Part shown: one piece after another, positions 1-23,990 of the stretch
Layout of the letters: every line of letters starts with the position of its first letter
How positions within the stretch are numbered: position 1 is the first letter of the stretch
Origin: a virus
Lineage: Duplodnaviria > Heunggongvirae > Uroviricota > Caudoviricetes
Length of the DNA: 23,990 nt
Direction: 5' to 3' (one strand)
Virus record (IMG/VR): IMGVR_UViG_2681813314_000025
Coordinates: 1-23,990 of that record
Notes under the pieces: model-generated
The model's database searches: none
The model's input: only the letters and a program-made list of their open reading frames with translations
What the model was told of the DNA's origin: nothing
Program-made: the position numbers and the translations under genes

Positions 1-1053
1 TTACGGGGTAATGCCAACCGCTGCCGCCACTTTGTCGCCACTTGGCAGCGTTGCCAGAGGATTGAAACGGAGCGCCGTTTCCAGATGATCTGGTGCCAGA
101 TGTGCGTAACGCATAGTCATTTTTATATCGTGGTGTCCGAGAATTTTTTGTAAGGCGAGAATGTTTCCACCCGACATCATGAAGTGCGCCGCAAATGTAT
201 GGCGCAGAACGTGTGTGAGTTGACCGCGAGGGAGCACGATAGACGTTTTTTCCATCACGGATAAAAATTGAAAATAGCAGTCTGTAAAGAAATTGAACCC
301 ATCAAGCGCCATGATCTCTTCGTAAAGCTCTTTACTGATAGGGATGCTTCTGTTTTTCTTCCCCTTCGTTCTGACAAAGGTAATTCGGTATTTGGTCACC
401 TGTGAGCGGGTAAGATTTACGGCTTCACGCCAGCGTGCGCCTGTGCTTAAGCATATCTTAACTACCAGTGCCAGAATCGGGTCCTGACGTTTACAATCAG
501 CCAGCAATTCAACAATCTGCTCATGGGTAAGCCATGCCATCTCTTTTTCTGCGATGGTGAATTTTCGCATGTTCTCCAGTGGGTTCGGATACGACCATTC
601 GCCCAGGCGGGATAGTTCGCTAAAAACACTACTAAGATAGCTTTGCTCCAGGTTAATAGTGACCGGGCTTGCTCCTTTTTTCCATTTCTCGCTGAAGTAG
701 ATCTCACCCGTCAGGCGTTTATCTCGATAGTGGGCAAACATTTTAGATGTGAGATCGGTTGCAAGGGGATTGCCCAGAGCGTCAACCATCAACAGCAATT
801 TGTCATAGACATGCTGCCCAGCGGTTAGAGCTTTACCATGTAGTTTGAACCATAGCTCAACTACGTCTTTCAGTGTTCGACGATCCACTGATTCACCCAG
901 CCAGGGCTTTGCTTCGGTTTCTTCCATCGTGTGGCGCTCAAAAGCCAGAGCTTCGCCTTTGGTGGCGAATTGTTTACGCACACGACGCCCACTACGTCCG
1001 GCGGGGTAACATTCGCAAAGCCATTTCCCTGTGGTGAGTTTTCGTACTGCCAT
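1..1053 (-). CDS. int: Tyrosine recombinase / phage integrase (P2/186 family)
   Basis: C-terminal motifs of tyrosine recombinases (..HVLRHTFAAHF.. and ..HHDIKMTMRYAHL.. with the catalytic Tyr). The likely start is the internal Met (MAVRKLTTGKWLCECY..) at 1053; the ORF track extends to 1209, but that upstream stretch is AT-rich and looks non-coding. The stop codon sits at the window edge. Confidence 0.85.
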   Translation of the reverse strand: MAVRKLTTGKWLCECYPAGRSGRRVRKQFATKGEALAFERHTMEETEAKPWLGESVDRRTLKDVVELWFKLHGKALTAGQHVYDKLLLMVDALGNPLATDLTSKMFAHYRDKRLTGEIYFSEKWKKGASPVTINLEQSYLSSVFSELSRLGEWSYPNPLENMRKFTIAEKEMAWLTHEQIVELLADCKRQDPILALVVKICLSTGARWREAVNLTRSQVTKYRITFVRTKGKKNRSIPISKELYEEIMALDGFNFFTDCYFQFLSVMEKTSIVLPRGQLTHVLRHTFAAHFMMSGGNILALQKILGHHDIKMTMRYAHLAPDHLETALRFNPLATLPSGDKVAAAVGITP

Positions 1054-1241
1054 AAAAAATGCCCTCCAGTAGAGAGCATTTTTACTGTATGTATAACCAG
1101 TGTCAATGTATGAAATCCTACGACCATACATCTCACTGAAGCCATAATGAAGTTGGCTATTCTTTTTGCTATGTGAGCATGTAACTTTTGCGGTTAACCT
1201 GCGGCTCATTTTTATTTTAGACGCAGATATAAAAGCAAAAG

Positions 1242-1433
1242 TTATCGTGAGTTTTTAGTACAGATTTTTTTGGATTTACTAATAGTTCCATCATTGCAAA
1301 CGAATTTGCCATCTGAGGTACAGTGAGAAACACCTCCCTTTTTCCCTGAGCAGGGATAATTTCTAGCATAGGTAGTTAGTGGGTTTAATAACAAAGAACA
1401 TGACAAAACCACAAAAAATACCTTACCAAGCAT
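1242..1433 (-). CDS. Small secreted cysteine-rich protein (63 aa: predicted signal peptide plus a ~40-aa mature region with 4 Cys); putative lysogeny-expressed moron
   Basis: N-terminal hydrophobic signal-like segment [23 protein letters not shown] followed by a Lys/Cys-rich region. A strong GGGAGGAAA Shine-Dalgarno lies 5 nt upstream of the ATG, and the gene starts 16 nt downstream of the cI stop, on the same strand between cI and int. The sequence is AT-rich. Confidence 0.5.
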
Positions 1434-1448
1434 AGTTTCCTCCCGGTA

Positions 1449-2105
1449 CTATTTAACATACTTGACTGTTAAACTTATAATTTTACCAATTATTTCAATG
1501 TCTTCTATCTTGCATTCGAAGGCTCTGTTTCCACCCTCGACGAAGATTCTTCCACCGGGTAAACGAGTAATGTCACGGATCGTTATTTCGCCATCAATAC
1601 TTATTACCCATTTACCATCACGTATATCATCAAATTCTTTATCACAAATAAATTCAGAATTGTTATCTGTGATGACAAAAGGTTTTTTAAACGTAGAGGG
1701 TAGAAATTCCTTATCAAAAATATAAAAACCGTCTTTCTGCAATGCTCCATCAGACAATAAATATTTTTCTACTTCTATAGTATTTGTATTTGCTGATGCT
1801 TGCTTTGAACCATGCCCTGTTGTTAGCCAATTAAGCGAGGTGCCCGTTTCAAGGGCGCACTGGATTACCCAATCTGCTGGAAAAATATCACGCATATAGC
1901 GCGTTGCCATGGTGCTCTTAGAAACACCTAAATGATCACAGAGAGCCTGACGGGTACCGAACCCATATGCTTCAACTAAACGTTCTATGGCTTTCTTACC
2001 GCCGCTATTGAAATCCACAAGTCCTCCAAAGAAATCCAAAATTCGTTGACAGATTCCAAAAGCGATCTTAAAGTTGAACCAGAAGTGTTCTTTTGGAGCC
2101 TTCAC
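1449..2105 (-). CDS. cI: Immunity repressor CI (phage 186 CI type; N-terminal HTH, C-terminal oligomerisation domain)
   Basis: The translation aligns by eye with recalled 186 CI (..EAYGF.., ..CALETG..L.WL.TG.G.., ..LPG..........FEC.I.DI...G..). It is oriented away from apl/cII, as in 186. Confidence 0.8.
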   Translation of the reverse strand: MKAPKEHFWFNFKIAFGICQRILDFFGGLVDFNSGGKKAIERLVEAYGFGTRQALCDHLGVSKSTMATRYMRDIFPADWVIQCALETGTSLNWLTTGHGSKQASANTNTIEVEKYLLSDGALQKDGFYIFDKEFLPSTFKKPFVITDNNSEFICDKEFDDIRDGKWVISIDGEITIRDITRLPGGRIFVEGGNRAFECKIEDIEIIGKIISLTVKYVK

Positions 2106-2163
2106 TACTAATCACGACAAACAACGGCTCGCCACAAGCCATATCTAGAAGGAATGTTGCCTT

Positions 2164-2367
2164 ATGACACCTAACATTTCAATTACTCTGAATACACCAC
2201 ATGTCACAATCGAACGTTATAGCGAACTGACTGGCCTTTCTATTGATACGATTAACGACATGTTGGCTGATGGCCGACTACCTCGTCATCGTCTTCGTAA
2301 AGACAAAAAACGTGAAAAGGTAATGATTAACCTGGCTGCTCTGACTGTTGATGCTTTGTCTGCTTAA
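2164..2367 (+). CDS. apl: Apl/Cox-like small HTH regulator (excisionase / lytic-switch repressor)
   Basis: A 67-aa basic protein that is the first gene of the rightward early operon, immediately upstream of cII; this is the position of 186 apl and P2 cox. An HTH-like segment ([19 protein letters not shown]) is present. Confidence 0.65.
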
Positions 2368-2431
2368 TAGACGTCTATTTTCGCAATAAGACGCTGAGTT
2401 CGATTTTGCGATAAGTTCGGAGTTGAAAACC

Positions 2432-2941
2432 ATGTTTGATTACCAAGTTTCCAAACATCCACATTTTGATGAAGCCTGTCGTGCATTTGCATTGCGCCAC
2501 AACTTGGTGCAACTGGCAGAACGTGCAGGTATGAATGTGCAGATTCTGCGGAACAAGCTGAATCCAGCTCAACCTCATTTATTAACCGCACCAGAAATTT
2601 GGTTGCTTACTGATCTGACAGAAGACTCAACACTGGTAGATGGTTTTCTGGCACAGATTCACTGCCTGCCATGTGTGCCGATTAATGAGGTGGCAAAAGA
2701 GAAACTGCCACATTACGTCATGAGTGCAACCGCAGAGATCGGGCGTGTTGCTGCAGGTGCGGTATCTGGCGATGTAAAAACCAGTGCAGGTCGTCGTGAT
2801 GCCATCAGCAGCATTAACTCTGTAACACGACTGATGGCGCTGGCTGCTGTTTCATTGCAGGCCCGTTTACAGGCTAACCCTGCGATGGCGAGTGCGGTTG
2901 ATACCGTAACTGGCCTCGGTGCTTCATTCGGTTTGCTGTGA
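2432..2941 (+). CDS. cII: Phage regulatory protein CII (186 CII family)
   Basis: Translation [40 protein letters not shown].. closely matches recalled 186 CII. Starting at the ATG at 2432 (GGAG 9 nt upstream) gives 169 aa, the same length as 186 CII; the track's TTG start at 2423 is less likely. Confidence 0.85.
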
Positions 2942-2948
2942 GGTGCTT

Positions 2949-3245
2949 ATGCTGTCGAAAGAACCATCATTTGCATCGCTGCTGGTAAAACAAAGCCCGG
3001 CAATGCACTACGGTCACGGCTGGATCACGGGTGAGGATGGAAAACGCTGGCATCCATGTCATTCACAAGATGAATTGCTGTCTGAATTGACCACGAGGAA
3101 ACGGAGAAAGTCCAAATGTATGCGGCAGAAAGTGAAATGGTTTATCAGTTTCGTTACAGAGGGGAGAGTTATTCAGTACCTGAAGATGATTTGCTCTGTT
3201 GCTATCCGTCATTGTCGGGCGATGGCAGTTACTTTTTCACGTTAA
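2949..3245 (+). CDS. Hypothetical early protein (98 aa); boundaries uncertain because its 3' part overlaps the next ORF
   Basis: The ATG at 2949 lies 8 nt after the cII stop, with AGGTG upstream. The last ~40 codons overlap ORF 3116-3340 in another frame and have an odd composition, so the 3' end may not be coding. Confidence 0.35.
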   Translation: MLSKEPSFASLLVKQSPAMHYGHGWITGEDGKRWHPCHSQDELLSELTTRKRRKSKCMRQKVKWFISFVTEGRVIQYLKMICSVAIRHCRAMAVTFSR

Positions 3246-3340
3246 AGGATGGGACGTTTTTACGGGGAGAGCAGGTTAAAGAGACGATACGAAAAAATGT
3301 ATCTCCTCTTGAGCGTTACCGTAAGAACAAAGAACGATAG
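3116..3340 (+). CDS. Hypothetical early protein (74 aa)
   Basis: GGAGAAAG Shine-Dalgarno about 8 nt upstream of the ATG, and a protein-like composition (MYAAESEMVYQFRYRGESYSVPEDD..). Confidence 0.5.
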   Translation: MYAAESEMVYQFRYRGESYSVPEDDLLCCYPSLSGDGSYFFTLKDGTFLRGEQVKETIRKNVSPLERYRKNKER

Positions 3341-3362
3341 CTGCGTTTGGGGGATATGAAGT

Positions 3363-3704
3363 ATGGCAATTAATGGCGCTGCAGCAACTGTTCCATTAAG
3401 CCCCGGTGAACGCCTGAATGGACTTAATCACATTGCGGAGTTAAGGGCGAAAGTTTTTGGCCTGAATATTGAGTCAGAGCTTGAGCGGTTTATTAAAGAT
3501 ATGCGTGATCCACGGGATATCAATAATGAACAAAATAAACGGGCACTGGCTGCCATATTCTTTATGGCAAAAATTCCAGCTGAACGTCATAGCATCAGCA
3601 TTAATGAGCTGACCACTGACGAAAAGCGGGAGCTGATTAAAGCAATGAATCATTTTCGTGCAGTGGTGAGCTTATTTCCCAGACGGCTAACCATGCCGAA
3701 TTAA
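3363..3704 (+). CDS. Hypothetical early protein (113 aa)
   Basis: ORF in the early operon with a GGGGGA-type purine-rich stretch upstream; no motif recognised. Confidence 0.55.
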   Translation: MAINGAAATVPLSPGERLNGLNHIAELRAKVFGLNIESELERFIKDMRDPRDINNEQNKRALAAIFFMAKIPAERHSISINELTTDEKRELIKAMNHFRAVVSLFPRRLTMPN

Positions 3705-3771
3705 CCAACTAATGAAATTAATGGCGTAAACCCGCCGGGCATCCCTTTATCTAAATTCAGGAGAATTGATT

Positions 3772-4005
3772 ATGCGTAATATTGATACCCTCACGACTAA
3801 AACCGGACCGGATGACGCAGGGCTTAATATTTTACTGACAGAGGCTCGTCTGGAAGAACGCCGGGCAAGGGCTGAAGCAATGGCAGCTCGCCTTGATCGC
3901 CTGGCGTGTCATATCACATCCCGCCAGTTAAACCACGTCGAAGCGGCAGAACTGCTGCGTGTGACTGCTGAAGCAATCCAGAACGAAGCGCAGGAGATCC
4001 ACTGA
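3772..4005 (+). CDS. Hypothetical early protein (77 aa), acidic and coiled-coil-like
   Basis: ATG at 3772 with AGGAG 9-10 nt upstream (the track's start at 3766 is a TTG). Its stop overlaps the next start (ATGA-type). Confidence 0.55.
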   Translation: MRNIDTLTTKTGPDDAGLNILLTEARLEERRARAEAMAARLDRLACHITSRQLNHVEAAELLRVTAEAIQNEAQEIH

Positions 4006-4232
4006 TGGCTGATGCAATGGATCTCGTCCAGCAGCGCGTTGAAGAAGAACGCCAACGTCATATCCGTGCTGCCCGTGCCAAAACGCCGGGCGTGTCCCGC
4101 GTGCTTTGCGTTGAGTGTGAAGCGCCAATTCCGCCAGCACGCCGTCGTGCCATTCCGGGTGTGCAGCTTTGCATTACCTGTCAGGAAATCGCAGAGCTGA
4201 AAGGCAAACATTACAACGGAGGTGCTGTATGA
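4005..4232 (+). CDS. TraR/DksA-family C4 zinc-finger protein
   Basis: CxxC-X17-CxxC (CVEC ... CITC) in a 75-aa protein, the spacing typical of the DksA/TraR C4 finger. This differs from the Ogr/Delta CxxC-X22-CxxxxC spacing, so it is not called as the late activator. Confidence 0.7.
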   Translation: MADAMDLVQQRVEEERQRHIRAARAKTPGVSRVLCVECEAPIPPARRRAIPGVQLCITCQEIAELKGKHYNGGAV

Positions 4233-5086
4233 GCACCATCCTGAAATGGGCGGGAAATAAAACCGCCATAATGTCCGAACTGAAAAAGCATCTTCCTGCT
4301 GGCCCGCGACTGGTTGAACCTTTCGCGGGTTCCTGTGCAGTGATGATGGAGACGGATTACCCCAGCTATCTTGTTGCGGATATTAATCCTGATTTAATCA
4401 ACCTCTATAAAAAGGTTGCTGCTGATTGTGAGGCGTTTATATCTCGTGCCAGAGCTTTATTTGAGGAAGCAAACAGGGAGGTGGCTTATTACAACATAAG
4501 GCAGGAGTTTAATTACTCCACTGAAATTACTGATTTCATGAAAGCGGTATATTTTCTGTATCTCAATCGTCATGGTTACCGTGGATTATGTCGCTATAAC
4601 AAGAGCGGGTATTTCAACATTCCCTACGGTAATTATAAAAATCCGTATTTCCCTGAAAAAGAAATTCGCGCATTTGCAGAGAAAGCCCAGCGGGCAACGT
4701 TTATCTGCGCCAGCTTTGATGAAACGCTGGCGATGTTGAAGGCGGGGGATGTGGTGTATTGCGATCCGCCGTATGACGGTACGTTTTCCGGCTATCACAC
4801 TGATGGTTTCACTGAAGATGACCAGTATCACCTGGCATCCGTTCTTGAACATCGGTCATCAGAAGGACATCCGGTCATTGTTTCTAACAGTGACACATCC
4901 CTGATCCGTTCGCTGTATCGCAATTTTACTCACCACTACATCAAGGCAAAACGCAGCATCGGTGTGGCAGCTGGTGATAGTAAATCTGCAACAGAAATCA
5001 TTGCTGTTTCCGGGGCGCGCTGCTGGGTGGGATTTGATCCTTCGCGTGGCGTAGATAGTTCTGCTGTGTACGAGGTGCGTGTATGA
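4229..5086 (+). CDS. dam: DNA N6-adenine methyltransferase, Dam/D12 class (probable GATC specificity)
   Basis: N-terminal ILKWAGNK plus the AdoMet motif EPFAGSCAV, and the catalytic DPPY motif ([12 protein letters not shown]). The start overlaps the upstream stop (ATGA). Confidence 0.85.
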
Positions 5087-7476
5087 GTCATGACGATATG
5101 AGCAACTCTAGCGGCTTTAACGAGGCCGCTGCATCATTTTCATGGAACGGCCCGAAAAAGGCCATTAACCCTTATCTGGACCCGGCGGAATTTGCGCCGG
5201 AGTCTGCACTTTCAAACCTGATCACTCTGTATGCTGCCGATAACGAGCAGGAACAACTGCGCCGCGAGGCACTGAGTGAGCAGGTCTGGGAGCGTTATTT
5301 CTTTAATGAATCCCGTGATCCTGTCCAGCGCGAAATGGAGCAGGATAAGCTCATTAGCCGGGCAAAGCTGGCGCATGAGCAGCAGCGTTTTAATCCAGAC
5401 ATGGTCATTCTGGCTGACGTCAACGCCCAGCCTTCCCATATCAGCAAGCCGCTGATGCAACGTATTGAATACTTCAGCAGTCTGGGCAGGCCAAAGGCTT
5501 ATTCCCGCTATTTGCGTGAGACGATTAAGCCATGTCTGGAAAGACTGGAGCATGTACGCGACAGTCAGCTATCCACTTCTTTTCGCTTTATGGCAAGCCA
5601 TGAAGGGCTGGACGGCCTGCTGATCCTGCCTGAAATGAGTCAGGATCAGGTAAAACGCCTGTCCACCCTGGTAGCAGCGCATATGAGCATGTGTCTTGAG
5701 GTCGCTTGTGGTGATTTGTATGCCACCGATGACGTTAAGCCAGAAGAAATCCGCAAGACATGGGAAAAGGTGGCGGCGGAAACCCTGCGACTGGATGTCA
5801 TACCGCCTGCGTTTGAGCAACTCCGCCGGAAAAGAAACCGCCGTAAACCCGTGCCCTATGAACTTATTCCGGGTTCGCTGGCGCGTATGTTGTGCGCCGA
5901 CTGGTGGTATCGGAAATTATGGAAGATGCGTAGCGAATGGCGGGAAGAGCAGTTGCGTGCTGTTTGCCTGGTCAGCAAAAAAGCATCTCCCTATGTCAGC
6001 TATGAAGCCGTGATGCATAAACGTGAGCAGCGCCGTAAGTCGCTGGAGTTTTTCCGTTCTCATGAACTGGTGAACGAAGACGGCGACACGCTGGATATGG
6101 AAGACGTGGTAAACGCCAGCAGCAGCAACCCTGCGCATCGCCGCAATGAGATGATGGCCTGTGTTAAAGGTCTGGAGCTTATCGCGGAAATGCGCGGTGA
6201 CTGCGCCGTTTTCTACACCATCACCTGTCCGTCACGTTTCCATTCCACGCTAAATAACGGCAGGCCAAACCCGACCTGGACCAACGCGACAGTAAGACAA
6301 AGCAGCGATTATCTGGTCGGCATGTTTGCTGCATTTCGTAAGGCTATGCACAAAGCCGGGTTGCGCTGGTATGGCGTGCGGGTGGCTGAGCCGCATCATG
6401 ACGGCACAGTTCACTGGCACCTGTTGTGTTTCATGCGCAAAAAAGACCGCCGCGCCATTACTGCATTGTTGCGTAAGTTTGCCATCCGTGAAGACCGCGA
6501 GGAGCTGGGCAATAACACGGGGCCACGCTTTAAGTCTGAGCTGATAAACCCGCGCAAAGGAACGCCGACAAGCTACATTGCGAAATATATCAGTAAGAAT
6601 ATTGACGGGCGTGGTCTGGCTGGCGAGATCAGTAAGGAAACGGGTAAATCCCTGCGTGATAACGCTGAATACGTTAATGCCTGGGCGTCTCTGCATCGTG
6701 TTCAGCAATTCCGCTTCTTTGGCATTCCGGGGCGTCAGGCTTACCGTGAACTGCGATTGCTGGCTGGTCAGGCGGCAAGGCAACAGGGGGACAAAAAAGC
6801 AGGTGCGCCGGTACTGGATAACCCGCGCCTTGATGCAATCCTGGCTGCTGCTGATGCTGGTTGTTTTGCCACTTACATCATGAAGCAGGGCGGCGTACTG
6901 GTTCCCCGCAAATATCACCTCATCAGAACTGCTTATGAAATTAACGAAGAGCCGACCGCCTATGGCGATCACGGCATTCGTATTTATGGCATCTGGTCAC
7001 CCATTGCAGAGGGCAAGATCTGCACTCATGCAGTGAAGTGGAAAATGGTTCGTAAAGCCGTTGACGTTCAGGAGGCGGTAGCCGACCAGGGCGCTTGCGC
7101 CCCTTGGACTCGTGGCAATAACTGTCCCCCTGTTGAAAATATGAACAAATCAGGGGGGGATTTACCCGATATTAAAACCATGGATGAGAAGGAGCTGCAG
7201 GAATATCTCCACAACATGGGCCAGAAGGAACGGCGGGAGCTGACAGCCAGGTTGAGACTGGTAAAACCGAAGCGAAAAAAAGCATACATACAGAGTATTT
7301 CGGAGCAGCAGCGCCTGCAGCTTGAGGCAGAACTGACTGCCAGAGGGTTTGAGGGTAGTGTATCTGAGATTGATTTGCTTCTGCGTGGCGGCAGCATTCC
7401 ATCCGGTGCCGGTTTACGTATTTTTTACCGTAAACAGAGGCTGCAGGAAGATGACAAATGGCGTCGATGGTACTAA
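5083..7476 (+). CDS. Replication initiation endonuclease (P2 gpA-type HUH rolling-circle initiator)
   Basis: 797 aa, carrying an HUH-like motif ([13 protein letters not shown]) and a paired-tyrosine motif ([10 protein letters not shown]) as in gpA/phiX174 A-type nickases. It sits between the early operon and the tum/DinI region, as in P2/186. Confidence 0.9.
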
Positions 7477-7568
7477 GGATGCTGTTTAACATTTCGTGCT
7501 TTATTGACTGGAGTCAGTACATCCAATTGACTGACAAAAAAGAGTTTTACATTTTTTCTTTCCTACTA

Positions 7569-7588
7569 TACTGTTTGTATAAACAGTG
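7569..7588 (+). promoter_or_regulatory. LexA (SOS) box TACTGTTTGTATAAACAGTG overlapping a candidate -10 hexamer TATACT (7567-7572)
   Basis: CTGT-N8-ACAG with a strong match to the consensus TACTGTATATATATACAGTA, about 50 nt upstream of the ORF starting at 7635. Confidence 0.6.
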
Positions 7589-7634
7589 GGTATATGTACA
7601 GTATTTGTGTATCCGTGTAATGATAGGAGGGAAG

Positions 7635-7823
7635 ATGCAGGACTATCTTTTGGAGTCATTGAAGCTCCAGCGTATTGATTTTTTTATCAAGCTTGTAGCG
7701 GCTAGTGAGTGCAGCGACGAAGAAAAGCGGCTGGCTATCCAGTGGGTGTCCGAACTGACAGATGAGTTGATGGCGAAAATTCGCAGCCATGAATACAGCC
7801 GATCAATGGACGTTACCAGTTAA
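7635..7823 (+). CDS. Hypothetical small protein; candidate N-terminal module of a Tum-like SOS-induced antirepressor
   Basis: ATG at 7635 preceded by AGGAGGG. It lies directly downstream of the LexA box and immediately upstream of the DinI-like gene. The track's 121-aa version begins upstream of the promoter and is not used. Confidence 0.5.
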   Translation: MQDYLLESLKLQRIDFFIKLVAASECSDEEKRLAIQWVSELTDELMAKIRSHEYSRSMDVTS

Positions 7824-7835
7824 AGGGAAATCTGT

Positions 7836-8057
7836 ATGCGCATTGAAATAATGATCGATAAAGAGCAGAAGATTAGCCAGGCCACACTGGAAGCTCTTGA
7901 ATCCGAGCTCTACCGTAATTTGCGCCCTCTGTATCCCAAAACAGCAATTCGTATCCGTAAGGGCAGCGCCAATGGTGTTGAACTGAGCGGGTTAAAACTG
8001 GATGAAGACAAAAAGCGAGTAATGGAAATAATGCAGCAGGTTACATTAAAACGTTGA
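7836..8057 (+). CDS. DinI-like protein (73 aa)
   Basis: MRIEIMIDKEQKIS..LE.L..EL.... resembles recalled E. coli DinI (MRIEVTIAKT..); the size fits and the gene is in an SOS-regulated context. Confidence 0.75.
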   Translation: MRIEIMIDKEQKISQATLEALESELYRNLRPLYPKTAIRIRKGSANGVELSGLKLDEDKKRVMEIMQQVTLKR

Positions 8058-8218
8058 TCCCGATAGGATCCTATCAGAGGGAACAAGGTTGAACAACGAG
8101 TGAAGCGAGGCGTTAGGTATGGCGGTCATGATCTTCAATGGCCGCCAGCTTTGTACTGTTTGCTCAACCAGCGGGTGCAACATACTTTTCTAACTCGAAT
8201 ATAAGATAAGATTTTTTA

Positions 8219-8247
8219 TTTACAACACTTGGCTTGTTCCTTAGTAT
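8219..8247 (+). promoter_or_regulatory. Candidate sigma70 promoter for the ATPase-HNH operon (TTTACA-17 bp-TAGTAT)
   Basis: Hexamers with 17-bp spacing in an AT-rich region about 45 nt upstream of the ATPase start. Confidence 0.35.
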
Positions 8248-8292
8248 CTAGCTAATCCTGAATGTGGGTTAGTGGAAATTACAAGGAAATAT

Positions 8293-9474
8293 ATGAAACT
8301 GACTGAGCTAACTATAAACGGTATCGGGGGGATAAAGTCCCTGTACGTAAAATTTAGGCCTGACATGAATATTATATGTGGGCCTAACGGAGTTGGAAAA
8401 TCCACACTCTTGCTTGCTGCCTCCTTTCCTTTTCTTCATGGATACACTAATAGAATAAAACGCAATGTCACTTCTGAAACAGGAAGTGTTAGTCTAATAA
8501 TAGAAGATAATTCTGTTAACTTTAATTCAGTATTAGATGTTAACGTTCATTTGCCTACAGAAACAATTCACAACTTTAATAATAACGGATTTGATAAGAG
8601 GAAACTAATAAAATTTGAAATATTACGTAACTTTGATTATAAACATCTTGAGGCGTTGAATGCAGATAAATCACTATCCGATGATGCTGTTTCGCAACAG
8701 ATTAATTTAGGTGTCAATTTACATGATATCAAGGATTGGTTTGCTAAGAGGGATTTGTTTGAAAAAGTAGATAATGGTTACGGTCCTAATACGATAAAAA
8801 ATATACATCTTGCAAGGGAGTGTATATCAATTTTAAACCCTCAGTTTTCTTACAATCGCGTCGATCCTAAATCTTACGATATTTTTGTAAATACCCCGAC
8901 CGGGGTAATATGGTATGAATATCTGTCCTCGGGATTCAAATCATGTATGAGTCTCCTTCTCGGTATTATTAAAGAGATCGAGCTTCGTTATCCGGAGAAA
9001 GATATTTACGCCCAAGAATTTGATGGAGTGATTCTTATCGATGAAATTGAGCTTCATTTGCATCCTGAGTGGCAGGCAAGAATCACTGAAGCCCTTACGA
9101 CAACATTTCCATCAGCACAATTTATTGTCACAACTCACAGCCCACATGTAGTACAGAATGCAAAACCACATCAGATCATTGCGTTAGTACCAGATAATGA
9201 TGGCACAGTGAGAGTAAAAGAACTTCCTGAAAATGGCTTGGGTTATTCTGCCTGGACAGTTGAAGAGGTTTTGTTAGATGTAATGGGGATGGAAAGCACT
9301 CTCAGTAGAAAACTACAAGAACTACTTGATAATTTCGAACGTTTTGTTGATGAAGAAAATTTCGACAAGGCGAAAGAAATTTATGATTATTTGGATATGG
9401 CATTGCATCAAAACAGTATTCTTCGTAAATCTCTTAAAATAAGCCTGATGTCAATTCGAGAGAGAGAAGAGTAA
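8293..9474 (+). CDS. ABC/OLD-type (AAA_21-like) ATPase with no fused nuclease domain; PtuA-like
   Basis: Walker A GPNGVGKST near the N-terminus, an ABC-signature-like LSSGFKS, Walker B/D-loop ILIDEIELHLHP, and an H-loop (TTHSP). There is a long insertion between Walker A and B, as in OLD/Gabija/PtuA-class ATPases. ATG at 8293 with AAGGA upstream (the track's GTG at 8272 is less likely). AT-rich. Confidence 0.8.
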   Translation: MKLTELTINGIGGIKSLYVKFRPDMNIICGPNGVGKSTLLLAASFPFLHGYTNRIKRNVTSETGSVSLIIEDNSVNFNSVLDVNVHLPTETIHNFNNNGFDKRKLIKFEILRNFDYKHLEALNADKSLSDDAVSQQINLGVNLHDIKDWFAKRDLFEKVDNGYGPNTIKNIHLARECISILNPQFSYNRVDPKSYDIFVNTPTGVIWYEYLSSGFKSCMSLLLGIIKEIELRYPEKDIYAQEFDGVILIDEIELHLHPEWQARITEALTTTFPSAQFIVTTHSPHVVQNAKPHQIIALVPDNDGTVRVKELPENGLGYSAWTVEEVLLDVMGMESTLSRKLQELLDNFERFVDEENFDKAKEIYDYLDMALHQNSILRKSLKISLMSIREREE

Positions 9475-9475
9475 A

Positions 9476-10222
9476 ATGATTAAGCTTGAACGGAACTTTA
9501 TTCCTGATTTTTTTACTCGTGTTGATCTTCTATCTTTAACTCAGGAGTTTAAAGATAATGGAACATCTGTTTGGCATCATCCGGAAGTAAAATCGGCATG
9601 TCTAAAATTAAGTAATGGCAAATGTGCATTTTGTGAGGTCAAGCTTGAAGAGGCTAGCACCTATAATGAAATTGAGCATTTTAAGGATAAAAAAAATTTC
9701 CCTGATGATGTTATTAGATGGGAAAATCTCCTTCCTTCATGCCGTCACTGTAATGGTTCAAAACAACGCCATAATGTTGTACTCAATCCTATAATAAATC
9801 CATGCAACGATTTACCGTCAGAACACCTTTATATGATAGGGTATCGTATTAAAGGTAAAACTGATTTAGGTAAAACAACAGTGGATGTTTTAAACTTTAA
9901 TCACAGGGAGCACAAGTTTATACCGCGTTGTAAAGCAGGGGAACTTATAGATAGCAGTATTGATGACGCAATAGAAAAACTTAATTGGTTTAATGAGAAT
10001 CCAAGTACTAGACGTAAAAACATTCTTATGAATCTAGTCGAGGCAATATTAGGTGAGTGTCAGAAAACATCTCCCTTTTCTGCAGTATCAGCAACAATGC
10101 TTCATCGTTCAGTCGAATATTCTTATCTGAAAGAAACCATGCAGATGCAAGGATTATGGTCAGATTATATGCAGGAACTTCATGATGAATCTTTGAGCCT
10201 GACGTTACCGTCAATTCGCTAG
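9476..10222 (+). CDS. HNH endonuclease (PtuB-like)
   Basis: Classic zinc-coordinated HNH finger: CAFCE..(12)..EIEHF ... WENLLPSCRHCNGSK. The start is 1 nt after the ATPase stop, so the two are translationally coupled. Confidence 0.8.
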   Translation: MIKLERNFIPDFFTRVDLLSLTQEFKDNGTSVWHHPEVKSACLKLSNGKCAFCEVKLEEASTYNEIEHFKDKKNFPDDVIRWENLLPSCRHCNGSKQRHNVVLNPIINPCNDLPSEHLYMIGYRIKGKTDLGKTTVDVLNFNHREHKFIPRCKAGELIDSSIDDAIEKLNWFNENPSTRRKNILMNLVEAILGECQKTSPFSAVSATMLHRSVEYSYLKETMQMQGLWSDYMQELHDESLSLTLPSIR

Positions 10223-10248
10223 TTAATACAGTTTTGCCCATAAAAGCT

Positions 10249-10285
10249 AAACGTTCAGATATTCTTGGCTGAACGTTTGATTTTA
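10249..10285 (+). terminator. Rho-independent terminator (10-bp perfect stem AAACGTTCAG/CTGAACGTTT, 10-nt loop, T-rich tail)
   Basis: Perfect inverted repeat 27 nt downstream of the HNH stop, followed by GATTTTAT. Confidence 0.6.
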
Positions 10286-10567
10286 TGAAGACGATAAGCA
10301 GATTGGGCCCGAGTGAGTATCTCGGGAAAATAAACCATTTACATACTATGTTTAACGTTCAAAGCACACCTCAAGCTTTCTTAGTTCTTCTGCTTCGATA
10401 TATAAACGGTCATTTGGTTACGAACATTCACTTCTCCCCTAAGTGCATGGCTATGCTGCATGAGATCGCATGACCGTTTGAGGAGCGTTGTAACGCAGGC
10501 GTGCCAGTTGTGACGGACTTTTTCGTATGTTATGCACCTGCATGAAAACCATTGCACAAAGCGGGCA

Positions 10568-10586
10568 GGCGTGGCGGGGATACGAG
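10568..10586. other. Candidate cos site (cohesive-end region) of the P2/186-type phage
   Basis: GGCGTGGCGGGGA matches the first 13 nt of the 186 cohesive end as I recall it (GGCGTGGCGGGGAAAGCAT; P2 is GGCGAGGCGGGGAAAGCAC). It lies in a non-coding stretch between the right-end cargo and the portal side, where cos is expected. Confidence 0.45.
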
Positions 10587-10696
10587 CGCGCGCTCATGGT
10601 TGAATTAATGAAATTATGGTGTTAAATAGGCTAGCTTTTTAAGTCGTGAATATTCAATTTTTCAACTCATTTTTTTCATAGGGAGGAGTAATTGAC

Positions 10697-11395
10697 ATGG
10701 TTATGTTAGTGGATGACTGTCCACGATGTGGATCACAAAAAATAGCGTTTGATGTTAATGGGCTGAATTGCACTAGGGTTTACAATGCATTGGGCGGGGG
10801 TAAAACATACGAGTACGAGGTCTATTGTGTTTGCCGAGAGTGTCATAAAACGACAATGTTTCTTTGCAGACCTTTAACGAAAAATAAAACTTTAGATGGC
10901 TATAATTGGGAAAGTGGAATATTCGGCTTAAAGGAAGTTGCAGAGGTTGTTAGGCCTATATCACCGGCAGACTTAGCAGTAGAGGAGCCACCAGAGTTCT
11001 TACCTGAGCATATCAATAGTGCATATGAGGAAGGGGCGAAATGTTTGGCTATAGGTTGTTATAATGCAGCAGCAACCATGTTTAGGCTTTGCCTTGATTA
11101 TGCCACAAAAGGACTTCTTCCTGATGGGGAGCAAGGGCCTGCGCAAAAAATAAGGAGAAGCCTAGGGTTAAGAATGGAGTGGTTATTTGATAATCATCTA
11201 CTGCCTGAAGCTTTAAGGGAACTAGCTGAATGCGTTAAAGATGACGGAAATGATGGAGCGCATGAAGGTATTTTGGATAAAGCTGCTGCTGAGGATCTTG
11301 AAGATTTTACCTATCTTTTTTTAGAACGGCTTTACACTGAACCTCAACGCCTTATCGAAGCCAAGACAAGGCGTGAACAAAGAAGAAACAAATAA
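10697..11395 (+). CDS. Zinc-ribbon protein with a DUF4145-like C-terminal helical domain (232 aa); cargo gene of unknown function
   Basis: N-terminal CPRCGS ... CVCRECH cysteine cluster. The C-terminal region has the R...L / GNDGAHE pattern I associate with DUF4145. Strong RBS AGGGAGGAG. It lies between candidate cos and the portal gene, converging on the portal stop with only 8 bp between stops. Confidence 0.65.
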   Translation: MVMLVDDCPRCGSQKIAFDVNGLNCTRVYNALGGGKTYEYEVYCVCRECHKTTMFLCRPLTKNKTLDGYNWESGIFGLKEVAEVVRPISPADLAVEEPPEFLPEHINSAYEEGAKCLAIGCYNAAATMFRLCLDYATKGLLPDGEQGPAQKIRRSLGLRMEWLFDNHLLPEALRELAECVKDDGNDGAHEGILDKAAAEDLEDFTYLFLERLYTEPQRLIEAKTRREQRRNK

Positions 11396-11403
11396 GTTCG
11401 GAA

Positions 11404-12441
11404 TTATTCTTCTGAAAGAATATAGGGCGTAAATTTAATCACTTCTTCGCCCAGCCAGTCGTTCAGCTCTTGTAGCCTTTTTTGCAAGGGCGTTAATTCA
11501 TTACGTACAAATACGCGACTGGCCTTCTCCACATCCCCAAACCCCCCGACATTATTAGGCATTATCCCCATCATTTGTGGCGGCACACGATGCGCCGCCA
11601 TCATGTCGTCCCGGCTCACGTTCTTGATATTCAGGAACTCATCCTTCGCCGCCACTTCTGACAACGGGATAATCTGAAGCCCGTCCTTTTTACCGTTAGG
11701 CGAGTACATAAACAGGTTACGGAAGTTACCAGGACCTTTGGCGCTTTTCATCGCATTGCGGAGGTTGTTCACATCCTCCTGGTTCTGCGCTGCATCGGTC
11801 ATGTACATGATGAAGCCTGCATGACTGCCGTTAATGTAATACTTGCGGCGGAACAGCGTGGCGGACTCGTTGAGCAGAGCTGACGGAATGGCAGAAAGAT
11901 AACCAGGCAGGCCGTAGATCTCCTGGTTGATGTCCGGTTCCATCAGATGAAAAATGTTGCCTTTCGTGAACTGATACGGCTGTGTAGTCATGCCGTATTG
12001 CACAAACCAGTAGGTATCAAGGTCTAACCCGCGTCGGGTGTATTTTGCCAGTGCAGGCTCAAGGGCGATAACTTCACCGAAGCGGTTCGTGCGTTTCTCC
12101 AGGTAGGCGTTACCAAAAACCAGATAGTCCTGTACAAAACGCGAAAAAGCCTGCTGGCTGAGCAGCGGGTGAGGGATGTAGGTGCTGGTCAGAATGTTGC
12201 ACTTCACTGCAATCGGTGAGCTGTGATGCACGGCGGCGCGGAAGGTTCGCGCCAGTCCGTCGAAACTCACAGGCGGCTCGTACCAACGATCCATCTGTAC
12301 GCATTCCACATAGTCCAGCAGTTCGCGGCGGTCCAGAACAGGAACGGGATCACCGAAGCTGAATGCTTCGGCTGAAGTCTGGCTTTTATGCTGGATCTGT
12401 TTCGTCGACGCAGCGCGGTTCTTCTTACTCTTTCCCATCAA
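11404..12441 (-). CDS. Phage portal protein (P2 gpQ family)
   Basis: 345 aa (P2 Q is ~344 aa), immediately downstream of and 4-nt-overlapped by the terminase gene on the same strand, adjacent to cos. Confidence 0.9.
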   Translation of the reverse strand: MMGKSKKNRAASTKQIQHKSQTSAEAFSFGDPVPVLDRRELLDYVECVQMDRWYEPPVSFDGLARTFRAAVHHSSPIAVKCNILTSTYIPHPLLSQQAFSRFVQDYLVFGNAYLEKRTNRFGEVIALEPALAKYTRRGLDLDTYWFVQYGMTTQPYQFTKGNIFHLMEPDINQEIYGLPGYLSAIPSALLNESATLFRRKYYINGSHAGFIMYMTDAAQNQEDVNNLRNAMKSAKGPGNFRNLFMYSPNGKKDGLQIIPLSEVAAKDEFLNIKNVSRDDMMAAHRVPPQMMGIMPNNVGGFGDVEKASRVFVRNELTPLQKRLQELNDWLGEEVIKFTPYILSEE

Positions 12442-14204
12442 AAAATCTCCACAATATTGCTGGTATTGGCGGACTCGCCCTGCAGCGGTTCGTTAAACAG
12501 TGCGTGCATTGTTGCCCAGGCCAGATCGGCATGGCTGGCTTCTTCGCTGCGGCTGGCTTCATAGGTCGGGCGGTTGCCACTGGCAGTGGTAGCGCGACGG
12601 ATTGCCATAAATGACTGCGCAATGTCGGTGTGCCCGGCGTCAAACTCCAGACGGCGGTGGCTGATAATGTCGTAGGCCTTGAGTACCAGGGCGTTTTTAA
12701 CGTTGGGGTTATAGACAAACTCCCTGACGGCAGGAAAAAACGCTTTCACGTTCTCGTAAACCCCGTGACCGACGCCGGTCGAGTCGATACCGATATAGGT
12801 CACGTTATACTGTTCGGTCAGTTTTTTGATGGCGTCAGCCTGGGCGCGGAAGTCCATCCCGCGCCACTGGTGACGCTCAAGAATGCGGAACTTACCACCC
12901 GGCACGGCTGGCGGAGCCACCACCACGCATCCGGCACTGTCGCCGTTCTGCGTACCTTTTGCCGGGTCATAACCGATCCACACTTCGCGCCAGCCAAACG
13001 GGCGCAGGGCCAGTGCATGAAAGTCGGTCCAGACTTCCCAGCTGTCCACCATGCACGCCTGCAGTTCGCTGAGCGGGAACACGGACGCGAGATCGTCCAC
13101 GAACTCGCACATCAGCAGGTTCTGGTATTCGTCCGGGCTGTACTCCATGCGCAGCTGGTCGAGGTCGAACAGGTTACAGCCGCCGCGCACCGCATCTTCC
13201 ACGGTGACTATCTGGCGGTATTGCCCGTCTGCGCACAGTAGGCCGGGGGCCAGATTGCTGTGGGACAGGTCGATGTCCACCTTGTCAGCTTTGTTGCGTC
13301 CACGGTTGAACAGCGCACCGGACCAGAACGGATAAGCACTGTGGGTCAGGCTGGATGGCGTGGAAAAATAGGTTTGTCGCCATTTCTTGTGAATAGCCAT
13401 ACCGGAAGCCACTTTGCGCAACTCCTGGAATTTCGGTATCCAGAAATATTCATCCAGATACAGGTTGCCGTGGTAACTCTGCGCCGTGCGGGCATTGGTG
13501 CCGAGGAAGTAAAGCGTGGCCCCGTTAGGAAGCACCATCGGATCGCCTTTCAGCTCCACCTCGACTTCTTTGGCGAAGTCGATGATGTACTGCTTAAAGA
13601 CGTGAGCCTGTGCCTTACTGGCAGAAAGGAAAATCTGGTTACGTCCGGTAAGCAGGGCGTCAATCAGGGCTTCACGGGCAAAGTAAAAGGTCGCGCCGAT
13701 CTGGCGTGACTTCAGCAGGTTGCGGATGCGGTTGGTTTTTCCGGCTTCCCACCAGTGGCGCTGGTAGTTGAACATGGAGGAATGGAAGATTTCTTCCAGT
13801 TTCTCTATCTGTTCATCGGTGAAAACATTCTTTTCCGGCTGACGGCGCGGGCCTTTGTTGCGGTTGGCGACGTTAGGGTTTAAGTCGGCTTCGTTGCCGC
13901 CATTGTTAAACTTGCCGATCCGCGCGTGGCGCTCCGACTGGCGCGCCAGCAGGTCAATTTCTTTGAAATCTTTCCCTTCTTTGTGCTCCTTCATAATGAG
14001 CTGGCAGTAACGTGCGGCGGTGGTGAGCTGCATCTGATCCAGCGGCCCATAGTCACCCCACTTGTCGCGTTTCTTCCAGCTGTGAACGGTTGCAACTTTC
14101 TCGCCCAGCATTTCAGCAATGCGGGCTACGCGGTATCCCTGAAAGTACAGCAGCATGGCCTGCCGACGGGGATCGAGATCTGCGGGTGTCAGTGTGGTGT
14201 TCAT
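12438..14204 (-). CDS. Terminase large (ATPase) subunit (P2 gpP family)
   Basis: 588 aa (P2 P is ~590 aa), divergent from the scaffold/capsid operon, in the conserved P2 position. Confidence 0.9.
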   Translation of the reverse strand: MNTTLTPADLDPRRQAMLLYFQGYRVARIAEMLGEKVATVHSWKKRDKWGDYGPLDQMQLTTAARYCQLIMKEHKEGKDFKEIDLLARQSERHARIGKFNNGGNEADLNPNVANRNKGPRRQPEKNVFTDEQIEKLEEIFHSSMFNYQRHWWEAGKTNRIRNLLKSRQIGATFYFAREALIDALLTGRNQIFLSASKAQAHVFKQYIIDFAKEVEVELKGDPMVLPNGATLYFLGTNARTAQSYHGNLYLDEYFWIPKFQELRKVASGMAIHKKWRQTYFSTPSSLTHSAYPFWSGALFNRGRNKADKVDIDLSHSNLAPGLLCADGQYRQIVTVEDAVRGGCNLFDLDQLRMEYSPDEYQNLLMCEFVDDLASVFPLSELQACMVDSWEVWTDFHALALRPFGWREVWIGYDPAKGTQNGDSAGCVVVAPPAVPGGKFRILERHQWRGMDFRAQADAIKKLTEQYNVTYIGIDSTGVGHGVYENVKAFFPAVREFVYNPNVKNALVLKAYDIISHRRLEFDAGHTDIAQSFMAIRRATTASGNRPTYEASRSEEASHADLAWATMHALFNEPLQGESANTSNIVEIF

Positions 14205-14250
14205 GGCACAAACCTACAGCCTTGAATGAAGGCTTTCCCCGCCTGCGGTT

Positions 14251-14268
14251 TGTGTGGTTGTCGGTACA
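14251..14268. promoter_or_regulatory. Candidate Ogr/B-type late-activator site (TGT-N12-ACA) in the divergent terminase/scaffold promoter region
   Basis: TGTGTGGTTGTCGGTACA, centred about 55 nt upstream of a plausible transcription start for the scaffold gene (ATG 14347). Confidence 0.4.
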
Positions 14269-14346
14269 AATACCGCGCATTGTTTCACTGCCCCCATCAC
14301 CGCAACCATAAGGCTCCAGTAAGTTATTTCTAACGGAGCACGGCTC

Positions 14347-15180
14347 ATGACAGTGAAAGCAAAGCGTTTTCGCATCGGGGTGGAAGGTGCCACCACCGAC
14401 GGACGCGAAATCCAGCGTGAATGGCTGGAACAGATGGCAGCCAGCTACAACCCGGCGGTGTATACCGCGCTGATTAACCTTGAGCACATCAAGTCTTATC
14501 TCCCGGACAGCACCTTTAACCGTTACGGCAAGGTGACGGCGCTGTTTGCTGAAGAAATCACGGAAGGCCCGCTGGCAGGCAAGATGGCGCTGTATGCCGA
14601 CGTTGAGCCAACGGAGTCCCTGGTGGAATTGGTGAAAAAAGGCCAGAAATTATTCACCTCTATGGAAGTCAGCCCGAAGTTCGCTGATACGGGCAAAGCC
14701 TACCTGGTCGGCCTGGCTGCCACTGATGACCCTGCCAGTTTGGGTACGGAAATGCTGACATTCAGCGCCAGTGCAGCCCATAACCCGCTGGCAAACCGCA
14801 AGCAGAATCCCGCCAATCTCTTTACCGCCGCAGAGGAAACGGTGATCGAACTGGAAGAAATCCAGGAGGACAAACCGTCCCTGTTTGCCCGTGTCACGGC
14901 GCTGTTTACCAAAAAAGAGCAGTCCGACGATGCCCGGTTCTCTGATGTGCATAAGGCCGTGGAGCTGGTCGCCACTGAGCAGCAAAACCTGAGCGCACGC
15001 ACCGAAAAATCCCTGTCTGAGCAGGAAGAACGTCTGTCTGAGCTGGAGACTGCCCTGCAGGCACAGCAGACCGCCTTTAACGAACTGGTGGACAAGCTGA
15101 GTCATGAAGACAGCCGCCAGGACTACCGCCAGCGTGCAACAGGCGGTAACGCCCCCGCTGACACTCTGACCAATTGCTGA
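14347..15180 (+). CDS. Capsid scaffolding protein (P2 gpO family)
   Basis: 277 aa with an acidic coiled-coil C-terminus; first gene of the rightward late operon, directly upstream of the major capsid gene. Confidence 0.85.
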   Translation: MTVKAKRFRIGVEGATTDGREIQREWLEQMAASYNPAVYTALINLEHIKSYLPDSTFNRYGKVTALFAEEITEGPLAGKMALYADVEPTESLVELVKKGQKLFTSMEVSPKFADTGKAYLVGLAATDDPASLGTEMLTFSASAAHNPLANRKQNPANLFTAAEETVIELEEIQEDKPSLFARVTALFTKKEQSDDARFSDVHKAVELVATEQQNLSARTEKSLSEQEERLSELETALQAQQTAFNELVDKLSHEDSRQDYRQRATGGNAPADTLTNC

Positions 15181-15196
15181 TGGAGCACAAAACCCG

Positions 15197-16255
15197 ATGA
15201 AGAAGAATACCCGCTTTGCTTTTAACGCTTACCTGCAGCAGCTGGCGCGTCTGAACGGTGTGGCAGTTGAAGAACTGTCCAGCAAGTTCACCGTAGAGCC
15301 GTCCGTGCAGCAGACGCTGGAAGACCAGATCCAGCAGTCCGCCTCTTTCCTGACGCTGATTAACGTCACGCCAGTGACTGAGCAGTCTGGTCAGTTGCTG
15401 GGGCTGGGTGTTGGCAGCACCATTGCCGGAACCACTGATACCACCGCGAAAGAGCGAGAACCTGTCGATCCGACGCTGATGGTCGATGTGGAATACAAAT
15501 GCGAACAGACCAACTTTGACACGGTGCTGACCTACGCGAAGCTGGACCTGTGGGCGAAGTTTCAGGATTTCCAGGTGCGTATCCGTAACGCCATCGTGAA
15601 ACGTCAGGCACTGGACCGCATCATGATCGGCTTTAACGGCGTGAAGCGTGCGAAAACCTCCAACCGTAGCGAAAACCCGCTGCTGCAGGATGTGAACAAA
15701 GGCTGGCTGCAGAAAATCCGTGAGGATGCACCGGATCACGTCATGGGCAGCACCACCACGGGCGGTGAAACCACACCGGGCGCGGTGAAAGTCGGGAAAG
15801 GTGGCGAATATGCCAACCTGGACGCCGTAGTGATGGATGCCGTCAATGAGCTTATCGACGTGGTCTACCAGGACGATGACGATCTGGTGGTGATTTGCGG
15901 TCGTGAACTGCTGTCTGACAAGTATTTCCCGCTGGTCAACAAAGAGCAGGAAAACAGTGAAAAACTGGCTGCCGATATGATCATCAGTCAGAAACGCATG
16001 GGTGGCCTGCAGGCGGTGCGTGCGCCGTTCTTCCCGCCGAATGCGCTGCTGATCACCCGTCTGGATAACCTGTCCATCTACTGGCAGGAAGATACCCGCC
16101 GCCGTTCAGTTATCGACAACCCGAAACGTGACCGGATTGAAAATTTTGAATCCGTTAACGAAGCCTATGTGGTTGAGGACTATCGCTGCGCTGCACTGGT
16201 GGAAAACATCCAGATTGGTGACTTCAGCGCCGCCGCAGCAGAAACCGGAGCGTAA
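15197..16255 (+). CDS. Major capsid protein (P2 gpN family)
   Basis: 352 aa (P2 N is ~357 aa), in the conserved position between scaffold and small terminase. Confidence 0.9.
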   Translation: MKKNTRFAFNAYLQQLARLNGVAVEELSSKFTVEPSVQQTLEDQIQQSASFLTLINVTPVTEQSGQLLGLGVGSTIAGTTDTTAKEREPVDPTLMVDVEYKCEQTNFDTVLTYAKLDLWAKFQDFQVRIRNAIVKRQALDRIMIGFNGVKRAKTSNRSENPLLQDVNKGWLQKIREDAPDHVMGSTTTGGETTPGAVKVGKGGEYANLDAVVMDAVNELIDVVYQDDDDLVVICGRELLSDKYFPLVNKEQENSEKLAADMIISQKRMGGLQAVRAPFFPPNALLITRLDNLSIYWQEDTRRRSVIDNPKRDRIENFESVNEAYVVEDYRCAALVENIQIGDFSAAAAETGA

Positions 16256-16258
16256 TTC

Positions 16259-16909
16259 ATGAGCCTGAGTCCCGCACGGCAGCATCGCCTGCGCGTTCAG
16301 GCTGAACAGGCCGCTCGCGAGGGTGGCAGTGTTCGCCACGCGTCGGGCTATGACCTGATGCTGCTGCAACTGGCGGAAGACCGCCGCCGTCTCAAGGGCG
16401 TTCAGTCCACGGTCAAAAAAGCGGAAATCAAGGTGGAGCTGCTGCCGAAATATGCCGCCTGGGCGGAGGGCGTTCTGGCTGCCGGAGGCGCTCAACAGGA
16501 TGACGTGCTGATGTACGTGATGCTGTGGCGCATTGATGCCGGAGATTATGCAGGGGCGCTGGAGATCGGGCGTCATGCCCTGCGTCATGGCTGGGTGATG
16601 CCGCTGGGTAACCGCAACGTGCAGACCGTGCTGGCAGAGGAAATGGCAGACGCGGCGCAGAGCGCAATGCTTGCCGCCACCGGCTTTGATGCCGATCTGT
16701 TGCTGCAGACGCTGGAGCTGGCAGACGGTCTGGATATGCCGGACCAGTCACGGGCGCGTCTGCATAAAGCGATTGGCGCTGTCCTGAGTGAAAGCAACCC
16801 GGCTTCCGCCCTTAATCATCTCAACCATGCGTTACAGCTCGATCCTCGCTGTGGCGTGAAAAAAGACAAACAGCAGCTGGAGCGCAGACTGCGCAATGAC
16901 AGCCGCTGA
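16259..16909 (+). CDS. Terminase small/endonuclease subunit (P2 gpM family)
   Basis: 216 aa, directly after the capsid gene. Confidence 0.8.
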   Translation: MSLSPARQHRLRVQAEQAAREGGSVRHASGYDLMLLQLAEDRRRLKGVQSTVKKAEIKVELLPKYAAWAEGVLAAGGAQQDDVLMYVMLWRIDAGDYAGALEIGRHALRHGWVMPLGNRNVQTVLAEEMADAAQSAMLAATGFDADLLLQTLELADGLDMPDQSRARLHKAIGAVLSESNPASALNHLNHALQLDPRCGVKKDKQQLERRLRNDSR

Positions 16910-17004
16910 CAGAACGTGCCCCCGCGCACGGGCGGCACGGGGTGGCGAAAGGCACTGCCACATCAAAACCCCGTCCACCGCCCTCTATTTCAGGAGAAAG
17001 CAGC

Positions 17005-17469
17005 ATGAAGTTTGTTGCGCCAGAACAGGCACCGGAACAGGCGGAAATCATCAGGAATACGCCGTTCTGGCCTGATGTGGACCTGTCGGAGTTTCGCAGC
17101 GTGATGCGCACTGACGGCACGGTGACGCAGCCGCGTTTAAAGCAGGTTGCGCTGTCGGCAATTTCGGAGGTCAACGCAGAGCTGTATGAGTTTCGCAGAC
17201 GCCAGCAGATGCTGGGGTATGCCTCGCTGGCAGAAGTTCCGGCGGAACAGCTGGACGGCAAAAGTGAGCGCATTCAGCACTATTTCAACGCGGTTTACTG
17301 CTGGGCACGCGCCATGCTCAACGAACGATACCAGGACTATGACGCCACGGCGTCCGGTGTGAAGCGGGGCGAGGAACTGGCGGAAGCAAGCGGTGATTTG
17401 TGGCGTGACGCCCGCTGGGCCATCAGCCGGGTGCAGGATGCGCCGCACTGCACAGTGGAGCTTATCTGA
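17005..17469 (+). CDS. Head completion/stabilisation protein (P2 gpL family)
   Basis: ATG at 17005 with AGGAGAAAG upstream (the track start at 16942 lacks an RBS); 154 aa, in the position of gpL. Confidence 0.8.
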   Translation: MKFVAPEQAPEQAEIIRNTPFWPDVDLSEFRSVMRTDGTVTQPRLKQVALSAISEVNAELYEFRRRQQMLGYASLAEVPAEQLDGKSERIQHYFNAVYCWARAMLNERYQDYDATASGVKRGEELAEASGDLWRDARWAISRVQDAPHCTVELI

Positions 17470-17672
17470 TGAAAGTGCGTGCGCATCAGTATGACACGGT
17501 GGACGCGCTTTGCTGGCGTCATTACGGGCGCACGCAGGGGGTCACGGAGCAGGTACTGAAGGCAAATCCGGGGCTTGCCGAATACGGCCCCTTTTTACCT
17601 CACGGGCTGCAGGTGGAGCTGCCGGACATTCCGACCACCACCACCGTGCAGACCGTCCAGCTATGGGACTGA
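17469..17672 (+). CDS. Tail protein X (P2 gpX family)
   Basis: 67 aa, the same length as P2 gpX; its start overlaps the L stop. Confidence 0.8.
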   Translation: MKVRAHQYDTVDALCWRHYGRTQGVTEQVLKANPGLAEYGPFLPHGLQVELPDIPTTTTVQTVQLWD

Positions 17673-17675
17673 ATT

Positions 17676-17891
17676 ATGACGCTTGAGCGAATCAGCGCCT
17701 TTATCACGTATTGCATCGCCGTCGTGCTGGCCTGGCTGGGCGATTTGTCCATCAAGGATGCCTCAACGCTGGGCGGCCTGATGATTGGTGTACTGATGCT
17801 GGCTATCAACTGGTACTACAAACACAAATCCTACCAGCTTCTGCGCGACGGGCAGATCTCGCGGGAGGACTATGAATCCATCAATCGTTAA
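17676..17891 (+). CDS. Holin, probable pinholin (class II, two transmembrane segments)
   Basis: 71 aa with two hydrophobic segments and a charged C-terminus, immediately upstream of and overlapping a SAR-type endolysin. Confidence 0.7.
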   Translation: MTLERISAFITYCIAVVLAWLGDLSIKDASTLGGLMIGVLMLAINWYYKHKSYQLLRDGQISREDYESINR

Positions 17892-18384
17892 ACGCTGCCT
17901 TGTCGGGGCCGTGCTGGCTATTGCTGCCACGCTGCCGGGTTTTCAGCAGCTTCACACCTCCGTGGAGGGGCTGAAACTGATTGCTGATTACGAAGGCTGT
18001 CGTCTGCAGCCGTATCAGTGCAGCGCGGGTGTCTGGACCGACGGCATTGGTAATACATCGGGCGTCATTCCCGGCAAAACAATCACGGAACGACAGGCAG
18101 CAGAAGGGCTGATCTCCAACGTGCTGCGTGTGGAGCGGGTACTGGAAAGGTGTGTGAAGCAACTGCCACCACAGAAGGTGTATGACGCTACGGTGTCGTT
18201 TGCCTTCAACGTGGGGACGGGCAATGCCTGCAGCTCCACGCTGGTGAAATTGCTCAATCAGCGGCGCTGGGCGGATGCGTGCCGACAGTTGCCGCGCTGG
18301 GTTTATGTAAAAGGTGTGTTTAATCAGGGGCTGGATAACCGCCGTGCGCGGGAGATGGCCTGGTGTTTACAGGGAGCAAACTGA
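17872..18384 (+). CDS. SAR endolysin (GH24 lysozyme with an N-terminal signal-anchor-release segment)
   Basis: N-terminal hydrophobic SAR-like segment (CLVGAVLAIAATLPGF), then a lysozyme catalytic region (DYEGCRLQPYQCSAGVWTDGIGNT). Confidence 0.8.
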   Translation: MNPSIVKRCLVGAVLAIAATLPGFQQLHTSVEGLKLIADYEGCRLQPYQCSAGVWTDGIGNTSGVIPGKTITERQAAEGLISNVLRVERVLERCVKQLPPQKVYDATVSFAFNVGTGNACSSTLVKLLNQRRWADACRQLPRWVYVKGVFNQGLDNRRAREMAWCLQGAN

Positions 18385-18385
18385 A

Positions 18386-18763
18386 ATGAAAAAGAAATTA
18401 ATCAGCGGACTGTTTCTGATGTTATGGATGGCGCTGTTAATCGCAGCAATGGTGTATCCGCAGGGGATTTTTCCGGTACTGGCAGCGTCCGGCGTTTGGG
18501 TAGCCTGTTTGCTGACATGGGCGGTAATTCCGGTAGCACTGGCTGCGTTAATTAAGAATGGCCCGCTCTGGCAGGAGTTAAGGGCATCTTTACTGAAGAC
18601 AATTACCCGAAAAGAAAACGTATTTATCAGTTGGGTGATGCGATTGCTGATTGTTGTAAGTCTCGCCTGGACGGGGTGGGCTATTACCCTGGTCTTTTAT
18701 CTTCTGACCGTTATTGCCTTCTGGATCACCCGTAATCAGATGGCGAAACAGGTAGCAGCATGA
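18386..18763 (+). CDS. Lysis-accessory integral membrane protein (LysA-like)
   Basis: 125 aa, multi-pass hydrophobic; ATG at 18386 with AGGGAG upstream, between the endolysin and the spanins. Confidence 0.6.
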   Translation: MKKKLISGLFLMLWMALLIAAMVYPQGIFPVLAASGVWVACLLTWAVIPVALAALIKNGPLWQELRASLLKTITRKENVFISWVMRLLIVVSLAWTGWAITLVFYLLTVIAFWITRNQMAKQVAA

Positions 18764-19188
18764 ACCGGTTGCTGCTGGTTGTGCTGGCGTTATTACTGGC
18801 GGCGCTGGGCTGGCAGACGTGGCGGCTGGCTGATGCCAGCCAGACCATCAGCACGCAGGCAGACGAGCTGCAGAGCAAAAGCCAGGCACTGGCAAAGAGC
18901 AACAGCCAGCTTATCAGCCTGTCCATTCTGACTGAAACCAATAACCGGGAGCAGGAGCGGCTCTATGCCGAAGCAGAACAGACCAGCACGCTGCTGAGAC
19001 AACGACAACACCGGATCGAGGAACTGAAACGTGAGAACGAGGATTTACGCCGCTGGGCTGATACTCCTTTGCCTGCTGACATTATCCGGCTGCGGAAACG
19101 TCCGGCACTCACCGGAGGTATGGCTTACCGTCAGTGGTTGTCCGCGAGTGACGCCGTGTCGGCTGGATCAGGCAACGCCGCGCACTAA
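18760..19188 (+). CDS. i-spanin (Rz/LysB-like inner-membrane spanin)
   Basis: N-terminal transmembrane segment followed by a coiled-coil-rich periplasmic region; an o-spanin ORF overlaps its 3' end in another frame. Confidence 0.7.
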   Translation: MNRLLLVVLALLLAALGWQTWRLADASQTISTQADELQSKSQALAKSNSQLISLSILTETNNREQERLYAEAEQTSTLLRQRQHRIEELKRENEDLRRWADTPLPADIIRLRKRPALTGGMAYRQWLSASDAVSAGSGNAAH

Positions 19189-19321
19189 CGGTGATCTGAA
19201 CGCGTTGCTGGATGAAACGGAGGCCGCCTGGGCGGTCTGTGCAGACAAAGTGGACATGATTATTGCGTGTCAGGAGCGAAACAGTGAACAAACCACAATC
19301 CCTGCGCCACGCCCTCAATAA
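19031..19321 (+). CDS. o-spanin (Rz1/LysC-like outer-membrane lipoprotein)
   Basis: Signal peptide with lipobox LTLSGC; GTG start inside the i-spanin gene in a different frame; Pro/Cys-containing mature region. Confidence 0.6.
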   Translation: MRTRIYAAGLILLCLLTLSGCGNVRHSPEVWLTVSGCPRVTPCRLDQATPRTNGDLNALLDETEAAWAVCADKVDMIIACQERNSEQTTIPAPRPQ

Positions 19322-19715
19322 AGCGGTGCCTTATGTCCGCAATAACCCGGACAAACTGCATCTGTTTGTGGATAACGGTTCGCTGGTTGCCACGGGGGCC
19401 AGCTCCATGTCGTGGGAGTACCGTTACACACTGAACGCGGTGATTGAGGATTTCAGCGGCGACCAGAATCTGCTGATGGCCCCGGTTTTGCTGTGGCTGA
19501 GGGATAACCAGCCCGATGCCATCAATAACCCGGCGTTACGGGAAAAGCTATTCACCTTTGAGGTGGATATTCTGCGCAACGATGTCTGTGATATCAGCCT
19601 GAACCTGCAACTGACGGAACGTGTGCTGGTCAGCACTGACGGCAGTGTGTCGAGCGTTGAAGCTATAGCGGAACCTGATGCACCTGAAGAAATGTGGACG
19701 GTGAAACGTGGCTGA
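19263..19715 (+). CDS. Tail completion protein R (P2 gpR family)
   Basis: 150 aa, at the P2 R position between the lysis genes and S. The exact start is uncertain (ATG 19263 or GTG 19283). Confidence 0.75.
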   Translation: MRVRSETVNKPQSLRHALNKAVPYVRNNPDKLHLFVDNGSLVATGASSMSWEYRYTLNAVIEDFSGDQNLLMAPVLLWLRDNQPDAINNPALREKLFTFEVDILRNDVCDISLNLQLTERVLVSTDGSVSSVEAIAEPDAPEEMWTVKRG

Positions 19716-20154
19716 ACTGCAGAAGGTGGACGACTGGCTGAGTGCCTTGCTGGCGAATCTGGAACCAGCCTCGAGAAGCCGCATGATGCGCCAGCTGGCG
19801 CAGGAACTTCGCCGGACACAGCAGCAGAATATCAGGATGCAGCGCAACCCTGACGGCAGCAGCTATGAACCGCGACGGGTAACAGCACGCAGTAAAAAAG
19901 GCCGTATCAAACGTCAGATGTTTGCAAAGCTGCGCACCACAAAATACCTGAAAACTGCCGCCAGCACCGACTCTGCCAGCGTGCAGTTTGAAGGCAAGGT
20001 GCAGCGCATTGCCCGCGTTCACCATTACGGCCTGCGAGATCGCGTCAGTCGTAAGGGACCGGAGGTGCGTTACGCAGAGCGTCGCCTTCTGGGTGTAAAT
20101 GATGATGTTGAGGCAATGACCCGCGACATGATTCTGCAATGGCTGGCGGGGTGA
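19708..20154 (+). CDS. Tail completion / virion morphogenesis protein S (P2 gpS family)
   Basis: 148 aa; GTG start overlapping the R stop; at the P2 S position. Confidence 0.8.
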   Translation: MAELQKVDDWLSALLANLEPASRSRMMRQLAQELRRTQQQNIRMQRNPDGSSYEPRRVTARSKKGRIKRQMFAKLRTTKYLKTAASTDSASVQFEGKVQRIARVHHYGLRDRVSRKGPEVRYAERRLLGVNDDVEAMTRDMILQWLAG

Positions 20155-20157
20155 TCT

Positions 20158-20177
20158 TTGTATCAGCACTGATACAA
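20158..20177. promoter_or_regulatory. Candidate Ogr/B-type late-activator site (TGT-N12-ACA) upstream of the baseplate operon
   Basis: TTGTATCAG-CA-CTGATACAA is a 9-bp inverted repeat, centred about 55 nt upstream of the V start (20223), in the 68-bp S-V intergenic gap. Confidence 0.5.
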
Positions 20178-20222
20178 GTTGCAGCACTGCCGCCTTTCTT
20201 CCCCTGATGGCAACCTTTCCCT

Positions 20223-20801
20223 ATGAACGCACAATTAACCGAAATCATGCGCCTTATCACCAACCTGATCCGCACAGGGGTAGTCACCGAAGTGGACAGG
20301 GAAAACTGGCTTTGCCGGGTGAAAACGGGCGAGCTTGAAACCAACTGGATCAGCTGGCTGACGCTGCGTGCCGGGAATGCCCGTACATGGTGGCGACCAT
20401 CGGAAGGTGAGCAGGTGGTGCTGCTGAGTCTGGGCGGCAATCTGGAAACAGCCTTTGCGCTGCCCGCTGTCTATTCGAATCAGTTCGCACCACCGTCGAC
20501 GTCGGCGGACGCCTGCGTGACAGAACATCCTGACGGTGGCTGGTTTGAATACGAACCCGCCACCGGGCGCTGGTATGTCAGGGGCATCAAATCAATGGTC
20601 ATTGAGGCTGCTGACAACATCACCATGAAAACCAGTGAGTTTGTACTGGAGGCTGACCGCACGCGCATTAACAGCGAAGTGGTGATCAATGGTGGCGTTA
20701 CCCAGGGCGGCGGAGCGATGAGTTCTAACGGGATCGTGGTTGATGCGCATCAGCATACTGGCGTCCTGAAAGGCGGCGATACAACCGGAGGCCCGGTATG
20801 A
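20223..20801 (+). CDS. Baseplate spike/assembly protein V (P2 gpV family)
   Basis: 192 aa, first gene after the late promoter site, followed by W-J-I in the conserved order. Confidence 0.85.
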   Translation: MNAQLTEIMRLITNLIRTGVVTEVDRENWLCRVKTGELETNWISWLTLRAGNARTWWRPSEGEQVVLLSLGGNLETAFALPAVYSNQFAPPSTSADACVTEHPDGGWFEYEPATGRWYVRGIKSMVIEAADNITMKTSEFVLEADRTRINSEVVINGGVTQGGGAMSSNGIVVDAHQHTGVLKGGDTTGGPV

Positions 20802-21157
20802 CGCTTTATAGCGGGATGAACAATACCAGCGGCAAAGTCATTACTGATATTGATCATCTGCGCCAGTCGGTGCGGGACATTCTGCTGACACCGCAGGGTA
20901 GCCGTATTGCCCGCCGGGAATATGGTTCCCTGCTGTCGGCACTGATAGATCAGCCACAAAATCCGGCATTACGCCTGCAGGTCATGTCGGCAGTGTATGT
21001 GGCGCTGAGTCGCTGGGAGCCACGGTTGACGCTGGATTCCATCACCATCAACAGCAATTTTGACGGTTCAATGGTGGTGGAGCTGACCGGGCGGCGGAAT
21101 AACGGTGTGCCTGTGTCCCTTTCCGTATCAACAGGAGCAGAGAATGGCAGTGATTGA
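20798..21157 (+). CDS. Baseplate assembly protein W (gpW/gp25 family)
   Basis: 119 aa; start overlaps the V stop; P2 W is ~115 aa. Confidence 0.85.
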   Translation: MTLYSGMNNTSGKVITDIDHLRQSVRDILLTPQGSRIARREYGSLLSALIDQPQNPALRLQVMSAVYVALSRWEPRLTLDSITINSNFDGSMVVELTGRRNNGVPVSLSVSTGAENGSD

Positions 21158-22052
21158 CCTTTCGCAGTTGCCTGCACCGCAGATTGTGGATGTGCCGGAC
21201 TTTGAGACGCTGCTTGCCGAACGCAAGGCAGAATTTGTGGCGCTTCATCCGAAAGATGAGCAGGAAGCAGTGATCCGCACGCTGGAACTGGAATCTGAAC
21301 CCGCCACTAAATTGTTGCAGGAGAATGCTTACCGTGAGTTGCTTCTGCGCCAGCGCATTAACGAAGCCGCGCAGGCGGTGATGGTGGCTTACGCGATGGG
21401 CGGCGATCTTGACCAGCTCGCTGCCAACTACAACGTGACACGCCTGACGGTGACGCCTGCTGATAATGATGCTGTGCCGCCCGTTGCAGCTGTGATGGAA
21501 AGCGATGAAGCGTTACGCCTGCGTGTGCCTGCAGCCTTTGAAGGGCTTTCTGTTGCGGGGCCAACTGCAGCTTATGAATTTCATGCCCGAAGCGCCGACG
21601 GTCGGGTGGCGGATGCCAGTGCAACCAGCCCGGCACCTGCAGAGGTGGTGCTGACTGTCCTTAGCCGCGAAGGCGATGGAACTGCAGAAAAAGACCTGCT
21701 GGACGTGGTGGAAAAAGCTCTGAACAGTGAGAACGTCCGCCCGGTGGCTGACCGTCTTACGGTTCGCAGCGCAGAAATCATCCCGTATCGCGTGGAAGCC
21801 ACCATTTTTCTCTATCCTGGACCGGAAGCAGAGCCGGTAATGGCAGCGGCAAAAGCCAGCCTGCAGAAGTACATCGCCAGTCAGACGCGTCTTGGTCGGG
21901 ATATTCGCCGTAGCGCCATCTTTGCCGCCCTGCATGTTGAGGGGGTGCAGCGTGTGGAGCTGGCTTCTCCTCTGGCGGATGTGGTCCTGAACAAAACACA
22001 GGCGGCATCATGTACGCAGTGGAGCGTAACCAACGGAGGAACGGATGAATAG
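21144..22052 (+). CDS. Baseplate assembly protein J (P2 gpJ family)
   Basis: ATG at 21144 with AGGAGCAG upstream gives 302 aa, the same length as P2 J. Confidence 0.85.
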   Translation: MAVIDLSQLPAPQIVDVPDFETLLAERKAEFVALHPKDEQEAVIRTLELESEPATKLLQENAYRELLLRQRINEAAQAVMVAYAMGGDLDQLAANYNVTRLTVTPADNDAVPPVAAVMESDEALRLRVPAAFEGLSVAGPTAAYEFHARSADGRVADASATSPAPAEVVLTVLSREGDGTAEKDLLDVVEKALNSENVRPVADRLTVRSAEIIPYRVEATIFLYPGPEAEPVMAAAKASLQKYIASQTRLGRDIRRSAIFAALHVEGVQRVELASPLADVVLNKTQAASCTQWSVTNGGTDE

Positions 22053-22650
22053 TCTGCTGCCACCGGGTTCAACACCACTGGAGCGCCGACTGGCGCAAAC
22101 CTGCAGCGGGATTTCTGATCTGCAGGTGCCGCTTCGTGACTTGTGGAATCCGGCAACCTGTCCGGTCAGTTTCCTGCCTTATCTCGCCTGGGCGTTCTCT
22201 GTGGATCGCTGGGACGAGGGCTGGACAGAAAGCGTCAAGCGCCAGGTGGTGAAGGATGCTTTTTATATTCATCAGCATAAAGGGACCACCAGTGCCGTGC
22301 GGCGGGTGGTGGAGCCGTTCGGATTCCTGATCCGCATTATTGAGTGGTGGCAGACCGGAGAAACACCGGGCACGTTTCGCCTGGATATCGGCGTGCAGGA
22401 CCAGGGCATCACTGAAGATACCTATCTGGAACTTGAGCGACTGATAAGCGATGCCAAACCATGTAGCCGCCACATGATCGGCATGTCCATCAATCTGCAG
22501 ACCAGCGGCCCGCATTGGGTGGGAGCCGCCAGCTATCTTGGCGAAGAAATCACGATCTATCCGTATATCAACGAAACGATTATTTCCGGTGGCACCGCGC
22601 ATGAAGGCGGGGCGGTCCATGTTATTGATACAATGAGAGTGAATCCATGA
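22045..22650 (+). CDS. Baseplate/tail protein I (P2 gpI family)
   Basis: 201 aa; overlaps the J stop and the H start. Confidence 0.8.
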   Translation: MNSLLPPGSTPLERRLAQTCSGISDLQVPLRDLWNPATCPVSFLPYLAWAFSVDRWDEGWTESVKRQVVKDAFYIHQHKGTTSAVRRVVEPFGFLIRIIEWWQTGETPGTFRLDIGVQDQGITEDTYLELERLISDAKPCSRHMIGMSINLQTSGPHWVGAASYLGEEITIYPYINETIISGGTAHEGGAVHVIDTMRVNP

Positions 22651-23990
22651 GCACAAAATTTTATACCCTGCTGACGGATATTGGCGCGGCGAAACTTGCC
22701 AGCGCCGCCGCGCTCGGTGTGCCGCTAAAAATTACCCATATGGCGGTGGGCGATGGCGGTGGAGTATTGCCAACGCCGGACGCAAAGCAGACGGCACTGG
22801 TAAATGAGAAACGCCGGGCTGCGCTGAATATGCTTTATATCGACCCGCAGAACAGCAGCCAGATTATTGCCGAACAGGTGATCCCTGAAAACGAGGGCGG
22901 TTGGTGGATACGTGAAGTGGGCTTGTTTGATGAGTCCGGGGCATTGATTGCCGTGGGCAACTGCCCGGAAAGCTATAAGCCGCAACTGGCTGAAGGTAGC
23001 GGGCGCACTCAGACCGTGCGCATGGTGCTGATTACCAGCAGCACGGACAATATCACCCTGAAAATCGACCCTGCTGTAGTGCTGGCAACCCGCAAGTATG
23101 TGGATGACAAGGCACTGGAGCTGAAGGTGTACGCGGATGATCAGATGGCAAAACATCTTGCCGCACCGGACCCGCATTCACAGTACGCGCCAAAAGCCAG
23201 CCCGACATTTACCGGAACCCCCAAAGCGCCAACGCCAGCGGCGGGGAATAATACCACGCAGGTTGCGACCACTGCGTTTGTACAGGCGGCACTGACGGCC
23301 CTTATTAATGGTGCGCCAGCCACGCTGGACACGCTGAAAGAAATAGCCGCAGCCATTAACAATGATCCGAATTTCAGTACCACCATTAACAATGCGCTGG
23401 CACTAAAAGCACCGTTGTCGAGTCCGGCACTCACCGGAACGCCAACAGCCCCCACGGCGGCGCAGTCGGTCAACAATACACAGATTGCCACTACGGCTTT
23501 TGTGAAATCGGCGATTGCAGGAATGGTGGGTTCTGCACCTGCTGCACTGGATACACTGAACGAACTGGCGGCGGCACTGGGGAATGATCCGAACTTTGCC
23601 ACGACAATGCTTAATGCGCTGGCAGGTAAACAACCGCTGGACAATACGCTTACCAATTTGAGTGGAAAGGATGTAGCTGGTCTTCTCACATACCTTGGTT
23701 TTGGAGAAGGTGCTAACTGGGTTATGTTACCTGGAGGAATGATAATTCAGCGTGTTTATCTTGGATTTCCTGTTGGCACCAATGCAAGACACATAACTTT
23801 CCCCCGGTCGTTTACAACAACGAACTATTCCATCTCAATTAACTGGAATGATATCGGTACTGTAACAACTGAAACACAATCACCAGCAAATGTGGCGGTT
23901 GTTCATCAAACAAAATCATTAACAGGGGCCAGCATCTGGCAGGCAGGTCCCGGGGGATTTAATGTGGACATTATAGCGGTGGGGTATTGA
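22647..23990 (+). CDS. Tail fibre protein H (P2 gpH-like) with a compositionally distinct C-terminal region
   Basis: 447 aa. It contains two ~65-aa internal repeat units (..TGTP.APT.A...NNTQ.ATTAFV..A......G.....LDTL.E.AAA..NDPNF.TT..NALA.K.PL..), followed by an AT-rich C-terminal ~110 codons. The stop codon is the last 3 nt of the window. Confidence 0.8.
   Translation: MSTKFYTLLTDIGAAKLASAAALGVPLKITHMAVGDGGGVLPTPDAKQTALVNEKRRAALNMLYIDPQNSSQIIAEQVIPENEGGWWIREVGLFDESGALIAVGNCPESYKPQLAEGSGRTQTVRMVLITSSTDNITLKIDPAVVLATRKYVDDKALELKVYADDQMAKHLAAPDPHSQYAPKASPTFTGTPKAPTPAAGNNTTQVATTAFVQAALTALINGAPATLDTLKEIAAAINNDPNFSTTINNALALKAPLSSPALTGTPTAPTAAQSVNNTQIATTAFVKSAIAGMVGSAPAALDTLNELAAALGNDPNFATTMLNALAGKQPLDNTLTNLSGKDVAGLLTYLGFGEGANWVMLPGGMIIQRVYLGFPVGTNARHITFPRSFTTTNYSISINWNDIGTVTTETQSPANVAVVHQTKSLTGASIWQAGPGGFNVDIIAVGY

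Follow-up and report, generated by a model that had tools for sequence, protein, structure and literature searches.

A probable two-cistron tumA/tumB SOS operon with overlapping LexA boxes in a P2/186-like Escherichia coli prophage

The stretch of DNA analyzed here (the window, 23,990 nt) comes from a P2/186-like Escherichia coli prophage. A P2-type integrase gene (int) stands first, then the gene for a 186-type CI repressor, and these are followed by an apl-like ORF, CII, DUF5347, DUF2732, a DksA/TraR zinc finger protein, a Dam methylase and replication gene A (gpA), which ends at position 7476. The region of interest adjoins gene A on the same strand. It consists of a putative SOS promoter with two LexA boxes, two short ORFs (ORF1 and ORF2) and a conserved structured element (R1), and downstream of these the prophage carries its cargo, a Septu system (PtuA, 1e-151; PtuB, 1.6e-95). 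The repressor was recognized by Pfam matches to Phage_CI_repr (3e-31) and Phage_CI_C (4e-29) in a minus-strand ORF at 1449–2105, the true start of CI being probably internal to these ORF limits. Its score against Peptidase_S24, 16.1 bits, was under the cut-off of 23.3, and it is 33% identical to the CI of phage 186 and 38% identical to that of Fels-2. The view of an earlier, first-pass annotation of this DNA, that CI is of the 186 type and not an S24 peptidase, is borne out by these matches. The setting is that of a Tum module, that is, a P2/186-like phage with gpA, CII, a P2-type integrase and a non-S24 CI, and this CI is presumably the target of the ORF1 product.

Downstream of gene A, the 20-mer TACTGTTTGTATAAACAGTG at 7569–7588 on the plus strand (LexA box 1) contains the pattern CTGT-N8-ACAG (7571–7586), which is expected 0.27 times per shuffled window and was observed twice. 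With a LexA weight matrix, box 1 scored 23.3 bits and ranked as the second-best 20-mer of the window; on this scale known sites score 13.0–26.9 bits and the window has a mean of −29 (sd 9.8). The matrix, made from E. coli sites, was used for ranking only. A CTGT-N8-ACAG match at 7929–7944, inside ORF2, was also considered as a LexA site and dismissed; its score of 7.6 is below that of all known sites, and it was therefore taken as a chance match in coding sequence. The top score of the window (23.7) does not lie at tum, being found at 1083–1102, before int.

Conservation was assessed in 34 loci from different Enterobacterales species, each encoding a relative of ORF1, that were collected with a single protein as the query. 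Box 1 could be evaluated in the 33 loci with enough upstream sequence and was present in every one of them. The hexamer TTTACA, which stands at 7546–7551 (plus strand) in the window and is the candidate −35 element, lies exactly 17 nt 5′ of box 1 in 25 of these 33 loci, while the surrounding sequence diverges. It corresponds to the −35 of promoter p95 of phage 186. In the 186 record, TACTGT is annotated as the −10 of p95; it makes up the left arm of the LexA site (its first six bases), and the annotated −35 is 18 nt 5′ of TACTGT. Because of this placement, the predicted −10 of the window (within 7567–7574, plus strand) was assigned to TACTGT at 7569–7574; TATACT at 7567–7572 is an overlapping alternative with a 15-nt spacer, and TATACTGT, the −10 region, is kept in most relatives. 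By analogy with p95, bound LexA would occlude the −10 under either choice. The predicted −10 matches the consensus poorly, and the promoter was not flagged by a generic promoter scan. The first-pass annotation had described the box as near consensus and as overlapping a candidate −10; the score and conservation of the box support the former, and the latter is the very layout annotated for p95.

A second LexA box, CAGTGGGTATATGTACAGTA (7584–7603, plus strand), overlaps box 1 at an offset of 15 nt. This box had been missed in the first-pass annotation. Its score of 14.0 is close to the lower limit of the range of known sites, and a box scoring at least 13 at the same offset was found in 23 of the 34 species loci. 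The double box also occurs in Fels-2, SopEPhi and DuoHS, and a single box in 186 and PSP3. The 51-nt operator region matches 743 plasmid records; in the two that were inspected, the match lies ~40 nt 5′ of the genes for colicin N and a tRNase colicin, and the alignment of the operator to these promoters is near column-for-column. As in a colicin-type operator, there are two boxes at a 15-nt offset, overlapping or 3′ of the −10. Colicin operators are bound by two LexA dimers and are very tightly repressed (PMC2994835). By analogy, we infer that LexA binds at the window operator, that two dimers may occupy it, and that repression would be tight. The reasoning on a tight double box would also fit a gene that is lethal to the lysogen when expressed.

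The Shine-Dalgarno sequence AGGAGG (7625–7630, plus strand), read directly from the sequence, precedes ORF1, and ATAGGAGGGAA(G/A)ATG at the start of ORF1 is kept in relatives. ORF1 (7635–7823, plus strand, 62 aa) has the coordinates first reported for it. No Pfam family was matched by ORF1 and no solved relative was found in the PDB. BLASTP gave no similarity of ORF1 to 186 Tum or to TumA of PSP3. However, BLASTP is too weak for such short proteins, since PSP3 TumA was also without a match to 186 Tum. Profile methods gave a different result. With a profile built from 21 diverse ORF1 relatives as the query, hhalign aligned residues 2–52 of ORF1 to residues 2–52 of 186 Tum without gaps (probability 94.8%, E 5.3e-8), so that of the proposed similarity to Tum the profile alignment stood and the BLASTP alignment did not. 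The identity is only ~18%; common positions include E7, R13, [IV]14, C26, A34, E40 and [LI]41. Searches of PHROG pointed the same way: ORF1 matched phrog_698 (1.5e-36), phrog_8554 (2e-8) and phrog_1993 (1.8e-3), the N-terminal 61 residues of 186 Tum matched the same three families (2.4e-5, 1e-11 and 1e-22, respectively), and PSP3 TumA matched phrog_1993 (3e-32). Based on both methods, ORF1 is a homologue of the N-terminal half of 186 Tum and a TumA-type antirepressor by homology. An AlphaFold model (pLDDT 85) predicts a two-helix hairpin (helices 2–23 and 28–61) with a conserved Cys in the turn between the helices.

A contact between ORF1 and CI is to be expected of such an antirepressor, and a comparison with Fels-2 bears on where it might be. 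The window and Fels-2 share 87% identity in ORF1 but only 38% in CI, and the CI identity lies mostly in the N-terminal DNA-binding domain. That ORF1 is conserved while the identity of CI is mainly N-terminal hints that the antirepressor contacts the N-terminal domain of CI.

ORF2 (7836–8057, plus strand, 73 aa) starts 12 nt after the stop codon of ORF1, and both its position and its DinI-like nature agree with what had been claimed for it. It matched Pfam DinI (PF06183) with an E-value of 1.3e-17 and 64.3 bits (gathering cut-off 24.2), and could be aligned, as first suggested, both to 186 Tum (residues 71–139, 36% identity, E 1e-18) and to E. coli DinI (PDB 1GHH; residues 1–70, E 2e-5). The match covers positions 2–55 of the 63 positions of the DinI HMM. 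It ends there because of a 20-bp deletion at 8041/8042, between GGT repeats, in which CTGGGAGGACGACAGCTGG[T/C] was lost. The deletion shifts the frame of ORF2, and in the DNA alignment homology picks up again directly downstream. As a result, the C-terminus of ORF2 reads QQVTLKR, compared to QQVWEDDSWLH in relatives (WEDDSWLH has become TLKR), and ORF2 lacks the acidic, Trp-containing C-terminus of a full DinI domain, where the conserved motif is WEDDSW in TumB and WESADDW in DinI. Because all BLAST matches ended at 8041, a junction with the Septu cargo had also been considered as the source of this odd C-terminus, and was ruled out by the internal position of the 20-bp deletion. That ORF2 is a frameshifted allele had not been noticed in the first-pass annotation. 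The same allele occurs in four complete E. coli genomes at 99.8–99.9% identity and with the same downstream cargo.

Across the 34 species loci, the two genes differ in how regularly they are kept. ORF1 is present in all of them. Of the DinI-like gene, 17 loci have an intact copy and 3 a degraded one, and 14 loci lack it. It is this absence that identifies ORF1 as the core of the module and its DinI-like neighbour as a dispensable partner. The module as a whole was found in 1181 of 5426 complete E. coli genomes (~22%).

These data indicate that the region is very probably an SOS operon of the two-cistron tumA/tumB kind, belonging to an E. coli prophage that is P2/186-like (Peduoviridae, Fels-2-type). 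The predicted LexA operator overlaps the −10 and lies directly 5′ of the putative antirepressor gene, as it does in a Tum module. The proposal that Tum is here arranged as two cistrons is upheld, ORF1 corresponding to the N-terminal half of Tum and ORF2 to its C-terminal half; their summed length of ~135–139 aa is, as had been observed, about that of 186 Tum (146 aa). What the first-pass annotation said of 186 Tum, namely a protein of ~146 aa at the same position with a DinI-like C-terminal half, was correct (186 record; PMC3121763). In the mechanism that we propose, LexA would sit in the lysogen on the two overlapping SOS boxes (7569–7588 and 7584–7603), covering the −10 and start region. DNA damage would lead to RecA activation and LexA self-cleavage, and the promoter would fire. 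The ORF1 product would then bind the 186-type CI and stop it from binding its operators, allowing lytic transcription. ORF2 would be a co-transcribed DinI-like partner that in relatives probably tempers RecA/SOS activity, and it would not be needed for induction. The closest experimental parallel is prophage DuoHS of E. coli HS, in which either deletion of tum or a lexA(Ind-) allele abolishes induction by mitomycin C (PMC12055606). The DuoHS tum gene is ECHS_RS04495 (PMC12055606, supplement), a 62-aa ORF directly 5′ of a DinI-like gene, and ORF1 is 90% identical to it. The need for tum and for cleavable LexA was thus demonstrated by others for this orthologue and would extend to the window by analogy, in keeping with the earlier suggestion that the prophage is wired to the SOS response through LexA.

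Several other explanations of the region were weighed. One is that ORF1 and ORF2 are made as a single Tum-like fusion by readthrough of the stop codon or by frameshifting, a matter raised in the first-pass annotation as a check on whether a frameshift would fuse them. The ORFs turned out to be in the same frame already, with TAA and four sense codons between them, and their summed length is near the 146 aa of 186 Tum, both of which would suit a fusion. However, the relation of the frames is not conserved, the genes being 9, 10, 11 or 12 nt apart in relatives and 3 nt apart in PSP3, and because of this variable spacing no fusion product is expected even where the frames agree. Moreover, ORF2 has its own ribosome-binding site and ATG, and ORF1 stands alone, without a DinI-like gene, in 14 of 34 loci. 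An exhaustive search of the ORF1 family yielded 58 clusters at 50% identity, nearly all shorter than ~100 aa, and no member had its N-terminal match ahead of a DinI-sized extension. We consider a fusion product to be extremely unlikely. As its second option, the first-pass annotation had offered a DinI-like moron under SOS control. The module might then serve in essence to modulate the SOS response of the host through its DinI-like protein, with ORF1 an unrelated small ORF that has no role in induction. The DinI-like ORF is indeed the sole part recognized by standard annotation, ORF1 having no Pfam family and the name “hypothetical protein” only. Yet it is ORF1 that is invariant and homologous to the N-terminal half of Tum, it is the DinI-like gene that is often lost or degraded (including in the window), and deletion of the 90%-identical orthologue of ORF1 abolishes induction. 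The moron option was consequently given up as very improbable.

A further alternative places the control elsewhere: the LexA-like box would be inoperative, and the genes would be expressed by readthrough of the early lytic transcript of gene A. The module does lie directly 3′ of gpA on the same strand, and no promoter was called by the generic scan. This explanation is difficult to reconcile with the retention, across 33 loci whose flanks diverge, of box 1, of its spacing of 17 nt from TTTACA and, in most cases, of box 2, with the identity of the double box to the known LexA operator of colicin genes, with the block to DuoHS induction (orthologous tum) by lexA(Ind-), and with the annotation of 186 p95 as SOS-dependent. 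It is, in our judgment, very improbable. Doubt of a larger size attaches to ORF2. Since the deletion removed the conserved acidic C-terminus, the truncated protein is probably impaired, and a loss of function may be surmised from the 8 Pfam positions now missing at its end. Against this, 69 of 77 residues are intact, the Pfam score is far over the threshold and the allele has been kept in four complete E. coli genomes (99.8–99.9% identity), so that the shortened ORF2 could still be a functional RecA modulator and not a decaying allele. We think this possible, yet the less probable reading, in that the lost WEDDSWLH is the most conserved C-terminal motif of TumB and DinI, and the DinI-like gene has decayed independently in 3 other loci and is absent in 14. 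In addition, the acidic C-terminal helix of DinI was reportedly proposed by Voloshin et al. in 2001 to contact RecA.

The tumA/tumB operon, as we read it, is followed by a conserved structured element, R1 (8044–8122, plus strand), formed by a hairpin (8050–8090) and then GGTTGAACAACGAG-N4-GCGAGGCGTTAG. At 8120–8147 (plus strand), a scan and the MFE fold of 8044–8150 revealed a terminator-like, G+C-rich hairpin followed by GCTTTGT; the fold z-score of these 107 nt, with the terminator-like hairpin included, was −3.4. Analysis by RNAalifold of 18 copies of R1, in an independent MAFFT alignment, predicted a stem of 18 bp, 10 of whose pairs show both-sided changes. In 92 distinct copies, whose alignment was fitted to the model and agrees with the independent MAFFT alignment, 94.5% of cells pair, compared to 25–44% when the partners are slid, and 279 cells have both-sided changes, compared to 26–71 in the slid controls. 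The stem is rich in G-U pairs as read on the plus strand only, and its sequence is free to vary as long as pairing is preserved; the tail behind it is almost invariant. Among 81 instances examined there were 62 different hairpin sequences, and the exact tail of R1 was present in at least 120 IMG/VR contigs. In most loci, the R1 covariance model located a single plus-strand copy immediately 3′ of the tum module; in loci that lack tumB, this copy comes after tumA. One copy is present in phage 186 (after orf97) and two in PSP3, and there is none in Fels-2. Searches of Rfam gave no match to R1 at the gathering or the E-value threshold.

The position of R1 suggests some possible roles. It lies right at the boundary of the gpA-gpQ defence-gene hotspot; neither a hairpin nor LexA, Tum or DinI turned up in a text search of publications on this P2 hotspot. 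The gene that follows often takes its ribosome-binding site and ATG from the tail of R1, and in ~30% of cases this gene belongs to an 85-aa family whose function is not known (phrog_2100). R1 could represent a new kind of RNA element, such as a signal for processing, stability or translation. It could couple the cargo to the LexA-controlled transcript or insulate the cargo from it, and it could also be an anchor for the exchange of cargo cassettes.

The LexA box at 1083–1102 overlaps a perfect TTGACA on the minus strand, ~30 nt 5′ of the start codon of int. Phages from four Peduoviridae lineages retain this box, with differing flanks. In 186 and Fels-2, cI and int abut and no LexA site was found there. 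We tentatively entertain the idea, while thinking it rather doubtful, that the SOS module has these additional parts (R1 and the int LexA box) and that LexA directly controls several outputs of the prophage. If so, R1 and the int box could affect the timing of the defence cargo and of excision with respect to the SOS response.

Overall, the finding itself contains very little that is new. Its use is largely in prediction and annotation: the prophage should be inducible by DNA damage via LexA and a Tum-type antirepressor, as are 186, PSP3, Fels-2 and DuoHS; the 62-aa “hypothetical protein” of RefSeq, found in about one fifth of complete E. coli genomes, would be annotated as an antirepressor, and the operator as one of the tight, colicin-like double type. 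The split tumA/tumB SOS module is already known from PSP3, Fels-2 and DuoHS, given that the split form has been annotated or discussed for PSP3 and Fels-2 and occurs in ~22% of genomes. The window represents one more copy of it, with a damaged tumB, and adds one to the decaying copies of that gene.

In its position after gene A, in the 186-type CI of the phage and in a LexA box that forms the −10 of the promoter, the module agrees with that of 186, and the two halves of Tum, N-terminal and DinI-like C-terminal, are homologous to ORF1 and ORF2, respectively. Phage 186 differs in having one fused protein of 146 aa and a single LexA box, as opposed to two cistrons and a double box, and according to its record only full-length Tum inhibits DNA binding by CI. 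In Fels-2 and PSP3, tum is split by a stop codon, and the upstream gene of PSP3 carries antirepressor activity (PMC3121763). The PSP3 record describes tumA as “similar to 5' end 186 tum; UV induction of prophage” and lists tumB as well. The two cistrons of the window have their counterparts in tumA/tumB of PSP3, STM2728/STM2726.1 of Fels-2 and orf10/orf11 of SopEPhi. The Fels-2 and SopEPhi versions of ORF1 are 87–98% identical to that of the window and have the same double operator, whereas PSP3 has a single box and its TumA falls in another subfamily (phrog_1993). All three of these phages have a full-length DinI-like gene (77 aa), in contrast to the frameshifted, 73-aa version of the window. 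DuoHS shares the double SOS box and has a DinI-like gene 10 nt after tum, but this gene is intact and the downstream cargo is different.

Beyond the Tum modules, the operator resembles those of colicin operons (cna; ColE-type), which likewise have two overlapping SOS boxes at a 15-nt offset (window, TATACTGTTTGTATAAACAGTGGGTATATGTACAGTATTT; colicin N, TATACTGTACATAAAACCAGTGGTTATATGTACAGTATTT) and in which the repressed product is lethal, as in the window. Those operators control a bacteriocin, in contrast to the prophage antirepressor of the window, and additional regulators also act at colicin promoters. Compared to E. coli DinI (1GHH), ORF2 is without the C-terminal acidic segment and, unlike DinI, is borne on a phage and would be co-transcribed with an antirepressor. 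Finally, GfoA/GftA of the Gifsy prophages and AntC of N15 are alike in logic, in that LexA represses a small antirepressor of a non-cleavable repressor, and the Gifsy operons carry a dinI homologue too (PMC3121763).

The tum module, formed by the TumA-type antirepressor gene ORF1 and the DinI-like tumB gene, is closed by a conserved element of ~80 nt (window 8044-8122, plus strand), located where the gpA-gpQ cargo hotspot borders on the module. The element consists of a hairpin of 18 bp, which shows strong covariation and has G-U pairs on the plus strand, followed by a near-invariant tail, GGTTGAACAACGAG-N4-GCGAGGCGTTAG. Further copies were found in comparison loci L001 (6339-6419), L003, the SopEPhi locus (3666-3747), and L004, which has two (4551-4630 and 4955-5035). 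Often the gene that follows takes its ribosome-binding site and ATG from this tail. Rfam has no family for this element, and a text search of two papers on the gpA-gpQ hotspot found no mention of it.

In the window, the ATG given by the tail starts a 24-codon ORF, MAVMIFNGRQLCTVCSTSGCNILF (8120-8194). Within it, upstream of ptuA, is a weak LexA-like 20-mer, TACTGTTTGCTCAACCAGCG (8154-8173), scoring 15.0 on a weight matrix of E. coli LexA sites that serves for ranking only (known sites, 13.0-26.9). Both the ORF and the 20-mer are also found in the Leclercia adecarboxylata locus (L039). The ORF may be what is left of a former cargo gene, or it may be a leader.

The cargo directly 3' of the module is a Septu defence system, comprising PtuA (8287-9474; padloc, 1e-151) and the HNH protein PtuB (9476-10222; 1.6e-95). 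The same Septu cargo and leader occur in L. adecarboxylata and four E. coli genomes. Further downstream, a DUF4145 protein (10697-11395) weakly resembles PD-T7-4, a defence candidate (1.2e-6); E. coli LR882997 encodes a protein of equal length, with the same Pfam DUF4145 match, in the same place before the portal gene (L005 6567-7265).

Upstream of the module's SOS promoter we noted a direct repeat, ATTGACTG, with copies 23 nt apart (7503-7510 and 7526-7533), and then an A-tract (7536-7541) that adjoins the -35. The second repeat position reads TTGACAGATAAAAAA in relatives. The repeat may function like an UP element, or it may provide a second -35.

The window's top-scoring LexA box, TACTGTATGTATAACCAGTG (1083-1102; matrix score 23.7), overlaps a perfect -35, TTGACA (1101-1106, minus strand), just upstream of the integrase gene (int ATG, 1053-1051), and is kept in four Peduoviridae lineages. 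Phages 186 and Fels-2, in which cI lies directly next to int, lack the box. These observations suggest that int expression is SOS-controlled. In the window a 63-aa ORF (1242-1433, minus strand) is inserted between cI and int. Its product has a signal-peptide-like N-terminus, several cysteines and no Pfam match. The ORF appears to be a small moron setting int apart from the cI transcript.

Comparison of the window with Fels-2 (loci L002, L168) revealed that the ORF1 antirepressor (7635-7823) is far better conserved than its presumed target, CI (1449-2105): identity is 87% for ORF1 and 38% for CI, and what CI shares lies mainly in its N-terminal DNA-binding domain.

What the first reader, a model, noticed from the sequence alone, without database searches (positions are those of the whole stretch)
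8058..10285. AT-rich cargo operon in the A-to-cos hotspot: ABC/OLD-type ATPase coupled to an HNH nuclease (Septu-like candidate anti-phage system)
Between the conserved DinI-like gene and the probable cos site, where P2 carries old/tin, the prophage has a two-gene cassette that is much AT-richer than the phage backbone. Gene 1 (8293-9474) has Walker A GPNGVGKST, Walker B/D-loop LIDEIELHLHP and an H-loop but no fused TOPRIM nuclease. Gene 2 (9476-10222) starts 1 nt after the ATPase stop and carries a zinc-stabilised HNH finger (CAFCE .. EIEHF .. N .. CRHCNGSK). A candidate promoter precedes the pair and a clean terminator follows it, so it behaves as a self-contained module. The split ATPase-plus-HNH architecture is that of Septu (PtuA/PtuB). 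The ATPase is only ~393 aa, which may be shorter than typical PtuA (I cannot verify that), so it could be a divergent or unclassified variant.
Basis: partly seen in the sequence, partly recalled or inferred. Interest (0 to 1): 0.85.

Follow-up and report, generated by a model that had tools for sequence, protein, structure and literature searches.

The report
Septu defence cassette in P2-like prophage
The two genes are a genuine Septu (PtuA ATPase plus PtuB HNH nuclease) anti-phage system in the known defence hotspot of a P2-like prophage, and this exact gene pair was already listed as Septu in a 2022 survey, so the finding is correct but not new.

Summary
Two co-oriented ORFs (8293-9474, 393 aa; 9476-10222, 248 aa) lie 1 nt apart and are AT-rich (36% GC against 52-57% in the flanking phage genes). 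They sit between the DinI-like gene and the cos region of a P2/186-like prophage.

PADLOC profiles match both proteins end to end: PtuA at E=1e-151 and PtuB at E=1.6e-95. AlphaFold models of both proteins find only solved PtuA and PtuB chains in the PDB. The pair stays adjacent in 72 of 74 related loci across many phyla. No reverse transcriptase or retron RNA is present, and there is no TOPRIM domain. So this is stand-alone Septu (type I), not a retron I-A, OLD, Gabija or PARIS system.

The 393-aa length is the norm for this subfamily, not an oddity.

It is already catalogued. Rousset et al. 2022, Table S5B, system 105 (30 occurrences in P2 hotspots) is labelled "Septu", and its printed sequences are 100% identical to both proteins.

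What remains open is experimental. This short-PtuA subtype has no reported phage-resistance test, trigger or nuclease target.

Interest is low. Novelty: already known.

The parts
8219..8247 (+). Candidate sigma-70 promoter of the cassette: -35 TTTACA (8219-8224), 17-nt spacer, -10 TAGTAT (8242-8247)
   Evidence: Consensus scan, 9 of 12 matches, with a site count no better than chance. The -35 is invariant and the -10 is TAGTAT or TAATAT in four of five orthologous cassettes from Leclercia, Buttiauxella, Pantoea and Silvania, while DNA further upstream diverges. Homology with the Buttiauxella copy starts at 8191.
8283..8287 (+). Shine-Dalgarno AAGGA, 5 nt upstream of the ptuA ATG
   Evidence: Read from the sequence. 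The block ACAAGGA..ATG is conserved in most of the five cassettes.
8293..9474 (+). ptuA: ABC/SMC-type ATPase, 393 aa. Walker A is at nt 8380-8406 (K36), the signature-like LSSGF at 8923-8937, Walker B at 9031-9051 (D250/E251) and the H-loop at 9130-9144. A C-terminal three-helix extension spans aa 339-392.
   Evidence: PADLOC PtuA1 PDLC00305 E=1e-151, residues 1-390 on profile 1-391 of 392. Pfam AAA_21 and AAA_15 above cut-off. PDB phmmer hit to PtuA 8ee4, E=9e-23. AlphaFold pLDDT 85.6. The top 50 Foldseek PDB hits are all PtuA chains, best 8eea_D at E=3e-21. All motifs are invariant in 30 homologues.
9476..10222 (+). ptuB: HNH (H-N-N) nuclease, 248 aa. The HNH core with four Cys is at nt 9623-9754 (C50, C53, H68, N84, C89, C92, N93). 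A C-terminal helical domain spans aa 144-240.
   Evidence: PADLOC PtuB1 PDLC00342 E=1.6e-95, residues 1-245 of a 247-position profile. Pfam HNH scores 18.7 bits, below its 21.4 cut-off. PDB phmmer hits to PtuB chains, E=2e-3. AlphaFold pLDDT 93.0. The only significant Foldseek PDB hits are PtuB chains: 9nnb_J at 2.9e-5 and 8eea_G at 7.5e-3. H68, N84, N93, C50 and C92 are invariant in 31 homologues.
10239..10287 (+). Terminator-like hairpin after ptuB: core stem AAACGTTCAG (10249-10258) and CTGAACGTTT (10269-10278), followed by GATTTTA
   Evidence: RNA fold -18.3 kcal/mol, z = -5.18, with none of 200 shuffles folding as well. Conserved in the Leclercia and Buttiauxella cassettes, with one change that keeps a G-T pair. 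Not reported by the simple terminator scan.
8120..8147 (+). Context: GC-rich hairpin after the DinI-like gene, upstream of the cassette's left boundary
   Evidence: Terminator-like site with 10 pairs, 6 of them G-C. It lies before the point at 8191 where homology with the Buttiauxella cassette begins.
10442..10600 (.). Context: probable cos region, the right-hand limit of the A-to-cos slot
   Evidence: About 84% conserved in 83 P2-like phage records, with no gene annotated there in Salmonella phage RE2010. It contains GGCGTGGCGGGGA at 10570-10582. Near-identity with E. coli OkiPb01711 ends at 10594. Calling it cos rests on position and on my recollection of the 186/P2 cos sequence. The P2 19-mer as I recalled it was not found with up to 3 mismatches.

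Best explanation
This is a stand-alone (type I) Septu anti-phage system carried as cargo in the gpA-to-cos hotspot of a P2/186-like prophage.

Shown here:
- ptuA and ptuB form a tight two-gene unit, 1 nt apart, with a conserved promoter-like site and a terminator hairpin of their own.
- PtuA has an intact ABC-ATPase core and the C-terminal helical extension. In solved complexes that extension clamps PtuB.
- PtuB has an intact Zn-stabilised HNH (H-N-N) site and the helical C-terminal domain.

Inferred from characterised Septu and retron-PtuAB systems:
- PtuA oligomerises and holds PtuB in an ATP-bound, autoinhibited complex.
- The signature motif has Phe (LSSGF) at the position where active ABC ATPases have Gln and E. 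coli Septu has Leu. PtuA is therefore probably an ATP-binding switch rather than a fast hydrolase.
- Infection by a competing phage activates or releases the PtuB nuclease. Suggested signals are a phage protein and/or falling ATP.
- The nuclease then damages nucleic acid. Reported targets are plasmid/genomic DNA nicking for E. coli Septu and cleavage of the tRNA-Tyr variable loop for Septu EcB88 and retron-Eco7.
- The result is an abortive-infection-like arrest that protects the lysogen population, and so the prophage.

The trigger and the substrate of this particular short-PtuA subtype are unknown.

The confidence of 0.9 is for membership of Septu and a defence role. The specific mechanistic steps rate about 0.5.
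For: Family assignment:
- PADLOC full-length hits: PtuA1 at E=1e-151 and PtuB1 at E=1.6e-95. Retron I-A effector profiles score much weaker, at 4.5e-47 and 1e-12.
- Pfam AAA_21 and AAA_15.
- PDB sequence hits to PtuA and PtuB.
- Confident models whose only strong PDB fold matches are PtuA and PtuB chains, including E. coli Septu 8eea.

Operon and module:
- 1-nt spacing.
- ptuB lies directly downstream on the same strand in 72 of 74 loci with a full PtuA relative, from Proteobacteria, Bacteroidota, Firmicutes, Cyanobacteria, Chlorobi, Deinococcales and Paceibacterota. In 68 of the 72 the ptuB reading frame opens before, or within 8 nt of, the ptuA stop.
- Promoter and terminator are conserved with the cassette.
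- Module homology spans 8191-10341 in a Buttiauxella locus where no P2 marker genes were found in the ~6 kb upstream that was fetched; the locus ends just after the cassette.

Catalytic residues are invariant across homologues.

No retron: Rfam gives 0 hits on the window, and no RT gene is annotated in the 99.96%-identical prophage.

Location and literature:
- The cassette lies between gpA/DinI and cos/portal, the P2 hotspot described by Rousset et al. 2022.
- Their Table S5B system 105, labelled 'Septu (Doron et al., 2018)' with 30 occurrences, prints sequences 100% identical to both window proteins.

Mechanistic precedents:
- PMC12819146 and PMC12640716: E. coli Septu forms a 6:2 PtuA:PtuB complex, shows ATP-inhibited DNA nicking, has Leu in place of the signature Gln with no ATPase activity, and binds PtuB through a PtuA C-terminal extension and PtuB C-terminal domain helix bundle.
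Against: - No phage-resistance experiment for this subtype was found. Rousset et al. list it but do not report cloning it, and no paper mentions the RefSeq accessions.
- Identity to solved proteins is low: about 20% for PtuA and 14-18% for PtuB.
- PtuA is about 66 residues shorter than E. coli Septu PtuA in the region between Walker A and the signature motif: 56-202 here against 59-271 in 8ee4. The 6:2 assembly therefore cannot be assumed.
- Pfam HNH is just below its gathering score. NCBIfam PtuA and PtuB equivalogs, built on retron Ec78, score far below their cut-offs: 149 against 500 and 54 against 150.
- The published Septu substrates disagree with each other (DNA nicking, ssDNA, tRNA-Tyr), so the effector step for this cassette is a guess.
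Confidence: 0.9

Rival explanations
1. The pair is the effector module of a type I-A retron (Ec78/Eco7 or Ec83/Eco4 type). In that case it would be controlled by a reverse transcriptase and msDNA rather than acting alone.
For: Retron I-A systems use PtuA and PtuB homologues and occur in the same P2 hotspot (Rousset Table S5B system 64). NCBIfam's best names for both proteins are the retron Ec78 PtuA and PtuB models. PADLOC ATPase_I-A and HNH_I-A profiles also hit.
Against: - No RT gene is annotated in the 99.96%-identical prophage, and the window's ORFs of 90 aa or more correspond to that annotated gene set.
- Rfam finds no retron msr/msd or any other RNA family in the window.
- The NCBIfam scores are far below cut-off: 149 against 500 and 54 against 150.
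- Septu-type PADLOC profiles beat the retron-type profiles by about 100 orders of magnitude.
- PtuA lacks the N-terminal extension and helical flap that retron PtuA uses to bind RT and msDNA. It is 393 aa, against about 550 for retron PtuA.
Confidence: 0.02
2. It belongs to a different ABC-ATPase defence system: OLD, Gabija, PARIS or AbiE-type (AAA_15/AAA_21 ATPase with a TOPRIM or other partner).
For: The Pfam hits AAA_21 ('putative AbiEii toxin') and AAA_15 are shared with OLD, GajA and AriA. AriA structures appear as weak PDB hits at E about 1e-7. P2 itself carries old at this locus.
Against: - No TOPRIM or DUF4435 domain is present in either protein.
- The partner is an HNH protein with the PtuB-specific C-terminal domain.
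- All 25 PADLOC hits shown for the ATPase are PtuA profiles apart from one retron I-A ATPase profile, and all top 50 fold matches are PtuA chains.
Confidence: 0.02
3. The HNH protein is a packaging accessory, like the HNH endonucleases that assist terminase at cos in HK97-like phages, or a homing endonuclease. On that reading the ATPase is unrelated cargo.
For: The gene lies about 350 nt from the probable cos core and close to the terminase and portal genes.
Against: - P2-type packaging is not known to need an HNH protein (general knowledge).
- Only 4 of 5,426 complete E. coli genomes carry the cassette, and the same study counted 18,150 P2-type hotspot loci across E. coli genomes. It is therefore dispensable for the phage.
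- The same gene pair occurs in loci that lack the P2 marker genes tested, in many phyla, always together with PtuA.
- The full-length profile and fold matches are to PtuB.
Confidence: 0.01
4. It is a real Septu homologue but inactive or decaying cargo.
For: No experimental data exist for this subtype. It is rare in E. coli.
Against: - Both ORFs are intact and every catalytic residue is retained.
- The cassette is 100% identical in four unrelated E. coli isolates.
- Orthologues at 70-96% identity keep their length and motifs.
- The promoter and terminator are conserved with the genes.
Confidence: 0.08

Closest known systems
Septu system no. 105 of the P2-like hotspot (Rousset et al. 2022, Cell Host Microbe, Table S5B)
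   Same: Both printed protein sequences are 100% identical to the window's. The genomic slot is the same, between gpA and gpQ next to cos. It is annotated 'Septu (Doron et al., 2018)' with 30 occurrences.
   Different: Nothing differs at the sequence level. One caveat: the table prints one representative sequence per protein family. The same ATPase sequence is printed for systems 46, 64 and 105. The HNH sequence is unique to system 105. The paper does not report testing this system.
E. coli ATCC 25922 Septu, PtuA6:PtuB2 complex (PDB 8EEA, 8EE4, 8SUX; Li et al. 2024)
   Same: The two-gene architecture matches. PtuA shares the ABC-ATPase core, a non-Gln signature motif (Leu there, Phe215 here) and the C-terminal helical extension. 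PtuB shares the HNH domain and helical C-terminal domain. It is the best fold match for PtuA (E=3e-21) and a significant one for PtuB.
   Different: Identity is only about 20% for PtuA and about 14% for PtuB. The window's PtuA is 393 aa against 465 aa, with about 66 fewer residues between Walker A and the signature motif. Oligomeric state, ATP inhibition and DNA nicking are untested for this subtype.
Septu EcB88 (Chihara et al. 2026, PMC13096335)
   Same: It is a stand-alone PtuAB from E. coli. The catalytic His and Asn of PtuB are 16 residues apart (H75/N91 there, H68/N84 here). Defence there requires the Walker A/B and HNH residues.
   Different: The distance from the Walker A Lys to the Walker B Asp is 273 residues in EcB88 (K43, D316) and 214 here (K36, D250), so it is a longer PtuA subtype. 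Its tRNA-Tyr cleavage and its T5-like and T-even phage range are not established for this cassette.
Type I-A retron effectors PtuAB (Ec78/Eco7, Ec83/Eco4)
   Same: The ATPase and HNH folds and the PtuA C-terminal extension to PtuB C-terminal domain interface are homologous.
   Different: There is no RT or ncRNA here. There is no N-terminal extension or helical flap. Retron PtuA has a Gln signature motif and hydrolyses ATP, and it forms 4:2 rather than 6:2 assemblies.
P2 Old, Gabija GajA and PARIS AriA
   Same: All have an ABC-type ATPase of the AAA_15/AAA_21 class used for phage exclusion. Old occupies the same P2 slot.
   Different: Those systems pair or fuse the ATPase with a TOPRIM nuclease. 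Here the nuclease is a separate HNH protein.

Membership tests
Septu (type I, stand-alone PtuAB) | Two adjacent co-oriented genes, ptuA followed by ptuB | tested here: met
   The gap is 1 nt. The same order and strand are found in 72 of 74 related loci.
Septu (type I, stand-alone PtuAB) | PtuA matches Septu PtuA profiles over its full length and has intact Walker A, Walker B and H-loop motifs | tested here: met
   PADLOC PDLC00305 E=1e-151, residues 1-390 of a 392-position profile. Pfam AAA_21 at 68.9 bits and AAA_15 at 67.3 bits, both above cut-off. K36, D250, E251 and H282 are invariant.
Septu (type I, stand-alone PtuAB) | PtuB matches Septu PtuB profiles and has the HNH catalytic residues | tested here: met
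   PADLOC PDLC00342 E=1.6e-95, residues 1-245 of a 247-position profile. H68, N84 and N93 are invariant. The generic Pfam HNH model scores only 18.7 bits against a 21.4 cut-off.
Septu (type I, stand-alone PtuAB) | PtuA and PtuB folds, including the PtuA C-terminal helical extension and the PtuB helical C-terminal domain that form the interface | tested here: met
   Models have pLDDT 85.6 and 93.0, with helices at 339-392 (PtuA) and 144-240 (PtuB). Foldseek finds only PtuA and PtuB chains, aligned over most of their length. The interface itself was not modelled.
Septu (type I, stand-alone PtuAB) | No associated reverse transcriptase or ncRNA | tested here: met
   Rfam gives 0 hits. No RT is annotated in the near-identical prophage.
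Septu (type I, stand-alone PtuAB) | PtuA oligomer binding PtuB (6:2 in E. coli Septu), with nuclease activity inhibited by ATP | not testable with these tools
   No multimer prediction or biochemistry is available. The shorter middle region of PtuA leaves the stoichiometry open.
Septu (type I, stand-alone PtuAB) | Confers phage resistance that depends on both the ATPase and the HNH residues | not testable with these tools
   This needs an experiment. No published test of this subtype was found.
Type I-A retron (Septu type II) | RT gene and msr/msd ncRNA next to ptuAB, and a PtuA of about 550 aa with an N-terminal extension and helical flap | tested here: not met
   No RT or ncRNA. PtuA is 393 aa. 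The NCBIfam retron PtuA and PtuB equivalogs score 149 against 500 and 54 against 150.
OLD / Gabija / PARIS | TOPRIM (or DUF4435) nuclease domain fused to or paired with the ABC ATPase | tested here: not met
   No such domain appears in the Pfam or PADLOC results for either protein.
P2-like prophage defence hotspot cargo (Rousset et al. 2022) | Variable, compositionally foreign genes between gpA and gpQ, next to cos | tested here: met
   The gene order is gpA, a small ORF, the DinI-like gene, ptuA, ptuB, cos, the DUF4145 gene, then portal Q. GC is 36% against 52-57%. The identical system is listed in Table S5B.

The most novel reading that the evidence does not exclude
The 393-aa 'minimal' PtuA subfamily lacks about 66 residues of the middle region present in the only solved stand-alone Septu, and it has an invariant Phe in the signature motif. 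It might therefore assemble with PtuB in a different stoichiometry. It might also respond to a different phage trigger or cut a different substrate than the characterised E. coli Septu systems. That would make it a mechanistically distinct Septu subtype and a compact model for resolving the disagreement over whether Septu targets DNA or tRNA.
Probability: 0.2. Interest if true: 0.4.

Novelty: already known. Interest (0 to 1): 0.15.

Why it matters
It matters little as a discovery. The cassette is a textbook example of a prophage hotspot carrying a known defence system. It would be called automatically by PADLOC-type tools, and it is already listed in the published catalogue of P2 hotspots.

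Its remaining value is practical.
- It is a compact Septu (393 + 248 aa) that appears self-contained, with its own promoter-like site and terminator hairpin, and this subtype has not been tested experimentally.
- It sits next to a second, independently swappable defence slot between cos and Q, occupied by a DUF4145 gene here and an AIPR gene in a sister strain. That arrangement is a clean natural example of modular exchange at cos.

Tried and rejected
- Retron I-A: rejected. There are no Rfam hits and no RT gene, and the retron-specific NCBIfam models score far below cut-off.
- OLD, Gabija or PARIS: rejected, because there is no TOPRIM or DUF4435 domain.
- RecF/RecN/SMC housekeeping paralogue: rejected. 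Only the N-terminal P-loop region (about 40 residues) matches, far below cut-offs.
- cos-associated packaging HNH: rejected, on the cassette's rarity among complete E. coli genomes and its conserved pairing with PtuA in loci without P2 markers.
- Megablast of the cassette against 50,697 phage records: no match. A protein search found only distant relatives of 35% identity or less, for example Burkholderia phage KS9.
- Search for the P2 cos 19-mer as I remembered it: no match with up to 3 mismatches. The cos assignment instead rests on a conserved block and the homology breakpoint.
- The primary Septu structure paper (Li et al. 2024, PMC12318543) is not held, so its findings are cited through PMC12819146 and PMC12640716.
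- A literature search for the RefSeq accessions WP_053887526 and WP_053887525 found nothing.
- The promoter consensus scan alone is uninformative, since its site count equals chance.
Full report
**1. Observation**

The window carries a P2/186-like prophage. The gene order is integrase, CI, CII, Fil, Dam methylase, gpA replication endonuclease (5083-7476), a small ORF, a DinI-like gene (7836-8057), two cargo genes, then portal Q and terminase P on the minus strand, followed by the capsid, lysis and tail genes. This order comes from the ORF lists and from the RefSeq annotation of an E. coli prophage that is 99.96% identical over window 1-10594.

- Gene 1 is 8293-9474 (393 aa) and gene 2 is 9476-10222 (248 aa), on the same strand with 1 nt between stop and start.
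- Their GC content is 0.36, against 0.52-0.57 for gpA, portal and terminase. GC3 is 0.27-0.30, against 0.57-0.67.
- The ATG at 8293, not the upstream GTG at 8272, is supported by three things: the RefSeq call, the start of the profile alignment, and the AAGGA upstream of it that most of five orthologous cassettes share.

**2. Regulatory signals**

The promoter-like site TTTACA-17-TAGTAT lies at 8219-8247. On its own it is not significant, since the region has 13 consensus sites against 12.4 expected. In five orthologous cassettes, though, the -35 is invariant and the -10 is TAGTAT or TAATAT in four of them, while the DNA further upstream is unrelated. These cassettes come from this window, Leclercia, Buttiauxella, Pantoea and Silvania, and their genes are 72-86% identical at the DNA level.

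The hairpin after ptuB (10239-10287) folds at -18.3 kcal/mol with z = -5.2. It is conserved in the Leclercia and Buttiauxella copies. The simple scanner missed it, so it is plausible rather than textbook.

Homology with the Buttiauxella locus spans 8191-10341, and that locus shows no P2 markers in the ~6 kb upstream that was fetched (it ends just after the cassette).

**3. Identity**

*Profile searches.*
- PADLOC matches both proteins end to end. PtuA1 (PDLC00305) scores E=1e-151 over residues 1-390 of a 392-position profile. PtuB1 (PDLC00342) scores E=1.6e-95 over 1-245 of 247.
- Pfam gives AAA_21 and AAA_15 above cut-off, and HNH just below it.
- The NCBIfam PtuA and PtuB models are built on retron Ec78. 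They hit, but far below their cut-offs.

*Solved structures.*
- By sequence, the nearest solved proteins are PtuA of E. coli Septu (8ee4, E=9e-23), the retron PtuA proteins, and the retron PtuB proteins.
- AlphaFold models built on 30-31 homologues are confident, with pLDDT 85.6 and 93.0.
- The PtuA model's top 50 Foldseek PDB hits are all PtuA chains, best 8eea_D at E=3e-21.
- The PtuB model's only significant hits are four PtuB chains, including Septu 8eea_G.

*Length.* The 393-aa length is normal for this subfamily, whose homologues are 386-396 aa. Compared with the 465-aa E. coli Septu PtuA, the difference is about 66 residues between Walker A and the signature motif.

**4. Conservation of the pair**

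A scan of one genome per species returned 74 loci with a full-length PtuA relative.
- In 72 of them a PtuB relative lies directly downstream on the same strand. The two exceptions are a contig end and a fragmented gene.
- In 68 of the 72 the ptuB frame opens before, or within 8 nt of, the ptuA stop.
- The hosts span Gamma-, Beta- and Alphaproteobacteria, Bacteroidota, Firmicutes, Cyanobacteria, Chlorobi, Deinococcales and a Paceibacterota genome.
- Only the Leclercia locus shows the same P2 context, including the same DUF4145 neighbour. A Pseudomonas locus has a P2-type portal nearby.

The catalytic residues are invariant across the sampled homologues: K36, D250, E251 and H282 in PtuA, and H68, N84 and N93 in PtuB. 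The signature-motif position F215 is also invariant. Of the four zinc-binding Cys in PtuB, C50 and C92 are invariant, while C53 and C89 vary in distant members.

**5. Exclusions**

- Rfam finds nothing in the window and no RT gene is present. It is therefore not a type I-A retron.
- No TOPRIM or DUF4435 domain is present, so it is not OLD, Gabija or PARIS.
- The RecF, RecN and SMC hits cover only the P-loop region.
- A packaging role for the HNH protein does not fit its rarity (4 of 5,426 complete E. coli genomes) or its conserved pairing with PtuA in loci without P2 markers.

**6. Prior knowledge**

Rousset et al. 2022 (PMC9122126) defined the gpA-to-gpQ region next to cos as a defence hotspot of P2-like phages. 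Their Table S5B lists system 105, 'AAA_21/AAA_15/SMC_N | HNH_5', with 30 occurrences and the label 'Septu (Doron et al., 2018)'. Its two printed protein sequences equal the window's PtuA and PtuB by exact string comparison.

One caveat applies. The table prints one representative per protein family, and the same ATPase sequence also appears under systems 46 and 64. The HNH sequence appears only under system 105.

The main text does not report cloning this system. No paper mentions its RefSeq accessions. In RefSeq the genes are annotated only as 'AAA family ATPase' and 'HNH endonuclease'.

**7. Mechanism**

*Shown here:* a tightly spaced ATPase-nuclease pair with intact active sites and the interface elements, namely the PtuA C-terminal helices and the PtuB helical C-terminal domain.

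*Inferred from published work.*
[quoted passage not shown] It has Leu at the position of the signature Gln. It nicks DNA when ATP inhibition is relieved and is sensitised by a phage protein.
- Septu EcB88 requires its Walker A/B and HNH residues, slows growth of infected cells, and cleaves tRNA-Tyr in the variable loop only upon infection.
- The window's PtuA has Phe at the Gln/Leu position, aligned and invariant. I therefore expect an ATP-binding switch rather than a motor.

The trigger, the stoichiometry and the substrate for this short subtype remain unknown.

**8. Verdict**

Interest is low. The only open ground is experimental characterisation of this compact subtype.

Noticed in passing
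window 10697-11395 (+): A second cargo gene encodes a 232-aa zinc-ribbon/DUF4145 protein (Pfam E=4.5e-7; weak PADLOC PD-T7-4 hit at E=1.2e-6). It is 100% identical to Rousset Table S5B system 29, 'zinc_ribbon_13/DUF4145', which has 125 occurrences and is labelled 'putative nuclease'. It lies between cos and portal Q and ends 8 nt from the Q stop. Copies at 95-98% identity covering at least 80% of the query occur in 40 of 5,426 complete E. coli genomes.
   Followed up: partly
window 10594-11468 compared with L001 16537-18484: E. coli OkiPb01711 is 99.96% identical to window 1-10594. Homology stops there, within the probable cos block, and resumes at 11468 inside portal Q at 97.3%. In between, that strain has an AIPR-family gene instead of DUF4145. 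The hotspot therefore has two independently exchangeable slots, gpA-to-cos and cos-to-Q, with one exchange boundary at cos.
   Followed up: partly
window 10442-10600: A non-coding block is about 84% conserved in 83 P2-like phage records from Klebsiella, Yersinia, Salmonella and Escherichia, and it contains GGCGTGGCGGGGA at 10570-10582. It is probably the cos site. The P2 cos 19-mer as I recalled it was not found with up to 3 mismatches.
   Followed up: partly
window 7836-8057 (+) and 8120-8147: The DinI-like gene (Pfam E=1.3e-17) is followed by a GC-rich terminator-like hairpin. The prophage has CI, CII and Fil regulators like phage 186. The DinI-like protein may therefore be a Tum-type SOS antirepressor. 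That idea comes from memory and was not tested.
   Followed up: no
Rousset et al. 2022, Table S5B, systems 46, 64 and 105: The same 393-aa ATPase sequence is printed for a PtuA plus TIGR02646-type HNH pair (system 46, 83 occurrences), for a type I-A retron (system 64, 66 occurrences) and for Septu (system 105). The table evidently shows one representative per protein family, so sequence identity read from that table needs care.
   Followed up: yes
protein P0022: A 435-aa metagenomic protein is 91% identical to PtuA over 77% of its length and also carries a phage-portal Pfam domain (PF04860). It is probably a gene-call fusion or a truncated cassette abutting portal Q in another P2-like element.
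   Followed up: no
window 10285-10473 (+): A 62-aa ORF lies between the ptuB terminator and the cos block. It has no Pfam hit and is not annotated in the near-identical RefSeq prophage. It is probably not a gene.
   Followed up: partly

Follow-up and report, generated by a model that had tools for sequence, protein, structure and literature searches.

In the P2 family, the gpM/gpP terminase recognizes cos, nicks the two strands 19 bp apart, and packages the DNA through the gpQ portal, and P2 is able to package from monomeric circles. Odegrip 2006 is reportedly named in connection with the cos-proximal gpA-gpQ hotspot of P2-like phages. The packaging of DNA by terminase subunits at a cos signal is covered in PMC9122126 and PMC10359639, and the concept of a 55-bp cos core belongs to Ziermann and Calendar 1990, as cited in PMC3931495, PMC5694545, and PMC9594776. 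The gpA-gpQ region is the cos-adjacent defence hotspot of P2-like phages (Rousset et al. 2022, PMC9122126), a study in which Septu is listed under the P4 hotspot and under hotspots of other species, and a 2026 survey of thousands of elements confirms the gpA-gpQ hotspot (PMC13586616). Dodd and Egan 1996 and Nakayama 1999, as cited in PMC5694545, had proposed that foreign genes are picked up in the interval between cosL and the gpQ homologue. That P2-like phages carry cargo to either side of cos is established (PMC9122126, PMC5694545).

The window, by which we mean the whole stretch of DNA analyzed here (23,990 nucleotides, positions 1 to 23,990 of IMG/VR record IMGVR_UViG_2681813314_000025), is a P2-family prophage in prophage gene order, and it holds only part of the prophage. 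That order begins on the minus strand with the integrase (1-1209) and a CI repressor of the 186 type (1449-2105), and goes on to a Dam methylase (4169-5086) and, on the plus strand, the gpA replication endonuclease (5083-7476; Pfam Phage_GPA, E = 3e-127). After gpA comes a small ORF and then DinI (7836-8057, plus strand; Pfam DinI, E = 1e-17), and the gpA-small ORF-DinI segment (5083-8057) is the conserved boundary of the hotspot on its right side, with a gpA-DinI gene order that is shared by Cartapus, Fels-2, RE-2010, and E. coli prophages. The boundary gene on the left side is the portal, a gpQ homologue on the minus strand (11404-12441; Pfam Phage_portal), which is 98.8% identical to that of Cartapus and 61-65% identical to P2 Q and the 186 portal.

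The terminase genes diverge from those of P2 and 186. The large subunit, a gpP homologue (12438-14204, minus strand; Pfam Terminase_5, Terminase_6N, and Terminase_6C), is 99.8% identical to Cartapus and 63% to P2 gpP, and the small subunit, a gpM homologue (16259-16909, plus strand; Pfam Phage_term_smal, E = 5e-40), is 98.1% identical to Cartapus and 48-49% to P2 gpM and 186 R. Next in the window after the large subunit gene there are the scaffold O, capsid N, small terminase M, and L, and then lysis and tail genes. The order gpA-DinI-cargo-cos-cargo-Q(-)-P(-)-O-N-M-L agrees with P2 and 186, and cognate gpP- and gpM-type terminase genes are carried in the same element as the cos site discussed below. 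The plus strand of the window runs in the same direction as the P2 map, and the first-pass annotation was therefore correct in assigning an ATPase-HNH cassette to the right end of the virion genome and a DUF4145-like gene to the left end.

The 13-mer GGCGTGGCGGGGA is found on the plus strand at 10568-10580, as a single copy in the window. The first-pass annotation had equated it with the beginning of the phage 186 cohesive end, and this agrees with the GenBank record: bases 1-19 of U32222 are GGCGTGGCGGGGAAAGCAT, annotated as "cos; cohesive end", and the 13-mer equals bases 1-13. For P2, record AF063097 has cosL annotated as GGCGAGGCGGGGAAAGCAC. A question with any match this short is whether it might have come about by chance. 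When 2 mismatches are allowed, the 13-mer pattern is expected 0.66 times per window, but the exact 13-mer arose in none of 100 dinucleotide-preserving shuffles, and the homology extends past it into a core matching at 43 of 55 positions and into position-locked boxes across 125 bp. A chance match is thereby refuted, as the first-pass annotation had supposed in calling it very unlikely.

To see the site in the context of the known ones, the circular cos junctions of P2, 186, P4, and Cartapus were rebuilt and aligned with the window and 7 related loci. The equivalent of the 55-bp P2/P4 cos core is at 10539-10593 on the plus strand, composed of TGCATGAAAACC...AAAGCGGGCA, a 19-mer, and CGCGCGC, or in full TGCATGAAAACCATTGCACAAAGCGGGCA / GGCGTGGCGGGGATACGAG / CGCGCGC. 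Aligned with no gaps, it has an identity of 43/55 with 186, 43/55 with P4, and 40/55 with P2, and the boxes described below are at the same offsets. The runner-up among ungapped 55-mers on both strands of the window scores 29/55, where the mean is 13.8 and the standard deviation 3.3. The alignment with P2, 186, and P4 continues for about 100 bp further along the right arm past the core. Elements held in common with these 3 are TGCAT(T/G)AAAACC, AAAG(C/T)GGGC, GGCG(A/T)GGCGGGGA, and (T/C)GCGCGC, and the genomic position adjoining Q and P is the same as in P2 and 186.

Because the core and the GCAT geometry are common to the window, P2, 186, and P4, the window is in register with their cohesive ends, which are 19 nt in each case and are either given as cohesive ends in GenBank records or cited as known cos regions. 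In that register, the predicted 19-nt cohesive end is GGCGTGGCGGGGATACGAG at 10568-10586 on the plus strand. The top strand is predicted to be nicked 5' of 10568 and the bottom strand after 10586, giving 5' overhangs, with the polarity of the nicks taken from the 186 GenBank cos annotation. The 19-mer agrees with 186 at 15/19 positions and with P2 and P4 at 14/19, the window diverging after base 13. At overhang positions 14-19, 4 of the 6 bases differ from P2 and 186, and the 3' third of the 19-mer reads ATACGAG here versus AAAGCAT or AAAGCAC in P2, 186, and P4. The identification with 186 stands over the first 13 nt, and fails for the full 19-mer, which is the variant of Fels-2, SEN8, and Cartapus.

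As a putative cohesive end, GGCGTGGCGGGGATACGAG is the cos variant of the Fels-2/Elveevirus group, and it is already published rather than new. It was printed as the cos of the P2-like Salmonella phage SEN8 (PMC5427200), the record of which (NC_047753) begins at the 19-mer, a start that was set by annotation or homology. Among GenBank records, those of SEN8, L-413C, and Midge have a terminus close to the site. In the Cartapus record, the 19-mer is inside a feature described as "putative cos site, homologous to the cos of P2 phage". The cos assignments of SEN8, Cartapus, and Smp131 were all made by homology, and most IMG/VR matches to the 19-mer are prophages cut out of isolate genomes that have the site inside the contig, so the contig termini give no information on the virion ends. 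Cartapus is an Elveevirus prophage of E. coli LF82, and its record is 98% identical to the window over 10540-10700. It is spontaneously induced and encapsidated at a low level, with its DNA present in the LF82 virome and detected by qPCR of virion preparations (PMC9928086), so particles are indeed made by a phage whose packaging module and cos core are essentially the ones seen here.

SEN8, Cartapus, Fels-2, and RE-2010 (Felsduovirus/Elveevirus, Peduoviridae) are the closest comparisons. They have the identical 19-mer and CGCGCG flank, a block of about 155 bp that is 82-98% identical to that of the window, and the same placement of cos between the DinI-side cargo and the portal gene. They differ in what is carried. 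The right-end cargo is Septu in the window, small hypothetical proteins in Cartapus, and a 243-aa hypothetical protein in Fels-2, and RE-2010 has no right-end gene annotated and has an "abortive infection protein" on the left-end side. A hairpin inside the block also differs, being degenerate in the window.

The extent of the block was obtained from a larger collection. A scan of IMG/VR for the exact 19-mer found at least 120 contigs, which together with other loci gave 127 that could be oriented. Aligned on the 19-mer, which makes the anchor identical by construction but not the flanks, these 127 loci have a top-base frequency of 0.8-1.0 at offsets -127 to +26, and 0.33-0.42, which is the random level, on both flanks. 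The full conserved cos block in the window is 10441-10594 on the plus strand, consisting of a right-end arm of about 127 bp, the 19-mer, and a left-end arm of about 8 bp. The block recurs in 79-103 phage records and in 1,242 of 5,426 complete E. coli genomes. All 127 loci with this 19-mer are P2-like phages; a tblastn search among them for P4-like satellites, using Psu, Delta, Sid, Alpha, Gop, Beta, cII, and Epsilon of P4, returned only distant integrase matches.

We conclude that 10441-10594 is very probably the cos packaging site of a P2-family prophage of the Elveevirus/Fels-2 type. The first-pass annotation had proposed a probable cos site here, and the proposal is supported by the 55-bp core, by the roughly 100 bp of right arm, and by the position between the gpA-side accessory region and Q/P.

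Inside the right arm, the most regular feature is a set of GCAT boxes. GCAT is present exactly 4 times within 140 bp left of the cut in each of the window, P2, 186, P4, and Cartapus, where the background is 0.62 per 140 bp. Three distal GCAT(G) boxes on the plus strand of the window start at 10445, 10458, and 10468 (10445-10472), and a proximal one lies within TGCATGAAAACC at 10540-10550, also on the plus strand. The corresponding offsets of -123, -110, -100, and -28 are common to all 5 phages, with the first at -122 in P2. The sequence between the boxes has diverged among the 5, whereas the box columns are conserved, and in the comparison loci the top-base frequency of the proximal box is 0.98 or higher. 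The boxes are candidate binding sites for the small terminase subunit.

The lambda cos, with its parts cosQ, cosN, and cosB, offers a parallel in arrangement. There also, the terminase makes staggered nicks to leave 5' cohesive ends, and an asymmetric recognition region with repeated boxes for the small subunit is found beside the nick (PMC4669245). The lambda site has no sequence similarity to this one, and its overhang is 12 nt versus 19 nt. In addition, the lambda recognition side, cosB, is on the left-end arm, whereas the conserved arm here is the right-end one. The asymmetry of the block, with about 127 bp on the right versus about 8 bp on the left, suggests that recognition would take place on the right-end arm.

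The block is situated in a gap of 474 bp between the ptuB stop codon at 10222 and the start of the DUF4145 gene at 10697, in line with the 470-bp non-coding stretch that had been noted earlier. The only ORF of at least 60 aa in the gap is one of 62 aa at 10285-10473, which has no family match in Pfam or PADLOC. The Rfam search of the gap matched nothing meaningful, and in E. coli EC50, RefSeq annotates no gene in the corresponding identical stretch. We have considered whether the block could be a small gene, an sRNA, or a regulatory region in which the 13-mer is incidental. In some GenBank records, short hypothetical proteins have been annotated over it (MK422453 QBP27627.1 and PP599993 XAF37142.1), and the relatives have a terminator-like hairpin inside it. 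However, the conservation ends abruptly at +26, which is within those annotated ORFs, and neither the family searches nor the RefSeq annotation just described point to a gene or an RNA. The block also lines up in register with the ends that experiments have defined for P2, 186, and P4, including P4 as a satellite that shares essentially only cos with P2. A role other than packaging is for these reasons very improbable.

The cargo on the right-end side of cos begins with PtuA, the Septu ATPase (8272-9474, plus strand). It matches PADLOC model PDLC00305 with E = 1.2e-151 over positions 1-391 of 392, has further matches to Pfam AAA_21 and AAA_15, and scores E = 9.7e-23 against the solved PtuA structure PDB ID: 8ee4. 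The ptuA stop is at 9474 and the ptuB start at 9476, leaving a single base between. PtuB, the Septu HNH nuclease (9476-10222, plus strand), matches PADLOC PDLC00342 with E = 1.6e-95 over positions 1-245 of 247; against Pfam HNH it matches only weakly. Together, the ATPase and the HNH nuclease make up a full-length Septu system, predicted to be anti-phage. Just 3' of ptuB is a stem-loop with a T-rich tail (10248-10286, plus strand) at -14.9 kcal/mol (z = -3.9), and none of 200 shuffles is as stable. It was missed by a simple terminator scan, having a loop longer than the scan allows, and the folding supports the hairpin. It is likely the cassette's own terminator. The segment 10230-10594, which includes this stem-loop, is 100% identical in 4 E. 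coli genomes, and the stem-loop travels with Septu.

On the left-end side is a gene for a protein of 232 aa (10697-11395, plus strand) with a Cys4 zinc ribbon and a DUF4145/HEPN-like domain. The ribbon, CPRC...CVCREC, is N-terminal at residues 8-49, and the Pfam DUF4145 match is 30.3 bits against a cutoff of 23.1. PADLOC gives a weak match to PD-T7-4 (E = 1.2e-6), and a comparison with PDB sequences gave no match at E <= 0.01. The protein is 100% identical to CARTA_1 of Cartapus. PD-T7-4 has been characterized as RAZR, a zinc-finger/HEPN RNase that is activated by assembling around phage rings of portal size (PMC13017515). RAZR has an N-terminal Cys4 zinc ribbon and a C-terminal DUF4145, which is a divergent HEPN, in about 200 aa, and the same architecture is seen here (PMC13017515). 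The GN..AH signature of the 232-aa protein reads K-DD-GN-DG-AH; in RAZR, which is from E. coli UMB1727, the catalytic Arg/His are R146/H154. The architecture fits a RAZR/PD-T7-4-like protein, and we refer to it as a putative member of that group. From cos to the Q stop codon there are 817 bp in the window versus 187-196 bp, holding a terminator, in P2 and 186, so the DUF4145 gene has been inserted on the stretch from cos to the portal gene. In P2 and 186, that stretch contains no gene ahead of the Q terminator.

The position of the hairpin and T-run within the block is 10498-10522 on the plus strand. The consensus among the relatives, GGCCCGCCAGnnCTGGCGGGCTTTT, folds at -22 kcal/mol (z = -3.8), versus -8.2 kcal/mol (z = +0.6) for the version in the window, which is changed at 4 positions that are conserved at 0.89-0.97 among the relatives. 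The same degenerate version is found in E. coli EC50. The junction alignment has no obvious hairpin at the equivalent position in P2. Given that P2 is without a clear hairpin there, and that the Septu cassette has its own terminator, the internal hairpin is probably a transcription terminator that would shield cos, rather than a part of the packaging signal.

This degeneracy bears on the main remaining doubt about the identity of the site, which is mostly that it may be a non-functional relic. The site could be a true cos by descent in a prophage, or at a position, that has become defective, being kept only by recency and making no virion ends. Besides the hairpin changes, such a reading draws on the window's particular pairing of Septu with this DUF4145 gene, found in 0 of 5,426 complete E. 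coli genomes, and on the partial extent of the prophage in the window. On the other hand, every core position from -32 to +26 that is at least 98% conserved is intact, as are all 4 GCAT boxes, and the ORFs of Q, P, O, N, M, and L are complete and match their families over the full length. As for the hairpin itself, the degenerate version is 100% identical in 4 independent E. coli genomes, and P2 itself does without one. We regard a relic as improbable, though less remote than the alternative of a block unconnected with packaging, and prefer the reading of a cos site that is presumably still in use.

That there is cargo on both sides of cos, the ATPase-HNH cassette (here Septu) at the right end and the DUF4145 gene at the left end, was part of the first-pass annotation, and it is supported, as an instance of the established P2-like layout rather than a new one. 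The comparison across loci gives an indication of how the two sides behave. The distance from cos to the Q stop ranges over 148-3541 bp with a median of 1670 bp, and the "empty" P2-like spacing is found in only 10 of 92 loci. On the other side, DinI and cos are 229-3235 bp apart, and 24 of 87 loci are empty. When the 500-bp flanks of 109 loci were clustered, they produced 51 right-flank types and 75 left-flank types in 98 combinations, where the permuted mean is 106, and the adjusted mutual information between right and left flank types is 0.13. Right and left cargo assort nearly, not completely, independently.

Individual genomes show the exchange directly. E. coli EC50 shares the Septu cassette and matches the window at 100% as far as 10594, after which it has other left cargo, namely a protein with a dsDNA-nuclease domain and a hypothetical protein. 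In strains H22 and JSMCR1, the window's DUF4145 gene is paired with other right-side cargo. With the window equal to EC50 up to 10594 and to Cartapus/JSMCR1 from 10558 on, the mosaic junction falls in a 37-bp segment containing the 19-mer. In the published large-scale analyses, gpA-gpQ counts as a single hotspot; here the cos block splits it into 2 sub-loci that exchange cargo nearly independently.

From these observations, we tentatively propose 2 things in addition, and regard this further reading as less likely than not. One is that the block of about 155 bp acts as a fixed homology anchor with 2 cargo slots, where crossovers would occur inside the core of 37-55 bp. The other, which is separate, is that the 4 GCAT boxes are a recognition array for the small terminase subunit, and this, if true, would mean that the recognition arm lies at the right end of the genome. 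Neither proposal was met in the literature covered, outside of which are the 1990 cos paper and P2 reviews. With the same gaps, the block boundaries, the GCAT geometry, and the near-independent assortment with in-core crossover were likewise not met there, and these are not claimed as new. The cos site and the two-sided cargo layout are already known, as the 19-mer is in print as a cos, and both the gpA-gpQ hotspot and the cosL-gpQ insertion point are established.

The expected events in packaging can be put together by analogy with P2, 186, and P4. The terminase encoded by gpM (16259-16909) and gpP (12438-14204) would recognize cos, probably by way of the position-locked GCAT boxes on the right arm, with gpM as the expected recognition subunit and gpP as the expected nicking enzyme. 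Its staggered nicks would fall 5' of 10568 in the top strand and after 10586 in the bottom one, as homology to the known sites implies, and the virion DNA would then have ends with 19-nt 5' overhangs of GGCGTGGCGGGGATACGAG. With the predicted cuts at cos, the Septu cassette (8272-10222) would come last among the gene blocks, at the right end of the virion DNA, and the DUF4145 gene (10697-11395) would come first, at the left end. We expect that the prophage still packages.

For the annotation of this prophage, the prediction fixes where the ends of the virion genome would be, and by the same prediction Septu and the RAZR-like gene would ride at the 2 extremities of the packaged DNA. The conceptual gain is small, with the block boundaries, the GCAT geometry, and the two-slot assortment being modest refinements of what was known. 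These refinements could nevertheless aid in the design of cos plasmids or transducing particles for helpers of the Fels-2/Elveevirus type.

The stretch is a mosaic at its cos site. Its left side, up to position 10594, is 100% identical to the prophage of E. coli EC50, and its right side, from 10558 onward, matches Cartapus, an E. coli Elveevirus relative, and the related prophage of E. coli JSMCR1; therefore the crossover lies within the 37 bp (10558-10594) around the 19-mer that forms the predicted cohesive end (10568-10586).

The cos right arm carries four GCAT boxes, at 10445-10448, 10458-10461, 10468-10471, and 10540-10543, placed by their offsets from the cos nick. A comparison of five right arms, those of the window, P2, 186, P4, and Cartapus, finds the offsets -123/-122, -110, -100, and -28 common to all, and no GCAT beyond those four in any of these 140-bp arms. 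The boxes are candidate binding sites for the small terminase. The cos block of relatives also contains a conserved hairpin with a T-run, at -22 kcal/mol, of which the counterpart at window 10498-10522 is degenerate (-8.2 kcal/mol), as it likewise is in EC50-type E. coli prophages. A second, terminator-like hairpin at 10248-10286 belongs to the Septu (PtuA/PtuB) cassette itself.

In some GenBank phage records, a CDS annotated as hypothetical protein runs across the cos block, as at 2519-2689 of locus L010 (MK422453, QBP27627.1) and 2518-2661 of locus L012 (PP599993, XAF37142.1). Conservation ends within them at +26, so these short CDSs are probably spurious calls. The metagenome contig L088 (IMGVR_UViG_3300011853_000021) has two inverted copies of the 19-mer, 3.2 kb apart at 3447-3465 and 6704-6722, in 2 related P2-like segments arranged head to head as P-Q-cos-DinI and DinI-cos-Q-P, and is probably a chimeric assembly.

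Farther along the right-end side, a D12-class Dam methyltransferase is encoded at 4169-5086, immediately upstream of gpA and overlapping it. Cartapus has such a gene at the same place, and the P2 stretch examined has none at the equivalent position. A mechanically called ORF of 121 aa (7458-7823) overlaps the end of gpA; related records have a 62-aa hypothetical protein (189 bp) annotated between gpA and DinI, and the true ORF is probably shorter than the one called.

On the left-end side, the zinc-ribbon/DUF4145 protein (10697-11395) has the architecture of RAZR (PD-T7-4), a defense RNase for which the reported trigger is the portal rings of other phages (PMC13017515). Its GN..AH signature reads K-DD-GN-DG-AH, and its gene is convergent with the phage's own portal gene (11404-12441), with 8 bp between the gene end and the portal stop. 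Behind the same Septu-cos unit, EC50 carries alternative left-end cargo (L007, 3445-6172), a "dsDNA nuclease domain-containing protein" of 359 aa and a hypothetical protein of 552 aa, and this gene pair may be another two-gene defense system.

Follow-up and report, generated by a model that had tools for sequence, protein, structure and literature searches.

A zinc-finger–HEPN (DUF4145) gene in the cos–portal slot of a P2/186-like prophage: a probable single-gene antiphage RNase related to RAZR

Results

Locus and gene neighborhood

The window, that is, the whole stretch of 23,990 nucleotides analyzed here (IMG/VR record IMGVR_UViG_2681813314_000025), is a prophage of the 186/P2 type. Its genes run in the order integrase, CI, CII, Dam methylase, gpA (5083-7476; PF05840), the Septu pair PtuA (8272-9474; PADLOC E 1e-151) and PtuB (9476-10222; PADLOC E 2e-95), followed by cos, a DUF4145 gene, the portal gene, and the large terminase, after which capsid, lysis, and tail genes are encountered. 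The DUF4145 gene occupies positions 10697-11395 of the plus strand, starts with ATG, and encodes a zinc-finger–HEPN protein of 232 aa, which is the same protein as WP_000245245.1 and CARTA_1. It converges on the portal gene, a gpQ homolog on the minus strand (11404-12441; PF04860, E 1e-18) that is annotated as portal in Cartapus and in Escherichia coli records, and the two stop codons lie 8 bp apart (11396-11403). All coordinates given in the initial annotation, which had described a 232-aa ORF between cos and the portal gene with 8 bp from stop to stop, were confirmed. At the nucleotide level, the ORF is identical to gene 1 of Escherichia phage Cartapus (Peduoviridae; the LF82 prophage), whose record annotates cos at 1-59 and the DUF4145 gene at 162-860, placing cos 100 bp upstream of the gene. 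The exact protein of the window (WP_000245245) also appears in Table S5 of Rousset et al. The GC content of the gene is 41.8%, compared with 52-57% in the neighboring structural genes (portal and terminase), and this low value marks the gene as acquired.

The cos site and the boundaries of the cassette

The cos core, a 19-nt segment with the sequence GGCGTGGCGGGGATACGAG, is located at 10568-10586 and is homologous to the P2 cohesive end GGCGAGGCGGGGAAAGCAC. It aligns with positions 1-19 of P2 (NC_001895), which are annotated as cosL, and Cartapus cos 1-59 corresponds to positions 10536-10594 of the window; the earlier placement of cos beside the gene therefore holds on the strength of both the Cartapus annotation and the aligned P2 end. 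In NC_001895, cosL (1-19) is followed by the rho-independent terminator tQ (160-181) and the stop codon of Q (187), and the slot is essentially empty. The initial annotation had given a gap of ~100 bp between cos and the portal stop of P2; these positions show the figure to be roughly right. Alignment with APEC O18 and P2 delimits a single-gene cargo cassette of ~810 bp on the plus strand (10595-11403), which ends at the portal stop codon and stands in place of the short terminator-bearing spacer (tQ region) of P2 and of empty-site prophages. Both the ORF listing and the empty-site alignment were free of a second ORF within the cassette, which thus consists of one gene.

Left of the cassette, a cos segment at 10443-10594 is common to P2-like prophages whatever cargo they carry, as judged from the matches of three kinds of genomes. 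In DUF4145 carriers, the match to the window starts at ~10408-10443 and continues rightward; in Septu carriers, the match is 100% through 10594 and is followed by divergence; and colinearity of the window with the empty APEC O18 site extends through ~10591. The conserved cos segment acts as a recombination joint between left (Septu) and right (DUF4145) modules.

Occupancy of the slot and independent exchange of its two sides

Approximately 1,250 of 5,426 complete E. coli genomes match the P2-type cos/portal junction, and 39-43 of these carry the gene (~3%). In the remainder, the interval is differently filled or near-empty, and its content varies across P2-like prophages. The other occupants include a STAS-like gene with a hypothetical gene, an S1 peptidase gene with a hypothetical gene, and a Cap4-nuclease-domain gene with a hypothetical gene, in addition to single DUF4062, PIN, SieB-family, and TIGR02391 genes; in APEC O18, as in P2, only the short terminator-bearing spacer is present.

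The two sides of cos were found to be exchanged separately. The DUF4145 cassette occurs with three different cargos to the left of cos, namely, Septu (the window), two hypothetical genes (LF82/Cartapus), and a gene for a 433-aa hypothetical protein (strain E6). Conversely, the Septu module, 100% identical through position 10594 of the window, is accompanied by a different portal-side cargo in four E. coli genomes, and the breakpoints between left and right cargo fall within the shared conserved cos segment of ~150 bp. The combination found in the window, Septu together with the DUF4145 cassette, was absent from all complete genomes compared. As each of the two modules is found with other partners, the suggestion of two independent cargo loci, one on either side of cos, is borne out. 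A partial match in strain A7 was considered as a possible swap of the zinc-finger domain and was rejected, as it represents an IS3 truncation.

The interval between gpA and gpQ (the old/tin locus) is a published P2 defense hotspot (Rousset et al. 2022, PMC9122126), designated "P2 defence hotspot #1" by Vassallo et al. (2022, PMC9519451) and also treated in NAR 2026 (PMC13586616). The window gene lies within this interval and varies between otherwise similar prophages, as expected of hotspot cargo. The locus itself was therefore already known, and its resolution into two cos-joined modules is a refinement. The surroundings of the cassette are of a defense type in several respects, comprising the published hotspot, the defense-type occupants of the slot, the adjacent Septu pair, and the low GC content.

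Domain architecture and conservation of the protein

The protein consists of two domains joined by a linker. The N-terminal Cys4 zinc-ribbon domain (aa 1-87; 10697-10957, plus strand) carries the knuckles C8-x2-C11 and C46-x2-C49 and is all-beta in the AlphaFold2 model. Its four cysteines, which had been recognized in the initial annotation as the cluster CPRCGS ... CVCRECH, are invariant or nearly so among 35-68 homologs; profile searches returned weak matches to the zinc ribbons L33 and RPA12, and the knuckles are in register with those of the RAZR zinc finger, in agreement with the proposed zinc-ribbon character. This domain varies more than the rest of the protein, with a mean pairwise identity of 34% versus 68% for the HEPN domain. 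The linker (aa 88-103, ISPADLAVEEPPEFLP; 10958-11005, plus strand) is homologous to RAZR linker residues 64-79, and its P99 is invariant in 68/68 family members. The HEPN/DUF4145 domain (aa 104-215; 11006-11341, plus strand) has the alpha-helical HEPN fold and contains R130, K181 (codon 11237-11239), N185, and H189 (codon 11261-11263). Pfam family PF13643 (DUF4145) was matched at aa 114-203 with an E-value of 4.5e-7 and 30.3 bits, above the gathering score of 23.1 bits, so that the DUF4145 assignment, originally suggested from a sequence pattern, stands up to a profile search. The protein ends in a C-terminal helix extension (11342-11392, plus strand) with a basic tail, in which A222, R225, R226, and R229 form invariant columns in the family alignments.

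Conservation is concentrated around a putative active site. Instead of the HEPN catalytic motif R-x4-6-H, the window protein has K181-x7-H189. Within the GNDGAH pattern that the initial annotation had singled out in the C-terminal helical region, and which proved nearly invariant in the family, H189 is retained in 66/68, N185 in 64/68, and D186 in 68/68 members; R130 is likewise present in 68/68. Further invariant or near-invariant residues include E112, N123, D134, and R159, alongside R130 and the stretch G184-N185-D186-x-x-H189. The position of K181 is more variable, being occupied by Arg in 41, Lys in 21, Gln in four, Leu in one, and Thr in one of the 68 relatives.

An AlphaFold2 model built with an alignment of homologs from the representative search reached a pLDDT of 94.3 and displayed a beta-rich N-domain and a helical C-domain, and a model from the single sequence (pLDDT 39.4) was discarded. 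Among annotation resources, PHROG 1305 matched over the full length (E 1e-52) and bears the label "DNA binding protein", NCBIfam held no model matching the window protein, and BFVD contributed just two full-length matches, both unnamed.

Family size, distribution, and genomic contexts

A word-indexed homology search retrieved 603 homologs, nearly all of ~230 aa and full length, and an exhaustive search retrieved 927 representatives at 50% clustering. These many homologs, together with full-length conservation and a GC content that differs from that of the neighbors, indicate that the 232-aa ORF is a real gene rather than a chance ORF. "Orphan", the term used in the initial annotation, is consequently an imprecise word for a gene that belongs to a large family of ~230-aa proteins and is already present as Cartapus gene 1. 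In a scan of species-representative genomes, members 44-53% identical to the window protein were identified in Enterobacterales, Pseudomonas, Vibrio, Halomonas, and Burkholderiales, and the same identity range was found in Nitrospirota, Omnitrophota, Verrucomicrobiota, Pirellulales, Syntrophales, and Campylobacterales.

Among IMG/VR contigs, 47 of 51 homologs (at least 49% identity) are located immediately upstream of a P2-type portal gene and converge on it, and this position is kept even where the portal is 62-68% identical and gpA ~32% identical; two further homologs of the 51 have extra cargo between the gene and the portal. Distant phage homologs sit by a gpD-like tail gene, DNA methylases, a Zot-like inovirus gene, or in the early region of Stx phages, and in Gordonia phage Meyran the homolog is the first gene, next to terS and the end of the genome. 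Portal adjacency as a general trait of the family was considered and ruled out: in species-representative genomes, only 4-5 of 80 members lie near a P2-type portal, and 75 of 80 lie far from one, with unrelated neighbors. No conserved partner gene was found, as no Pfam family recurs in more than two of 140 neighbors. The family thus represents a single-gene module that stands alone, and one of its clades is stably established in the P2 cos–portal slot.

Relationship to RAZR (PD-T7-4)

PD-T7-4 was discovered as a "Zn finger-HEPN" single-gene system (Vassallo et al. 2022, PMC9519451) and was renamed RAZR (ring-activated zinc-finger RNase) when it was characterized by Zhang et al. (Nature 2026, PMC13017515). 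RAZR-Ec from E. coli UMB1727 (RRL46918.1; PDB 9Y9C/9Y6U) comprises a Cys4 zinc-ribbon domain (ZFD), followed by a conserved linker and a divergent HEPN RNase domain of the DUF4145 family (PMC13017515). Its activation involves the assembly of 24 copies around phage rings of ~170 angstrom, either portals (T7 gp8, T3, SECphi18) or the Erf-like recombinase SECphi27 Gp77, with the ZFD determining specificity, and the enzyme cleaves ssRNA nonspecifically (PMC13017515). Defense operates by abortive infection and needs R146 and H154, R146A abolishing it; the inter-dimer contacts D179, D180, and R184 are required for activation, V21 is also at the interface, and RAZR alone, even when overproduced, is non-toxic (PMC13017515).

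The sole PADLOC match of the window protein is to PD-T7-4 (PDLC04109) and is weak (E 1.2e-6, 26.1 bits), spanning model positions 39-165 of 211 (60% of the model). Across the family, 54 of 68 representatives match the PD-T7-4 profile, with a best E-value of 3.4e-11. Sequence searches of the PDB with the single protein or a narrow enterobacterial profile returned no match; only the broader profile of the window family reached RAZR, chain 9y9c, at E 6.4e-4. In that alignment, RAZR CRIVGNQAVH is placed on family CIREDGNDGAH, and R146, N150, and H154 over K181, N185, and H189. The canonical RAZR family was collected using the RAZR fragment recovered from the 9Y9C match and was then aligned. By BLASTP, the window protein is 26% identical to RAZR-Ec over 128 aa (aa 88-215 versus 64-180), pairing P90, P98, and P103 with the RAZR-invariant linker residues P66, P74, and P79. 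Profile–profile comparison with hhalign yielded a probability of 96.7% (E 4.7e-10) over the linker and HEPN domain, and 82.8% for the ZFDs alone, which have both Cys knuckles in register and are otherwise barely alignable. The window protein accordingly has the two-domain architecture of RAZR, with a Cys4 ribbon, a linker, and a DUF4145/HEPN domain in a single protein of ~25 kDa, and is homologous to it over the linker and HEPN domain.

The comparison of catalytic residues is unambiguous in alignment: H154 of RAZR is kept as H189, and R146 is replaced by K181. The RAZR inter-dimer residues are not conserved, D179 and D180 falling in a four-residue gap and R184 standing opposite the invariant E215, with the flanking T-x-P motif as the only shared part nearby. 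Given this lack of conservation, ring-templated assembly into a 24-mer is not to be assumed for the clade of the window protein. The Lys in place of an essential Arg, the missing inter-dimer residues, the longer ZFD, and the different tail together place the protein, on sequence grounds, in a putative sister clade distantly related to RAZR rather than in RAZR proper.

Expression signals

Upstream of the ATG, a Shine-Dalgarno sequence, GGGAGGAG, can be read at 10681-10688 of the plus strand with a spacing of 8-10 nt, consistent with the strong ribosome-binding site initially reported, and GGAG-type sites are kept ahead of the ATG in related cassettes. A candidate extended -10 element, TGGTGTTAAA, is located at 10619-10628 (plus strand), where related cassettes have TGnTATCAA or TGnTATTTA; it is a weak candidate only and could instead belong to the cos flank. 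A consensus scan of the region 10200-11500 detected no sigma-70 promoter on the plus strand and no intrinsic terminator, whereas P2 has tQ at 160-181; nor was a known RNA family or repeat found in the cassette. With no predicted terminator between the convergent genes and tQ replaced, late P-Q transcription should run antisense into the DUF4145 gene. Speculatively, such read-through could silence the gene during lytic growth.

Discussion

Interpretation of the cassette gene

We regard the window ORF as probably a prophage-borne, single-gene antiphage RNase of the RAZR kind, acting by abortive infection. This reading is the best supported because RAZR/PD-T7-4, the sole characterized relative, is such a system. 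Under this model, the C-terminal DUF4145 domain would function as a HEPN-fold RNase with a composite active site of H189, N185, and R130, in which Lys181 would replace the catalytic Arg of RAZR. The fast-evolving N-terminal Cys4 zinc ribbon would serve as the sensor and bind a protein of the infecting phage; binding would shift the HEPN domains, leading to RNA cleavage, arrest of translation, and a block to the competing phage. The lysogen, and hence the prophage, would be protected. The ~810-bp cassette would travel in the cos–portal slot of P2/186-like phages and be exchanged independently of the slot on the Septu side. RNase activity with Lys181 in the active site, the defense phenotype, and the sensory role of the ZFD are inferred; the weakest step is the idea that the trigger may be a phage protein that forms rings, for instance a portal or a recombinase of the Erf type.

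If portals acted as the trigger, a prophage with this gene next to its own portal gene would run the risk of activating the RNase against itself upon induction. A further idea is that an RNase sensing portal rings, or other phage rings, is kept welded to its own portal allele by the 8-bp spacing without a terminator, and that it tells self from non-self portals. The sensor would then be co-inherited with a portal that it tolerates and would exclude competing phages, among them related peduoviruses or satellites with another portal; during the phage's own lytic growth, it would be silenced by transcripts of the late P-Q operon that read through in antisense. We consider this reading unlikely.

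Alternative explanations

Three other explanations are each less well supported than a RAZR-like defense RNase. The gene may serve the phage's own life cycle, as a packaging accessory at cos or the portal, as a regulator whose zinc ribbon binds DNA or RNA, or as a late RNase that acts on the phage's own portal rings and shuts off host RNA. The gene is separated from cos by 100 bp and from the portal gene by 8 bp, a position preserved in 47/51 viral contigs, those with a portal 62-68% identical included; yet its absence from ~97% of E. coli P2-like prophages, as well as from P2 and APEC O18, implies that it has no core function. The homolog of Gordonia phage Meyran is likewise the first gene, adjoining terS and the genome end, whereas 75/80 members in species-representative genomes are far from a P2-type portal, among unrelated neighbors. 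The PHROG 1305 label "DNA binding protein" and the conserved basic C-terminal tail speak for such a role; the low GC that marks the gene as acquired, the defense-type genes that otherwise hold the slot, and the harm that an RNase active amid its own late gene expression would do to the phage speak against it. On balance, a function in the phage's own life cycle appears quite unlikely.

Improbable to a similar degree is a HEPN-fold protein that does not cleave RNA, functioning as a binder or decoy, for instance in anti-defense, or in superinfection exclusion by coating the portal or recombinase rings of another phage. Such a pseudo-enzyme would account for the change of the canonical catalytic Arg to Lys, or to Q, L, or T in some relatives, and for the missing RAZR-type inter-dimer residues. 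However, Lys is a conservative replacement able to stabilize a phosphoryl transition state, Arg is kept in most of the wider family (41/68), and the constraint on H189 (66/68), N185 (64/68), D186, and R130 (both 68/68) is difficult to reconcile with the lack of an active site. An addiction or toxin module stabilizing the prophage, in which a constitutively dangerous RNase is restrained by a phage factor and incoming phages are not sensed, seems very improbable. Residence on a mobile element would suit it, but neither an antitoxin ORF nor a known RNA is present in the cassette, no partner gene is conserved among family members elsewhere, and RAZR itself is non-toxic when overproduced alone (PMC13017515).

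Significance

Overall, the initial annotation was right in essence: the gene probably encodes a zinc-finger–HEPN defense protein of the RAZR/PD-T7-4 type in a known P2 hotspot. RAZR is so far the only characterized case in which supramolecular assembly on a phage ring activates immunity, and the locus leads to a large sister clade spanning several phyla (927 representatives at 50% clustering, with 44-53% identity from Enterobacterales to Nitrospirota and Planctomycetes) that standard defense-finder profiles barely detect. Given that this clade departs from RAZR at a catalytic residue and in its oligomerization contacts, it would serve to test how general the individual features of the RAZR mechanism are. 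It also poses a testable question, namely, how a phage encoding a relative of a portal-triggered suicide RNase escapes triggering by its own portals. Moreover, the P2 gpA–gpQ hotspot is shown to consist of two independently reassorting slots joined at cos, which matters for counting hotspot "arrangements". Should the gene be just another defense moron, the finding would be an ordinary one, as prophage hotspots for single-gene defense are well established. Interest would rise if the portal-adjacent placement reflected self/non-self discrimination of portal rings, as this would amount to a phage-encoded means of telling self from non-self by the geometry and surface of a virion protein.

Comparison with known systems

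The window protein and RAZR are alike in being single polypeptides of ~220-230 aa with a C-x2-C ... C-x2-C ribbon and a Pro-rich linker. They also share the unusual x7 spacing before the catalytic His (R146-x7-H154 in RAZR), the G-N-x-x-x-H core, and the Arg of LLRLCL (R130 here, R105 in RAZR). In both, the ZFD is the fastest-evolving part (34% versus 68% for the ZFD and HEPN domain here, 46% versus 88% in RAZR), and both are single genes borne by mobile elements and found in Enterobacteria. In contrast to RAZR, the window protein has K181 in place of the catalytic R146, a ZFD ~25 residues longer, and a different, basic C-terminal tail with no RAZR equivalent. Their genomic settings also differ, canonical RAZR-Ec lying at the border of another element, next to two integrases, and the window gene in the P2 cos–portal slot.

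Other HEPN proteins, including HepT/MNT toxins, AbiV, the AbiA HEPN domain, Csm6/Csx1, and LsoA/RnlA, use R-x4-6-H and form dimers or work with CARF, MNT, or antitoxin partners. The window protein differs from all of these in its x7 spacing, its fused zinc ribbon, and its occurrence without a partner gene. With respect to location, P2's own old and tin genes lie on the gpA side of cos and the DUF4145 gene on the portal side. Whereas the published P2 hotspot extends from gpA to gpQ as one locus, the comparisons presented here resolve it into two cos-separated modules that reassort independently.

Cargo on the two sides of cos

The published P2 defence hotspot between gpA and gpQ behaves as two slots, each reassorting independently, because the window is apparently a recombinant at cos and its combination of cargo is absent from complete E. 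coli genomes. On the gpA side of cos, PADLOC identified a complete Septu system at window 8272-10222 (GC content about 36%), comprising PtuA (8272-9474, E 1e-151) and PtuB (9476-10222, E 2e-95). An identical Septu module was found in four E. coli genomes, with 100% identity extending up to window 10594, and the portal-side cargo of these genomes differs from that of the window. The window's pairing of Septu with the DUF4145 gene did not occur in any of the 5,426 complete E. coli genomes, and the joint of what looks like a recombinant lies inside the conserved cos segment of about 150 bp (10443-10594). In the Septu-carrying prophage of E. coli EC50 (L173 6132-8859), the portal-side slot is occupied by a gene with a Cap4-type dsDNA-nuclease domain (PF14130, E 1e-33), accompanied by a gene for a 552-aa hypothetical protein; together they possibly form an uncharacterised two-gene system.

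On the portal side of the window, the DUF4145 cassette takes the place of tQ, the rho-independent terminator of the P2 late P-Q operon (NC_001895, 160-181), which is missing. Given that no intrinsic terminator was predicted where the portal gene and the DUF4145 gene converge (window 11396-11403), late transcripts probably read through the DUF4145 gene in antisense.

Elsewhere, the window (20057-20210 and 18365-18771) was compared with Escherichia phage Cartapus (L001 9146-9868 and 7830-7860), which carries an identical DUF4145 gene. CARTA_14, a minus-strand hypothetical gene between the S and V genes of Cartapus, is missing from the window, and the window has about 400 bp more between the endolysin and LysB genes, where an ORF (18314-18763) had no Pfam match.

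Distribution and residues of the DUF4145 family

Among species-representative genomes, family members retain 44-53% identity over phyla as remote as Enterobacterales, Nitrospirota, Omnitrophota, Planctomycetes and Campylobacterales and have no conserved neighbour, which suggests a self-contained gene that has spread widely by horizontal transfer. Distant homologues were also found in unrelated phages, and all of these possess R-x7-H. They include that of Gordonia phage Meyran, which is gene 1 (L004 94-783) and adjoins the genome end and terS, and that of Stx phages, which lies as a moron on the opposite strand within the early replication region (Shigella phage POCJ13, L002 3968-4714). In E. 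coli A7 (NZ_CP028767.1; L005 3309-4960), an IS3 insertion has left only the C-terminal 116 codons of the DUF4145 gene, which lies in an apparently degraded prophage.

Across 68 family representatives, R130, N185 and H189 are fixed, while the position of K181 (codon 11237-11239) varies (R41/K21/Q4/L1/T1); in RAZR, the characterised zinc-finger-HEPN RNase, this position holds an essential catalytic Arg rather than the Lys of the window protein. A basic C-terminal tail (A222, R225, R226 and R229; window 11342-11392), for which RAZR has no equivalent, is kept family-wide and may serve in RNA binding or assembly.

Follow-up and report, generated by a model that had tools for sequence, protein, structure and literature searches.

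The window analysed here is a stretch of viral DNA of 23,990 nucleotides (IMGVR_UViG_2681813314_000025:1-23990) whose last triplet is the stop codon of a tail-fibre gene, H. Toward this stop codon the GC content of the gene falls abruptly. We asked what the drop marks, where it begins and what follows H in genomes that carry the same gene. A first-pass annotation had read the AT-rich end as a horizontally exchanged receptor-binding tip and had pointed out that invertible host-range segments begin at such junctions.

Layout and base composition of gene H

H follows homologues of V, W, J and I, as in P2 (gene order by proxy annotation and comparison with P2), and residues 1–150 of its product match Pfam Phage_tail_fib (E = 4e-65). 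By both its N-terminal domain and its late-operon position, the product is a P2-like (Peduoviridae) tail-fibre protein H. At 447 aa the ORF is shorter than P2 H, given in the first-pass annotation as about 669 aa and confirmed at 669 aa in NC_001895 (12734–14743). The constant part (Hc) is 95–99.8% identical in more than 500 E. coli prophages and is also common to Klebsiella and Escherichia P2-like phages. It contains a duplicated shaft unit that is visible at the protein level only, and Tandem Repeats Finder returned nothing on H.

Sliding-window and codon-position analysis confirmed the abrupt drop in GC at the end of H, and the GC counts of the constant part and the variable tip (Hv) differ significantly (Fisher test, p = 0.001; values in Table 1). 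Across the late genes (12000–23682), windows of 282 bp have a mean GC of 0.567 (sd 0.027, minimum 0.461), and none of the 11,402 backbone windows is as GC-poor as the tip. By codon position, GC1/GC2/GC3 is 0.60/0.49/0.59 upstream and 0.49/0.48/0.35 from 23640 on, and the fall in GC3 within H is from about 0.57–0.59 to 0.35–0.36. Since the drop is mostly synonymous, it is not explained by amino-acid composition and reflects a difference in DNA history. Across the whole window, 23% of 351-bp windows are equally AT-rich because there are other low-GC islands, in the early region and in a defence hotspot at 7500–11500, and the composition of the tip is exceptional relative to the structural-gene backbone only.

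The maximum-likelihood change point in composition is at 23583, with a 2-log-unit support interval of 23463–23690, and composition alone cannot locate the boundary more finely than this interval. It includes the start of the putative crossover site described below as well as 23640, the first codon after the second shaft repeat, near which the first-pass annotation had started the AT-rich part. That start is thus compatible with composition, but the functional boundary predicted from homology, 23683–23708, lies about 45–70 bp further downstream. The motif LSGKDVAGLL, from which the AT-rich part had been said to run, belongs to the constant part.

The tip boundary

Our megablast searches with H and with the whole window covered 50,697 phage records plus 5,426 complete E. 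coli genomes, and the backbone proved common: 510 E. coli records span at least 80% of the window. All backbone relatives listed, from E. coli and phage records alike, lose their match at 23708–23711, and past this point relatives at 95–99.8% identity carry unrelated tips. Approached from the other side, copies of the tip in other contexts begin to match at 23683 in many genomic copies. These homology breakpoints put the boundary at 23683–23710. The unrelated tips on near-identical backbones, together with an identical tip on a Mu-like/e14-like gene (see below), bear out the view of the tip as horizontally exchanged.

The interval contains a 26-bp sequence of the Pin/Gin crossover type, which lies in the reading frame of H and encodes (L)LTYLGFGE. 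Its two half-sites agree at 9 of 12 positions. The same sequence forms one arm of the top inverted repeat in three related loci (L001, L002 and L003), with the partner arm 1.77–1.81 kb downstream, beside a recombinase gene. For comparison we used the e14 repeats quoted in PMC12529663 together with K-12 and Mu sequences. Compared with Mu gix, the window site agrees at 18 of 26 positions. In the 7.2-kb Mu fibre locus, its best 26-mer match falls exactly on the two gix sites, the centres of which are the annotated boundaries of the G segment. The published inverted repeat of the e14 P segment, TTGGTTTGGGAGAAGG (16 nt; PMC12529663), matches the window once, at 23695–23710 and with 1 mismatch, compared with 0.01 matches expected by chance. 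By these sequence comparisons, the tip boundary is a Pin/Gin-type crossover site at 23683–23708, in agreement with the earlier suggestion that an invertible segment might begin at the junction.

Some matches start upstream, near 23613, and we considered this position as the true boundary. We rejected it: the step is a lineage-specific jump in identity within a more divergent H (L002, from about 75% to about 98%), which also lacks one of the shaft repeats.

Table 1. Positions of the features discussed in the text (window coordinates unless a contig is named).
Feature	Position	Strand	Description
Integrase ORF	1-1209	-	stop codon at window start
Tail-fibre gene H, current fusion state	22647..23990	+	447-aa ORF; constant N-terminal part and gp53-like variable tip
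Constant part of H (Hc)	22647..23682	+	GC 0.555
Two tandem shaft repeat units	23199-23417 and 23418-23639	+	~73 aa each; 62% identical to each other
Putative 26-bp Pin/Gin-type crossover site	23683..23708	+	in reading frame; half-sites and core TTCTCACATACC TT GGTTTTGGAGAA; inverted repeat reaches 23710
Central TT dinucleotide, probable strand-exchange point	23695..23696	+	from half-site partitioning
Variable tip (Hv)	23709..23990	+	GC 0.443; 282 bp; first gene piece inside the putative invertible segment
Tfa chaperone, L012	begins 2 bases after H stop	+	142 aa; Caudo_TAP
Second Tfa chaperone, L012	convergent	-	197 aa; Caudo_TAP
Silent ORF with Collar-type tip, L012	after 197-aa Tfa	-	
Right-hand site, L012	8783-8808	-	read on - strand, inverted; TTTTCTTAAACG TT GGTTTGGGAGAA
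Serine invertase, L012	8864-9430		188 aa; Resolvase and HTH_7; outside segment, followed by sheath gene
AAA ATPase and DUF4435 pair, L001	2520-4623		
AAA ATPase and DUF4435 pair, L008 and L009	about 11640-13770		

Continuation past the window end

One site lies inside the window, and the invertase and chaperones were seen on contigs identical to the window's end. An exact-protein look-up of the 447-aa H returned three contigs, L012, L013 and L014, in which the last 6,542–7,344 bases of the window recur with 100% identity. In L012, a 269-kb E. coli contig, this identity spans the last 7,344 bases and the sequence then runs on through the region in which the first-pass annotation had proposed to look for an assembly chaperone and an invertase. 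Both are found there. H is followed by a Tfa chaperone, a convergent second Tfa, a silent ORF with a Collar-type tip, an inverted copy of the site and, outside the segment, a serine invertase (Table 1). The core of the right-hand site reads AA on the + strand, that is, TT inverted, and two sites only were found in L012. Sequence identity of the invertase is 86% with e14 PinE and about 71% with Mu Gin, and the L001 homologue matches Pfam Resolvase with E = 7e-53.

Low GC extends over the whole L012 segment (0.459, versus 0.566 and 0.554 in the flanks), as it does over the e14 P segment (0.456 versus 0.541). The GC drop in H is therefore the left boundary of a GC-poor cassette in circulation among prophages.

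L013, a metagenome contig, keeps the gp53-tip half of the segment (7226–9719 examined), and there the second half differs and the invertase is a different one, of 184 aa. The continuation seen in L012 is therefore not unique among carriers of the exact H. At the position expected for the sheath gene, L013 has a GIY-YIG (LEM-3-like) gene, and this contig may represent a different element or be chimeric. L014 terminates 22 bp past the H stop codon. For the window itself, we considered a contig break as the reason for its ending at the stop of H and rejected it, as the window also starts on a stop codon, that of the integrase. With the integrase stop at positions 1–3 and the H stop at 23988–23990, the window was probably cut at gene boundaries.

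Both orientations of the segment

To compare orientations we used genomes with near-identical flanks. In L017, a complete E. coli chromosome, the flanks match those of L012 at 99.3% and 99.7% identity, and the segment between them is the L012 segment inverted, at 98.9% identity over 1,754 bp and with the half-sites swapped as predicted. A sister lineage gave the same picture: L001 and L009 have flanks that are 99.9% identical and differ by a 1,826-bp inversion bounded by 28-bp repeats.

A T/G polymorphism at 23701 marks the inner half-sites and allowed us to follow them in both pairs (L001/L009 and L012/L017). Of the inner half-sites, GGTTTTGGAGAA always accompanies the gp53-like tip and GGTTTGGGAGAA the alternative one, while the outer half-sites are fixed, TTCTCACATACC on the H side and TTTTC(A/T)TAAACG on the invertase side. 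This partitioning places the exchange between positions 13 and 18 of the site and fits cleavage at the central TT; enzymes of the Gin family cleave at the central dinucleotide (mechanism: PMC3575834). An alignment of six contexts likewise has the switch of partner inside the site. Taken together, these between-genome comparisons indicate inversion within one prophage lineage, with exchange inside the site.

Both orientations encode an in-frame H, with each tip followed by its own Caudo_TAP chaperone (142 aa or 197 aa). When we inverted L012 in silico at the central dinucleotide, the product was an intact H of 501 aa directly followed by the 197-aa chaperone, and the predicted alternative junction is present at full length in 30 genomes. 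In L017, which holds the segment flipped, the annotation splits H into two pseudogene fragments (3251–4756), which may stem from a real lesion or from a sequencing error.

In L008, which is near-clonal with L009, the segment (6200–8100) is garbled and frameshifted and in parts only 79–82% identical. This is suggestive of a consensus built from reads of mixed orientation. Invertible segments seem to break or corrupt assemblies, as in L014 and L008.

The gp53-like tip

When the C-terminus of H was searched in isolation, it matched Pfam Gp53-like_C (PF21882) with 27.9 bits, above the cut-off of 24.9, whereas the full protein scored 23.2 bits. An AF2 model of the tip (monomer, alignment of 11 sequences) reached a pLDDT of 80.3 and a pTM of 0.69. 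The top five PDB matches in Foldseek (6cxb, 6cl5, 6ct8, 6cl6 and 4mtm) had a probability of 1.0 and TM scores of 0.55–0.59. These are the foot of the R1/R2 pyocin fibre and gp53 of Acinetobacter phage AP22, with 20–21% sequence identity to the tip. A phmmer search of the tip against the PDB gave chance matches only (E at least 0.33), so the relationship shows at the level of the fold only. On this model the tip is a gp53/R-pyocin-type foot domain, with a predicted function in receptor binding, and its ligand would presumably be a surface saccharide such as LPS.

A word-indexed protein search with the tip returned near-identical E. coli fragments only. Exhaustive HMMER over 1.84 billion representative proteins gave 21 matches, of which the close relatives are all from E. 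coli and the distant ones are 29–52% identical; the AF2 model was built with these matches. Against the 50,697 phage records, neither blastn (distant mode) nor tblastn found a match to the tip. The first-pass annotation had suggested comparison with the fibre tips of Mu, P1, lambda Stf and T-even gp37/38, and tblastn against these records found no relative there.

In these searches the tip DNA was confined to prophages of E. coli: 112 of the 5,426 genomes carry it, at 140 places in all, none of them on a plasmid. Among about ten copies that we inspected, the tip is usually a short silent ORF beside an invertase. In some loci it forms a fusion with an H of the P2 type (L001, L002) or with a fibre gene of the Mu-like/e14-like type (L006). 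The allele is thus rare and absent from sequenced phage isolates, and it is of modest interest for the engineering of host range in phages and tailocins.

Cassette exchange among prophages

In L006 the tip is 100% identical over 280 bp and is fused to an unrelated tail-fibre gene of the Mu-like/e14-like type. The identity begins inside the site, and the DNA upstream is unrelated. This locus (5696–7781) is part of a Mu-like/e14-like prophage remnant, where the tip sits in a short fibre gene of 195 aa with rfb genes adjoining. The segment is cut short by an IS26, so that only part of tfaE remains and there is no invertase; the tip is therefore locked in the expressed state.

Replacement from site to site is also seen between close relatives. 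Outside the two sites, L012 shows 99.8% and 99.7% identity to L004, its nearest relative in backbone, whereas the DNA between the sites is unrelated except for 316 bp of conserved chaperone C-terminus. Between L012 and L001 the gp53-tip half of the segment is common and the other half differs, with the break at the convergent chaperone ends (L012 8027). The segment is drawn from a pool of cassettes common to unrelated prophages.

One could go further and propose that P2-like and Mu-like/e14-like prophages share this tip-chaperone pool through Pin-type invertases acting between molecules, and not through homologous recombination. Identity that starts inside the site in L006 and the site-to-site replacement between L012 and L004 make our data compatible with this proposal, which we regard as tentative and on balance rather unlikely. 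Site-specific exchange of fibre genes between elements was proposed decades ago for P1, p15B and Mu, so a pool of this kind, if true, would be the quantification of an old idea rather than a discovery.

Other variable regions of the element

The low-GC island at 7500–11500 (GC 0.33–0.43) lies between the replication endonuclease gene (5083–7476) and the portal gene (11404–12441, - strand) and has ORFs at 8272–9474, 9476–10222 and 10697–11395. PADLOC identified a Septu pair in it (PtuA, E = 1e-151; PtuB, E = 2e-95), along with a DUF4145 protein with a weak match to PD-T7-4. In place of the Septu island, the relative nearest in backbone encodes an AAA ATPase, an HNH protein and an AIPR protein, and the island looks like the known variable hotspot of P2-like phages. 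A further GC-poor stretch (0.37–0.42), at 1001–2500, takes in the repressor region and the 5′ portion of the integrase gene.

In sister prophages, the interval from the virion morphogenesis gene to the baseplate gene V holds an AAA ATPase and DUF4435 gene pair, encoded on the opposite strand (Table 1). We take this pair to resemble a defence pair of the PARIS type. At the same position the window has a 68-bp intergenic gap only (20155–20222).

Discussion

The locus described here appears to be a host-range switch of the Mu G / P1 C / e14 P type, closest in sequence to the Pin system of e14. Traits of the Gin/Cin/Pin/Hin (Din) family that are present here are a site of the right type, an inverted partner with the same core, an adjoining serine recombinase and both orientations of the segment. 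Given the high identity of the invertase gene to pinE, a Fis-bound enhancer in its 5′ part is plausible.

The likeness to e14 is detailed. We compared the stfP-tfaP / tfaE-stfE / pinE locus of this E. coli cryptic prophage and found the same order of constant part, site, gp53-like tip, Tfa, convergent Tfa, second tip, site and invertase. Its P segment is 1,797 bp long, compared with 1.75–1.83 kb here, and both are AT-rich. The inner half-site here is that of the published e14 repeat, with the one mismatch in the window copy (PMC12529663). There are also clear differences. e14 is a defective remnant, whereas the element here is an apparently complete P2-like prophage; the N-terminal part of StfP is about 95 aa long, whereas the constant part here, an H of the P2 type, is 354 aa long. 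The StfP tip of K-12 e14 belongs to the same Pfam family and is only 25% identical to the window tip, and the second tip of e14 and its chaperone differ from those found here.

Mu G/Gin and P1 C/Cin follow the same logic, with a fibre gene split by a 26-bp site, two opposed tip-chaperone cassettes and a serine invertase outside the segment. Their segments are 3 kb long, compared with about 1.75 kb here, the backbone differs, and the Mu tips are unrelated to the window tip (no tblastn match). Among P2-like phages, P2 itself has G and Z/fun where the segment sits here. The same backbone is found in Escherichia phage 500465-1 (Wadgaonvirus), in which the constant part of H is 99.7% identical, and in the Klebsiella phages Kp48xx and 4LV2017, in which it is 94.6–95.4% identical and about 80% of the window is matched at 95%. 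These phages have the same layout of H, invertible segment, annotated DNA invertase and sheath gene, but the tips differ; that of the gp53-like type in 500465-1, which is silent, has 27% identity to the window tip. For the tip domain, the R1/R2 pyocin foot and AP22 gp53 appear to share the fold at a distance in sequence, as judged from the structural model.

Inversion itself is documented in related systems. It was shown for the e14 P segment (PMC12529663, PMC4272514). In the P2-like prophages of EPEC E2348/69 it was demonstrated experimentally, with coexisting orientations found by sequencing and PCR (PMC4272514), and for Salmonella Fels-2 (Fin) it was inferred, with an inversion between strains described (PMC7953296). 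The EPEC and Fels-2 elements are also P2-like, with an invertase and alternative C-termini of H; we liken them by published description. Three repeats and four variants are present at one EPEC locus, whereas two sites only were found in L012.

Several other explanations have to be weighed. The junction could in principle be an assembly chimera, since invertible segments upset assemblies, as the end of L014 and the garbled segment of L008 illustrate. The identical junction is, however, found in three independent assemblies, and it is present in four complete genomes at 95.4–99.6% identity across it; this explanation is refuted and has next to no probability left. The same is true of the idea that the GC drop is meaningless and results from amino-acid or structural constraint or from chance. 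The stretch is indeed short (282 bp), and other parts of the window are as AT-rich. Yet the drop is concentrated at GC3 (0.59 to 0.35) with GC2 unchanged, it has no equal in the 11,402 backbone windows, and it coincides with homology breakpoints in hundreds of genomes; the fall in GC3 and the breakpoints refute this idea. A fixed mosaic, in which the tip was acquired once by homologous or illegitimate recombination and the switch is inactive with its site a relic, is very unlikely, although not quite so remote as these two. Homologous reshuffling does occur at such loci, as shown by the half-segment exchange at the conserved Tfa C-termini (L012 compared with L001) and by the identity jump near 23613 in L002, and in L006 the switch was destroyed by IS26. 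However, the lineage of the window keeps the site, its partner, an intact invertase and intact ORFs in both states, and the same lineage is seen in both orientations.

Alternatively, the gp53-like protein might mainly serve the lysogen by blocking the adsorption of other phages, as is reported for StfE2 of e14, and not determine the host range of the virion. In e14, the protein that arises by inversion of the P segment is reported to have a gp53-like domain and to prevent T2 from adsorbing (PMC12529663), and with sites and an invertase near-identical to those of e14 this precedent could extend to the present locus. Against it, the tip here is part of a full-length H whose late operon is P2-like, apparently complete and equipped with the chaperone, and its identity to the gp53-like tip of e14 StfP is just 25%. 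The late operon of P2, including H, is normally silent in lysogens, which also argues against a role in the lysogen. We consider such a main role improbable, slightly more so than the fixed mosaic. Protection of the lysogen and a function in host range are not mutually exclusive.

In all probability, the AT-rich 3′ end of H is the receptor-binding variable part of a fibre gene split by a Gin/Cin/Pin-type inversion switch. The proposed switch would be nearly the e14 P system, set between H and the sheath gene of a P2-like prophage. Late transcription would proceed from Hc through the site into a segment of about 1.75 kb, which in the orientation of the window would supply the gp53-like tip of 94 codons and then its Caudo_TAP chaperone. 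The serine invertase just outside the segment would recombine the site with its inverted partner, with exchange at the central TT. Inversion would then bring the Collar-domain tip and its chaperone in frame behind the same Hc, to give an H of 501 aa in place of 447 aa. The invertase is presumably active in its host and dependent on Fis and the enhancer, and the two orientations would be expected to differ in host range, as the two tips have unrelated folds (gp53-like versus Collar).

The mechanism is already known from other elements, and the finding is real but ordinary. For the biology of this prophage family, the H of 447 aa is not a truncation relative to P2 H, and its ORF is one of two programmed states. 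A population of lysogens would release virions with two adsorption specificities, and a prediction of host range from a single assembly sees half of the repertoire only.
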